Shown: positions 1 to 64,000 of the stretch, piece after piece
How the letters are laid out: each line of letters starts with the position of its first letter
How positions within the stretch are numbered: position 1 is the first letter of the stretch
Origin: Dudresnaya verticillata
Lineage: Eukaryota
Length of the DNA: 64,000 nucleotides
Direction of reading: 5' to 3'
NCBI GenBank assembly: GCA_977862235.1
Contig: OZ374558.1
Span: 868,001-932,000, forward strand
The notes under the pieces: model-generated
The model's input: the letters and a program-made list of their open reading frames with translations, nothing else
Told to the model about the DNA's origin: nothing
Database searches by the model: none
Program-made: the position numbers and the translations under genes

Positions 1-1809
1 AGGCAACCGAGCCCCAATGTGATGGCAAACTTTTATTGGTTGCTTTAGGGGGTCTCGCTCGGGGGAATTAAAAGGCCCATGTGCAGGCACACCAGGGTCA
101 GCTGCAGTGACAGCACTCCGTCACTGTAGTGTACTCCGCAGAGGGGGAAAGGGCAGCGGTGGTTTGTCTAAAATTGGACGGCTGTCGGCATGTTCGGAGA
201 GGGAACCTCTGCAGAGCGAAGGGTGTGGATGGCGGCGATCGTACTGGCAATTCTGTGTAGCTCGTCGGGGTGGCGTCTGGCTTGGAGAGCACATGGAGGG
301 CTTGGGTATGGGATCGAAGGGTTGCACGTTTGGCAGGGTCGTATTTGTGACTACCAAAAACAGAGGTTTGGAAAGTCATAGTCATGCCCTTTTTATACCA
401 AGCCAGTCATATTCAGTCAAATCGTAGTCATCTTTACATATCTACAACTTTCGCGGCAACTTTATGCACTAAGCGTTTAAAGTTGGCTGGCTGCGGGTGC
501 AGAAACCCCTCTTGAGGTAATCTGATCTCCTGCAGCTCGCTTTTCACGCTCACGCGAATCATCTCAGAGATTTCCAGCGTACTTTACAAATACGGCCCTG
601 ACGTTTGTTAGGGCAGGAAGGGGGAAGGGGTAAGGTGCCCAAGTGCCAGCGGATGGCCAGAAGTCTGTCACGGTAGTCGGCGAGTTACAGGGCCGGCGCG
701 GGAAACGAAGAACGTGCAACTTAAAATTCAAAAGGCCTGTTACGAATAGATGCAAAACAACCTTGTTATAAAATGGTTTAATGAGACCTTTATGCATAGG
801 AAAGGCTACAAACTTCCATAATGGTAGGTACATTTGACTGAGCCTTGCGCCACGGCCTCGAAATAGTACAGCTCTAGCAGATGCGCAAGAAAGATCCTTA
901 TGGGACTGTCCTCAGCAGGGATCAGGTAATCTGTGCCTCTGGTGTGTAGTCCTTATCGTGGATAGATAATGTTGTAGGGAACTAGAATGTACCTACCTTC
1001 CTCAAAAAGATATCCGATTGTATTATAGCTGTCAGCACACCATCAGCAGCGGCTGTAAGGTATTCTGGAAGCCCCGCACTGTAATGGTGCGCACATTGAC
1101 GCCCGCTGGTGAGTCGTAGTTGGGCAGCGAGCCGCTAGTTGTTTCGTTGATCTTTAGCAGCGGTCGACCGCATTTCTGCTGGCAGCGGCCGCACGCCACG
1201 TCGCACACGGCGGGCCCCAATGACGCTCTCTGGCATCGAGCCGTTGAGAGGGCCGCTGCCCATCACGCCCTGCGCACGCCCATGGGTAGCCGTTACCCGG
1301 ACGTATCGACACCTTTATGGGCGCGCGCACGCGCACTTCCCATGCTGGTGCTGCAGGGGCGTACCCTCCGTAGATTAGCCATAGGCGCATACCTTGGTAC
1401 AGTATTTAAGGCCGTCTGCCATCGACGGCTCAGTAAACCGGGCAAGCAACAGCTTGCGCTGAAGCTTGGCCCCAGCCTTTCGGGTTCTTTCCCTTTCCTC
1501 TACGCCAGCGGGCAGTTCTCCTTTTCCCCTTGCCTCGCTAAGCTCATCTCTTCGTTTTCCTTTCCGTCGGATTCGTGCCGCCCTTCGAAAGGGACGCCGG
1601 GATCCGACCGCTGTCTCCCCGCGTACGGCACGCCCCGTGCGCGCTCCGGCATCGACGCCGTTGATCCGCACCTGCGGGGCGCACGCGGCCGACACCGCTC
1701 TTCCACAGTCAGCTACCCATCGACGGGTCTGTGTGGCGGCTTCGGACCAGCGAGTAGCAGACTTCGGATCGACCCGATGTTTATACTACACTGATATAGG
1801 CTAGCACTG

Positions 1810-2907
1810 TTCTACTGGACGTGGGAAATGAGTTGTGTCCTTCTACAACACTGAAGCATTCCAATTTTGCCCACTGGGAGGAATTAGTAGCATCGGTACT
1901 GTGGGCGATACTCTGCCGGCATAAGTCACGTGATGCTTGTCCACCTGGTTTATTGCGAAGTTAAGACCTGGTAGATTCCAAGATATACCCGGAGGTCGCA
2001 CGCTGACCTCTACCAGGATTAGTGACTGCGGACACAGCGACCAAGCTGGCCTTGGTCGATGGGTGTTGAATAATGGCGACCTGCAATGGCTTGAGCATCC
2101 GTGCCTAGATATTGTTGCTCTGTAAGAGCCGCCACGAGTCGTTCCGGGCCAGAAGGGAGCGACAAAGGTTCCATGTGCAAGTTCGAGCTGGGTCTTCATA
2201 ATCATAGCTGAGAGCCACTGTGACGGTGGGTTCCAGAGACTGCTCCCCCGATCCCCCCAGATCTCGTTGTATTGAGCGCAGATTGTCTTCATTCTGGTTG
2301 CGGTGCCTCTCCCAAGGGCCAGTAGCGTCGCACCTGCAGCAATTGGAGTGGTGTGACTACTGATCGCACGATGGAAGGGGTAACTCTGCGGGGAATCCAC
2401 GTCCGACTCCAGCGATCTCCCCATTTATTCACGGCCGAGGGGAGCCATTCGGACCTAGTCTGAATATTCATCTGTTGCAGGAGGTCTTGTATCCAGCGGA
2501 GTTCGTCCATCAGCACCGTAGTAGACTAAACCATGGTGGTTATAACTCCCAGGACTACCTGATTGTCTATGTGCAGCAAGATGCTTCTGTTGCCTGCCGG
2601 TAGTATCGCGAGCACTGCTTTGTCCTTTAGAAATTTTCAAACAGGCACAAACCCTCGTAGATTGATCCGTTACAATCTACGGAACTGCGACCAGACGCCT
2701 AGCACTTCAATGGATCCTTGTGCCCCGGGTGTGAGGTTCCTCCCTAAAGTACATCCGAAAACGACATCTTCGGTGTCCCTGTGCAGGTTCCATGAATCTC
2801 TGCCGTCGTACAGCAGATGTCCGTCCCCCTGCAGCATTGTGCGCCGGCCCGGTCGGGATCCAAAGTCCTGTAAGGATTGTAATCGGAAACAGACATTGGC
2901 TGTCATT
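1810..2907 (-). mobile_element. Degraded DIRS/PAT-like YR retrotransposon 'D', 3' part of pol (RNase H and methylase-like region)
   Basis: Frameshifted peptides GDGHLLYDGRDSWNLHRD..VFGCTLGR, EWLPSAVNKWGDRWSRTW and WGDRGSSLWNPP align by eye with the intact pol at 11479-13512. Confidence 0.85.
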
Positions 2908-3533
2908 TGTGGTGCAAACCGTCTAGAGACGAGTAGCACCTCCGGGTAGTTCGATCCCGGTGGGTAGCACGCTGATAGCGACGGTGTGGTAGAGCGTAGG
3001 AAACGCGCCGAGAGCGGACTGTAAACGCCCTGGGCGGTATAGAGGTAGAAACAAAGAAACAAAGAGAAAGGGAAAAAGAGAAAGAGAGAGACGCGTCTGG
3101 GACGTAGGTTGACGCGGAAGCGCGGGCAAAGCTGCACAGTTGCCTTCGTTGGTAACGAGAGGTACGCACTAGCCAAGGAGCTTCAGGTCCGGGTCCGTCT
3201 TGCCGGGATTTACTCAACGTCCCAGACGGGTTATCTAATATACTCGAGATAATGTCGCATTTAGTGGGGCGACAGGGTTCCATTTTGTGGGAAACCGGGG
3301 GTGAAATCGGAACATTTGTTGCAATCACAGGGCGACACATGCTGATTTGGATGAAGTACACATCCGACATTGCGTTTTTGGTTGAAGTAGTATGGTGAAT
3401 TTTTCAAGCCCCATCCGACAAATCCGATAATGCCGGTGACATGCATTGTTTTGTTCACGACGGGGGGTGAGAATGCAACTTTGTTTACTCAGAGGGGTGA
3501 AATCGGATACTAGAGCGCTACTCCAATGCAGTG

Positions 3534-6500
3534 CTACTCCGCGGTATCCCCGTACAACTGCTTCAGAGGGCAATCTTTCACAGTGTGATCAGTGAGACGA
3601 CAGAGAGAGCAGCTGTACACGCGCTTTTTCTTCGCAGCAGGGCCTTTCTCGTACCAGCTCTTCTTACGCTTCCCGGCGTTGTTGAACGGGCGGCCACGGG
3701 GTGGCGGTAAGGCTTTGGGAATCTGGAGGTTTGCCCTCTTTGCGACAGGCAGCTTCGCATTACTTATAACCTCATCCACGGAGAGTTGGGAAGGAAGCTT
3801 ATACTCCACGTTTTCGTATTGTTTCACCCACGCTACAGAAAGATGCCTACTGTCAATAAAGCGATGCAGGTTTCCTACTCCGTGCTTCTCAACAATAACA
3901 GCAACTCCGTGCCAACATGGGAATCCCGATCCATTTGTGGAATACGCACAGCATAGTGGCGGCGTCTGACGGTTTCTGCTGAGTGCCACATGGCGCAGAA
4001 CTGTACCATTCCGCTGACTTGCCACAGTAGCTTCCATTTGCGACGTTCCATCCACAAATCGAACAGATGCCTGATACACACGAGCCCGTTGCGTCAAACG
4101 AGCGAGGTGCTTTTCCGTCCCAGGTGGGACGGGCGAAGAACACGATATCGCACTTTCCTGTCTGCGCAGAAACTGAGTCCTCTGCGCAAGCACCACCCTC
4201 GTAAGCATCTTCTGTGGCTCTACAGATCGAATGTTGTTCCTGAGATCTGCAGACATCTGGCTCTCCGCTCCTTGAGATGTCGTTACCAGGTCCTTAAGTT
4301 TCGAAAACGCCCTATACAGCTCGCAGTCCGGGAAGCGGCTGAGATAGTCCTTCTGTTTCTTTGAAAAATCTCCCTTGATGGTGTTCACTTCTCTTCTTGA
4401 AGGAGCATGAACGGCGCGTTCATACTAACGAAACCCCTGCGCCTTATTGGATCCCAGCTGCGCAGACATGTTCTTCTTCACATGAAGAGGATCGAGGAAC
4501 AAGGCGGCGTTATTCATAACGTCTCTATACGCGGCGTCGATGGACTTCTCTTGATCCACAATTGTCACCCTCTTCTCGATATCGAAGCCCTCAATGTCAC
4601 CACATGCCTTAAAAACTCTCGTCCACGACGCGATGTCTTCTGATCCGACGAAGTGCGTGAAAACTATTGGACACAGTTGATGATTCGCATCGTACCCTAC
4701 GACTTGAAAACTCGTTCCGTATGACTGGTAGCCGACGCTGTCGCATTGTGCTGCATCTGCAGTCGCGGTGAGCCGTCCATTCGCGCAGTAGCTCTTCGCT
4801 ATCGAGGGCACGAATATCAGACCACCGTGTATCGTGCGTCGTATTCAATGTCAGACACATCCACGTCTTCTGCATCGAAAACAGCATCCTTGGGAATGTC
4901 ACCCCCCTTCTTGCACTGCTCGGAGATATGACGGGCAGACTTCCGCCGTGTTTCCTTCATCTCCGTCCCTTCGCAAATTATCACTTCAACTTCATGCCCC
5001 GCTCCTTTCAGCAAATCGGCGTACCCTTCCAGTGCAGCCATGTCAACCGCCCGAGAGACCGTAAAATGCCGAAGAAGCTCTCTTCGAACACTGCGGTAGT
5101 GACTGTACGGCGGTTGACGAAAATAGATGCGCTTGGCACGAACCACAGACGCAATAATCTTGCATGTTGTATTCGGGTCATGGTCGTGCATGTCCTCTAG
5201 AATTGCCCTCGCCACTTGCTGAGGGGTGTATGCCGGGGCGCAGGACGAAGCACGAGACGAGATCTTCATTGGACTCTCAGCGACGTGTTGCCCGAAACAT
5301 TCATTGAGGTGGTCCTGGTACTTATTGAGCTTCCAAAGCCCCGTCTTCGGCTGCCAATCGAACACGAATGTCGCCGGACACCCCTCGGTACGACAACTCA
5401 TGCGTACTTTGACGGCGGTCTGGTGAAGATTAACACCCCGCTGGACGCCAAGGTTCGCTGTATGAGCTCGGATAAGCTGCTCACATCTCCACCGAGCGTT
5501 TAGCGCAATCCCAACCTCCACGTGCACATCCACAATTCCTCGTGGCTTCCAGGTCATTGCGGCCAAACGTTCCGCCCGCAGAGCTTCCCTGGCACGATGC
5601 AGAGCCCGGCGCTTCGGTTGCCGCTTCTGTATGGCACGGCGTTCCTTCTTATCCAGCCCTTCCGGAATTGGGTCTTCAGCAGCAGGCTCTTCTACGTCGT
5701 CTTCCTCGATCTCAATGGCAATGTATGACATCGGGTCGAACTCCTGGTCAGAGTTGTCGTCATCCTCGGAAAAGTTATTGATGTCGTCGGTACCTCCCTC
5801 GTCACCACCAACTTCTTCGATTTCATCCTCACTGAGGGGCGCATTACCGCCATGACCTCCTCCTTGGCTTCCCACGTTGTCGCACCCCCTACGCACACCA
5901 TCACCAGATCCGGGGGGTCCGGTGTTGTCGCCCTCCCCATGGGCAGTGCACTGCAGTGCACTGCCCATGGGGAGGGCGACAACACCGCATGCGGTCTTCG
6001 TCCGGCTCGAGTTGTTCCCCGATGCCAGACTCGCGAATGCCCTCTCTGTTTGGCGGCCCGACGCGTTCGTCGAGACCAGAGTCGGGATCGACAGACTCGG
6101 GACTGGCTTCTTCTGCGGCATCCCGCTGAGTGCGGGACCTAGAAGGACAGAACAGCGCTCCCTCCGAGCCCTTTCCTCCTCAGCCTCCCTACGAGCCCTT
6201 TCCTCCTCGGCTCTCTGCTTCTCAGCCCTCTCCCCTTCCAACCGCTGTGCCCTCTCCCGTTCCAACTTCTCTTCTTGCTCGCGTTGTCGTTTCTCCTGCT
6301 CCTCCTCTTCCTGTCGTTGCTTGTCCTCCTCCTCCCGCCGTCGCAGCTCTTTCTCTTTCTGTATCCGCTCTTGCTCCTCCCGCCGCCTCTCCTTCTCCTG
6401 CTCACACGTTTCCTGCTCCTCGTTCTCCATTCGATCGAGACCAAGCTCTCGTGGGGAGGCGGTCTTGCTAAAAACGATGAAACCCGGCAGTACAACCTCA

Positions 6501-6781
6501 CCATCGTTCTCCTCAGTGACCTCCATGTACCGTATTTCGTTCTCTGTCTGTTTCATTGCACGAGTGAGAACCTTCATGCAACGGTCAGCAGAGCGTGGCT
6601 GAACGGCGTGCACCTTGTCTGGGTGAACGAGAACGGCCAGGTGACGGTAGGTCTTCTTCATTTCGCGCAGGGTGGCCTTGCTTGGTGACGTACAGAACAC
6701 GTCGAGGAGGCTTGTGGCACCCTCTTCGACGGTTGCGAGATGCCGAATCGCCTGCGGTGTGGTTTGAGGCATGACCCGCAT
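3534..6781 (-). pseudogene. MULE transposase in three ORF segments: J-domain, E/R coiled coil, acidic tract, WRKY/GCM1-type C2H2 domain, DDE core, SWIM finger, zinc knuckle
   Basis: 4817-6781: YRHLAVLVHPDK and CRTEGCPATF...W...QDHLNEC; 4425-4811: TADAA, IVDQEKSI, DPLHVKKN; 3534-4388: CCAY...FPCWH (SWIM) and CSLCRLTDHTVKDC. Confidence 0.85.
5920..5987. repeat. Perfect 68-bp palindrome inside the transposase ORF
   Basis: CGGTGTTGTCGCCCTCCCCATGGGCAGTGCACTG is followed directly by its reverse complement. Confidence 0.95.
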
Positions 6782-7860
6782 TTCGAATGTTTGCGCGCGG
6801 CCGGCGGGAAGTTGCGCGCGGCCTGTGGCAGGAGGTGCGCGACGGAGAGGGTGACAGTGTCCACTCGAGGGTGAACCGGTTGACGCAGGCGGAGGACGAC
6901 GGGATGCTGGTTAAGGGGGCGACGGAGCGAGATTTTTTTGGGTGGAAGATGTGCAAACACGAGCCGCGAGCAGTGGTTCGAGGAGTTGCCGCCCCTGCCT
7001 TCGGTTTCCCTGGGCTACTGCACAACATGCACTGATGCACCGGTGACGAGCTTCATTTTTGATGTTTTAGTGGGGTGAACTTAATCTTGTTTGGGGCGAC
7101 ATGTCAAATTCTTGAACCAGGTGGGGGGGGGGACATTTCAGATTTCACCCCCTCCGTGACGCACATTCGGATAATGTCGCCCTCGGGTTCCGACAACTGT
7201 TGCAAATTCAGGTCCCGGCTGCAACAACAAATGGTTTTTCACTCCCGTTTTCCCTCAAAATCGGACCCTGTCGCCCCCCTAAACCCAAAATCTCCCAATA
7301 TACTATTGCTACGATGCGGGCGGCGATGGCGTGGCGTGGCGTGCGGGAACTCGGGACGCGTATCACGCCACCGCGCGTCTGACACGTCGTCGTAGTCATG
7401 CAGCCGCGTACCCGCGGGTAAGGAGTAGCTTACAGGCGTGCGCGCGCATAACGAGTACCTTACTGGCGCGCCCGCGTACCGGTAGAGGTGATCCGGATTC
7501 GGATCCCGATCCCTTCCAGCACTGCTGGCGCGTGGTCATTACAGGCGCACGCCTTAAATAGTGACGGATCCCGATGGGTAATCCCGATGCCGGATCCAGA
7601 TCCAGTCCGGATCTGGGCCATACTTACAGATGCGCGCCTTACACCTCCTGGATCCCGATGGGTGATCCAGATGCGTGCCGCGCCGGGCGTACAGTGCTGG
7701 AGCCGCCAGGCCCGTGCACGATTGCGGCGTCCGTACGCCGTTGGGCCGACCGTCCGTGACGTGTTCGCGCGCGCCCACAGCGATTGGGGCTGCCCGTCGG
7801 TCGTCGGCTTATCACACGCTCAGCGCTAAAAGGGGCCCACCCCCCTTGCACGACATCATT

Positions 7861-9280
7861 ATCGAACCATGCTTCGATAATGACACCCAATGTCTGTTTC
7901 CGACCACCGTCGGGGGCGGTCTTGGAGGTTCGTATAAAGGGGTCGGGTAAAAACGCCGGCCAGGGGGACTGGAAGCAGCTAAGATACAGCGTTGCTCGTA
8001 AACGATACTACGAGTGATTCGCTGACATGTCGGCGACCTGTCATGATTTGATGTAGAAGCGCGGGATGCTATTCGGTCAATCCCTTCCAATTTGTGAGGA
8101 GGTATACAGAAATGAAACGCGTTGGTGTCTATTATCACTCCAAGATGTCTCATTCGCGTGGCGCCGGGGCCCCATACCCCCTTGTCCACATGACGGAGCA
8201 TTGCTAGTTTTGCAAAAAGGTTGTCGAGGATATGAAATATATGACGACAGTATTCGGGCTTGTTTGGATGGCCTTTTCTCCCAGGGGCTATACGATAGTC
8301 ATCCATCCAGACCAAGACCCGCCATTCCATCTCCTCCCTCATACATCTCGTAATAGGGATTAGTGTGTAGCAGAACCAGTAAGGTCTGTGTGTCCAGCCG
8401 AATGGGAGAGCTATTCAGCGGTAGTACTGTCCGTTGTAACGAAAACACCAATCCCACATACGAGGATGTAGTTGAAAATGACGGTATCCCGACTTCTAGT
8501 CGAACGACGACAGGCGGTCTACCTGTATTTAGCAGGATAGAAAGGAACTTAGTGCCTCCATCGGAACGGAACGCTTCCGCCAATGCTGACTCTGCTTTTT
8601 GAGATTGATTACGAATCGAGGTTTCCCCTTTTGTCACTCTACAAATGCAAATGGTACCAGCTTTCCTTGCTTTTACGCACCGCTTGGCATATTTTCTACT
8701 ATTCAATTGGGAATAGCCGAACTTGCAACCTTATTTGAGGTCCTTGGTTACAAGACGAAGGTCCTTTGAGCATTGGGGTATTTGTGGAAGTATTACGCCC
8801 TTGGTAAATTGAATATTTGGGGGTCCCAGATGCCGAACTGTAGCAGGCGGAGGATATAAGCTGTGCCTCCGATCATCTTCCAGGTAAGGGATTTGTTTTG
8901 AATGTGGAACCAACGGCCCTGCGACCAGGACTGCATGCACGGGGAGGGCTCGACCATGGTCAGTACGAGCTAGTCGTTGTTTACGACTCTTCGGTTTTTG
9001 CGGAACTCCCTTTTGTATCCGCGTTACCAACCGCTTGTTTAGTCAGTGCTTTGGATGTTTCAATAGTATACTTTGCAGATAATTCATTAAATACAGAAGG
9101 GTATATTTCTGATAGAATCTGTTCCCGCTGTGCCACAGCTTTGTCTCAACCAAGTCCGCCAACTGCAGGGCCTTTCTCCAGGACAGTCTTGAAATGCGCC
9201 GTACGAAACTCCAAGACCTCCTTGGCAACTTCCAAAGACAGGAAGACGAGATTTAAAAGAGACGCCCTTGTTTTGCAGCA
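7861..9280 (-). mobile_element. Degraded DIRS/PAT-like element 'D', gag C-terminus and RT
   Basis: RVLVWMDDY...LRHVDKGVWGPGATRMRHLGVIIDT; gag-like EVLEFRTAHFKTVLEKGP...ELSAKY; continues at 2907 once the LTR and MULE are removed. Confidence 0.85.
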
Positions 9281-9399
9281 TCTGTCGCCTCGAGAATGAG
9301 AAATATATCTGTTACGAGAGCACTACTCATGTTCTGAAGGTTCACTCTGTAAATGACCAGCGTTTCCTTTCGATTCAGATAACAACTGCGAAGAAAAAG

Positions 9400-9976
9400 G
9401 ACAGAATTTTCCACTATACATTTGTGGCTCTAGGACTGCTAGTATCCTTATACGGAGGCCTTGAACATTTTTGTTATTCCTGTTCTCGTTAGCTTCAGCC
9501 TATTGATCCCGATGGCATGTTGGAATTGCTCACACGATATACAATACAGAGTACCGAAGAAGTTATCGTTGATAGCTTCCGATCAATAAACCGTAGAACG
9601 ATCGGCACTGCTAGTTCTCCTTAATAGTACCTTTTAATTTCCGTACAGGACTTATACCATACTTCAAATCTACATGAATGAGTCAAAGTGAGGGTAAAGT
9701 GCGCATTTACTATTTTTGCGAAAAATACTCAAGACTTGAATGAGCTGATGCCTTTTGTCTGAAGTGAACTTGTTTCAGGTCGTTGGAAAGGTAAAGTTTA
9801 TTCCCATGAAGAAGAAACAGTGTGTGTTTGTATGAGTGGGCAAAGCTCCAGAACATTTCATTCTTAAAATATTTCGCTGTTAACAAGAGCCAATGATTGT
9901 TGGAAACGTCAAGCTCAAGCTCTTCGATTCTATACACAGACCAGAAATGATAATTCTCAGAATGGATTTCTTGCAG
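9400..9976 (-). mobile_element. Possible highly degraded Ty1/copia RT relic (target sequence of element A)
   Basis: Only a weak resemblance (LKQVHFRQ.AISS to the PYRQ.IGSL motif); many stops. Confidence 0.25.
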
Positions 9977-10134
9977 GAAAAGTAAATGACAGTCTTTATA
10001 GATGTAAAGCCTTCATTCCTAACCGATGTCTTGATGAAATTAAAACTAAGAAAGACCATACACACGGTTGTTCTAAACAAAGAAAGGATAGACTTGATGG
10101 TCAATGGATAAGCAGAAGAAGGGTGGGAGGGAGG

Positions 10135-10470
10135 GGAAGAAGGGATAGACTTGCCGTCTCGTAGGGAGAGCGACCGGCGGTGGCTATATATACTGTAGCC
10201 GCCATGTGGGGAGAGACCCCGAGTTGCACTTCGCAGATTATGTTCCCATTGCAAGAACAATATGAACTTTTATCTTCCGGCGCGCGCATGCATCTGTTGG
10301 AGTCCTTCTGATTCTGCTTGCGACGGATGACACAGATTCGTTGCAATTGAGTCCAAACTGGGAACGCAGCCTCATGCTACTCGATCGGGGTTTCGGACGC
10401 TCAGCCGAGTTCGCTATTCCCCGTAGTCATTATCTTTTCATCAGCGTAAACCATTGACACCATATGAAAA
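10135..10470 (-). repeat. 3' copy (A2) of the element A terminal direct repeat
   Basis: Near-identical to 14202-14526 apart from a few substitutions and an 11-bp indel. Confidence 0.95.
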
Positions 10471-10504
10471 TCCCGTCTCGGAACCGTGCATGGCACGGGA
10501 GAGG

Positions 10505-11581
10505 CTACTGCGGGGGTGGGAACCGATCGGTAGGGAGTAGTGACCAGAAGTAGTCCGAGATTTCCGGTGTAACCTCCAGGCGACCATCAAAGTAGACGTT
10601 AACCAGCATGCGGTCAGAACTCCACTGTCCAAGAAAGCGAACAACAGGAATGGGGACCCCAAGCAGGATGAGAGCAGTAACGCTGCCGCTCCGTAGACTA
10701 TGGGAAGAGTAAGAAGTAAAAGGGGGAGGCACAATCTGAAGTGCAGAGAGAAGCCTTTGCAGAGCAGCTGTCACGTGTTGCGCTCCAGGAGTATCTCCTG
10801 CAAATGACCAGTACAAGCGAGAAGGGGGAGCTCGTCGTTGCGCTTCGAAGTACTGTGCTTGAAGGGAGAGAGGGTTTAATGCCCCCGCTGCAGCACAGAG
10901 AAGACTCATAGCGGGTGCCCCCCGAACGGGACGCCCTTTCAAAGTTCGAGGCCGTGCAGTTATGCAGAGGATATCAGAGCTATGTTCTTGTACTTCATGC
11001 CGTACATGGACATCTTGAACTTGAACGGTTCTCCCAGAAGCCTCGCGCCATGACATAAGGTACTGAAATTCAATGAGTGCAGCGTCCCTTTCCTCTCGCG
11101 TTCCCATTGCTTGCTGTAGCCCAAACTGGCGAATGCGAGCAGCAATATTTGCGGGTAGACCCGCGCGGACATCGCGATATGCACCTCGAGCGTCATCCTA
11201 TCGCCGAAAAGCACGAATGAGGTCTTGCAGGACTTGACCTGCACAAGGATCGGGAAGCTCTGCACGTGCATGTGTTGTCCTAATGGCGGATAGGTAGTGG
11301 TCCAAGGACTGGCCGTGGATACGATTCTCTTCAAACAAATGTCCTACATAGGCCAAGACTGTCCCTCGAGACGCTGGGAGTGAACGATGTCCTTCATCCA
11401 TGCAAAAAGTGGTAAACTTTCGCCACTGACTTGACTTCGACTGCACAGTACTCTGGCTCAGTGCATGAGCAGCCAGTCTTATACTGGACGATCCACCCCT
11501 AGTGCGAGGGACGCGATCTCGGATGGCAGACTGGATCGCGAGAGAGGCCGTCGGCCGACTTCGGCTATCTCGATTGCCCAT
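10505..11581 (-). pseudogene. Tyrosine recombinase of element A with one in-frame stop at 11198-11200
   Basis: Core-binding region LPASRGTVLAYVGHL...YLSAIRTTH; catalytic SWRE (R), HSLRSG (HxxR), GQW, VNVY (Y). The two ORF-track segments are in frame, 30 codons apart. Start ATG inferred. Confidence 0.88.
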
Positions 11582-13512
11582 TGTGGATTGACGGACGCGG
11601 AGTCGAATAGGGAGCCGTGTCCGGGATGTATCACGCGGGAGGTTAGACAAAGCCGTTGTAGTAGCTTGTACCAAGACGTCCCGGTCCAGTGTGGCACTAG
11701 AATGACCCCGTGTGCTTCCTCTGCTTCTATTTTCAAGAGCGTGAACGCGATGAGCTGAGGTGGGGGGTTCCAAAGACGACTCAGTCCGTCCCCCCAATAC
11801 TCCTGGAACTGTGCGCGTATGACCTTCGAGCGGGCCGCGGGGGCCTCCTTGAGTGGCCAGAAGCGCCGAACGCGCTGTAACTTGAGAGAGACTTCTAATG
11901 AGTGAAGTAACGAAGGGGTTGCGGCTAGATCCCGGCTGTCCCATGTGCGGCTCAGGCGGTCCGCGTGACGGTTCAAGGCGTACGGGATCCAAACCGCCTT
12001 GAGAGTCACCTTCATTTCCCGTAGGAGGTTGTGCAGGAGGCGTAGCTCTGGCATGAGTTCGGGGCTGGAAGAAACCATATTGTTGACGATATGGAACACC
12101 GACATATTGTCTACATGTAACCTGATCCTCCCTTGATGTCCGTGGAGCCGCGCGGGAACCAAGTCCTCTTCCAGTGTCCGCCGTACGGCCACGAGCTCCC
12201 TGTAGTTGATAGATTTCAACCTTAGGAAGGGGGACCACATCTGTCGCACATGCACCTCGCCATCCGCTCCAGCCGACAAGTCCCTCCCAAGGGTGCCACC
12301 AAATCCAACGTCCGAGGCATCCGTGTGGAGGTTCCAGGATTCCTGGCCCCCGTAAATAAGACGCCCATCGCCCACCAACATCTCGCTCCAGGCCTTTAAA
12401 TCTCTTAGGCCAGAATTGCTCAGACGAATTTTGCAGGATGGATATCTTCCAATGCGACGACGGTCCTGTAGTAGATCGTTGTATAAACCTCGAGTGAAGA
12501 AACGCGCCAGCGGAATTGGGGTTAGCTGCGAAACAGCCTTCCCTGTCAAAGTCCGGACTAGGGACTCCCGTACCCAGCGCTTGGACTTCGCAACAGTAGT
12601 GAGGGGGGCTTTGGACAAGTTCCGGAGCTTTCCAATCTTTTGGTCCGTAACGAAATATCGGAATTGCTCTGTGTCGATGACCACCCCCAGATGTTCTAGG
12701 CAAGTAGTACCTCGGCCCCAGACTCCTTTGTCTGGATGTCTTAGTAGTCCAAGCTTGAGAAATAACGAATCTAAGACCTCGCATAGCTCCATGCAATCCA
12801 TTTTGGTGCTTGGCGAGGTACCAACACCAGGGACCAGTAGATAGTCGTCGATCCATGTTAACACACGGCAGTTTAAAGCAGACCTGATGTATCTGGTTAA
12901 CGGGGCCAGCAGATGGCAAAACCAAAAAGGTGACCGTGTCCACCCGAAGGGAAGGGGATTACATCTGTAGAACTTGCCCTGATATCGAAATATAAAACAG
13001 TTCCACATCCGACTGTGCAGAACAAAATGGCGATACCCCCCTTTCCAGTCGAAGGAAAGCATATGGTCCCCAACCAGCAGGCAAGCCCCAAAGGCGGAAA
13101 GCGTCTCCATAAGCACTGACTTTTTGCACCAGTGGGTTGACTGCTTCTTTAAATTGATAATAAAGCGCCCCTTTCCTTGACTCCAGTCCACGAATGCTGA
13201 AGATACGTAGTTGCCTTTCGCCACTTGCTGCAGGGCGTAATCCTTTGTTATAGCCTGATACACTCCGGCGGCACAGCCTTCGTCTAGGTCCTTCGCAGCG
13301 AATTCTTTGTCGGTCGCATTCTGGGGAATCTCCGGAAGCATGACACCTTCTGTAAAGGGAACATCCGGGGGATCCCAGATTCCAAAGCATAAGCAGCGTA
13401 TTATGTACGCTGATGCCCCGATGGTACGCCAAGCCTCGGCATTTCTCCTTGTGAATGCCCATCTGGCGTGACGCCAAGTAGGTGGTCGGTGTGGTTCTGT
13501 GCTGTTCATCAT
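11479..13512 (-). CDS. pol: reverse transcriptase, RNase H and degenerate adenine-methylase-like domain (677 aa, open)
   Basis: GRFIINLK, SFDWKGGYRHF, LPFGWTRSP, WIDD, HLGVVID; RNase H HTDAS, INYREL, VDN, NRHADRLSR; C-terminal LWNPPP...LLKIEAEEAHGVILVPHW...WY. Confidence 0.93.
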   Translation of the reverse strand: MMNSTEPHRPPTWRHARWAFTRRNAEAWRTIGASAYIIRCLCFGIWDPPDVPFTEGVMLPEIPQNATDKEFAAKDLDEGCAAGVYQAITKDYALQQVAKGNYVSSAFVDWSQGKGRFIINLKKQSTHWCKKSVLMETLSAFGACLLVGDHMLSFDWKGGYRHFVLHSRMWNCFIFRYQGKFYRCNPLPFGWTRSPFWFCHLLAPLTRYIRSALNCRVLTWIDDYLLVPGVGTSPSTKMDCMELCEVLDSLFLKLGLLRHPDKGVWGRGTTCLEHLGVVIDTEQFRYFVTDQKIGKLRNLSKAPLTTVAKSKRWVRESLVRTLTGKAVSQLTPIPLARFFTRGLYNDLLQDRRRIGRYPSCKIRLSNSGLRDLKAWSEMLVGDGRLIYGGQESWNLHTDASDVGFGGTLGRDLSAGADGEVHVRQMWSPFLRLKSINYRELVAVRRTLEEDLVPARLHGHQGRIRLHVDNMSVFHIVNNMVSSSPELMPELRLLHNLLREMKVTLKAVWIPYALNRHADRLSRTWDSRDLAATPSLLHSLEVSLKLQRVRRFWPLKEAPAARSKVIRAQFQEYWGDGLSRLWNPPPQLIAFTLLKIEAEEAHGVILVPHWTGTSWYKLLQRLCLTSRVIHPGHGSLFDSASVNPQWAIEIAEVGRRPLSRSSLPSEIASLALGVDRPV

Positions 13513-14147
13513 TTCTTCGCGCCGCCCGCCTTGGGCGCATCGCGATCCTTTTCTGCGGACGGGTTGCTGTTGCCTGCCTTCGCAATACTCTTGGCAGCCT
13601 CAACAACGTACTTGGCAGACAGCTCTTTATATACGGAGGCATACATTTCGGATTGGACCTGCGCATGTTTTGCCTCAACTTTGGTTTCCACGAGTTCTGC
13701 AATCTGACTAGCCATAGCAGGACCTTTGGTGAGCACGGCGTAAAAATGGGAGGTACGCATAGCCAATACTTCCTTGCTGGCCAAGAGAGAGTCATACAGG
13801 ATCTGTAGCATCCTTCCTTGCTCGGCAGCGTCTCCAGAATCCTTGAATAAGTCAAATGCACAAAGACCCTGCTCAATCCAGGTCCCCGCACTGTGTACAT
13901 ACTCCAATTCTTTTCCATTTCTCCTATCCTTCCGGGTAGTGTCCCGATAGAGATTTGTATCGGGCTTAAAGTAGCTCGGCTGGTGCGGCTGCAGGAGTTC
14001 AGCGCGAGGCCATATAACTGAACGACCAGCAAGACTGCTGGCAAGAAGATGGTTGATGACCTTGCTGTAGTCCTCCGGACCGGCGTCCAGGATGTTCGTT
14101 GACTTGAACGGTGACTCAGCATTGTTATCAGTGGGTTCAATTGACAT
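13509..14147 (-). CDS. gag-like ORF1 of element A (212 aa from the first ATG after the repeat)
   Basis: Homologous to ORF1 of elements B, C and D (KELEYVHSAGTWIEQ, EVLAMRTSHF, ELSAKY); stop overlaps the pol ATG (ATGA). Confidence 0.8.
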   Translation of the reverse strand: MSIEPTDNNAESPFKSTNILDAGPEDYSKVINHLLASSLAGRSVIWPRAELLQPHQPSYFKPDTNLYRDTTRKDRRNGKELEYVHSAGTWIEQGLCAFDLFKDSGDAAEQGRMLQILYDSLLASKEVLAMRTSHFYAVLTKGPAMASQIAELVETKVEAKHAQVQSEMYASVYKELSAKYVVEAAKSIAKAGNSNPSAEKDRDAPKAGGAKK

Positions 14148-14201
14148 GCGGTTAGATACGTCCCCACCCGGAAAGCGAGTGTAACACCTTTCGACTCTTG
14201 A

Positions 14202-14526
14202 GGAAGAAAGGATAGACTTGCCGTCTCGTAGGGAGAGCGACCAGCGGTGGCTATATATACTGTAGCCGCCATGTGGGGAGAGACCCCGAGTTGCACTTCG
14301 CAGATTATGTTCCCATTGCAAGAACAATATGAACTTTGATCTTCCGGCGCGCGCATGCATCTGTTGGAGTCCTTCTGATTCTGCTTGCGACGGATGACAC
14401 AGATTCGTTGCAATTGAGTCCAAACTGGGAACGCAGCCTCATGCTACTCGATCGGGGTTTCGGACGCTCAGCCAAGTTCGCTATTCCCCGTAGTCATTAT
14501 CGTAAACCATTGACACCATATGAAAA
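14202..14526 (-). repeat. 5' copy (A1) of the element A terminal direct repeat
   Basis: Matches 10135-10470. Confidence 0.95.
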
Positions 14527-14817
14527 GGACGAATACGTGGTATATAATGGCCACTTTACAGTGCAATTCAACCCGCCGTATTAGAGCTAGATCCAAACCG
14601 CAATATTGAAGGGATAACTGGAGGGCCTGCATCGCGCTTGCTGTAAAGGTCGCGAAGAACAATGCAGATACTGGAAGTGCTCTTCCGAAGGAAGAGGAAC
14701 GGATAGTTAAGGGGTTCGGAAGAGGTAGGGAGTGTGGCGTTGGAGGGTAGGTTCATCCCTTTTCTTTTTACGTGAGAGGTTGCAAGCTCGAAAACTGCAC
14801 ATCTGAGGCGTCGTGTT

Positions 14818-15654
14818 CGTGGTGCAACACCCGGAAAAACGGGAATTTGCCCCTACCGTGTTCGCGCGGTCTCCCGCTGAGTGGTAGCAAAACGCCACGC
14901 GGTGAGGCGGGCGTTGGAAGAGTGGTAGAGCAGCCAGGACACGGGGTGTGCCCCGGGTGGTTGAGAACGTGTTGGGGGTCGACTGTAAACCCTCAGTTCA
15001 CGTAGAAGTTCTGTATTGCACGTAGAGCGATAAAGGCGGTTACGCCGGTAAAGGTAGTGAAGACAGGCAACGGAACAGGATACGTAGGCCCAGGTCGCAC
15101 ACGGTGTTGTCACCGAGGGCGAAGTTGGGGGTATCCTCCGGTCCCTAAGCCGGCTTTCCGCTTTACTGTCAAGGGGGTTCACCCCGTATACTCAGTATCC
15201 CCGCGGGAGGTGCGCGCCCGTGTGCGGCGCCGTCCGCTTGACACTTGGCGCGTGTACCGCGAGCTGACTAAAATATCGGGCACAAATATGTAGCGTAGAA
15301 ATACTACTACCGCACTGTAAATCAGTGTGAACTAAGGGTTCTCATTGCTGGCGCGCACTCGAGCGAGGATTCCCTCAGATATATTCGGCGCGCGTGTCGC
15401 GCGTGTATACGTGGGTGCGTGTACCCCGTGTATGTTGTTAGCGCGTACTGTACCGGCGCGCGCTCGCCGTGCCAAGGGCGAGTATCCCATTGATCGGATC
15501 TCGCGCGCGCGGCATAAGCGTAGGGGCCCATTCAACTCGCCGTGTATCGGCGTATGCTTTGCCCGCGGTCGATCCGCGTCTTCCGTCGTCCGCGCACCAC
15601 CCAGGCGGGTGTAGCGATATAAAAACGGGTTTATCCCCGGGGTCTTGCGCCACA
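14818..15654. mobile_element. Solo LTR (family B)
   Basis: Termini (C)GTGGTGC...GCGCCACA; 5-bp TSD GTGTT (14813-14817, 15655-15659); homologous to 44766-45456. Confidence 0.85.
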
Positions 15655-15659
15655 GTGTT

Positions 15660-18600
15660 CACCCTTGGTGGCTTCAGAATGTCGTTGGGTCTCCTTGTAA
15701 CAGTTCTCGACGATGCCCTTGTGCGTCTGCGGGTATTAAAGGGTGCGTAATTCTCTTCTTTCTTCAGGTCCCTGCCGTGGACTTCCGGTTTGTCTGATCT
15801 CCTAAGCGATTTGACCGTTATCGAGTTGAAGGCTTTCGTTGACGAGTTAAGCCCCGCGCTTCCTTGTGAGCTCGTTGTAAAAGCTATTGCACTTGTCGAA
15901 AATCCGTTCCCGGAAGAATTGATAGAACAGCTGGGTGCCTTGCATAAAGTGTCGATTGGAGCGCAGAGAGGTCCAAGAAATCGTCTTCGACATTTAGAGG
16001 GTATGGAGTGCCAGGAAGGATGATGAAGCCGGCCGCGCTTCCGTTGCATCTGCTATCGACATTGTCTTATTGAAGAAGAAACCGCACAAGGCTTCTTTGC
16101 ACATCTTGAAGACTTTGACGACTCTGGGTCTCACTTTCGAGGAAGTCTGAACTCGCGCTGGCAATCCATATGATTTCTAAACAGCCAAGATTCTTGTATC
16201 ACAGGCTGTGAAACTCCTTATTGCCTTTTGGGAGCATTCGGTTAGGGTTGACAGTATTGATAGATTCATGGGACGATTTTTCTTCGCGGACATTTCTACC
16301 AGATTTCAAAGTTTCTCTGAAGTTTGGGACGAAGATATGCTGGCCGACCCGATTCGGACGATGCTCGAAAACGTTCAGCTTTCCTTGCCAAGTATGGAGA
16401 GCCCCCGAGTCCGTCGGCGTCCTCTTGCCGTCGGTTCCTCGTCGCCCTTCTCATTGCATCACCCCCATCTCCACCTCAAACTGATGCCGCACCATCCCGG
16501 TCTCCCGTTCGACGGTCTCCGGCCCAGAATAGAACAAGTAACGCCCGGCCTAATGTGGTTCATTGAGTCGCGGCTGGCGACCGCCCCGCCGATCGCGGTG
16601 CGAGCCGCACCCCACTTTTGGCTGGGTTGCTTTCTTCAAACGGGTCCGAGTATTTCTCTGAGGAGGACAAGGGTTACGTGCCACGCGATCTTGGCCCATC
16701 TCGCCAATGTGGGCTCTCCCTGGATGTGGACCAGGATTTTCCGGGACTCCCTGTAAAGATACTGCAGATCTTGAGGCAGGGCGGATCCTACTTCAAGTTG
16801 CAGTACGAGCCGCTGCAGATCCAAATCTCGACTACAAAGGGCCTTCAGGGGTTACTGAAGTACTTTTACGCCGGGGAGCGCCTTACCAGAGAGATTTGCC
16901 GCGCATCTGGTCTTACAAAGAGCCCCTCTGACTGCCGGGAGGTGATGGAATCTGTCACAATCCACCGCACCCGTTCGGACCGCCGGTTGGCAAACGCACC
17001 CTGTTTCCCATCGGTAAGCCTGCGAGCGCCGTTCGAAATCCATCGCTGGATCTCGAACGGCTCGATTTGGCCGTGGTTGGAGCAGCTGACGGCAAGAGCG
17101 GGCTCAATCGGAAAAGACAATGCGGAAGGCTACCTGGCACGGGCCTTCCTGTGCATGGGCTTAGTATTGGAGAGTCTGCTGGACGAGTTCCATCCTCAGC
17201 ACATGATCTACTCCACGGCAGTCGAGCGGATGGTAAGGCGGGTACTAGTTGTCGAGAAGGCTTTACCTCTGGAGGAAACCGATCGGGGCGCCTTCATAGT
17301 GAAGAAAGTCGCGTTTCTGAGCATAGGAGGGGGGCTCTTCCGGAGGCGGGCGAGCTCCCCAAAAGAAAGAAGGCAAGACCCTATACCGCTGGTCGCTACG
17401 CACGCACAATTGCGCTTTTGAGGTGACAAAAGGCACGCACCTCAGATCCGCTCTAACGTGGTTGGAGACCGGCATCACCGGCCTGCCGGACGCATCTCGC
17501 GATGATCGACGAGACGCGACGACCAAAAAGGCCGAAGCTCAGCTCTGAGAGGCGGTTGTTCGGAACGCTGAGCCGCATAGGGTCCCGGGATCATCCCAAA
17601 CAGCAACCGCTAACCCTCGCGAAATACTCTTCGCGAAGTGCCAGCACCTTTTAACAGAAGAAAACTTACTCAAGGAAAGAAGCAACTGACCATTGGATCT
17701 GTGCAAAGAAAATGGAGCTCACCTTGGAGTTAAGAAGGACCAGTACTGTCAGTTACTTGAGAGGATGCGGGAGAGCAACATGGTCACATTTCTGGAGCCA
17801 TCTTCGGGCGTCATAGAAAAATCCCTCTTCGGGGTATGGAAAGCGGTGGGAAAATCTCAGAGGGTAATCTGGGGAGGCAATCACTCGAACCTTCTGTTCC
17901 GACCTGAATCTAGCGCGGTTGAGCTACCCACGCTAGACCTTCTCGCGAACCTGTCGCTGCCCCCTGGCAGGCACCTTTTCCTGGCCCGCGGTGACCTCTC
18001 ACAGTACTATAATCGCCTCTGTGCCCCGCGCTTTCTGGTTCCGCTGCTAGGGCTTCCGAAAATTCGAGCATCCGAGCTTGGGATGGCGAGCGCCTCCGGG
18101 TTTTTGGTGCCCTGCCTCTGCTGCATACCTATGGGAGCAACGTTTGCGGTCGCCCTCTCGAAGAAGATCTCCGTCGCATTTGTGCGGCGGACAGTCCTGG
18201 GGCTGCGCATCCTCTCACGGAAGGGGGAAGAGACAATCAAGGCGGGCCCAGGTACCATCATCATCTATCTCGATGATTTCAGCGCAGTGGGGACTGACAG
18301 GCATGGCGTCAATCGGGGCATTGATCGAATCGAGAAATGCTTGCGACACTGCAAGCTCCCACCCGCACCCAACAAGAGGCAAGTCGCAGGCTCCTGCCCG
18401 AATGAGGGTTTGAGGTGGCCTTGCGGCGTTCCTACCGTGAAACCTTCATATGCCAGACGGTTGCGCGAAATTACGGAGGCATTGATTGCTGCTAAAGCAG
18501 CCTCTCCACACGATATGCAACAGGTATGTGGGCTTTGGGTCTGAGCCTGTCTGCTGCGGCGACCGCGTCTTTGATTCTTTCTGCGATGGATGAGATGTTC

Positions 18601-20400
18601 GCCTTCGTCGACCAGCTAGATGCCAATCAGAAGCGGCGCTTGCCACGTAATGTTTTGATCGAGCTCAACATCTTCCTTGATTCGTTCCCAATGATGTACG
18701 CTGGCCTTCAAGCCCGCACGAGTCTCAGGTTCTACGATTCAGATGCTTCAACCTGGGGTGGCGGTGTAAGCTACGTGGATTTGCCTGCCTCCGTCCTGAC
18801 GGACTTCCTCGCTTGAGTGGCACAAACACGTGTTGCTAAGGGTTGGTACTCCTCTTTGCGAGGTGGGAACGTTTCGGACGCGACGGACACTGAGGCCCTA
18901 GTTCTCTCTGAGCGGACGCCTACTACAGATTTCGACCGGCTTCAAATCCCTCTTCAATTTACTGTATACTTCAAGACGGCTATTAGCACTCCATGACATC
19001 AACGTGGTTGGCACATAAATGCTCTGGAGATGGAGGCGGCCATTTTGGCTCTACGACATACGCGGAGGTCAAAAAACACTGAGCTCAAAAGGATCTGTCT
19101 CTTCATTGATAACACATCCGCGCTGGGAGCCCCAGCAAAAGGGCAGATCTTCCTCCTCACAGCTTAACATTGGTTGCCGTCGTTTCGTTGCGCTGGGGCT
19201 ACTGAGTGGAATTCAAGTTGACTTTTACTGGGTACCGTCAGACTTAAACCATGCCGATGGCCCATCCCGTGAGGTCCCCGGCAGTATTCCATTACCCTAA
19301 CAACGAACCCAGACTCTCGTACGAGGAAATCATATCACGACTCGTCTTCATCTTCCCACTGCATGCTAACGCGATCAAGCCTGCCACCCTTAAGGTCTAC
19401 CGACGTGCCGTTACCAACCTTTCAGCCTGGTTTTGATTGAGCCGACGGGATGCCCATGCCCTTCGCACTGATAGTCTGCATGATGCACTTGCCGCGACTA
19501 CCTTTATGCTTTACAACGACAACCCGAAATGGGTGCAGCGACAAAGATCAATTAATGTCATTGCTGGGCTTGAGTTCTTCATTCCATTTTTGCACCAAGG
19601 CCTTCGCATGCTCGTCCGGCTGTGAAGGGATGGGACAAGCTAGTCCCTTCATCATCCCCTCCCCCGCCGTCCACCACTATCGTAGGAGCGAATTGTGGAT
19701 TTGCCCTCACGCGAGGGCGTTTGGACCTCGCATTCGCATTTGCTACCACATTTTAGGAGTTCCTCCGTGCCGACGAACTTCTGTCACTCATAGTTACAGA
19801 TTTCGCTATTATCTGTAACCCCAGGCTGTCGTCAAGCGCATCAAGTTCGCGGGGGGACTGTTTGTTGGCTATGCAAAGACCGGAAAGATGTATTTTGTTT
19901 CTTTGAATAATGACGCCTACTTACATCGCTTACATCTTGGGTTCCAGGAGGAGGGCCGACTCTGTGCTTCATCACGGCCGTTTTCATTTTCTTATTACGC
20001 AATAGCAGAATCCCTCCACCGAGCGTTGAGGTATCTTGGGCTGAAAAACTTGGGGTACACGTTGCATTCTTTCAGGCATGACGGTGCTACAGAAGGTTAC
20101 TTACAAGGACTTCCTATGAATGAGATTATACTCAAAGGCGGCTGGATTTCAGATTCATCCTGCAGACGGTACCTCAATGTGGGAAAAGGTCTCCTTCTCT
20201 CCATGAAGCTCTCGCCTACATCTACTCGTCGTATTGAGAGCTTTTCGGCGGCCAATGATCCACTAGTTTAGGGGGCGCAGGCAGGGGGCCGGCTGACTAA
20301 CTCTTTGTCACACTGGGACAAAAACCGCGAGCCCCGCCTCGGTAACTCGCGCATAAAACTCTGGAGCCAAGTCGTCTAGGCGCACGCATGTCAATCCTGC
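15660..20400 (+). mobile_element. Degraded YR retrotransposon 'E' of a methylase-less type (Ngaro/VIPER-like); boundaries approximate
   Basis: ORF1-like region 16208-17421; RT 17693-18544 (FGVWK..QRVIW, VELP, GDLSQYY, IPMG, YLDD); RNase H 18526-19300 (SDAS, HINALE, WVPSDLNHADGPSR); YR 19251-20271 (HSFRHDGA, GGW, RRY). Confidence 0.85.
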
Positions 20401-21126
20401 CAAGAAATATCTTTCTGGCTGTAGATACTGGCCAAGAAATCGAATAGTGCTCTATCCGCTAACATTATTCATGCTACGCACCACCAATAGGTACATGTGC
20501 ACCTTATGTAGGTTTTTCGCAGCTCCATTCATTGACATTGGATTGTCGAATGAGATGCGTATGACAAAAATTAATCTGGAGCTTGGAATAGAAGTAATAA
20601 GCGGATACAGCCAATGAAAAGGAAATGAAGAGTTTACGGTGGTATACTATTCACTTTCTCTACCCAATAACTGTGGTATACTGACTAAAAGGAAGGATGA
20701 ATTTCAATGGAACAGTTAATGTGCGGGCGGGCAGGAGGTAGAAAGGATGAACTTACCTCCGGAATCCCCTCTGATTCTGGCAGCTTTCCTAAATAAGTCA
20801 ACGACTTCGCTCAACTTTTAGCGTTCCGGAGGGGAATGCAGTCGCGCTGTGAGAGAGTAGACGTTGGACTAATTTTGTCATTGACAACAATATCCCGCGC
20901 GGGAGTAGATTGGACTACTGACCTTGTCCATAAATTATTTCCACCGATTGTCAGCAGGAGGGGGAAATCTTCCTCCCTATAGTCACCAATCTGCCACCGT
21001 TCTTGCTCCCCTTGGCGCTGACATTGCGCAGGTTGCTCTGCTGAGCTCCCTTTTCTAGGTATTCGCCTCCATGCTGACGTTGTGCGTGATGCTCGACTGA
21101 GCTCGCTGCGCTCCGACCTTTCTTCC

Positions 21127-24100
21127 CTTTTCATTGTGTGTCAAACGCTTAGCTTTATATGGATGAAAAGACTCACTAGGGATAGTGAACGTTTCTGAGC
21201 GTCCCAAAGGAGTATCCTGGGTACTCTATATGGTTTGTAGAAATATGCCGCTGGGATTGATACACAATTTGTATGGTACCCAAATTGCAGGACACTGCAT
21301 TGGGTAATTACCAGAAATGGTATCCGCAACAGCGCCTCCCTCTATAGTTCCCTGGCAATACTCTACAGTGCCTATTGCACTGCCCTCGGGACTTCTGAAC
21401 GGTACTTAAGGGAGCGTGAAAGCGTTCCCTACAGAATACCGCAAGTTCATCCTTTCCCAAGAAGTTGGTAAAGGTGCTACGCTCATTTCGGAGTGGGAAC
21501 GTCTCAGACCGATGACCGAGAACTACGCCTTTTTACAGACAAAAATCAAGGATGCCGAACCCGAGGAGTACAGCAAGGTTCTTAATCACATCATGACCAA
21601 CAGTCTTGTTGGTCGTGCTCAGCTTTGGCCCCTGAGCGAGCTGGTCCAGCCGCACCACCCAAGTTATTTCAAGCCACAATCCAACTTCTATCGCGACACT
21701 CTTAAGAAACATCACCGGAATGGAGAGGAGCTCGAGTATATTCATAGCTCGGGCACCTGGTTGGAACAGTCGCTTGCCGCTCTGGAACTTTTCAGGTTGT
21801 GTACAAATCACTTTACGCACTTGAAAAGATCATATTGGGGACAGCGAGCAAGCCGAGCGTACTACAAATCAGAATGTACTGGACGCAGGCTGATTCTGGG
21901 TTGCACACTCGGGCTGGGTGGCAACTGCTGAGATTTGTTCCCCTGAGATCGGAAGCAATCCCGGTCTACTAGAGGAGCAGATGTTGGGCCACTTGAGCTG
22001 AGCCGCTAAGTTCTTTCCTTCGTTCTCATCCAGGTTGAGAACAAGGGATTTCCGTCGTTAGACAGGTGAACCACTGAAACCAAGGTCGGAACCCAACTCT
22101 TCCATATCTCCCCTTTCTATTTCGCCGGCAGACCCTACTGATTATGCTTCCCTTGTCAACCACCAGCTTGCTGCTGGTATGGTGGGGCGTAGGGCTTTAT
22201 GGCCTCGCTCAAGCCTCGTTCTTCCAAAAGAGGTCGGGTTCTTTAAGTCTGAGACTACTTTATATCTCGAGACTCATCGAAAGGACCGTCGCAACGCGAA
22301 AGAGCGCGAATATGTCCATTCGGCTGGTTGCTGGATTGAACAGTCCCTTGCCGCTCTCTCCCTACTGGTCAGCGAAACGGATACGGACAAACAGTCCCGC
22401 TTGCTCGGAATTCTCGAGGAGGGGCTCAATGGTGCGAGTGAGGTTCTCGCGATGCGTACCGCCCATTTCCAGACAGTACTAGCAAAGGGCCAGAGTCAGG
22501 CCAACCAGATTGCTGAACTTGTTGAAACCCGCGTCGAAGCGAAGCGGCATCAAGTCCCATCAGAAGCGTATGCAGATGTCTACCAGGAACTATCTGCAAA
22601 GTACGCCATCGAGACTGCAAAGAGCCTGGCGAAGGATGCTACCAACGGTAGCAAGAAGCCAGACCATAAGGGGTAATGTCACCGCGACAGAGCCCGGTTC
22701 AAGTTCACTGGGGCCAAGCCCGGTGGGCCGGAACTCGACGAAGAGCGCGGAATTGCGAGCAAATCCGCGCGTCCGCCTTTGTCATCCGCACTCTGATGTT
22801 CGGAGTGTGGGACCCTCCCCAGCGCCCGTTCACCACCGGACGGGAGCTTCCAGAGATCCCTCAAAGCCCAAAAGACCTCTCTTTTGGACGGAAGGAGCTG
22901 CGAGAGGGGTGTGACATCGGGACTTACCAACAGGTGAGTTCCGAGCATGCACAGAATCAACTCAAACGCGGCTTCCTAGTGTCAAGCTCTTTCGTGACCT
23001 GGCATCAGGAGAAGCCTCGATTCATCATAAATCTCAAAGAGTAGAGCACTCATTGGGACAAGAAATCTGCGCGCATGGAGACGCTATCCGCATTCGGGTC
23101 TTGCCTGTGTCCCGGGGACCACCTTTTGTCCTTCGACTGGTCCTCGGGATACAGGCATTTTGTACTACACCAGCGGATGTGGGACTGATTTCTATTTCGG
23201 TACGATGGTGGGTACTACCGTTGTATTGCTCTACCGTTCGGATGGACGGCATCACCATTCTGGTTTGTCAAGCTCCTAAGTCCTCTTGCCCGCTACATGC
23301 GCGACGAACTTTCTCTGCGCGTTTTAGTATGGTTGGACGACTATCTCATCGCACCAGGGGACGGAAGCAGACCCAGTACCGCATCAGACTGTGCAATGGT
23401 ATCGGAAAAGCTGGACCGTCTCTTCGAGAAATTAGGAATGGTACGACATCCGGCCAAGGGCGTGTGGGGAACCGGTACTACACGTATCGAGAATTTGGGT
23501 CTCGTCATAGATACTGTGTCGGTCAGGTATTTTATCTCCCCTCCCAAGCTCTTGCAGCTTCAGAAAATGGCCAGTTTGCTACTCAGGACGGCTCGGCAGA
23601 GAAGTCCCTGGGTTCGGGAGAATGTCTTGGAAAGCTTTTGCGGAAAGGCTTCTCTCAGCTTATTCCCCTTCCCCTTGCACGCTTCTTCACTCGCAGCTTG
23701 TACGACGCTCTGAAGGACGACGCGCAGCGACGTGGGCGCTACCCAGAGCGTACAGTGAAGCTGAGCCATGCGGGACTCAGGAACCTGCAATCTTGGGCAA
23801 CCATGTTGGCGGGCGACGGTCGGCTGATTGGCGGAGGCCAGCCGGCTTGGTGCCTGCACACCGATGCTGCCGATGTTGGCTACGGTGCAACGCTCGGACG
23901 CGATATGCAAGCCGGCTCGCCAGGGGAAATCGAGGTACAAGGCATCTGGTCCCCATTCCTCAGGCTAAGGTCTATTACTCTTCGGGAACTTATCGCTGTT
24001 CGCATGGCTCTACAAGACGCAATGGTACAGGCTCGCCTGTCGGGCGATCAGTCTATGCTGCTCCTACAGATAGACAATATGGCTGTCCTTCATATAATTT

Positions 24101-27100
24101 TGAACATGGTTTCCGCAAAGAGGGAACTTATGGAAGAACTCCGTCTGCTACACCGGTTGCTCGTCCAAATGAAGGTAACGATCCGAGCCGAATGGCTCCC
24201 CTTGGCTTTGAACCGACACGCGGACACGTTGAGCCGGACTTGGAACCCCAGAGACCTCCGGGTGACGCCCTTATTGCTGCAATCCGTCGCGACTTCGCTC
24301 CAATTACAAGTCGTGCGGCGTTACTGGCCTCTCGGGGAGGCCCCAATCGCCCGTCGCAAGGTAATAGTCGCCCAGTTCGGCGAGCACTGGGGCGACGGGA
24401 AGAGCCGGCTATGGAACTCCCCACCGCCATGGATCAACGCTACGCTTCTGAAAATCCGGGCGGAGGGCGCTCACGGCGTCATCTTGGTGCCCCACTGGAC
24501 GGGAGCGCCCTGGTTCGGCTTACTGTGTCAGCTATTGCTCAGCAGCCGCGTCATCAGCCACGCTCCCGGCCATCCGCTCTTTACTTCCGAACGCGCCAAC
24601 CCCGCTTGGGGACTACTATTGGCAGAAGTAGGGACACAGCTGGCCAAGCACTGCAACCGAGGATCGCTACTCTCGTCCCTTCCACCTCCGCGGGAAGAGC
24701 TGCGGTCACCTTAGCGGGGTACGGAGTGGCGCCCTCCACTGATCGGACGAAAACCAGTCAATGGCGGAAGTTCCAACGCTTTTGCGCGCGGAATGGCCAT
24801 CGCGACCTTCCGGCTCATGTGGGTACTGTGCTAGCGCACGTGGGATTCTTGTTCGAAGATCGTATACATGGACGTTCAGTATATCACTACATTTCGTCCA
24901 TCCGCACGATGCATAAGCGCCAAGGTCTTCAGGATCCACTCCATGGTAACCCTCACTCCGACCTCTTGCGCGCATTTCGCTATCAAGATGACCAGCGTGG
25001 CGAGCTTTCGGATGTTCGCGCAGCACTGCCAGCCGCAATTGTCTTCCGCATTCGACAGATGGGACTGCCAGCGCTTCCAGGTTCTCTCGAGGAACATCAG
25101 GCTGCGTTGGTGGAGTTCCAGTTCTTGATTTCGTGGAGAGAAAACTCCGTCCGTACAGTTCATGTTCAAGACGTCCATTGTGCTGTCAATGGTAACGCCA
25201 TCACTCTAACTGCTCGTTCGCGTTCGCTCAAAGGGCGACTGATCAGCGGTGTTGGCGCCTGCTCCCTGACCTGCAGGCATAGTCCACCTGCATTTGCCTC
25301 CAGAAACCCTCTGGCCCTACAGCGTCGATATTTTACTCTCCGTCAGCGTTCTTCAGATCCTGACGATCTCTACTGGGCGCACCCGGGCCTCGCGCTACGC
25401 CCTCAAGTTGTTTGAGCTGCCCTAGCGGCATGTATTACGGCTTTAAAAGTTGTTGCGCCTCCTTTCTCTTCATATACTTCGCACAGCCTTCGCAGTGGAA
25501 GTGTTACAGCGCAAGTCCTCCTTGGTGTACCACTTCCGGTTATCACTACTCCAGGGGCTGGCGTAGTAGCACTATGGTGGTCAACGTTTACTATGATTCA
25601 CGTCTGCACCTGTCGACGGAAATGAATCTTTACTTCTGGTCACTGCGGGAGCCTACCACATCCTCGTTCCCGTCCCCTCCGTAAGCTTCGCAGGATCAAG
25701 GTACTGTCCTCGCTCCGGTACCGGATTTTCAGGTTGTGTACAAATCACTTTACGCACTTGAAAAGATCATATTGGGGACAGCGAGCAAGCCGAGCGTACT
25801 ACAAATCAGAATGTACTGGACGCAGGCTGATTCTGGGTTGCACACTCAGGCTGGGTGGCAACTGCTGAGATTTGTTCCCCTGAGATCGGAAGCAATCCCG
25901 GTCTACTAGGGGAGCAGATGTTGTGCCACCTGAGCCGAGCCGCTAAGTTCTTTCCTTCGTTCTCCCACCCACCCTCCCACGCTCTTTTCCTTCAAATTCT
26001 TTCCTTCGTTTATTACCACTTCACAATACGAAGAAGTGTTCTAGTCTCTATCTTCTACATTCTACTGGCATACAAGCCACTTTGGGTTAGTCATTGTTTT
26101 GGTGATTACTACTTCCTCCGAATAAAGTAATCATTTCCTTTTCAAGTCCAGTTCAGATGCACAGGAGCAAGGTCGCTTGCTTTCCATCCTCGAGGAGTCA
26201 ATCCGCGCCAGCAAGGAGATCCTCGCAATGCGTACATCGCACTTTCATGCGATTCCCACGAAAGGCCCTGCTCATGCCGCCTCCTTGTCGATCTCGTCGA
26301 GTCCAAGGTCGAGGGAAAGCATTCTCAAGATCCTTCCTCCATTTATGCCGACGTCTACACGGAGCGCGCTGCAAAGTATGTCAACAAGGCGGTTCAAGGA
26401 ATTGCTCGTAACACGGTCTCATCCAAGGAGGGTGGGTTCGGCCAATAATGGACACGCACGGGCAATCACGCCCAGGTTCCTGGTCACAGGCACGTTGGGC
26501 ATTTACTGCGAGACAAGCCAAGGAATGGTCCCGCATTGGAGCATCCTGTTTCGTTACCCGGATGTTAACTTTTGGAATTTGGGATCCTCCGCAACGGCCA
26601 TTCTTGGAAGGCGCGGTACTGCCTACCATACCACAATCAAAGGAGGATCTAGAATTTGCAAGATCGGAGTTGGGGGAAGGATTCCGTGTTGGTACGTACC
26701 AAATAGTTTCCGAAGCGTATGCAAGGGAAAGGGTGCGCCGAGGTTGCTACGTTTCCTCCGCCTTTGTCGAATGGGGCTCTGGCAAAGGACGCTTCGTAAT
26801 CAACCTAAAGCGGCAATCCTCCGATTAGGACAAAAGGTCTGTTGCTATGGAATCCCTCGGTTTATTTGCTTCTTGCCTGGTGCCAGGAGATCACATCCTG
26901 TCATTCGACTGGAAAAGTGACTATCGCCATTTCAGACTCCACTCCCGCATGTGGGATTGGTTCTTGTTTCGCTACGACGGCCACTTTTATCGCTGTATTG
27001 CTCTATCGTTTGGCTGGACGAGGTCTCCGTACTGGTTTTGTCACCTTTTAAGTCCACTAACAAGGTACATGCGCTCCGCATTACAGTGCCGAGTACTCCA

Positions 27101-28790
27101 ATGGATATACGATTATCTCTTGGTCCCCGGCATCGGTCCTTCTCCAAGTATTGCTACAAACTGTCAAGATATCGCATCGATATTGGATGCACTTTTCCAA
27201 CGACTGGGTTTGTAGAGACATCCAGAAAAATGTGTTTGGGGATATGGTGCCACCCGCATCTCACACTTAGGAGTAACAATAGACACCGAAGCATTCCGGT
27301 ATTTTGTAACCGAAGAGAAGCTGAGCAAACTTCAAGATCATGCATTAGCTTTGCTGAAAGCAGCCTCCGAAGGTTCGCGGTGGGTACGGGAGCGGTCTCT
27401 AGCAGAATATACAGGCCGGGCTATCTCACAACTACTCCCCATTCCACTCGCCCGGTTTTTCACGCGTGGCTTGTACGACGATATGAAAAATGCAAACCTC
27501 GGGGTGGAAAGTACCCGGAGCACAGTGTACGGTTATCAAACGCTGTGGTACGCGATCTCAAGTCCTGGAAGCACATGCTTCAAGGAGACGGCAGATTGAT
27601 AGGCGGCGGCACTCCAAATTGGAATCTGCACACCGACGCTGCCGACTTCGGATTTGGGGGAACCTTAGGGAGAGATATGGCGGCCGGTTCCCCCGGAGAA
27701 GTGGAGGTGCAAGGCGTGTGTTCTCCATTATTGCGCTTGAAATCGATCACCAACCGAGCGTTATTGGCGGTTCGTCTCGCGCTGCAGTCCGACCTCGTAA
27801 AAGCTCGAGTCTCCGGTTCCCACGCCAAGCTTCTCCTGTACGTAGACAACATGGCCGTCTTTTATATTATCAACAACATGGTTTCTAGTGCACCGGAACT
27901 AATGGACGATCTACGGGCACTTCACCAAGTTCTGCACGATATGAAAGTCACAATACGCGCTGTATGGCTTCCTTCGGCTGTCAACAAGCATGCGGATCGC
28001 CTCAGCCGAACATGGAATCCGAAGGACTTAAAGGCGACTCCTTCACTGATGCAATCGTTGCAGGAATCCTTGCAGCTTCAGCGGGTGCGGCGGTTTTGGC
28101 CACTAGGGGACGCTCCGGCGGCTCGAGCGACGGTCATGAAGGCGCCATATGGCGGTGTTCTGGAGAGACGGTTGCAGCCGGCTCTGGAATCCTCCCCCAG
28201 TGGATCACAACCACACTCCTGAAGATAGAAGCAGAACAGGCTCACGGCGTTGTGGTGGTTCCACACTGGACGGGAGCCAGCTGGTACAATCTGTTGCGTC
28301 GCGTTTGCCTATCGTCACGCGTGGTACGATCTACAGAGGGTCCCCTCTTTGACTCCGCATCCGTGCACCCCACTTGGGATCTCGAGCTGGTAGAAGTCGG
28401 ACCCAGCACAGGATGCAGTCCAAACTTCAATCGAAGCTCAGCTCCCTCAAGATTCCATTGCGCGTGCCAGCCGAGGACTAGCAGCGTCTGCCATTGCCTC
28501 CTCAACAGGAGCTGCGAAATCAAGCCAGTGGAAGAAATTTGCTTTGTTCTGTTTAGAGTAAGATCTCACGGCGCTCCCTGCAGCACATGGATCCATCCTC
28601 GCATATGTCGGATTCCTATTCGAGGAAGGTCGTGTACATGGGACCTCTATTGACCATTATCTCTCGGCTATTCGTACGCGTCACACCCGTGACGGCTTTC
28701 AAGATCCGTGTCAAGGCCCTGCCCTGCAGGACCTTTTGCGGGCGTTCAAGCGGGAGGATGACGGGCGAGGAACTCTACAGGATGTTCAGG
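21127..28790 (+). mobile_element. DIRS/PAT-like element 'C', degraded, split in gag by element B and truncated in YR
   Basis: Starts CTTTTCATTGTGTGTCAA; gag ...EQSLAALELF (21794) resumes KSSSDAQEQGRLLSILEE at 26145; pol 26448-28480 with frameshifts; YR N-terminus to ~28790. Confidence 0.88.
21788..26144 (+). mobile_element. Full-length but decayed DIRS/PAT-like element 'B' nested in the gag of element C
   Basis: 239-bp direct repeats 21789-22027 and 25726-25964; gag to 22676; pol 22676-24714 (WLDD, HTDAA, LWNSPP); YR ~24600-25684 (SWRE, HSLRSG); CTTTTCA at both ends (21788-21794, 26138-26144); AATAAA at 26121. Confidence 0.92.
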
Positions 28791-28991
28791 ATGCGGGGGA
28801 AAGTGTTGAGGCTGCTCGAGGCGGCCGCCGGGGTCGGGGCGGCAGGGAACGCGGTCGGGGCAGACGAGGGAGGGGGCGGGGAGGCCGGGGAGGCCGTGGA
28901 GGTCGCGGAGGTCGCGGAGGGCGTCGTAGCGTCTACAACTATGATGACCCATCAAAAGGCTGGAGGCTTCACTCGCCCAGCCAGGGCATAG

Positions 28992-29405
28992 TGTAAGGAA
29001 GTACCTTTTAGGTCTCTTGTGAACTTAAAAAGTGCACTCAATGAGAAAGCCACAGAGCGGGTACCTGGTAGCGGTGTTAGAGCGGGAGGAGCCCAGAGGG
29101 TAGACGAGGGCACGTAACTTGATAGGAAGCACGATACTGAAGGTATTTCACTGGGCGGGCGGTTAACCGGGCACGGGTGACAGGTGTGCTGCGGTGCCGA
29201 GAGCTTGGAGATGTAGTTGGGGCCGGAAGGTGCTTTCCTTTACTGTACAGTGACCGCTACGGGAGATACCCTTATATGGTACTCCGACTGTCAGGTAGCA
29301 CCCCTCATACTGGGCTATATACAGGCCCCCTATCCTACGCTATAATTTCTAAAATAAATAGACAGATACTAAGCTACTGACCTACAGGGAGACACTTGGA
29401 CCAAT
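28992..29405 (+). mobile_element. Solo-LTR-like insertion in the piggyBac-like ORF
   Basis: TGTAAG...CCTACA (to 29386) plus 19 bp; 5-bp TSD CATAG; TATA-like CTATATA and AATAAA on +; removal rejoins the RGG frame to ORF 29596-30333. Confidence 0.7.
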
Positions 29406-30886
29406 CATAGACTACCCGTCATGTCCCTGTTGGCGTCCTATAGGTAACGCTATTTCAGCGCATACACGAGGGCAGAGGGCCCACTTCTGTAAGCCCTTCA
29501 CTGTATTACACATAGCTCTTGAGCAGGACTTTTCAAATACTGTTATCGCAGAGAGCGCAAGGCTATTCTGCTCCTCTGATCTTTCCTGGCTTGACGTGGA
29601 GATGCGCGCAGGCAATGTTAACGACAGAAAGGTGGGTATCATGGTGCTCATCATGGAGGAGGCACTTCAGCTTTGTCTAAAATGGCTGAACGGGCACATC
29701 GCCTTGCATGATCCTGGTAGGAGGCCTGTGGGGATGCCAGACATGTATCGGTATGTCGCCGTTATGCTTTTATCACACCTGTGCGGGATTACCCTGGAGA
29801 AGGCGCTGGATGTTCTCCCTCGATTGGACTGCAATTTGCCTCCAGCCGACAGAATTTGGTTCATAAGCCAGAACATTCTCGCGTACCCTGCGACGGGCCG
29901 CGGTAATATGGGGGACGAGGTCTGGAGCTCGCAAAGGGACGCTACGTCGCGTCTGGACCCGTTTGAGAAGACGGCTTCCCACATGTCTCGGAACATCTTT
30001 TTAACTCCTGCCCACACAATTGTGACGCTTGATGACGATCTTTATGGCACGCGCTCGAAAGACAACCAAGTTAAGACCTTGAGCGCTCGGAAGGCGGACC
30101 GGGAGGGTCACGCGGCCGATGTCGTATCGGATGCGCTTTTCCAGCTGACGTATGCGGTGAGATTCCGGCGGAGAGGGCAGTCGCAGTCTGATAATGTGGA
30201 GAAACTTCTCGACGTCTTAATGGAAGGAAGCGGGAGCACTCAATTCATGGTATGGTGGCTACAGCTGACCGCGGCTACGGCTCTATGTCACTATTGCGGA
30301 GTATGCTTCGTCTCGGAGTGGGGGCAATTCTAATTATGCCTCAGCATCTACTGCGGTGCCATCCCTTTGTCGGCGCTTCTCATTTCTCGGTGACAAGAGT
30401 GGACGACAACGAAGATGTACCTCCGAATGGCAGGGAGGAGGAAGGAGGGGTTGAGAGCGAGACGTCGAGCAGTGACGAGCCTGACAGCGGCCCGCAGCTT
30501 TCGAGCGCGTATCCCACTGACGCGGCAGATCGGGAACCGGAGCCTGTGAACGACGGCGAGAATACGCTGGCACGTCTTCCGGCCGCTGTGTATGACCAAA
30601 AGGCTGCATTTGTCGTGAGGGATGAGCCCGGCGTCGGCTTCGGAAGCTTCTTTGCGAAGCGGAGCTTGAAGCTATCCGCGGGTGGTGGGCCAGCCAATGG
30701 CGTCGCAAAGAGGTCGCAGGTGATGGCGGTCGCAGTTCGAGAGCGTGGTACGCCCCATTTCAGCAAAGTGTTGAGGTTTTTGTACCCTACCCCGTCATCT
30801 TTATCCAAATCAATCGAGACTTGGTTCGCTGTTTCGCGCAGCCACGCGCACGAGAAAGAGCTACTATTCGCAAAGACTCTCGGTTA

Positions 30887-30976
30887 AGCCGCATCTGATC
30901 CCTTGGCGGACGCAAGCAGTCCGAGAGCAGGAGCCGCATCTGATCCCTTGGCGGACGCAAGCAGTCCGAGAGCAGG
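30887..30976. repeat. 45-bp tandem duplication
   Basis: AGCCGCATCTGATCCCTTGGCGGACGCAAGCAGTCCGAGAGCAGG twice. Confidence 0.95.
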
Positions 30977-33200
30977 TATTGAGAGCACGGTACTCAGAAA
31001 CTGTACTGTGCCTACAAAAGGGCAGAGGTGCGCAGATTGGTTCATCATGCGACAATTCCGCGTTATAGGCACCATCCCTGGCAGGATTATGCTCGCCGAT
31101 AACAATGTCCGAGTACTGCTGGGATACCCGCCGCATCCTGACCCACCCCCGGATGAGACGGCGATGCTCAAGGCCTTAGTGCAGTCATGGTTCTCCGGAG
31201 CAAGATCCACCGAGGCGATGATGCGCGGAACCGCGAATGCGTCTGACGTTCTCGGAGCTGTATGCAACAAAGATTTTATCGTGGCCGCGTTCAAGTGTGG
31301 AATGGTAGCGCGGAAAGACGCCGACTGGCTGGCCTGTTCACCGGATGCTGTGGCGCTTATTGACGCGAACGCGCTCGGTCTGTCGGACAGCAGCGAGCCT
31401 CAGCTTGCATCTGTGGAGATTAAGACACGTGGAGCAGCTTCAAGCTCGGAAAGATATCTTTCCAATACGACGACGGATGTGAAGACCTGTGTGGTCGGCG
31501 ATGCAGACTTTCAGAATCTAATTCCCCGCAAGCACTGTGGACAGCTACTGCAGCAGGCCGTTGTGTTGTCTGCTGAGTACGTCGTTTACATAGCGGCAGG
31601 AGAGACAGGAATTTTATTCGCCGCTGTGGTCAAAGTTGCGACGGCCGTTTCTGAGCAGTGTCTGGTCACGCTGAATCTAGGTGCAGTGCAGGCAGTGTCG
31701 TGGGCGCACTGCAGCGATGCGAGCGTCCCAGCATTCGCAGACTCGGACTCACGTCGTGTAATTCAGGAGCGTCTGTCGTTTTGGAAGGTCGTCAATACCT
31801 GCGTGAAGGAAAATGGGCCACTTCCGCCACTCAAGCTGTTCAAGCACGGTTCTCAATCTCTGTACTCAAAAACCAAAGGTGGGGTTGACGGCGGCACTCA
31901 ATACCGCGCCACACTGCGCTCGTCATCGTCCGTCCTGAATTGGGAGCAGAAACTAGTATCTCAGACTCTCAAGAATTTGGCCGTGAATGCTTTCATCTCG
32001 TGGCGAATGCGCCAGCGGAGTGATCTTCTGGAAAGCATGCACACGTTTGGTGGAGTTGACAAGTTCCGAACTGCTCTGAACAAGGTTCAGTCCCTCGGAG
32101 ACTTCATCTTTAAAGTCTGTCCCGAGCTGTTGCGGCACGCGGGCCGAATCGCAACAGAGAGAGATGCGTCAGAGACCCCAACGCTGAGACGGTCGACCTC
32201 GATAACGCGACAGGAGCCCGCTTGCTGAAGCTGGACAACAGCGAAAAGGAAATCGCGTTGAATTCTTCAACACGAAAGACGGCATGACGATCCGCCTGGC
32301 GATGCAGCCACACTTGCAAAGATTTGTCAAGAAAAGGAGCACTGCGCACTATACGGCTCAGGGCCGGAGAGACGTCGAAGCGAAGTCATGTGCAGTACAT
32401 ATAACGTTCACCTTTGCGTACGCGTGGCGAAAGATAAGCGGAAATCGTGTTGGACAAAATGGCACGAGACCAGACGCCTCGAGGCAGGGTGATCCGACGC
32501 GTCTCCTCGCGTGGAGAATCGTAGCCGTAGAGTTGAGAATCCTCTTCCATGCGCCAGCCCAGGGGCAAAGACTCGAAGCGGAGGCCGCGGAGGAGCTTCT
32601 TCTGTTAGAGCTCCGGAAACTGCCGCTGAGACTCAGCCTGCTGTAACACCTGTCCCTGCTCCAAAGCGAAGACGCATAGGTGTCGTGCGTCGCGCATCAC
32701 TATCTAACCATGCACGCCGCGGAGGAGCTTCTTCTGGCAGAGCTCCTGAAAACGCAGATGAAATTGAGCCTGTCCCAGCTCAAACGCGCCGTCGCGCAAG
32801 TGTCGGGCGTCGTGCGACGTTATCTCACCGTAAAGGTCAGGAAGGAGCTCCTTCTGGCAGGGATACTGATACGGACGAGATTGGGCAAGACCGAACTCAA
32901 GAGCGCAAGAGAGTAGGCGCACAAGTCGCGTCGGCGAGTCCTACGTCTTTATCTGAGTTTTTAAAGTGTGCCAGCGGTTGTGGGTGCGATCCCCAGCTAT
33001 CCCAAGTGGATGCTGCTCACAAGTGTGAGAAGTGCGGACAGCCGGTGCATGGATTTTGCATTCGCGCACCTGATGGCTCCATAGGCAGTGAGAAGTACGA
33101 GGGGTCTGGAATGGGGGGATTCTGCAAGCCGTGCTCGCTGCAGGCGACTCCTACAACTCAATGACACACTTTACCTAGTAAGCAGACCCAAAGCAACCTG

Positions 33201-33428
33201 AAATGGACACTGTAGTGTCCATTTGGCCAAATTTGCCTTTCCTGATACCCAAATAGCTCCAACCTCGAAGCGATCGTAGAGCAGGTAAACGTTTCCCATA
33301 CGGCCTGAAAATTGGTCCAGTGATAGGTGTACACATCTGCAGTATCATACGTGAAGCATATGGTCGCCGTGGTAGATCTCGCTGAACTACACACTCTCAA
33401 AGGTCAATGGACACTACAGTGTACATTT
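33201..33428. repeat. Pair of self-palindromic ~27-bp motifs in inverted orientation; candidate transposon end or MITE
   Basis: AAATGGACACTGTAGTGTCCATTTGGCC (33201-33228) and GGTCAATGGACACTACAGTGTACATTT (33402-33428). Confidence 0.7.
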
Positions 33429-33639
33429 TTACTCGGTATTAGGGATATGACCTCCATACTATGATGCTCCATACGTTCTCCAAATAGGTAAAAAACAGTA
33501 TCTAACTGCGCCTCCCAGACGACAACTCCAAATATCCTCCATTTAACTTTTCCGTGCTCCACAATCCTCCAATTATCCTCTATATTCTCCACGTAGCCTC
33601 CAAAAGCCAGGATAATGTCCGCTAGGGGAAGCACGGGGC

Positions 33640-34200
33640 GCGCTGGGCATATGCGGCGGCGGCGGGCGGCTCGGGGTGCGGTGCGCGTGCGAGAGGAACC
33701 CAGCCTACGTGGGTTGGGGGTGGGCGGGGCGGTGGAGGGGTACTGTGCGGAGGGGTGCAGCGCGCGCAGATGACGCGGGGCGGGCAGGGTGCGACAGCGG
33801 GCGGGCGGGCGCGGTGGTGGCGCGGGGCAGGCAGGGTGAGGCAGCGGGCGGGCGGGCGAGCGGGCGGGCGGGCGGGCGCGGTGATGGCGCGGCACGGGCA
33901 TGCCCGCCCTGTGATACCCTGCGATACCCTGCAGGGTGCCATAGCAGGCGGGCGGGCGGGGCGGTGGCGCGCTCGCCACCGTGGCGCAGGCGGGGTATGA
34001 CAGCGGACGGGGCTGTAGCGCGGCAGCGGGGCGGGGGGGCGGGGGGTGTTGGTGTGTTGGGTTGGCGGCTGGGGGCGCGTGGGCGTTATAGAGGCAGTGG
34101 GAGGTGTGTACTGGAGGCAGACTGCGGCGGGAGGCGGGGGGGCGGGGGAGGTGGGTCTGTGGCGGGGACGGGAAGGGTGAGGTAGTGGCGTAGGCGCGGT
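33640..34200. repeat. Very G-rich low-complexity tract with (GGGC)n runs
   Basis: Repeated GCGGGCGGGCGGGCGCGGTG(G/A)TGGCGCGG units and a strong G skew on +. Confidence 0.85.
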
Positions 34201-35699
34201 GGAGGACGTCGGTGGTGGGCGTCGGTGCAGCGTTCTGTCGCCTATCTAGAGAGGCGATAGCGCGTGGGGAGTTCCTCAAGCGCAACATGAAACAGCGTCC
34301 TGACGCTGCTGCAGCGTTACATGCGCGTCCTTCCACGCGCTCATGTGCGGAAACATCCAATTGCGTTGGCCCAGCAATGCGCACGGTGCCGGAGACGCGG
34401 ATGCAAAACGTTTTGATTCGCGCGGCATCCTGTGCGGGCCGCCGCCCGCGCCGCCTCCGGCCCCTCAATCGCAACGCCCGTGCCGCGCGATCGAGCTCCA
34501 TGGAGCTTCAGCTCGCGAACGCCCCTGCCGCCGATGCCCATCGCGCAGAAGGACGCGTCCCGGGACTGGCCTGAGCCGGCCGGAGCGGGTTCGCTGCGCG
34601 CGCGCGTTGCACGACTCGCGCTTCCCATCACGCCGCGCCGCTTCGCCTCGCGCACCCTACCCAAGCAGCGCATGACATTCCTGTTCACAGTTGCGCCTAG
34701 CTATTCGCAAGCTAGAGGCGCATGCGGGTGTGCCACAGCGTCTAGGCGCTGGCGCACCCGCATGCGCATCTCCGTCGTTGGAGCGGGCCCGTCACGCCGC
34801 TACGCCTAGGGCCGCATCTGTCCGCAGTATCGCCACGCCCAGCCGCGCGGCTGGACGTGGCGGTATACCGCGCGTTTAGACCGGCTGCACGACCAGCACC
34901 CGCTTCATCGGAGCCGTTGTACCGGCATGCCCGGCGCGATCTTTAGTTGGATTCCGGCATGCATGCCGGCATCCGATTGACGTTCGCGCGCCCGCCCGGG
35001 GCTGAGACCACTGACCAGGTACTGTTTCGCTCGGCTTTCGCCGCCCCCTCCGCGATACAGAGCCGCCCGTTCACTCTCGCCGCGCTCTTGCTGCACCTCT
35101 GTCTCCACCACCACTCTCACTCCCTCCCCGCGCCCCCATCTGCCCCACCACCCACGACACCACTGCTGCACCTGTCCATAAGCACAGGCGACTTCCGCCA
35201 CCTACGCTGCGATGCCGCGATCACAGCCCTCCTCTCCTCGGGTGTGCCTACGCCGGCCTGGGCCGCCTGTATCGTCATGCTTCGATCCGCCGCGTCGCAC
35301 GGAGACTGCTTCACGTAGATCCCCACCGGCGGCGGCCGCCCGCACCTTCCTCTTCTTTGCCTTCCCCAACGCCAAAGTCGCCACCGCCTTGCGTGTACCC
35401 GCTATCCAGCCGCACCCGTGCCCGGCCCTACCCTCCGCCCCGGTCACCGACTTCTTCTATAGCTATATACCGTCTAGGCGGTATACCGTCCATCCCACCA
35501 GCGCGGCGCACCCGGTACCGGGGCGACGGGGCGCCCCGTCCTGCCGCCCGCCCGTCGCAACTGCGCAGGGACTATGCAGTCGCTGTAACAGCGGAGCAGC
35601 TATACTAAACTGTTCTAAGAGCCAGATAGGCTTCAAGAGGCAGCGGTCCGCGCACAAAGTTCTGAGACACGGTGTTAGGATGTACACAGTTTCGTACAT

Positions 35700-36856
35700 T
35701 CACGAGTAACATTGCTGCGATGTCATAAGCCCTACCGGCGACTCGTGGACCTTAAGCTTCCGCTTGAAACCTACCGATGTCCTGTACAGTTTATCTCCTT
35801 GTAAAGACACTCAACCGTGACACGCCCGGAACTCATTGCCGTGTTTACAGCGCCTTGCTCTGCCGAAAGTGTGGCACCTTGATACGGAACCTCCAGAAAA
35901 GGGCGCGAGTTGTAGCCGCTGTCCCCATAGAGGCAGTACTGGATGAGGTTGACCAGTAGCGATGATTCAAGCACGTCGTCTTCATTGGCGGAACTATACA
36001 AGTACCAGCCGTGGCGCCTTCCTTCTACTGGCCCGAACGCATGCAGCACGTAACCATCAGGTGTTCTTATGGTCTGAAACTTTAAGCAGTGCAATCGTTT
36101 GTGTCCATTGTAGGCCACGTTCTACGCCACGTTTCCGGCTGGTCGCACAATCCCTATCCTTGTCCCGTCTATGAAACCCACGAATTTTTCGAGAGCAACT
36201 GTCTTGTCCTTGACCGCCTTAGCGTACACTTCTGCTCTCTCCTCCTTCAACGCAAGAGGGATTTTTCTTGATAGTGGATGACCATAGTTGCTCGAAAAAG
36301 CACGTAACGTTTGCCAGAAGATCTCTGACATGTGTGAGGGCTGCTTACCGAACAATTCGATTATATCTCCCCATCTGCTAGGCGATGCAAGCCTACGGAG
36401 GAGCATACAAGTGCTTAACAACGGTGTAGTACCATAAGCGTTTCTGTTGATACGCACGTCCTGAAGCCTAAGATAAGGAACGAGGCGGATGATGTCTCGT
36501 CTGGAGAACCGAAACTGCTCCAACGACTGCTGTTCGGTCATGCGCTCGAACGATACGTCGAAGGATAGGCATGAGATGCGCCACGTCGGCAAATTGCGTA
36601 GGCTAAGTGCCTTCCTCTCCTCCACGGCCGACACAGCAGCCCGATACAGATCGACTCGGCATCGTTTGCGGTACCTGCGGCGGCTCAACACGCTGACAAG
36701 TGCGTGTGAGGTCCTCATGCGCCGCACATGAAGATGACTAGCGCAGCCCTTCTGACGATGGATCGCCATCTCTGCCGTCCATGCGCGATCACGCTTGCCG
36801 AAAGGTGGGCGGGCGGGGACGCGGTAACGGGCAGTGGAGCTGTTTATGAGCCTCAC
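35700..36856 (-). pseudogene. PIF/Harbinger-type (DDE_Tnp_4-like) transposase with disablements
   Basis: HTH region LRRLASPSRW.D...FG; GFIDGTRIGIVRP; YNGHKRLHCLKFQ...PDG; GPVEGRRH; LYGDSGY; NTAMSSGRVTVE. Confidence 0.88.
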
Positions 36857-36899
36857 ACTGTAATACTCCCACCATAGTCCAGATTCAAAACCGTAATCT

Positions 36900-37850
36900 T
36901 TATCAGTGCAGCGTGGCCAATGCGGTGACAGAAAAGCGGTCGGGCAAACTTTTTCTCACAAGTTCTTTTTCTGTGCAGTTACTCTTTCGTACCGTAAGCT
37001 CTCTAGTATGTAAACAGATATCATAAACGTTGCCTAGTACTTCCAAAACTGAAGCTCGCACTTCGGCTTTGTGGTGATTGTGTACAATCACAAAGGATGT
37101 GGAACTCAGAGTGTTTGTACGCGAATAGTTTCTATACATAAGGCATCTGGGATCCTCCACTTTCCATAACAAACCGTTTTTCATTGAGGGGAGGATGCGT
37201 GGAGGATTTCTGGAGATAAATAGCGTAGTTGGGGAAATACAAAAATAGTTACAGTGTAAGAGAGCTCCCCATTCTGTGAATTTGAAAGGAGGATTGCAAG
37301 TGCCTTTCGGGAAGCTTGTGGGGTATAATTGGCAGTAATATGAGGTACAGGAGGAGGATGCTCTCACAGTCCTCTACGCATCCCCCGAATTGTCTTCTAC
37401 GGAATAGCAACCACGTATGCATGCTGCAACGCTTTAGAGAGGTGAATGGACTGCCATCCTGGTAGGGAAGATATTCTAACAGGGTTCTATTACGATTCAA
37501 CCCGGGCTGACTGTATGCGTACCGATGCCACCACATGCGCACTATCCCCGCTCAGAAAACATCCGCCCACTGGCTTAGTAGGTAACGAATCGGGAGAGGC
37601 AATGAAGATTTGCATGGAATTAAGCGCATGGAGCACTCGTAGGAAACATTTTAGGCCGCACGTTGAGGACAATGATACATCCTCCTCCCGCAGTATATCC
37701 GCCCTCCAAATATTCCGTGCACCTCCTCCAAATTTGCTTCGTATCGTCCTCTAGATTTCCGCAAATTGTACGCCATCTTATACTGTAATTTTTCGTGTAT
37801 GTCTTCAATGCAGTCCTGAAAATGCGCTATGTATTTTCATTTATCCTCCG
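36900..37850 (-). mobile_element. Possible degraded copia RNase H relic
   Basis: Weak motifs FGGCVED, TEWGAL, GNVYDI; heavily frameshifted. Confidence 0.25.
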
Positions 37851-38029
37851 CCCATCCTGCTCTGACTGACAATTTGCTCGCCAGGATCTGATAGGATCTG
37901 ATCCCATATAGAGTACCGTAGTTCTAAACTATACCGATTACAGAGCGACTGGATGGCTTGGTTGTGTTCGAGGTGTCAGCACGCTTTGAGACCTATGTGT
38001 CCCGAGCCATCCGCAGGCTAAATGCCGTA

Positions 38030-40408
38030 AAGGACCAGGCCCAGATGGTGTGGTCACGGAAATGCTCGCACTGTGTCCCAAAGCAACAACCAAGTTATTT
38101 GTTGCCCTATGGACAGCAATCGGCCGAGTCGGTTACTTACCGAAGATCCTAAGTACGGGTGTGCTCGTCCCTCTCTACAGAAAAGGAGAAGCCACCCAAG
38201 CGAGAAACTACCGCCCGGTTTCGCTCCTCTTGCATACACGGAAGGTGCTCTCATCTGCCTAGACCAAGCGCTCAGGTCGGAATATGACTGTCACCCCAGA
38301 AAATGGGGGTTCGTCCAGGGCTCGAGCACAGAAGCGTCCATTGCACATGTAACCGCTATCCAGGAGGACGAACACCGCCATGTGACGGTGTTTGACCTCC
38401 GGGGCGCATACGACACCGTCCCCCGCCACAGACTTATGGCACTATGCCGACAACACCTGTGAACCGATTTTTGTAGGATCTCTGGAGCACCACCAAGTGC
38501 GGCGGCCAAAGGAGACCCCAAGAAGACCACAATTACCTGTCGGATTTCACCAAAAACTGGCCAGAACGTTGAACGGACCTGCGCACCGGTAGCAAGCGTG
38601 GTAGAGCGGGAGCGCGCAGACGAAGTCGTGGCCAAAACCTGCGATGAGGACAGAAAATGGCCAAGTCGCGGGTTTAGTTGCTAACTTTACTCCCAACCTC
38701 TGGCGGGACGGCTTCGTACCTTTTTCGGCTATGCCGTAGTATGTGGCCAGCTAAGTAGTCCCAAAATCGGCCATCTGAGCTAATCTAGAGCTATTCTACA
38801 GTTAGTGGCCGAGGCTACTCCTCGTTAGCTATAATATCCACTTGTGTTCCCACGTCGGGCCAATGTGGGGCCCCTATGAGACTAAACCAAGTACTTGTCT
38901 GTTAGTGACTGGCCGAACCAGTTAGATTTTCTCTTGATTTTTCCACTGTCTTCCCTTGATTTCGTTTTGCGGCCAAATCCAATTTCCTTTCGCATCTGGC
39001 CTTCTATCAGATCACACGTGTGCAACGTGCTACGTGGTGTGTCTTGGCTTAGTAGGTGGCCACGTGTGCGCCAGTTGTAGGTGGCCACGTATGCGCCACG
39101 TGTACACTTGGCGGCCGCGTTTTAGGTTTGCGCACTCACCGTCGTCCGTGGGCCGGTGTTGTGGCTCCATTGGTCAAGTGTCTTCTGTTCGTTGGGCCGA
39201 TCGCTCGCTGGGCCCACTGTGTTGCTTCCATTCAGTGGCCCCCTTCGCGTTGCACTACAATTTTGGCAGAAATGGTCCAGACGCTATTGACTATGATTGC
39301 CACAACGACCCAAGGGGAACCACCAAGCGCTACACCTGCACACATCACCGTGGGCGTGCCGCAGGGGGATATCCCGAGCCCCATGCTCTTCAACATTTTC
39401 ATCGACCCGTTGTTTCAACGGCTCGAGTCCATCCCATCAAGCTTATCCGCCGCGCCCGCCAATGGTGTCGCGGATGATGTACTACTCCTGGCCCGTAGCC
39501 CCGAGGGCCTCCGTTGGTTACTCAGCGAGGGTACAACCTGTGCAAAAGACGAGGCAATGGAATGGGCACCACAAAAGTGCCAGGCCGTACTGTCTTACCC
39601 CACAAAGGAACAGTATACAATCGCAGGGGCGGGAATCCAGACTGTATAATCGGCTACATATCTCGGAGTGTGCCTCTCGTCTTTTGGCGTTCTCGCAGAA
39701 GGGACCCTACCCCGCATAGCAAAAGCAACTATATGCCTCAGGAGCATCCGACGCTACATGGAACCTACATGGCAACTCCCCCTCGAGCTACGCCGCGCAG
39801 TAGCCACCACCATCTTGCTTCCAGTCATTGGCTGCGGTGCACATCTCACTCCTGTAATCCATGACATACAGGCAGCAGCCGAACAGTTCGAGTCAGTCCT
39901 GCTCCCATGGGTGCTTGGAGTACGCCGTGACCGCCCAACGCGCGACAACGCCCGCATGCGGCTACTGACCCGCATCAATAGTTTCACCCAACGGCGCAAC
40001 ACCGTCATGGGGACTAGAACACTCAAGTTATGCCAACGTGCGGTACCCCTGCTCCCGCCCTTACAGCTGAATCGAGCCAAGCAAACAAACCTGGACCGAC
40101 TGCAGGACGCTCCCGGGGCGCGAATAGTCCTGCCCCAGATCCGACAGCCGGTATCAGCACAAGCCACCCTCGCCGCCATACAAGATTGGCACCGGACACA
40201 ATGGCAGAAAATGGCAACACAGGTAAACGCACACCGCGCTCGGCTCATACCTGCCGATGACCGCCGACGTGGACCACCCTGCATGCAGTCGTCAAGCCGT
40301 AACCAGGCAACTCACCTAGCCATACTCTGTTACATCCACCGGCTTCCACGGCGCAACCACGCACGCCTAAGAGAAACACTGACTACAGAATGGAAAAGGC
40401 TTCTGTAG
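38030..40408 (+). mobile_element. 5'-truncated LINE, RT region, split by a solo LTR
   Basis: GPDGVVTEML, VPLYRKG...NYRPVSLL, FDLRGAYDTV, GVPQGDIPSPMLFNIFID, ADD, YLGV. Confidence 0.9.
38472..39259. mobile_element. Solo LTR family A, copy 1
   Basis: TGTAG...CTACA; 5-bp TSD ATTTT (38467-38471, 39260-39264). Confidence 0.92.
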
Positions 40409-40862
40409 ATGCACAAATGGGGTGACCCACAGGCGGACGTGACCCGATTCCACACGTTAGCCGACGCAGTCACCCGACGGACCGACACCCCTGACCCAGG
40501 CCTCCCGCGCAAACCTGGACACACTCTCCAACGACGCGGATGACACCCCACGCAGTGATACAAGCCCACTGCAGGCCGGTTAATTCAACCGCGCCCGCTA
40601 CCACTGCTGACCCACCAGCGCACACCAACCAACGGCCACCCAACCGGTCGAAACGGTTGGACACCAGCCACCAGCTGACCCTACCAAGGTCAAAACTAGC
40701 CCGCCACGCGCACCACACGCGACACAAGTAAGGCCGCAGGCTACGACAACCGACCCCACTGCAGGGCAAACGGCAAAAGGAACTCAAACCACCGCCGACA
40801 CCCTACCACAGCAAACAACACCGTCATAGGACCGGTGACCGCCCCAGCAAGCAGGCCCCAAC

Positions 40863-41645
40863 TGTAGTATCTCTAAAGCACCACCGCGTACGGCGGGCAA
40901 ACGAGACCCCAAGAAAACCCAAAAGACCTGTCGGATTTCGTAGAAACTGGCCAACTGTAGAACGGACCTGCGCGCCGGTAGCAAGCGTGGTAGAGCGGGA
41001 GCGCGCAGACGAAGTCGTGACCAAAATCTGTGATGAGGACAGAAAATGGCCAAGTCGGGGGTTGAGTTGCTAAGTTTACTCCCAACCTCTGGCGGGACGG
41101 CTTCGTGCCTGTGTTGGCTGAGCCGAGGTGTGTGACCGTCTAAGTAGACCCAAAATCGGCCATCTGAGCTATTCTAAGGCTATTCTACAGTTAGTGGCCG
41201 AGGTTACTCACCATGGCCCAAACTATCTTCTCGAATCCTGGCTTCGGGCCAATATTAGAGCCCTACCGAATTAAATCGAGTACTTGCCAGTTGATCAGTG
41301 GTCGTATGAGTTAGATTTCCCCTCGATTTTTCCGTGCTTGATTCCTTGATATGGTATTGCGGCCAAATCCTTTTCCGTAATCCGATCTCGTTTCGATCCC
41401 GATTAGCGTATCCAGATTGTTCCGATCGTCCAGATATGATAATTTTTCTTTGCGCTGGCCACGTGGTTGACACGTACACGCGTGTGACCCACGTGTCACG
41501 CTTGTGGCTCCTTACCGGCGTCCAACGCCGTCCGCGCGGCCGTACAGTAGCAACTTGGGCCAAGTGTCTTCTGTGAGTTGGCCAATTCGGGTGCGTGGCC
41601 CAGTCGACAGGCTTGTTTTCGGAGGCCCCTTGCCGTTGCACCACC
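40863..41645. mobile_element. Solo LTR family A, copy 2
   Basis: TGTAGTATCTC...TTGCACCACC; TSD CCAAC (40858-40862, 41646-41650). Confidence 0.9.
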
Positions 41646-41874
41646 CCAACCACGCTAAGTCTTTCCACACGTGTTACATGTGTCCCAAACGAGGCCGTGC
41701 ACCCGACCAAACACGAGCAAAGGCACACCGTACCAGCTGGCGCAAAAACCGTGCGGACGCTGCACAATGGCGGCGTGCAAGCATAGAAGTGGTCTCTTTC
41801 AAACAGAAAAGACGAAAGTTTACACTTTGAAGTCTGACATGGGGCGGACTCTTGTGGAGAGGCCTTACGCTTGG

Positions 41875-42274
41875 TGTGGTGTAGAGAAAGGCACACCTGT
41901 AAGGAGAGCTGATCAGGCAATCCCAATAAGGGGTGATCTCACACGGCACCGGGGTGGTAGAGCTTAGTTCGTAGACCGAAGGGAGCACCTCGAGCGGCAA
42001 CACCTGTAAGGAGTAAAGGGACGCAACAGACAAGAGGGACGGTACAGTGCCAGGACAAGTACACCGGGAGGGATGAAAGAGGAATCCGTGCACGGGGCTG
42101 GCGAGGGGAAACCGTGAAGGAGTATGAGGGTAAGGCTTAGGGTAAGACATTTTGCCCAGGGTTGCGTACCCGTTTACTGTAGGACTCGCGGTGGCCACCC
42201 ATTAGTATACTGGGAGATACGCCCCGCGGTCCGGTCCTTATGGCCGTAGAAACGCTTGTGCAATACAGGCCACA
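41875..42274. mobile_element. LTR-like segment, boundaries uncertain
   Basis: TGTGGTG start and the GGTGGTAGAGC...CTGTAA motif shared with other LTRs; no TSD found. Confidence 0.4.
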
Positions 42275-42889
42275 ACCAATTCAGCGATGGTTGAAAGTAG
42301 GGGTAAGAATCTTGCCGATGCCCGCGTCGAGACAAGCCTGAATGGTGATGTTCGACTTGCGAGAGAAGAATGAATTTCTCCGCCCACCCAAATGACTTTA
42401 ACATCAGCACCAGCGGACCTATCGGCCGCTCGCAACACTTATATATAGCCTGAATGGTTTCTGACACTTATTGTCACATTGACACTAAGGCTTACACTGA
42501 TAGATGTCGATCACGCTTACGTAAGCAAGCTTGTAGTTGCCGACAGGTGCTGACAATACAGGCGCGCTTTTGTTCAATTGGCACCGGTCCTGCGTGTCTT
42601 TATACCAAGCATGCATTTAGAAGCGTGATGCATTGGCTTTGAAGAGCAGGGTCTCACATTGGCAACCACAAAGGCAAACAATTTACGACATAGGAGATTA
42701 AAAAACATAAGGTGATTACGGCGCAACCAATTGAGCCGGCCACGCGAGGGAAATCACCATGATTGGGGCGGGGATCGCTTACGAACAAGGAATAAAAACG
42801 TAAGGCCACGTGATACATTCGCTATCCGCCAGCAAATAAAACACTGGGGCTGTTCCTGTCCACACAGAACTGGACATTAAGAACGGCGG

Positions 42890-43803
42890 CTAGACGATCC
42901 GCCGCTTCGCGGAGCTTGCATCTTGTTGTCCTTGACGAACTTTCCGACAGCTTTTGAGCCTTTTTTGCAACTACTCAACGTCGCGAAGCGAATTGAGTGC
43001 GATCTTTCATACACAGCCGACCCAGAAGCTCGAGCCAAACATATCGGGCGCCTTTCTCATGAGCGAGTTGGCGAGCTTCAGCATGTTGATGTCATTGCTA
43101 GAGTTGCCATGGGTGAAGAGGATGACGTTCTCGAAACCGAATTTTGCCTTGAGGTGAGCAATGACCTTTGTGATACCGGTAGCTTTGGTGTGCTTCCCGT
43201 TCTGGATGATTATCTCGGTTGTGTTGTCGTAGGTGTGATCGTACACCGCAATTTCATCGCGCTTGGAGGCGAGTGCTTTGATGTAGGCGAGGTGACGGCC
43301 GTATTTAGACCCGGCTTGGTGCTATCATAGCTGAGCCCGATGGCTTCACCCAACGCCAGTTCGGAGACGTGTTTGTATTTCTCAAGGATCTCCCGAGCTC
43401 TGATCTTGAAGGCTTCGCACTCAGGGAACGAATGGCGAACGGGGCCAGCTTCTTGACCAGCAACGGCGGGGAAACGGATCCAGCTGCCATCCTTTGCGAT
43501 GAGTGGCACCCGAGGGCGCGAGAAAGCGGAGTCCGCGTCTTGTGGGTTCCGCCCAGTAGCCAAGAGTACAAAGACCTTGCTGTTTGTACCATGGATCAGC
43601 ATAAGAGCGTCGATGACCCCTTGCGGCGCCTTGGTGATGCCGCCAGTGCCCGAAGACCACTTGAACGTATCGTCAATGTCGAACGCCATCAATACAGCGA
43701 CCTTGGGGTTTGCCTTGGCATAGGTGATGGCATCGCGGATCACAGCCGAATAATTTTTGGCATTGCAGTTGAACGTTGCAGTCGAACTGCCTTGGGCGCT
43801 CAT
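42890..43803 (-). pseudogene. HAD-superfamily class IIB phosphatase (trehalose-6-phosphate phosphatase/Cof-like), frameshift near 43290 and 3' stops
   Basis: Motif I AFDIDDT, motif II LATGR, LIAKDG, motif III TKATG, motif IV GNSSND.NML; no intron evident. Confidence 0.8.
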
Positions 43804-44765
43804 GGAGATGACTTTCGGTGCAGATACCTGGCCAACGCGCTGGCTGCCGACACGTACGGTGTGAGGTGGAACCTGGGGCTTCGTTGGACACAGAGCAGGA
43901 CGACGGCTGCGGCTGGAGGTACCGTCTGGTGCCGCGGACTACTTGGCTCCGATCGGTGGGCTCCGCAAGCTCCAGCAAGGGGTAAGCATCGTATGATTTC
44001 GACAACACCCGGCGGCGGCGCTCTGCACTTGTCCCAGATACTCATCCCGATCCGGAGCTCCATCACTGCCGACAAAGAATATCTCTCGCTATATCACAAT
44101 TGGAACAAAAATAGGAGCACTCAATCCATGGCAGGTGTCCCTGCCTTCCACCGTTGGGAGCGTATTTGAAGAGTTCAAGGGCTCATGTCACATTTTCGAT
44201 CCAGTCCCTGGCACTACGGATTTATTCAAGCTCTCTACCATTCGTTTTATTCTTCTTGAGAGTATCTCGATAACATTTGGTGTTGGGTTTGAAATATCTT
44301 GGCGAATGAGTTTAGAGAAACTCGGAACGACGCCAAAGCTGCGCATTGCCAATTACAGTGTTAGCTATAAACTGATGAGGCAACAGCGTTTTGTCTTCCT
44401 GTTTGTCTTCCTTGATGTTGCAAATGTTTAGAACATGTTTGACAGCCTCGTCTGTCTCAGGAATTTGTTTAGAATAGTCAAGACTCGTAACAAAAATGTA
44501 AGACGGATGAACTTGGATGAAAAGAAAGAGCGGTCCCGAGGCTGTATATATGCAAGTACTGGCTTGTGCATTCAATTTTGTGGTATCATCTATAGAAAAG
44601 CGTGCGTGTGTGCTGGCACTAATGCGTCCACTAAAGACGCTAGGAGAGGACCCTCGTGTGTTGGAAATCTTGCGTGTATTATAGAGGCATCACTGAAATT
44701 GTAGGGAGAGGGTTTAGGGAGTAAAATGTCATCACTGAGCAGTGACCCGTTAGCTTTGACTCTTT

Positions 44766-45456
44766 TGTAGTCCAACACCCAGAGACGGGGGCTGCCCCAA
44801 AATCAGCGTTCGAGTGGTCTGCCACTAATGGCAGCAGGCAAGCGGCGGTGAAGCCGTCGCCGGGGGTGATAGAGCACGGAGAACGGGGTGTGCCCCGAAA
44901 AGAATAAACAACGGGGCCGGGTCGACTGTAATGCCCCGACCACGTTGGTGGTTAAACGTGGTTCCATCCACGAACAAAAGCGCCGACGTCGGCCTTCAGG
45001 ATGAACGAAGCGGTTGGGCCCGGAAAGCAAGAGTAGGGTTACGTAGCCCGGGTCGCCAGTGATGGCGTCACCGTGGGCAAGTACGAGGGTTCCCTAGACC
45101 CCGCTGCGGACTTGGCGATTTACTGAGAGAGGGGTTCCCCCGTACACTAAGTACTCCCGCGGGCGCGCCGCGCGCGTGTCAGGCGCTGTGCACGCGCACG
45201 CGCTGCCACTTGACATGCGCGAATCACGCGAGCCTCCTAAATATCGCGCTAAAATATCTATGTAGAATTACTACGCTCGCACTGTAAATCAGTGTAATCT
45301 AAGGGTGTGCATTGCTGGCGCGCACCCGATTGAGGACTGCCTCGGATATTGTTGGCGCGCGTGTGCGCGTGTAAACGTGGATGATTGTGCACAAGTGTTC
45401 TTGTGTACTCCAGCGGGCATCCGCGCGAAAACACGGTCCCGGGGCACTGCACCACA
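44766..45456. mobile_element. Solo LTR family B, copy 2
   Basis: TGTAGTCCAACACCC...GCACCACA; collinear with 14818-15654 (CGGGGTGTGCCCCG, GGTCGACTGTAA, CGCACTGTAAATCAGTGT); no TSD. Confidence 0.8.
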
Positions 45457-46129
45457 GTAAGGTACGCGTTTCGTGGGAGGGGAAGTCTGGACCAAGGCCG
45501 GATTACCGGGGATTCCTGCAACGTCCTAGACGGGTTACCTAAGTATTACTATGGCTACGCGGGCATTGGCGATGGTGCGACAACGCGCGGGGACTCAGGA
45601 AACGTGTCGGTCTTAGCTGCGGGTGACAAGTGCGCCTATATGCAGCCATGCTCCTGACAGACTCGTCGCGTCGTCGCGCGCGTTGCGCTCATGGCTATAT
45701 ACCTATACGGCGCCACGCGTATGGCTTACAGGCGAGTCTGCGTTGTATCGCAGTCGATCTGGGTGCCGATCCCGATCCGGACTAGCCTTACAGGCGCACA
45801 CCTTACACCGTAGTAAGTCCAGCGCCCTTTCAGCCGTGTCCTCGTTGGCGTGTCCCGCTTACAGCGTGGCTGTGTTGCGTGGCGTCAGGTGCATACGTGT
45901 GACACCTGGACCGACCTCGATCGTTGAGTCATGCTTCAGCCGATGGGCGTGGCTCTGTGGCGACTGTGTGACGCGGGCGTCAACGATGGTTACAACACAC
46001 GATAGGTTTTTTCGCGTCACGTCTCGGAACGCGAGTCAAACCGCGGATGGCGAGACATGCCCGTCATAGACGCTACGTCCGCCCCCCTTTGGCGTGTTTA
46101 CGGTCGCCCCGCCGCCTCTGTGCACCACA
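45457..46129. mobile_element. 3' portion of a family C LTR
   Basis: Homologous to 3155-3244 joined to 7305-7855 (AACGTCC.AGACGGGTTA..., TTACAGGCGCAC.CCTTA); ends GCACCACA. Confidence 0.75.
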
Positions 46130-46139
46130 CACTCGCCGT

Positions 46140-47540
46140 CAAACGACTGAAATATGCGTTGCCCAGATTTCCTCTTTCAGGAGATCCTGTCGTTGACAAT
46201 CATGAGTTTCGGCCAGTTAAACGCTCCTCTCTCGCTACTGTTGATGACCCGCCCTTCATTCCACGACCCTCAAAATCCCCCCTCCTCCGCTGTCCAATGA
46301 TTGCCGCGGAATACCCATGGATCGTGCGCCTGCATCTGTTCTCTCTAGGGACTAATGACGTTCCCACTGTTGATGCTTGCCCTCTGCTTGATGATGTCGG
46401 TGCTGAACCTGTTCATACTCTAGTACATATCCTCCAGTCTTTGAGGTAACCTATGATTGTTCTTTATTACTGCCTGTTACATGCGTTCAATTCTTCACGC
46501 ACTTCTGTTTTCAAGTATCAGGTCTTTGAGCGTCTCTTTGTCACTCCTAGGTTGGTGTTTCGCAAAAATGGTCGGCTCAAGCCTCTCGACCATAACAGGT
46601 GCTCATCGTACCACATTATTCTCCACCGCCCCATCTGTCCGTGTGCACTTTCACTGTGCGGTGAATGGACTCAGCTATAGGTTGAAGCTTAAGCTGCGCA
46701 TTTTCGCTCACGTCTGCCACTCTTAACTCTTCCGTCGCGGACCCTCGCCTCCGACGCTGTCACAATGCTTTCCGCAACTGCTCCTTTTCCAAAACCTGTG
46801 CGGTTCTGACAGTGGATTCTGATCTTGCAGGATCCACAGCATTGAGCAGCCATCTGCTTCAGGATGTGCATCCGGCTCCGAAGTACCCTTTTGTTCCTCT
46901 TATGCATATGCAGCCCCCACCGGCTCTTCTATTCGAAGGTGAAGTTCGTAAGGTTTTTCTCTCCGTGTCACCGTGGTTTTTGTATGGCCGTGATCGCTCA
47001 GGTGTCTTCAAGTTACTCGCTGCTACACCAGGTGTGTCTGACCTTTCTCTGTATATCATTTCCTAGCTTAAAAAGTCAAACACTCCGTCAATGGGCAATT
47101 ACCCCCGGCGTGTCATTCTGTTCTAGCTTTTGGTACCTTCATAGGCCCCTCTGAGGCTCTTTCCTCTCTGTTTCGTCCTATCGATGTTTTAGGTTTTTCT
47201 AAGGCGTTCCATCCGTCGCATTGTTATCTTCAGGATCACTCGCTGTACTGCTGCCTTTCACGAATACCTAGTCTGGATATTTCTGTAGGGGGTTTCTGGG
47301 GGTTGCAAAAAGATATCATTCATGCTAGCCGCTGTTTATTGACTACACAGCGGGATTTGGATACGATCATCTAGAACATGGGTGCTTCTAATGCGTCCGA
47401 CGCCATAGCGCACAACTGGATACTTTCGGAAGTAGACCTGCATATCTCTGGGCTGACCAAGAGGATCCATTTCATAAAACGCCGTGAATATCTGCTTCAG
47501 TTTGGCTAATTTCTTATCCACAGTCGGTCCGGCACCCACC
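46140..47540 (-). mobile_element. Degraded Ty1/copia RT-RNase H relic
   Basis: KLKQIFTAFYEMDPLG resembles F.MKDLG; MIYR.RSD...AASNL...RPYKNH...RKTLR resembles TRPDIA.A...P...H..A.KR.LRY; FGKGAVA. Confidence 0.55.
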
Positions 47541-47559
47541 AGCTGATCCGTTTAGCGCT

Positions 47560-50500
47560 CTCTTGTTTTCCTTGGTCCTCCAAATTGTCTTTTGTCTCCT
47601 CCACATCCGCTTCACCATCACTTTGCACGTCTTTTTCGCAGATGATGGTATTCGCCTTCTTCCTCGCAGGACGGTACGGCCAGTTGTCTTTTCCTCGACG
47701 AGTCGGATTCAAAGACAACACGCAGTGGAGCACTTATTCGCACACGTGAAGGCACTGATCCCCGCCATCCGAAGTTTCTCGTCACCGTCGGAAAGGCCAC
47801 CCACCCATTGTTGCAGCCTTCCTCTGCAACGCAACCCCCCCACCATGTTTGGGCCCTCTCCCGGCCACGTTCTCAATGCTCCGCCCCCCCGCCCATCGAT
47901 GCGCGACGTGGCCGATATCTCCGGAGTCGCACAACGCACATCAACACCCTACCAACAAAGCACGCATCACGTGGCCCACCTCCGTGCCGCAAACGTTTGA
48001 GCACCTTTGAGGTGCAAATTACCGCCGCCCACTCCAATCAATCATTTTCCACCACGACCGAGACTCCCCATGACGCAACTTCCCTATATCCGGACACGCC
48101 AGGCCATCACAGTCTCAAGGGGTTGTCTACCCCGCGCTTAATATCGGTCAGGCCGTCAGCTGGTGTCAGAAAACCACCCACACCATATGATACTGACGTG
48201 ACCTTCCTGGCAGCCCAGGTCGAGCCTGCCCTCCTCACCCCTACCACTGTCGCATTCTCCGTCTGCCCGCTCTGTCCTGAACCAAGACCTTCAACCCTCT
48301 TTGCCCTTCCCAACCGCTCCGGGTATCGCTGTCGTGACTGCAGCTCGACGTTCCGGGATTCTGCACTCCTAAGAATTCTCCGCACCGGGTCTGCACTTCA
48401 CCAAGCTTCCCAAACTATGGCAAAACTTCTTGACAAACCGAAATCGGCAGCTCGCGGCGACCTCCGCACCAGGGCCACCGCCGCCGCCATTGCTGCTCTT
48501 GAAAGCTCCCTCAGTCGGCAAGAAAACGGGTTCGAAGAAACACGGAAAGAACTCACCTCTCAACGTCACAGAATGTCTGCGATCGAAGGCAGTCTACAAG
48601 AAACACGCACATCACTCTCTGAACGGATTAAGTACACTCCCAATACCTTTCAGCTGAAACTAGATGGTGTATCAGCAACCTTTTCCTCCCAAATTAAGGC
48701 GCAAGGAGCAGAAGCCCGTGCTGATGCCGCAAATTTGGCAGAACAACAGACTGCGTCGCTCGCTGCACTCATCAATACCCATTCTCGCAGCAACCCGTCC
48801 TCGAGCTACACCTGCAATGGAAGCGGCCCCACGACCCCTGAACAACCCTTCCACGTCCCGCTGTGCGGCCCTTCCACTGCCACAAAGTTTGGTGACCGCC
48901 CAAACAGTTCCCCACGCACGTTTCTTGAAGTACCGAGGTCCCAACCAGCAGCGGCCGCGCAACCGATGACAATGGAGGCACTGGAGCGCATGTATTCTGC
49001 CGAACGACACCCTGCAGAAGACTCCTGGGCCCTCCGAATCCCCCTAACAGTACCATATTTCCATTACGACAAATGGGTACCCGTCGCAGAGCAGTCCAAC
49101 GCTGCGTCTTAAACGTTGTCATGGACGGAAATCTCCGCACAATTCATGGGATCTCGTACCACACCACAGAGTCGCCATATGTAGTGGAGGTGGTCCACGA
49201 GCAAGACGTCTGTGAGGATGTCACGAGCAAGACGTCTGTGAGGATGTCCACACACGCCTTCTCCTCTATATGTCCCCTATCCCTGCTGGCTTTGATCCCC
49301 TCAAGCCAATGAAGAGGTCTGCGAAAACCCTGAAACCAGAAGATCACGCATTCGTTCTTGCCACCCGCTGGTGGCGGAGCCGGAAACTCATCCCTCACCA
49401 TCCTACTTCCCAGTGGTACCAGGACAAACTTCGAACACTCACTTTAGCGTACCCGACTGTCCGCACTCGCCTGCAGGTTCGCATCTCTCCCGATGGAATG
49501 GATCGCGCTCTTGGACTCCACCAACGAGCTGCAAGCCCGCCTGTAGTGCACATCTTCCACTGGGAAAGCCCCGAAACCCCTCACGACACAAGCGGTGGCC
49601 CATGCGAGAATGAAATACCATCCTCCATGGATGTGTCGGACGCCATGCACCCCAGTGGTAGCAAGTCACCTCGAACACGACGCCACCTATCGCTAATTCG
49701 AAAACCCACGCCCCCCGACACCCCGGGACCCAATATCGCTCACATCTGATGAGGGTTGGAACTTGGAACGTTTCCGTACTCTCGGACACGACTGCAGAAG
49801 TCATGGAACTCATGACAGACCACAACCTTGAAGTCTTGGTACTCACTGAAACTCATTCTGCCCCCTTTCTCCATTGCATCTCCCCCATCCCACATTCGAC
49901 CTCCCCGCAACCCGCGCTAGCGCCCGTGGTCCCTGGATAGGCGGCCTTGCAATCTCCCTTCGACCGGGACTACGTGCCACTCTACGGTACACCCTCTCCC
50001 CCTCTCCTCCGCTTCACCCTGCACTATACCAAGCAATCTGCATCAACTTTCCTGGTGTTGGCGATGTTGTGGGCACATACATCAGCCCTAGAACCGATCA
50101 AGAAACCCTCCGTGCCTTCCTAAATGAGGTCAAATCCCGCTCGCCCGGCCCGACGCTTATGGTTGGTGACTTCAACGCAAGACACCCTACGTGGTGCACT
50201 ACTCGAAACACACGGATCCAAGCACTGTCCGCCTGGTGCTCTAGGAACCCAATCCGGGTGTCAGCTCCCCCAGAACCGACCTCCTATAGCCGCAACAACA
50301 GTGGCGGCTCCAGTACTATTGACATCTGCATCTAAAACTTCGATCAAAAACTCTCCGCGCAAGTCGCCGAGGGCAGTTGGGATGGAGCCATTGACCACCG
50401 TGCGGTGGTAGTACAAACCCCTATGCCCGACCCCACGCCAATTATGGAACGAGGGATCCTTGAAATGAAAAGACGCGTCACTAAGACTACGCTAGCGAAT

Positions 50501-52000
50501 TCAAGGCACCATACCCAAGTCACTGAATGGTACGAAAGCTCATTCCAAAAACGCATCAACGAAATGGACCGCGCCTCCTCCCCGGAACAAGCACAAGTTG
50601 CTTTTAACCGTCTTCCGGATCTCCTAATCAAGCCTTGGTCTCTCCTCTACCCAGCAAAACCGCGCCGATTCAAGCCGTACTGGACATCGGAGCTCGGTAA
50701 TCTGCGGCGAGCAAGGCGACGGGCCTTCAGGCATATGGTCTCATCCGCAGATACGTCCAAAAGTACAGCAGTGGAAACAGAATACCGATCACTGCAGCGC
50801 CGGATACATTCCCGTGTCCGTGCATTAAAGCACAAGCAAGAAGAGATATCCAACGCCGAACTACTTACAAGGCCTCACTCCAACATAGCCCGCACGATAC
50901 GGGCACAGAAACGAAAACGGAACCGCAGAATTGCACTCCTCAACTCCACAGGTACCACACTATCACCGTCAAGCTTCACCCGCCACATCAGATCCCCGCC
51001 GAACACCCCCCCACCGCCGAGGCCTCGGGAATTCTATGCCCCCCGTCCTTCCGTACCTCTCTCTTAAGGGCGATACACAGCACCTCCAGCGGGAAAGCCG
51101 TCGGGCCTGATCAAACCCATGCCGAGATGCTCAAATTGATCCCTGAGCGATCTGCAGACCTTCTGTTCTCTCTCTGGAAGTGTTGCGGAAGAACTAGCAC
51201 CTTTCCGGAAGACTAGGATGCTAACCTGCATGTACCAATCCACAAAAAAGGACCCAGGGACAACCCTAGTAACTACCGGCCCTTTGCATGCTCTCCCACC
51301 TCCGCAAGGTTGTCGAGCGCGCCATCGCCCTCGAGGTGGAGGCCGTCTTCTCCCCGCACCACATGCAGTTTGAATTGCAGCGTAACACGCGAACGGACAT
51401 GGCTGTAGCACTCACGCTCTCTTCCAACGCTACAGGAGACGACTACACAGCAGTTCTGGACCTTAAGCGTGCCTATGACATGGTTGATCGACAAAAACGC
51501 CTCCAGATCTGCTCTGACCGCTTGCCACCCCATTTGGTCGGGATGAGCGCCACGACACTTGGAACGCTATCGATCCGAACTGCGGGTGATGTAACAAATA
51601 CGACTGGTGAAATCAGACGCTGTGTCGTCCAAGGCTCACCTCTCAGCCCAATTCTTTTCAATCGCTTCATAGACAACTCGCCTACCGCCTCTGTGAGAAG
51701 CTGAAACGCCCTCGTAGCCGCCCACCAGGCCGTCTCTATGCTGACGATTGCCTGCTGCACACCCCGTGCTCCGTGCTCTATCACCCCCGGCGACGGATGC
51801 ACCGCCGCTCGCCTGCTACCATCCGTGGGAGACCACTCGAACGCTGATTTGGGGCAGACCCCATCTCTGGGTGTTGCACTAAACCTACCGCTACCCTGAG
51901 ACCCAACCGTCTGCCCAACCGTGCTTCCACGCCGAGCGCCGTCGTTGACGTGTTTCGCTTTGTTTTTTTTTGCTCTTTCTTCCCGCCTGGGCGATTACAG
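47560..52000 (+). mobile_element. LINE with ORF1 and APE-RT ORF2, decayed and truncated after YADD
   Basis: ORF1 47808-49749 (CPLC...CRDC finger, coiled coil); ORF2 from 49749: VGTWNV, LTETH, VGDFNARH, STID, DHRAV; RT NYRP, LDLKRAYD, VQGSPLSPILFN, LYADD. Confidence 0.9.
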
Positions 52001-52917
52001 TAAAACCCCCAAGGTGTTGCTACCTGCTCAACCACTACTACCCAAGGCGTTGCTGCCCGCCGTGCCCCCAACTGCTCGGATTGTCCCGTCTACGACGTTT
52101 GCACCACAGAGTGCAAGCTTTCAAAAGGGAAAGCATAGTCTTGTCGCGACCGACCAGCCGTTTCGAGCTTAGTGAAGAGGGCCCTTCCAACCGTGCGACC
52201 TGCTTCGGCAGTGAAGGCAGCAGGGCGCCAGGAACAGGCAGAAGCTTCGAGGCGTACGCTTTCGGATCGGAGGGAGGTGTTAATCACTGTGATGTCACTT
52301 GAAGCAGTCACGGAGGTATACAGATCATGTTTCAGAGAGTGAAAGGCTCACAGAAGCGACATGTAATGATTAAGGGATGATGGAGAGCTCCAGGCAATTG
52401 ACAAGTGGTCCATTTCGGGACACAGTTAGTAATATAGGCGGACCTTGTAAATAGCCCTCAGAAGCAGTGTCACACCTCCGGATGGAAACCTTTTCAGATA
52501 TAGTTTGCAACATAGTGGCTGCTTCTGTACAGTGAAGAAAAAACGCTTCCGGCCCAACCACGTTTATAAATCATCGGCACCGCAGCGCACTCCTCACCCG
52601 CACCCGGTTAACCGCCGGTCCAGTCAACTGTTACGGTACCGTGATTCCGTTAAGGTCACAATTGTTCTGTCTAGTAATGGGTTCTGACACTATACTACTG
52701 CTACAGAGGACCCGATTTGCGTTACCCTTTGAGAGTTGTAATCTCTGAGTTTGCAGGAGACCTAAAATGTAATACCTTGTATCGAAGACGCGCGATACAC
52801 AGCCGTACGGGCAGTTACAACACCAGCATGCTTGGGATGGGTGCGATATGTAGAATAAGAAGCAGAGACATGCGGAAGGCCAGCGACCCTGCACAAACTT
52901 AGAAATCCAGTGCTCTG

Positions 52918-53760
52918 CGTGGTACACATCTCGGTGACAAATAAACGCCCGAGTAGTTCCTAAACTCGGTGGCTAGCTGCGTATGTAGAAGGTGGTAGAG
53001 CTAGTTTCCAAGCCTAAAGGCGGATTGTAAACGCCTTAGGCGGAAAAGAGAAACAAAATATGTATGGAAGAAACAAATCAATGTCGGAAGTGGACGTGGA
53101 AGCATGATAGGCCAGACGCTTGAGTGTTAGGAAGCGATAAAGTACGTGCATGCGCGGAAGGGCGTCAGCAAGACAGGCTTTGCGAAATACGTCAATTGAC
53201 GAATGAAAACGGTGAAGCTCGGGTGGTACCGACGATTTACCTAACAGAAGCGGTGGGTGTGCATAAGATAGCGGAAAGGGGCCTTCAGTTACCATCACCG
53301 GTTTGATCGGGGTTGACTTAGACTTCTCGGGACAGGTTTCCCAAACAGTACTGCTACTTGTGCAATGCTACCGCTAAAGCGACGGTGGCAGTATTCCGGC
53401 GCGGGCCACGCTGGACGACACCGCTCCTGAGTACCCGGTTACTGCGGAGACGTGTCGTCGGCCAGCGTGGGCCAGGCAAGTGTCCTGGAATCCAACGCCG
53501 CACCTGACAAAGTTGCCGACACCGCAACCCACGTCACACGGATTCTTACAATTGCACTTGGGTACGACTCGAGTTTACAGCAGCCTGCCGCGTATTTTTT
53601 TCAGCCGCACGTTGATCCGATTGCTCCTCGGCTGGTGCTGCGAGTGCAATTTGTCCGAGTATACAGCGTGTGCCGCGTGCCACCCGGCAAGGCAGGCTGA
53701 GTTGCCCTTCAGCCGTCGCGCAGGGGGTCCATTTGTCGTAATCTGCCCCGGTGCACCCGA
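52918..53760. mobile_element. Solo LTR family C
   Basis: (C)GTGGTAC...GCACCCGA; collinear with the 2908 copy (GGTAGAGC, GCGGA.TGTAAACGCC..GGCGG, GAAACAAA); TSD degenerate. Confidence 0.7.
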
Positions 53761-55729
53761 GACTGCGATGCAGACGCGACCGAATTTGCTGTAATACACG
53801 GCTAGGGCGGGATTTCCCACGACGAGAGGGGGTCCGCGCCCGAGTATAGATCGTGATCACAGCTGGAAGCGAAGCGCCGCGGGTGGTAGAGGTCCTTCCC
53901 GCAAGCTGCATCCGCAGCTATCATAGCTACCATAACGGTGGTATTCGAGTCCGCACTACTCTCTGTCGGGGTTGACATTTTAACAATTCTTGAATGTCAC
54001 CAACGACAGACCAGATGATTTATACGTTTGTGCGGGGCTGGGATCAGAGCGGAGGTGAGCGGGGGATGCGAACGACGAGGGACGAAGGACAAGAATCAGC
54101 TTGAGAAGAAATGTTTTCAAACAGCGTAGAATGGAAGCCGGTGAGGATCTGGCTAATGCGGGGGACTTCAATATATAGGCGAAGCCAGATAGAATGTTCC
54201 GACGGATGTATGGGCACTTGAAATGCATCACGTCCAAGTATGGAAAGGTACCCAGCAGGGTGTTTGGATAGGTGAACGAAAAGTGCGGCGAGGCATGGTT
54301 GAGGCGAAAACATGAATTGGGCGGGTTTTCTGGAAGGAAGAGGTGAGATGGTCGGAAGGGTATGGAAGAAACGATAAAAGCCGAATGACGCCGCCGGACT
54401 GGGTTTCCCGGATCAAAACAACAGAAGAATGTTTTTAGCTCGGGTAGCTGAGTGAGGTTTGCAGCTGCGGCGAATATTGCCACGTTCAAAACAGGAAGGT
54501 GCTTGGCCAAAGGCCCAGTAAAGCTCGGATTACCTTATAAGGAAACTATGATAATATCAGGGGCGGATCACAGTAGGTAATATCGGACCTCTATCGGGAC
54601 ACAAAGGAGTAGATTTCTTTTAGTTCTGCCTTAGTCGAATAGTCGTGTCGGGCAGACCCTGCGGTAGAGTATTTTGGTAGTGCGTTACTGGGTAGAGCTG
54701 AGACCAGTAGTGCCACATAAATAGGGCAGGTCTCGGCACTCACGGTGGAGGGGGTACAATTTATCAAGTAGAGTCGGAAGGGCTGAACGCACAAGTTTGA
54801 GTCCACGGAATTTTCTGCTACCTGCAGGGAGCACATCACTCGAGTAACGGCCGACTACGTTGGGTATCTTGTCGAGGATTGTGCGGCAAAATGCCAGTTA
54901 CCAGGAATGGAAGTCAACAGGACCAAGGGTCCAGCTCAGCGCTATTTTCGCCCATTGAGCACCCGGTACTGTGCAGTGTAGATCCACACAAGGTTTATAT
55001 AGACCTGAGACATATTGGTGAGATTGAAGAAAAGAGAAGGAACTACGGAGTCTGGAGTCTGTCGGTGGCTTCGTACAAAGTTTCCGTTCATAGGGGTTGC
55101 TGACGGCAATGCACACACTGGGCCGACTAAAAAAGGTGGCACCAGAGGTTGCGCTAGAATATCTCACCTCGGAACAGATTGAGGATTACATTAATAGCTT
55201 TGTGAAGCGGACAGAAGGAAATGCGTTCAATCCCACTGTTGTGAACGAGGCTCTTAAAGTTCTTAAGGTCCCAATGAAAGTGGCAGGCCCATAGGCTCGG
55301 ATTCTTGAATATGTCCATGACGTATTAGAAAGATTAGGAGCACCCATATCCTAAACACTTGAAACACGCCATGGCAGAGCTCATGGAATTACAGAAAAAT
55401 TGAAGAAAAACGCGGAGAATTATGTTTCGACTCTATGTCAAGAAGCTATTATACAAGATAAATTCAGAGTGGGGAACTATAAACCAGATGATACGAAGAC
55501 TAAGGGAGATATCAGGACTAAGGAATGTTCGAAGTCTGGGGACGCACTCACAGATAAAAACAACGCGCGCCCCGCGCCGTTGTGGATAAACGAAATTTGT
55601 GCTAAGAAAGTAAAACGGAACCAGGGAGGAGTCCGAAAATGCCCTTAAGTCCAAGGAAGGCTGAAGCACTCATAAATAAACATTTAGCAGCGAAGCGTGA
55701 GAAAGGCAAGGAGGCAAAACGTTTCGCGA

Positions 55730-58700
55730 AAAACAACATGAAATTGCCTCCAACACAATGATAATGGGCGCCAAGTTTGGAGGCATCGTGGAAAGGGCAA
55801 TTTGTGTCGACGGAATGTTCCGATATTAACCCCATGCCACCAGAGCTCTATTCGGCACTGTTTGTGAAGAGAACCAACATGAACGTTAAAACCTTCGACA
55901 GTCCGAAGCACTTCAGGCAGGCGGCATCAGACATATGCACACGCCGGTCATTACGGTCGTATTCTTTCACGCCTACATGCCGCAGGCATGCTGGAATGGT
56001 CGAGCCTGAAGGAAGAGTCTACAGCCTACCCGGAGCTGGCTAACAAACTCACCATGACTTCTTTTGCTGTGGTAAAAGACTCAGCGAAGGACAGAATGAT
56101 TAGCTGGCCGAGACACCAAAACGACGCTATACCCGATCCGCCGCATACTGAACTTCCGCATCCTGGGGATTTCTCTCGAATCCGTAACGACACTTGCCCG
56201 CCTCTATCGGGATTCTTTCTCGATATCGCCAACATGTTTCACAACATCCGATTGACGGTTGGGATGACCGCACTCTTCCCACTCCGCACTATTCCGTTTG
56301 GAGACCTTCCGGGGTCCCTTCAACTGTCTCTCTCCAGTGCTTTGGGCTATCGCCCGAGATAGCAGGATTTGCTCCGACCCCTTCAAACAACTCTTCCCAG
56401 GGGATTTAAATGGGCAGTACTAATTTCACATAAATTCGTCCAAAGCTGATATATGGAGGCTTTTCATCGCTTCGTTCATCGTCGCGGTACTTTTGCGATA
56501 CCGGAAAGGTTCCCGTTTTGCTACTTCTACATCATGGTCACGAGATCTTACACCTCGAAGAGCTCACAGTGCTGGCCCTGCACATCATCGACGACTTGAA
56601 CATGGTGTTCGTGAATTGGGCTGACAGAGAAGTATCAGCACTGCAAGCTGCCATCGAGTGCACGCTGGAGCGTCATTTCCTCCCTGTCAAGCGAATAAAG
56701 TCCTCCCCTCCCAGAGTCGTTGAGCGCAACAAGATTCCATTTATTGGTTGGCTGTGGAATCTGAGAAGTGGAGTGCTTCGTCCCAATCCGATCAAAGTGC
56801 ATACTGCATCACAAGAGGTATCGAACCTACTCCTCTATCCTATCAGCCAAGACAACGTGCGGACGACCCCTGGACGACTTGTGTGGATCTCACTCGCGAG
56901 TCGCCCACTCCTTTCTATACTCTTCCGCACCTTTCATTTTCTGCAGACGGACGCCCTTCCCCAAGTCCCTCCCGCATTGCAGCGGGCAGTACGAAGAGAG
57001 TTGCACCTTATTGCCGCTCTCGCACTCCTATCCAAAGTCCGTCTCCATAGACCCACGTGGTCAACCGTCGTAGCCTTTGACGCCAGGCAGGGCGCAGGGG
57101 CTGTCGTCTGCGCGCATTTCGAATCAAGATGGATTAGCTCCCTGAGTCGGCTCACCACCTCAGTCCCTCTTCAACCCCAACCTCAGCACTCTACCAATGG
57201 ACGCCCTTACGATTGTCTATCTTCCCTAAAGCTGGCGCACTTTGTGCATTCTCACGTCTGGAAGACTGCTTTTGTTCATTACTGGCGACGGACTGAGCAC
57301 ATCAACGCATTGGAAGCACATACTGGTATTCTCGCCCTCGAGTGGGCTGCATCGTTTCCCGTCGCAGGCTCGCGTCTGCTCTTTTTGTCGGACTCCCTCG
57401 TCGCTATATCGGCTTTCCGCAAAAAGCCGTTCTTCGTCCCCCTCTTTATGCTTTCCATGTCGTCGTTATGCTGCTCTGTGCCTCGCACATGACCTCGAGG
57501 TTTACTTCATTCATGTTCCCTCTTCAATTAACCTCGTTGATGGACCTTTTCGAGGAAAGGTCAAGGCGGGAGCATCTTGAGTACCGACTCGTGAGGCGCC
57601 GCCGATCGCACCCGAGCGCCTCGATACCCGCGAACTTTCCGTCCTATGGGGCTCACAAAGCTTGAAAAATGTTTCGAAGCCCAGTGGAAAAGATCCCTCC
57701 TGGCCCAATACGGAATATCAAAGTCAGCCCATCGTGCCGTGAGCCGAACAACACTCCGGAATGCGCCCCGATTCACGCTGCCCGATGAAAATTTCTTCGC
57801 CAAACATCCTCTAATTGCTTCCAAATTGGCTCCAAAGACGCAGGTCTCGTACATGGATGCGTACCGGGCCTTTAAATGCAATTTACCTAGCAGCCCTGGC
57901 AGCCCTGCCGAGTTGGAAGATATGCTGTATTTGTACTTTGAAGAAGCTTTTCTAGCGAACCCACGCCGAGGTAACCGGCAGAAAATGTCCAACCTTCTCT
58001 CTTTCCTCAAGCTTTCCATGCCCCGACTACGTCCTTATCTCCACAAGCCGGCTAAGGCTCTTCATGGTTGGACGAAGTTGAAACCGCCCTGCCCTGCTCT
58101 CCCACTTACCCGCCCCATCATGTTCGCGTTTGCAGAATATTTCAAAACGCAGAACAGGTATGATGCAGCAGTCTAAATTTGTCTACAATGGTCAACCTAC
58201 ATACGAGCCTCCGACGTCCTTGCCCTAGGGAGGGTGGACGTGGCACGCCACTTCGCATTTCGGAGGCATCAACATCGAATCGGCAAAAACGGGTCCAAAG
58301 CAATTCACCACAGTGCGTCATTCGCATGTTTTAGCTCTTTTGTCGTCGTTCCTGCAGCGCCGAATCTTTGACATAAGCTATTCGACTTACAATGAGCTCT
58401 ACAAGCAGGCCGCTCGATATTTCGGTCTAGATTCCTCTAGGTATACTACAAACTCTGCACGGATCGGTGGCGCTGTGGCTGACTTCTGTGCGGGTGCATC
58501 CGCCGAAACTATTGCCTTAACAGGCAGATGGAACTCCTTCCAATCACTGCAACGCTACCTTCGCAACGGCCGCGTATGGTTATTTCGCATTCCGATGCAA
58601 AAAAACTCACAGGCACGCATTCAAGTTTGTGCCGAACAATTCAAAGCCTTTATCACCCAGTGCGACACATTCGTCAAGTATAACGTCGATGTACAGAACC

Positions 58701-58930
58701 GCAAACGCAATACAATATGCGCTGGTTGGGTGGGGCAACCCGACGAGCAACTGTCGGGTGGGCGCCCGTAGGTACGGTGGTCGCATACCGCCACCACGGG
58801 CACCCGGCGCGTTTCCGAAAGAACTGGCCTGCCGCAAGGCAGGTCTCTCCAAACCCTACTACTGTAAAACATCCTGCACGTAAGCCCTGGGAGCTTCAAA
58901 ACAACGTTCTGGTAGTGTACCAAGCGGGAT
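55730..58930 (+). mobile_element. 5'-truncated YR retrotransposon 'F', same type as E; boundaries approximate
   Basis: RT FAVVKD..RMISW..QN...TELP, LDIANMF, IIDD, FIGW; RNase H AFDA, HINALE, SDS, HVPSSINLVDGP; YR NSARIGGA, GRW, QRY. Confidence 0.85.
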
Positions 58931-59679
58931 AAAGAGGCATTGTAGCCCATTCGAGAAGGGGTATATTCTATTTTTCAAGCATGTGAAAAAATGGACTATA
59001 TGCTGGCGCGCGAAAATGACATACATAGTTTTACGGACCATGTAAGAACTGTATCCACTATATCTTGCCGGAGGCGCTGGACTAAAGGTCCCAAGGCCCC
59101 TGTCCATGACATTACACGGAACAAAACCAAATGAAGTAGTAAATTTTGATTTTATATTTATGAACATTGGAACCGACGTGCACAAGTATATCATACTTCT
59201 CAGAGACGACCTGTCGTCCTATCTATGTCTGTGCCCTTCCGAAGCGACCGATTCAGAGGTGGTGGTTCGAGATATTTCTCACTGGGTTAGACCTTTACAG
59301 GTATGGAATTCTGGGTTTCGGACCAAGTACCCCACTTTAAGAATGAACTCATGAAATAATTGGGGAAGGAATACAACATTGAGCACCTTTTAGCCGCTGC
59401 CTACTCACTGCGGGTTAATGTCACGGTCGAGAACTGCATGCACCATATCCGTTCTGCTTGCACTGCTCTTTTTTCGGGGTTCCGTCTCGGTACATAAGAC
59501 TGACCACTCTTAATTGGATTAGTATTGGCAGCCCTCAACGAAGCTATACTCAAACGCCTAGGAAAAAGAAAGGATGGCAGCTACAGGACGCCACCAGAAG
59601 CAATTACGGGTACTATTCCGAACATGACGCAATTCATAATTCAGGCCATTAAGAGGACGTGTTCCACAGAGCGGGAAAG

Positions 59680-60439
59680 TGTATTATCTCCAAAAGCACC
59701 ACCGCGTGCAGCGCCCAGACGAGACCCCAAAGAACGTTGAAGACCGAGTGGATTTCGCAAAAAGCTGGCCGAACGTAGAAAGGACCTGCGCGCCGGTAGC
59801 AAGTGTGGTAGAGTGGGAGGCGAGCGGACGAAGTCGTGGCCAAATCTGCCAGAAGCACAGAAAATGGCCAAGTTCGGGGTTCGGTTGGTCACTTTACTCC
59901 CAACCTCTGGTGGGACGGCTTCTTACCTATTCTGGGCGAGCCGTAGTGTGTGGCCGTCTAATTAGACCCAAAATCGGCCATGTAAGCTCATCTAGAGCTA
60001 TTCTATAGTTAGTGGCCGAGGTTACTCCCCCTCGCCCATAATATCTACTTGTGTTCCGGCGTCGGGAAAATATAGTGCCCTCGCGAGACTAAACCAAGCA
60101 CTCGTGCGTTAGTGATTGGCCATGCGAGTTAGATTTTCTCTTGATTTTCCCACTGTCTTCCCCTTGATTTCGTTTGCAAATCCAATTTCTCTTTGCGTCT
60201 GGGTTCAAATCAGATCATACGTGTACAACATGCCACTTGGTGCGCTTCGGTGTTGTAGGTGGCCACGTGTGACACAGGTGTACACTCGGTGGACACGTAT
60301 TATCCAGGTGCGCGTTCACTGTCGTCCGCGCGCCGGTGTTATGGCCCTTTTCCAAGTGTCGATTTTTGGTTGGGCTGATCGTCCCATTTAGCCCGCCCTT
60401 CTGCATCCACTTCAGTGGCCCCTTTGCCGTTGTACCAGA
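59680..60439. mobile_element. Solo LTR family A, copy 3
   Basis: TGTATTATCTC...TTGTACCAGA; TSD GAAAG/GAAGG (one mismatch). Confidence 0.88.
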
Positions 60440-62790
60440 GAAGGTCTCAAGGCATTGAAGTTGTACGAGTGAACCCAGTAATGATAATTGAGAAAATTCA
60501 GCAAAGCCTAGTTGAAATGCACAAAGAAGTTTCTGAAAAGGTTTCAAAGAACCGGAAGAAGAAAATAAGTTACCATAATAAGAAGACAAACGTTATTTGT
60601 CCCAGTTTTACTGTCGGCGACTTCGTACTAGTACGAAGAGCAGAAAAAAGGCCATAAACTCACATTCTGCTGGTTAGGCCCTTGTAAGATTTACTCAAGC
60701 TGTTGGGGAAGCAGTCTACAATGTTAGCGGGGTTTTCGATGAGAAAACGGAGATAGTACACGCCGCAAGGTTGTCACCGTATAGATCTGATTCCGTTGGA
60801 AAGGATATTTCTCAGAAATTGCTGAGACATGCAGAGCATATCGAAAACAAATTCGAAATGGTCGAAAATTACTGAACATTGGAGAGAATAAAGAAGGAAT
60901 TTCTATTCCGGTGCAGTGGCTAGGACAGCCGGAGAAAACAGACTGGACGTGGCAGCACATTTCAAAACTATATGAAGACGTACCGGAAAAGGTTACAGAT
61001 TTTCTGATAAAGTCTTGTAAGAAGCTAGTAGCCAACTCGAAAGGAAATCACCATTGAGATCAAGTAATGTTTGGTGTGAGCACGTTAAACAAGCATGGGG
61101 CTCTGTGGAGAATGTTTCCACGTTCACAGCAGGAAGGTGCTCGGCCCAAGGCGCAGTAAATCTCGGATTACCTTATAAGGAAACTATGATGAAAGAAGGT
61201 TCCTTTTAGTTCTGCCTTAGTCAAATAGTCGTGTCTGGCAGACCCTGCGGTAGATTATTTTCGTAGTGCGTTACTGGGTAGAGCTGAGACCAGTTGAGAG
61301 ACATAAATAGGGCGGGTCTCGGCATTTACACTGGAGGGGGTAAAATTTGTCAACTAGAGTCGGAAGGGCTGAATGCACACGTTTGAGTTCATACAGCGAA
61401 TCGGATGATCCAGGTGTCTTTGGAAGGGTCGAAGGTCGTCAACAAGGGTGAAATTGAGCCGAGGAAACAAATAGACCCATATGGGGGGCTGTGAACGCAG
61501 CAGACCTAGAGCACGGATCTGGAGATGTGGGAGGGGTACGAGTATGCCAAGGAGAATTCAGCAAGGATGGTAACAGAAGGAGCCAAAAAATACAAGCAAC
61601 CAGGACAAGCAAAGAATAATCTGAGATATAGGATCCACATATCACGAAAAGAGATAAAGACGTGGCGCAAAGACCAAGACCAAGGGTTGTAGTTTTATGA
61701 CAGTGAATGCACTTAAATCTCTTCAGAAACGGTCGCAAATTAAGGTTATGAGTCTCAAGAACACTACAACAAACTGTTTGATAGAGTAATTTGCTAACGC
61801 TGCGGGTTGGTTAGCACCCTCTGCTCCGATTGCTTGGATGGGTGTTTCCCTTGTTTCGGAACACTTTTCGCAATCGATGGGCTGCGTGCATCACAACGAA
61901 CCGATGTCCCAAACTGAAATATTTTGCAGTGCCTTTATGGTTAAGCTCTATCGTGACGTTACTTCAGGCGGGGCGGCCCCGCTGCTGTTGTTACCTATCG
62001 TATGTCTCTAACGGCTTAGTGCAAGCAGTAGCTAGCACTGAAGCATTCAATAGCCTTTAGGTGCAATCCTTTTCCCTTCTTCGCAAACAATTAGGAGTTT
62101 CTCCTATCGCCCTATAAAGTCCCCCATTCTCTCTCACTAAAAGCCCAGGAGAGGTGTAAACGGCGAGAATATGCCATGGATGTGGCGAACTCCTCTTGCG
62201 GAGCCACGCATCTACAGGCTTGGACCAAGAACTCCGTCGCCGCGTAGAAGCTCTCTAGATATTGGAAGAGCTCGGTAAAGGACCGAACAGAAACGGATAA
62301 CTCTCTAGAAAGAAGCTAGAGAATGAGTGCAGTAGAAGTAGACCTTCTGAGGGGCTTCACCCAGCTGGGATTGGACGCGGCTTTTTTAGAAAGCCGCCCA
62401 CAGAAATTCCCCACAGCGTGGACCAAAATGCAGGCTTACAGTGTATGCACACCTCTGGACAAAAGAAGGCTCTGGAGGGGCTGCCATAGTTGGTTATGCT
62501 GGCCCGTCAGCACAGTACCTTAACGAAAAGGGATATTGCGGACATACGGATAATGACGGACAAAACTATGCGACCATTACGAAGACCTACAGCAGCCAAT
62601 GCACCCCACCCGGGCATCGTCAGCTTGCACAGAGCCATTACCCAATGCTCAATAGAGTTCGCGCCACAAAAACCGAAACCCACCCACCCAGGAGAACCCC
62701 CATGACCAGCCATCCACCCCAACACCTGCCCCTTCCCCTATATCCGTTTTAATCCAATTCTTCAAAGAAGGTCCGACAGAGCACTCCTAA

Positions 62791-63346
62791 ATGCTTCACG
62801 AAATCGTAATGGCTCCTAAGATGGGTCGCCAGGCTCTGCAGCGGAAAACCAAGAACAAGCTGCGAAACGGAGTGCAGGACGCGCCCAGGCGCTGGATCTA
62901 CTTCGCTCCACCACGCACTCCATCCGTAAACTTGCAGCCGCCACTGGAGTATCGAAAACGGTCGTCGGCGAACTCAAAGAATGGGTACGTCGCGATCAGC
63001 AAGCATTGACAAAGTTCTGGTCTGCCGTGGCCCTGGAAGACGAACGGTTCGCACGGAAGAAGAGTGAATAAGCAAGGATCGTATCCGTTTCGCTGCTGCA
63101 AGAGGCTTTGCAATTGACCACAATGGTATAAAGCACTTTATGTCGCGAATAGCAGCTAACGGGAGACCAGGATGGCGCAATGGCATTATTTGTGAGGATA
63201 CAATCCGAGCATTTCGTGCACGACACAGGGACATCACCTGTCGAGAGGCCGAGAACAAAGAGACTGCTAAATTGTTTGCTGAAGACAGAGCGCAGGTGCG
63301 AACATTTCATACTGCACTAGAATAAGTGGAGGCCATTTGTGGCATA
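62791..63346 (+). pseudogene. Probable pogo/Tc1-mariner transposase N-terminal (CENP-B-type HTH) fragment
   Basis: IRFAAARGFAI...FMSRIA...IRAFRARHRDITCRE resembles the F..RH..I..R end of CENP-B HTH; cut by the LTR at 63347. Confidence 0.5.
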
Positions 63347-64000
63347 TGTAGTATCTCGAAAAGCACCACCGCGTGCGAGGCCAAAACGAGACCCCAAGAC
63401 GACAAAAAAGACCGAGTGGATTTCGAAGAAACTGGCCAAACGTAGAACGGAACTTCGCGCCGGTAGCAAGAGTGGTAGAGCGGGAGCACGCAGACGAAGT
63501 CGTGGCCAGATCTCCGATGAGGACAGAAAATGGCCAAGTTGGGGGACCGGTTACCAATTTTGCTCCCAACCTCTCGCAGGACGGTTTCGTTCCTATTCTG
63601 GCCAAGCCCTAGTGTGTGGCCGTCTAAATAGACCCAAAAGCGAGCATCTGAGCTAATCTACAGCTATTCTACAGTTAGTGGCCGCGGTTACTCACCATGG
63701 CCCAAAACATCTTCCTCGAATCCTGGCTTCGGGCCAATGTTAGAACCCTGCGGAATTAAATCGAGTGCTTGTCAGTTGATCAGTGGTCATAATAGTTGGA
63801 TTTGTTCTTGATTTTTCCATGCTTGGCCCCGTGATTGAGTATTGCGGCCAAATCCCTTTCCGTGATCTGATCCGATATTGATCCCGATTCGCGTATCCAG
63901 ACTTTCCAAGTATGACAATTTTCTTGCGCTGGCCACATGGCTGACACGCATACACGTGTGATCTCCGTGTTGTGCGTGTGGTTCCTTGTCGTCGCCCATC
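63347..64000. mobile_element. LTR family A, copy 4, running off the window
   Basis: TGTAGTATCTC start; collinear with 40863-41645. Confidence 0.9.

Follow-up and report, generated by a model that had tools for sequence, protein, structure and literature searches.

The 64,000-nucleotide stretch of Dudresnaya verticillata DNA analysed here (the window) carries a copy of a Mutator-like element (MULE), which we term J-MULE, in which an Hsp70 co-chaperone J-domain is fused to the transposase. This fusion is genuine rather than an isolated capture event, and J-MULE is a conserved and apparently undescribed MULE variant. A preliminary description of the window had placed the J-domain in frame with a Mutator transposase. 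This holds for the N-terminal half of the transposase but not for the DDE domain, which lies outside the 654-aa open reading frame (ORF), beyond a frameshift. The same description overlooked both the broken state of this copy and the existence of J-less relatives with intact catalytic motifs.

The element is flanked by terminal inverted repeats (TIRs) and contains the 654-aa ORF, both as originally described, and intact relatives align by tblastn to the window from 6781 to 3537 (Table 1). The outermost 13–15 nt of the element ends, between the TIR arms and the target site duplication (TSD), are degenerate. A TSD had been reported at 9 bp; the duplication is present, but it is exact over 8 bp and reaches 9–10 bp only with one mismatch. 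Eight or more exact bases were found at 9 of 500 random boundary pairs, and the exact 8 bp lie within the 8–11 bp typical of MULEs in the relevant part of PMC6446971. A subterminal 10-mer occurs three times near the element ends (3298, 3494 and 7142; 0.5 occurrences expected in the window). It is a candidate transposase binding site, the motif having been picked after it was seen.

Table 1. Features of the J-MULE copy, in window coordinates.
Feature	Position	Strand	Remarks
J-MULE element, defective copy	3245..7296	-	~4.05 kb; delimited by TIRs, TSD and tblastn with intact relatives
8-bp target site duplication, left copy	3237..3244	+	exact direct repeat
8-bp target site duplication, right copy	7297..7304	+	exact direct repeat
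Left TIR arm, 47 nt at 87%	3260..3306	+	62 nt at 82% if extended to 3321
Right TIR arm	7237..7283	-	87% complementary to left arm
654-aa ORF: J-domain, linker, N-terminal transposase half	4817..6781	-	ATG 6781, stop 4817; end follows frameshift
J-domain, aa 8-90: extra N-terminal helix, helix I, basic helix II, HPD, long helix III	6512..6760	-	Pfam, family profile against PDB, model, fold matches
Short family-specific post-J segment, aa 91-108	6458..6511	-	weakly conserved
Charged helix and acidic linker	5627..6454	-	
C-x4-C-x22-H-x3-C motif, aa 463-495	5297..5395	-	putative zinc-binding DNA-binding domain
Frameshift between N-terminal half and DDE domain	4826..4832	-	frame -1 to frame -3 at 4829
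DDE domain, first part: first D 4757, second D 4556, DxxH motif 4493	4428..4829	-	Pfam MULE
In-frame stop codon	4425..4427	-	Leu in relatives
C-terminal part: catalytic E motif 4277, SWIM-like region, RGRP (AT-hook-like) motif, CCHC-type knuckle	3534..4424	-	

The window copy is defective, carrying both a frameshift and a nonsense codon. Alignment of intact relatives by tblastn places the change of frame near 4829, before the DDE domain, and the Pfam MULE match (27.6 bits, at the cut-off; window 4844–4428) falls in the second of the two frames. The ORF terminates at the frameshift and never reaches the DDE domain, and further on the second frame is cut by a nonsense codon; the copy therefore encodes no working transposase and lacks the intact transposase reading frame that an autonomous MULE requires. 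Its product could at most be a 654-aa fragment with the J-domain and the putative DNA-binding region and without the catalytic domain. An intron was considered as the cause of the frameshift and was ruled out, as relatives align across the site without extra DNA. The copy differs at two further positions among 88 columns that are invariant in 21 relatives. Within the linker, and in frame, lies a perfect 68-bp palindrome (5920–5987) made of two 34-nt arms without a spacer. Most aligned relatives have nothing that corresponds to it, and it may have arisen by inverted duplication in this copy alone.

Other elements and repeats are present in the window besides J-MULE. A 25-nt inverted repeat (96%; 2883–2907 and 7879–7903) bounds a 5-kb interruption that encloses the element, and the interrupted gene is a decayed reverse transcriptase running from 8930 to 7910 and resuming at 2837–2035. 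The arrangement suggests that a non-autonomous element of ~1 kb, for which no TSD is evident, is nested here. Several copies of tyrosine-recombinase retrotransposons (10135–14526, 21500–25964 and 26100–28750) have overlapping ORFs, split direct repeats of 95–98% identity, and matches to reverse transcriptase (E 9e-6) and integrase (E 8e-6); we take them to be DIRS/Ngaro-like. Three long ORFs at 29362–32228 have no Pfam match; they look like a disrupted gene that belongs to a different DNA transposon and includes a nuclease-like region. A repeat of 500–780 bp is present in four copies at 76–81% identity (38472–39255, 40860–41524, 59677–60435 and 63347–63998). Pfam searches with 16 of 19 other ORFs selected from the window returned no informative family.

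The J-like stretch is the minus-strand translation of 6548–6721 and, as first noted, its HPD triad is intact (6625–6617). The suggested check against Pfam DnaJ gave a match to aa 34–76 (E=7e-6) that at 26.5 bits falls below the gathering cut-off of 27.8. Scores are below threshold in most family members, while the relatives P0052 (30.8) and P0024 (29.1) exceed it. Searching the PDB with a profile of the family returned 83 sequences at E up to 1. DNAJB8 scored best (E 7.5e-8), and DNAJB6, DNAJC8 and E. coli DnaJ were also matched; DNAJB8, DNAJB6 and E. coli DnaJ lay at approximately 1e-7 to 6e-6. In the Atlas, aa 1–115 of P0002 grouped with DnaJ clusters at 0.93.

Modelling of aa 1–115 of the window protein (pLDDT 87) predicts an extra helix at residues 8–16, a short helix at 25–28 and two longer helices at 38–52 and 62–90. 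The HPD triad, residues 53–55, occupies the loop between the last two, the hairpin arrangement expected of a J-domain. There is no clear canonical helix IV. Compared with 48,161 chains, the modelled fold comes closest to the J-domain of RBJ/DNAJC27 (6jmg; rmsd 1.9 over 74 aa, 28% identity) with a Z-score of 8.6, a value that for a helical domain is under the structure tool's own caution level. 2ys8 is matched at Z 8.5, and Z reaches 8 in two rows of the fold comparison. Foldseek also places the RBJ/DNAJC27 family first (E 0.018), with no match to the J model at E 0.001 or better. RBJ/DNAJC27 is thus the best structural match in both searches, and the extra N-terminal helix is covered by it; by sequence profile it is outscored by DNAJB8, DNAJB6 and DNAJC8, and unlike J-MULE it is a fusion to a Rab-like GTPase. 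Profile and fold searches alike indicate that the predicted domain of the family matches a true J-domain. When the window J region was compared with longer proteins in search of a donor gene, only P0008 was returned out of 249 candidates, and no donor was found.

To establish how widely the fusion is shared, relatives were sought with the transposase core alone, so that selection did not favour J-domains. The core-only searches gave 7 matches among 1188 candidates, 26 among 5988 and, at E up to 0.001, the best 150 of 987 representatives; of the resulting 190 proteins, 10 near-duplicate cluster members were omitted from the counts that follow. Among the matches listed, 24 proteins, the window's included, have at least 150 residues upstream of the core; the others of the 190 are fragments or start too close to the core for the J-domain to be judged. 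A J-domain is present in 19 of these 24, and HPD in all 19. The 18 relatives chosen on their core thus share the J-domain with an invariant HPD. Of the 16 distinct proteins of at least 900 aa among the matches listed, 14 carry the J-domain, the linker and a complete MULE transposase in a single frame. The D, D and DxxH motifs are found in 14/14 of these full-length J-bearing relatives, as is the E motif (14/14), and their core identity to P0004 is 39–65%. A Pack-MULE capture would be a fragment held in few copies and outside the transposase, whereas here the J-domain is in frame in 14 relatives. Pfam MULE matches 17 of 21 relatives at E up to 5.

The J-domain is nevertheless an accessory, as J-less relatives exist. 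P0006, P0007 and P0070 are without it, the HPD string at residue 50 of P0070 having been rejected for lack of J context, and so are P0205 (Pedinella, 944 aa) and P0204 and P0118 (Aureoumbra). P0205, P0204/P0118 and P0070 still carry the first D of the catalytic site together with the E motif. Since J-less relatives keep catalytic motifs, the transposase fold has no strict need of a fused J-domain, unless these models are truncated at their 5' ends. Two proteins are partial: P0071 (Pelagophyceae sp. CCMP2097 per NCBI) covers the domain from helix III onwards and is recognized by the family profile, and P0033 is a fragment in the same cluster as the fragment P0032, which has the J-domain and HPD. 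The named relatives are stramenopile microalgae, and the window's own clade consists of Logan and ENA proteins. No relative was found among 36 pattern matches in viral contigs or among 140 matches in prokaryotic genomes; metagenomes yielded three loci out of 265 matches. Two of these, L001 and L002, are 99% identical and have introns, and their contigs end before the J region; neither was picked up by a profile of the post-J segment. Two short introns of L002 are GT-AG-like (about 1120–1190 and 1365–1452); the window copy is intronless.

Constraint on the J-domain was assessed in an alignment of the 19 J-bearing proteins. The J-domain averages 28% identity, compared with 16% for the linker; the putative DNA-binding region stands at 37%, and the catalytic and C-terminal parts reach 49–50%. 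Of the 79 columns of the J-domain, only those of H, P and D never vary, and the median modal frequency over the domain's columns is 0.39. Helix II has 2–5 basic and 0–2 acidic residues; the position before its conserved aromatic (H-11) is K/R in 18/19 proteins, H-8 is Y/F in 19/19, and H+3 is K/R in 18/19. Because the 19 proteins had been recognized partly via HPD, a profile with the triad masked was also run against the 190 proteins, and among the matches listed there was none in which a J-like domain had a different triad. The preliminary description would have been refuted by a neutrally evolving one-off Pack-MULE capture. This is contradicted by the 18 core-selected relatives that share the J-domain, by their invariant HPD and by 11 chosen pairs, in all of which J identity is greater than linker identity (narrowest 21 vs 20). 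J and core identities in close pairs are 69/69, 72/76 and 46/35. Distances in the J-domain correlate with core distances in a Mantel test (rho 0.38, 0/2000 permutations), compared with 0.14 and 109/2000 for the linker. Judged from these alignments, the comparisons show the J-domain to be under constraint at the protein level.

The history of the fusion can be read in outline. With the deep pair P0052/P0079 left out of its construction, a family profile still gives these two proteins 72 and 62 bits, against 31 and 25 for Pfam DnaJ. Since the profile lacking the pair outscores Pfam DnaJ on it, the sequence comparison favours one ancient J-transposase fusion. In a core tree of 23 rows (LG+G4), the J-bearing proteins are found in two starred groups, a 16-row clade with the window copy and the pair P0052/P0195; the partial P0071 also counts among them. 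The J-less P0205 is sister of the 16-row clade (100/97, 99/98) and is nested between J-bearing clades. The tree may be read as an old gain of the J-domain followed by losses or truncated gene models, a tentative direction given that the root rests on one long branch.

Outside the J-domain the protein has the organization of a MULE transposase. The full-length model of P0009 (pLDDT 78) has a confident J-domain and a confident core joined by segments of pLDDT under 50, and matches ISCth4, an IS256/Mutator transposase (E 2e-5). Linkers of the family are 80–253 aa long with 24–31% D+E, and that of P0009 is predicted to be largely disordered. For the charged helix and acidic linker together, the length in relatives is 80–224 aa. 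A MULE DNA-binding domain had been claimed for the ORF. The four residues of the C-x4-C-x22-H-x3-C motif are indeed invariant in the 19 aligned proteins, but Pfam finds no MULE DNA-binding family (DBD_Tnp_Mut, FAR1) in the 654-aa ORF, nor any DNA-binding family for 21 relatives, among 25 of 28 families listed. In the model the region forms a helix and four strands. We take it to resemble MuDR/WRKY-type fingers, and this presumed likeness and the invariant motif are the basis of the DNA-binding label.

The surface formed by helix II, HPD and helix III is the Hsp70-stimulating interface of J-domains, and H-to-Q or D-to-N substitution abolishes stimulation, according to sections of PMC10410713 and PMC13254874. 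We propose that the J-domain of J-MULE would stimulate a host nuclear or cytosolic Hsp70. Such stimulation is very probable because HPD is invariant and helix II is basic while the rest of the J-domain drifts. The client would then be set by proximity, since the protein has no client-binding domain besides the transposase, and the tether would sweep Hsp70 onto the occupants of the transposon ends. The least certain step is the last, in which the transposase subunits would themselves be the client. Either the subunits would be kept soluble and their assembly licensed, or the stable complex would be released after strand transfer, with host repair then filling the gaps. Whether the Hsp70 recruited by the tethered J-domain acts on the transposase's own DNA-bound complex is, in our estimate, evenly balanced. 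More tentatively, the fused co-chaperone may dismantle the transpososome after strand transfer, doing from within the protein what ClpX does to MuA; this proposal draws on the remodelling of MuA complexes by ClpX (described in part of PMC5415555), and we consider it possible but somewhat doubtful.

The conservation of the J-domain and HPD would apply equally if the transposase were a DNA-targeting vehicle that, at the TIRs or at the target, aims Hsp70 at neighbouring host complexes such as repressors or nucleosome and silencing factors. Its purpose would be to counter silencing or to free the site of insertion, in the way that T antigen acts on Rb-E2F. A long tether of variable length suits reach to neighbours, and patchy loss of the J-domain fits an accessory in conflict with the host. 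T antigen carries the host-protein-binding motif LxCxE, however, and no motif like it was identified in J-MULE. Related activities are described in sections of two reports: in plants, methylated genes are expressed more strongly through SUVH1/3-DnaJ1/2 (PMC12902148), and red-algal Plavaka and Mutator elements have putative chromatin-modifying accessory genes (10.1101/2025.02.11.637652). Against a role in countering silencing, the CpG observed/expected ratio is about 1.0 in both element and window, without the depletion that would hint at heavy CpG methylation. On balance we regard action on neighbouring host complexes as unlikely.

Self-limiting control is common among DNA transposons, and the J-domain could act as a brake by which the transposase is handed to Hsp70 for inactivation or degradation, or the element is silenced, until stress, with Hsp70 then occupied elsewhere, releases it. 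J-less relatives are apparently viable, as a brake would allow, and the J-domain protein SILENZIO binds HSP70s and silences on tethering (text of PMC8616336). A selfish element should easily lose a purely negative domain, yet the longest proteins have mostly kept theirs, and we consider a brake very improbable. The J-domain might instead be kept for an Hsp70-free role, as a structural or oligomerization helix bundle, or be the neutral passenger of an old capture. It is divergent, with its low mean identity, mostly sub-threshold Pfam scores, extra helix and extension, and MULEs typically capture host fragments (passages of PMC6446971). Neutral decay, however, would not spare HPD in 19/19 proteins while other columns vary so widely, a structural role would be expected to preserve residues of the domain's core and not the exposed HPD loop, and in close pairs the J-domain is as similar as the core, or nearly so. 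An Hsp70-free role or passenger status is thus a decidedly unlikely explanation. We continue to prefer recruitment of Hsp70 to the transposase's own complex.

If the HPD triad is functional, a single H-to-Q change would separate chaperone recruitment from catalysis, and a role of Hsp70 in eukaryotic DNA transposition becomes testable through transposase solubility, complex turnover, stress coupling and anti-silencing. The 14 intact relatives are natural variants for tests of HPD, and the J-less relatives can serve as controls. Should dismantling of the transpososome prove true, J-MULE would offer a direct handle on the disassembly of eukaryotic transpososomes. More speculatively, a J tag might be useful for engineering aggregation-prone transposases.

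The openly searchable full-text literature yielded no description of a J-domain transposase. No such J-domain is given for other MULE clades in Table 1 (groups 16–50) of PMC6446971, and 'DnaJ' is absent from the main text and three supplements of that survey of 1631 MULEs. Likewise, 'transpos' and 'MULE' are absent from the main text and one supplement of a survey of ~280,000 J proteins, whose datasets could list rare architectures (PMC10410713). The section on Hsp70 hijacking of one review names phages, polyomaviruses, herpesvirus and Plasmodium, with transposons not among them (PMC13254874), and portions of two reports on red-algal elements mention extra ORFs and no J-domain (PMC6431247, 10.1101/2025.02.11.637652). 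J-domains fused to mobile-element enzymes were known before from polyomaviruses, and stand-alone J-domains from phages; the transposase case is unreported in the literature searched.

J-MULE shares with the MULE/MuDR group (Pfam PF10551) its TIRs, its 8-bp TSD, a DDE domain with DxxH, and SWIM-like and CCHC fingers. The fold of the family transposase matches IS256/ISCth4, and its Atlas neighbours are all MULE clusters. A close parallel for the fusion is the polyomavirus large T antigen, likewise a DNA-acting enzyme of a mobile element with its own N-terminal J-domain, although T antigen is a helicase and J-MULE encodes a DDE transposase. The two J-domains match weakly (E 0.037, Z 5.0), and a shared origin is not implied. 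In T antigen this J-domain is necessary for DNA replication and transformation (section 8 of PMC13254874). Phage RB16/RB43 Rki is another mobile-element J-domain, functional by a DnaJ domain swap with an H-to-Q control, but it has no recombinase fusion and stabilizes sigma32 (excerpts of PMC3486835). In the plant SUVH1/3-DNAJ1/2 and MBD5/6-SILENZIO systems, a J-domain brought to DNA by a DNA-binding partner alters transcription (parts of PMC12902148 and PMC8616336); these J-domains are host-encoded, non-covalently bound and directed by DNA methylation, whereas that of J-MULE is element-encoded and covalently attached. Phage Mu may offer a functional analogy, in that a host chaperone, ClpX, remodels the transposase-DNA complex. 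MuA displays a recognition tag for this AAA+ unfoldase, whereas J-MULE carries the co-chaperone itself and its motor would be Hsp70.

What the first reader, a model, noticed from the sequence alone, without database searches (positions are those of the whole stretch)
28790..33164. piggyBac-like transposase with a phage-type YqaJ/lambda exonuclease inserted inside its catalytic triad
Seen: the motif order is RGG tract - D1 (TLDDD) - D2 (ADRGY) - acidic linker - YqaJ-like PD-(D/E)XK nuclease (QR..DW...R, MMRG, LACSPD, VEIKT, Q..QQ) - D3 (YSKTKGGVD..TQ) - piggyBac-type Cys-rich domain - three RGGASS-like repeats - second Cys/His finger. The exonuclease and D3 lie in one uninterrupted ORF (30903-32228), which argues for a true domain insertion rather than adjacent TEs. 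Known: canonical piggyBac has no accessory nuclease, and YqaJ/lambda exonucleases resect DNA 5'->3' for single-strand annealing. Inference: a cut-and-paste enzyme that resects its own breaks or donor site. From memory, and unverified, divergent piggyBac groups from red algae/oomycetes and YqaJ-carrying Kolobok/ISL2EU elements exist, so novelty must be checked.
Basis: partly seen in the sequence, partly recalled or inferred. Interest (0 to 1): 0.85.

Follow-up and report, generated by a model that had tools for sequence, protein, structure and literature searches.

The report
PiggyBac-like transposon with nested exonuclease
This is a broken copy of a jumping gene, likely from a red alga, whose intact relatives are predicted to fold like the piggyBac transposase but carry a second, phage-lambda-type DNA-chewing domain inside the catalytic core, which would likely let the element chew back the DNA break it leaves behind.

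Summary
Observation confirmed, with corrected coordinates. The window holds a dead copy (about 28789-33444) of a real transposon family. Intact relatives are single ORFs of about 1,000-1,300 aa. A model of one relative matches piggyBac transposase over residues 82-951 (Z 22.6) and whole lambda exonuclease over 555-821 (Z 15.6), nested between D2 and D3. Of 49 non-redundant relatives, 43 keep both the DDD triad and the nuclease catalytic set. I found no complete nuclease-free relative. The insert is a 519-bp solo LTR (28992-29510). The left end is lost in a fusion to a DIRS recombinase. One frameshift is shared by most sister copies (unexplained). Most likely role, inferred and untested: 5'-to-3' resection of the donor break. 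Precedents exist (Dada, KolobokE, ISL2EU), and the group may be Repbase piggyBacX (recalled, not checkable here). This scan noted the same architecture on other DNA at least six times. Verdict: new variant of a known kind.

The parts
28789..28991 (+). Remaining 5' part of the transposase gene (RGG-rich tract, DPSKGW motif); start codon, 5' UTR and left TIR are missing
   Evidence: tblastn to P0001/P0006/P0008; sister contig X1 record 2 aligns from 28789; no left TIR in window
28562..28788 (+). N-terminal part of a DIRS-type tyrosine recombinase ORF, cut off and fused in frame to the RGG tract (not part of the transposon)
   Evidence: 58-63% identical to two fuller DIRS recombinase copies in the window; homology ends at junction residue 76-78
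28992..29510 (.). 519-bp solo LTR-like insertion (TG..CA) with CATAG duplication at 28987-28991 and 29511-29515
   Evidence: sequence; 524-base skip in contigs of 3 of 4 runs
29511..30234 (+). Dimerisation/DNA-binding helices, D1 (TLDDD 30025-30039) and omega-loop equivalent
   Evidence: profile positions 117-284 align to T. ni piggyBac 139-307 including D268
30234..30884 (+). D2 (ADRGY 30264-30278), acidic disordered linker, three-stranded insertion domain; reached by a -1 frame switch at a G-run near 30231
30885..30976 (+). Stop codon (30885-30887) and 45-bp tandem duplication (30887-30931 / 30932-30976)
   Evidence: duplication absent from contigs of 4 of 4 runs
30963..31815 (+). Lambda/YqaJ-type PD-(D/E)XK exonuclease domain (approximate limits); this copy has lost the conserved motif Glu (GTANA) and one phosphate-pocket Thr
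   Evidence: model residues 555-821 vs lambda exonuclease 1avq Z 15.6, LHK-Exo Z 14.1; Pfam YqaJ in relatives; conservation
31816..32175 (+). D3 (YSKTKGGVD 31863-31889) and second half of the DNA-binding/dimerisation domain
   Evidence: aligns to T. ni piggyBac 437-509 including D447
32176..32489 (+). Linker with three frame switches (about 32175, 32234, 32330) and piggyBac-type Cys-rich domain (32340-32465), degraded
   Evidence: Cys-rich domain aligns to piggyBat 514-576
32493..33164 (+). Low-complexity tail with RGGASS-like repeats and a second Cys/His finger, a subfamily feature
   Evidence: D4, D6; weak Znf_SCAND3 match in the window and in 3 of 29 relatives
33201..33224 (.). Inner subterminal palindrome
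   Evidence: 4 matches, 0.06 expected
33406..33444 (.). Outer palindrome (33406-33427) and right terminus ending in GGG
   Evidence: same end design in L001, L002, L005, L007 and (CTC for CCC) L004
33445..33448 (.). ATAT, inferred target-site duplication
   Evidence: sister contigs in X1 and X4 end at 33448; two copies of a related family stop being alike right after GGGATAT

Best explanation
This is a dead copy of a piggyBac-related cut-and-paste transposon whose intact relatives keep both a DDD transposase site and a nested lambda-type exonuclease site; the transposase likely excises by piggyBac-style hairpin chemistry and inserts at ATAT, and the exonuclease would most likely chew back the 5'-phosphorylated donor-site ends left after excision. 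Shown: domain order, joint conservation of both sites, end structure, decay of this copy. Predicted: the fold. Inferred: hairpin chemistry (most hairpin-contacting residues kept) and ATAT as target duplication. Inferred and untested: resection removes the self-complementary 4-base overhangs that let canonical piggyBac donor sites rejoin seamlessly, so repair is pushed towards copying from the sister chromatid or homologue, which restores the element and raises copy number. My odds: architecture 0.97, nuclease active in intact members 0.85, donor-end resection as its job about 0.4.
For: 29 long relatives at 37-58% identity. The profile hits piggyBac 6x67 (E 7e-14) on both sides of a stretch that hits LHK-Exo 3syy (E 0.002). 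Model of P0002, pLDDT 77: 6x67 Z 22.6, rmsd 4.8, 379 aligned; 1avq Z 15.6, rmsd 3.3, 205 of 228 aligned. Of 49 non-redundant relatives, 46 keep DDD, 45 keep the nuclease W/E/D/E/K set, 43 keep both. The 5'-phosphate pocket of LHK-Exo (Arg12, Thr17, Ser19, Ser100; PMC3239189 passages) maps to R/K 49, T/S 49, T 48 and S 48 of 49. PiggyBac hairpin contacts (PMC7351741 passages): R275 kept in 44, K290 as K/R in 42, Y439 in 48 of 49. The domain sits at the end of the insertion domain, which in piggyBac lines the channel for target DNA. Trees of the two domains show no strongly supported conflict.
Against: No activity, expression or footprint data. Lambda and LHK exonucleases are processive as trimers, whereas piggyBac is a dimer, so long resection is doubtful; whether the nested domain oligomerises is untested. 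Y283, which stacks on the hairpin and target base, is aromatic in only 2 of 49, and N440 is Ser in 35 of 49, so the hairpin pathway may have changed. Model confidence is low exactly at D3 (853-856) and the omega loop (250-261). Relatives were mostly found with queries containing the nuclease, so the co-conservation count is biased. No empty site was seen, so ATAT could be part of the TIR.
Confidence: 0.45

Rival explanations
1. The nuclease works on the transposon ends rather than the donor: it trims the 4-base 5' overhang after hairpin opening, or cleans the integration intermediate.
For: A one- or two-copy, non-toroidal domain suits short trimming. After hairpin opening the element's overhang also carries a 5' phosphate (own knowledge of piggyBac chemistry). 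The phosphate pocket is conserved.
Against: Canonical piggyBac integrates without such trimming, using the overhang to complete the target duplication (own knowledge; structure passages), so the gain is unclear.
Confidence: 0.2
2. The nuclease cuts the non-transferred strand, as TnsA does for Tn7, and replaces the hairpin step.
For: TnsA is a restriction-type nuclease paired with a DDE transposase (PMC3627910 passage). The Y283 equivalent is lost. No nuclease-free complete relative was found, as expected for an essential function.
Against: The conserved 5'-phosphate pocket marks an end-loading exonuclease rather than an endonuclease. Equivalents of R275, K290 and Y439 are kept, although these also serve target binding.
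Confidence: 0.2
3. The nuclease has a role outside the transposition chemistry, such as destroying competing or excised linear DNA or promoting single-strand annealing between copies.
For: Lambda-family enzymes serve recombination and DNA degradation in phages and large viruses (fold neighbours). The function of the YqaJ ORF of ISL2EU is stated to be unknown.
Against: It is embedded in the catalytic core beside the target channel and kept there across red algal, rhizarian, labyrinthulid and other hosts.
Confidence: 0.1
4. The arrangement is an accident: two nested elements, or a catalytically dead passenger domain.
For: The window is dense in nested, decayed elements, and this copy's own nuclease is mutated.
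Against: Dozens of intact single-ORF relatives down to about 21-28% identity share the layout and both active sites.
Confidence: 0.02

Closest known systems
piggyBac (T. ni, PDB 6x67) and piggyBat (9c0f); Pfam DDE_Tnp_1_7
   Same: Fold over nearly the whole solved chain, DDD triad, GGVD motif, three-stranded insertion domain, C-terminal Cys-rich domain, CCC termini, palindromic 4-base AT target, subterminal palindromes.
   Different: D2-D3 spacing about 440-680 aa against 101; nested exonuclease and acidic linker; ATAT instead of TTAA; 11-16% structural identity; only 2 of 29 relatives pass the Pfam cut-off.
Repbase/Dfam 'piggyBacX / PiggyBac-X' group (recalled; label seen once, in a Plasmodiophora paper)
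   Same: I recall it as a divergent piggyBac-like group from red algae such as Chondrus; this family occurs in Chondrus, Gracilariopsis and Plasmodiophora.
   Different: Could not be compared: no definition, sequence or domain description was available.
Lambda exonuclease / LHK-Exo / YqaJ (PF09588)
   Same: Whole fold (Z 14-15.6), PD-(D/E)XK residues, 5'-phosphate pocket, N-terminal Trp.
   Different: Embedded in a transposase; no partner annealing protein; oligomeric state unknown.
Dada elements of Laccaria and Ectocarpus (PMC3706591)
   Same: An exonuclease inserted after the second catalytic Asp, proposed to process cleaved ends.
   Different: DEDDy 3'-5' nuclease and a different transposase superfamily.
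KolobokE (PMC9587614) and ISL2EU (PMC4122938, PMC4482050)
   Same: Eukaryotic DDE transposons with a lambda/YqaJ-type nuclease of unknown role.
   Different: [quoted passage not shown]

Membership tests
piggyBac superfamily | RNase H-like core with DDD triad equivalent to D268/D346/D447 | tested here: met
   D1 and D3 align to D268 and D447; D2 by motif and model; 46 of 49 keep all three
piggyBac superfamily | piggyBac fold with dimerisation/DNA-binding domain and beta-stranded insertion domain | tested here: met
   6x67 Z 22.6, well above Tn5 at Z 13.9; predicted model of a relative
piggyBac superfamily | C-terminal Cys-rich domain | tested here: met
   degraded in the window copy
piggyBac superfamily | TIRs starting CC(C/T) | tested here: met
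   CCC at 7 termini (window right, L001 x2, L002, L005 x2, L007), CTC in L004
piggyBac superfamily | TTAA target-site duplication | tested here: not met
   ATAT at all 8 termini recognised; no terminus was recognised in 9 of 14 loci
piggyBac superfamily | Hairpin intermediate and seamless excision | not testable with these tools
   only residue conservation, which is mixed
Repbase piggyBacX | Sequence match to the Repbase entries, termini and TSD as defined there | not testable with these tools
   Repbase and the review that I recall defining it are not held
lambda exonuclease / YqaJ family | PD-(D/E)XK catalytic residues and fold | tested here: met
   (YqaJ listed in 25 of 29, above cut-off in 9)
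lambda exonuclease / YqaJ family | 5'-phosphate pocket | tested here: met
lambda exonuclease / YqaJ family | Toroidal trimer and processive 5'-3' digestion | not tested
KolobokE / ISL2EU / Dada | Their transposase signatures (C/DxxH, THAP, second ORF) and nuclease position or type | tested here: not met
   single ORF with piggyBac fold and internal PD-(D/E)XK domain against the descriptions

The most novel reading that the evidence does not exclude
An undescribed, ancient sister lineage of piggyBac, spread across red algae, rhizarians, stramenopiles and other protists, targets ATAT and carries an obligatory resection nuclease inside its catalytic core. It abandons seamless excision and forces homology-directed restoration of the donor, making cut-and-paste effectively replicative. 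A slippery G-run between D1 and D2 may also ration the full enzyme against a short DNA-binding repressor.
Probability: 0.25. Interest if true: 0.82.

Novelty: new variant of a known kind. Interest (0 to 1): 0.6.

Why it matters
Several eukaryotic transposon groups carry lambda/YqaJ-type nucleases whose role is stated to be unknown. Here such a nuclease sits inside a piggyBac chassis whose chemistry, structure and assays are well established, so one point mutant can ask what it does. It also offers natural piggyBac-fold enzymes with a different target (ATAT) and possibly built-in break resection, which is relevant to genome engineering and to how cut-and-paste elements gain copies.

Tried and rejected
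No host genome is held, so copy number and empty sites could not be examined. Pfam on the window's own pieces: no YqaJ or DDE hit; PHROGs also none for the window ORF, though a RecE-like exonuclease family hits 6 of 6 relatives. An apparent TIR pair CCCTAGCGG at 25420 / 33627 was rejected: the left arm lies inside another DIRS recombinase ORF. No left TIR in the window. No relatives in viral contigs. No RNA holder listed. Nuclease-free relatives: none among 41 hits of 433-2372 aa whose search words came from the first 500 residues, before the nuclease, and none of 120 of 129 short hits reaches D3; these searches did not retrieve canonical piggyBacs, so sensitivity is limited. P0019 lacks the middle of the nuclease, possibly a gene-model artefact. 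Trimer prediction, the Atlas search and a fold of the window's own ORF were not available. Literature searches found no description of a piggyBac with an internal YqaJ domain. Repbase Reports and the Kojima review on eukaryotic TE diversity are not held, and the supplement of PMC5381638, which lists Chondrus and Phytophthora piggyBac-like elements and rare ATAT sites, could not be read; these may already name the family.
Full report
Observation. The region is a colinear, decayed match to intact protein P0001. The window pieces alone hit neither YqaJ nor DDE_Tnp_1_7 in Pfam, so identity was established through relatives.

State of this copy. It is dead. A 519-bp TG..CA insertion at 28992-29510 with a CATAG duplication interrupts the 5' part, and contigs from 3 of 4 public runs skip it. 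Frames switch near 30231, 32175, 32234 and 32330. Stops lie at 30885 and 32490, and a 45-bp duplication at 30887-30976 is absent from contigs of all 4 runs. The nuclease has lost a conserved Glu and Thr, and the Cys-rich domain has lost cysteines. On the left, the gene is fused at about 28789 to the first half of a DIRS tyrosine recombinase, and no left TIR exists in the window. A deletion joining the two elements is the simplest reading (inference).

The family. The nuclease-D3 ORF finds 29 proteins of 804-1301 aa at 37-58% identity, and 988 cluster representatives at E up to 0.001, of which 150 were listed. Named hosts are Gracilariopsis chorda, Chondrus crispus, Plasmodiophora brassicae, Spongospora subterranea, Hondaea fermentalgiana and a record labelled Durusdinium; a truncated Cyclotella protein also hits. 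The host of this window is likely a red alga, inferred only from the nearest named relatives. Fourteen metagenome loci encode distant members at 23-38% identity; all with a long enough ORF show the same motif order.

Architecture. A profile of 25 diverse members hits T. ni piggyBac (E 7e-14) in two stretches, 139-307 with D268 and 437-509 with D447, and piggyBat. The stretch between them hits LHK-Exo and mimivirus R354 weakly. An AlphaFold model of P0002 (mean pLDDT 77, pTM 0.71) aligns to 6x67 over residues 82-951 (Z 22.6, rmsd 4.8, 379 aligned) and to lambda exonuclease over 555-821 (Z 15.6, rmsd 3.3, 205 of 228). After D2 the model shows the fifth strand, a disordered acidic linker, three long strands like piggyBac's insertion domain (372-433 in PMC7351741, passages), then the nuclease, then the D3 helices. 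The model is of a relative, not of the window's copy, and is uncertain at D3 and the omega loop.

Conservation. Of 87 aligned rows, 58 span D1, D2 and D3, and 49 remain below 90% identity. Of these 46 keep DDD, 45 keep the nuclease W/E/D/E/K set and 43 keep both; the 5'-phosphate pocket described for LHK-Exo (PMC3239189, passages) is kept in 48-49. Mean identity in the nuclease (0.34) is like that of the transposase core (0.37-0.40). Trees of the two parts share 19 of 46 splits, with no conflict between strongly supported splits. This fits one old acquisition, but kinship alone gives such agreement. Most rows were found with nuclease-bearing queries. Two searches seeded from the N-terminal half found no complete nuclease-free relative.

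Ends. Relatives L001, L002, L005 and L007 end in ATAT|CCC, and L004 in ATAT|CTC, followed by a short spacer and 21-29-bp palindromes; no end was recognised in the other 9 loci. L005 and L007, 88% identical, stop being alike exactly after GGGATAT. The window has the same design: palindromes at 33201-33224 and 33406-33427 (4 matches, 0.06 expected), GGG ending at 33444, then ATAT. Sister contigs in two runs end at 33448. ATAT is most likely the target duplication, but no empty site was seen.

Unexplained. The -1 frame near 30231, at a G-run between D1 and D2, is not private to this copy. Contigs in X1, X2, X5 and an about 81%-identical contig in X3 have no gap there, while two other X3 contigs are in frame. 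Database protein P0204, 93% identical, ends with the same shifted tail. More distant intact relatives are in frame. The lengths of two contigs suggest the shift near 32330 is shared too. A defective lineage amplified in trans, or recurrent slippage, is likelier than programmed frameshifting, but I could not separate them.

Mechanism. PiggyBac excises through a hairpin held by R275, Y283, K290, Y439 and N440. The family keeps R275 (44 of 49), K290 as K/R (42) and Y439 (48), but not Y283 (aliphatic in 43), and N440 is mostly Ser. The Y283 change could follow from the changed last target base (inference). Excision leaves 5'-phosphorylated 4-base overhangs on the donor flanks (own knowledge), the kind of end that lambda-type exonucleases load on, and the domain is attached where piggyBac contacts target DNA. 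I therefore favour donor-end resection that biases repair to templated restoration (about 0.4), over trimming of element ends (0.2), a TnsA-like second-strand cut (0.2) or an unrelated role (0.1). The main objection is that processive lambda-type enzymes are trimers and piggyBac is a dimer.

Prior knowledge. Seen as passages only: Dada elements with a DEDDy exonuclease between D2 and DxxH (PMC3706591); KolobokE with a lambda-like nuclease downstream (PMC9587614); ISL2EU with a YqaJ second ORF of unknown function (PMC4122938, PMC4482050); a mention of DEDDh nucleases in P and piggyBac (PMC3627910; the meeting report PMC3520738 does not mention piggyBac); rare ATAT sites and Chondrus/Phytophthora piggyBac-like elements (PMC5381638; supplement unreadable); and the label DNA/PiggyBac-X in Plasmodiophora (bioRxiv 10.1101/2025.07.30.667784). 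PMC6431247 and PMC12477816 held nothing relevant. Ten searches found no description of this architecture. I recall a Repbase group piggyBacX from red algae; this comes from no call, and I put about 0.65 on this family being that group, with the nuclease perhaps noted there. This scan recorded the same architecture on other DNA in at least six notes; they are not independent support.

Verdict. Real, well supported and widespread. It works like a piggyBac by fold but fails the TTAA criterion, so I file it as piggyBac-related rather than canonical. New variant of a known kind; interest 0.6.

Noticed in passing
window 30225-30240: The -1 frame switch at a G-run between D1 and D2 is shared by most sister contigs in four runs, including one about 81% identical, while two contigs are in frame. 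Defective lineage, slippage hot spot or programmed shift.
   Followed up: partly
window 10135-14526 (-), 21500-25964 (+), 25726-28788 (+), and fragments near 855-992 and 7800-8500: At least three DIRS-type retrotransposons (RT, RNase H, tyrosine recombinase), 60-70% alike, two of them in tandem with a shared 239-bp repeat (21789-22027 / 25726-25964).
   Followed up: partly
window 52525-52627: 76% match over 104 bp to the solo LTR inside the transposase.
   Followed up: no
window 35771-36955 (-): Harbinger/DDE_Tnp_4-type transposase in two frames (E 1.7e-10).
   Followed up: no
window 38472-39255, 40860-41524, 59677-60435, 63347-63998: Four copies of a 500-780-bp repeat, 75-81% alike, near LINE-like ORF fragments; not identified.
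   Followed up: no
window 5918-5989: Near-perfect 72-bp palindrome inside a long DnaJ-domain ORF (4820-6910, -).
   Followed up: no
window 32716-33448, runs X1 and X3: Contig depth over the 3' end is several times that of the coding middle, and X3 contigs join the RGG region to the 3' tail across 2.8-4 kb gaps, suggesting internally deleted non-autonomous derivatives.
   Followed up: no
P0188: A family member with an added C-terminal OTU-like peptidase stretch (weak Pfam, E 0.009).
   Followed up: no
L005:4687-10081: An apparently complete 5.4-kb element with both ends, ATAT on both sides and an open 1,355-codon frame; a good candidate for assays.
   Followed up: partly
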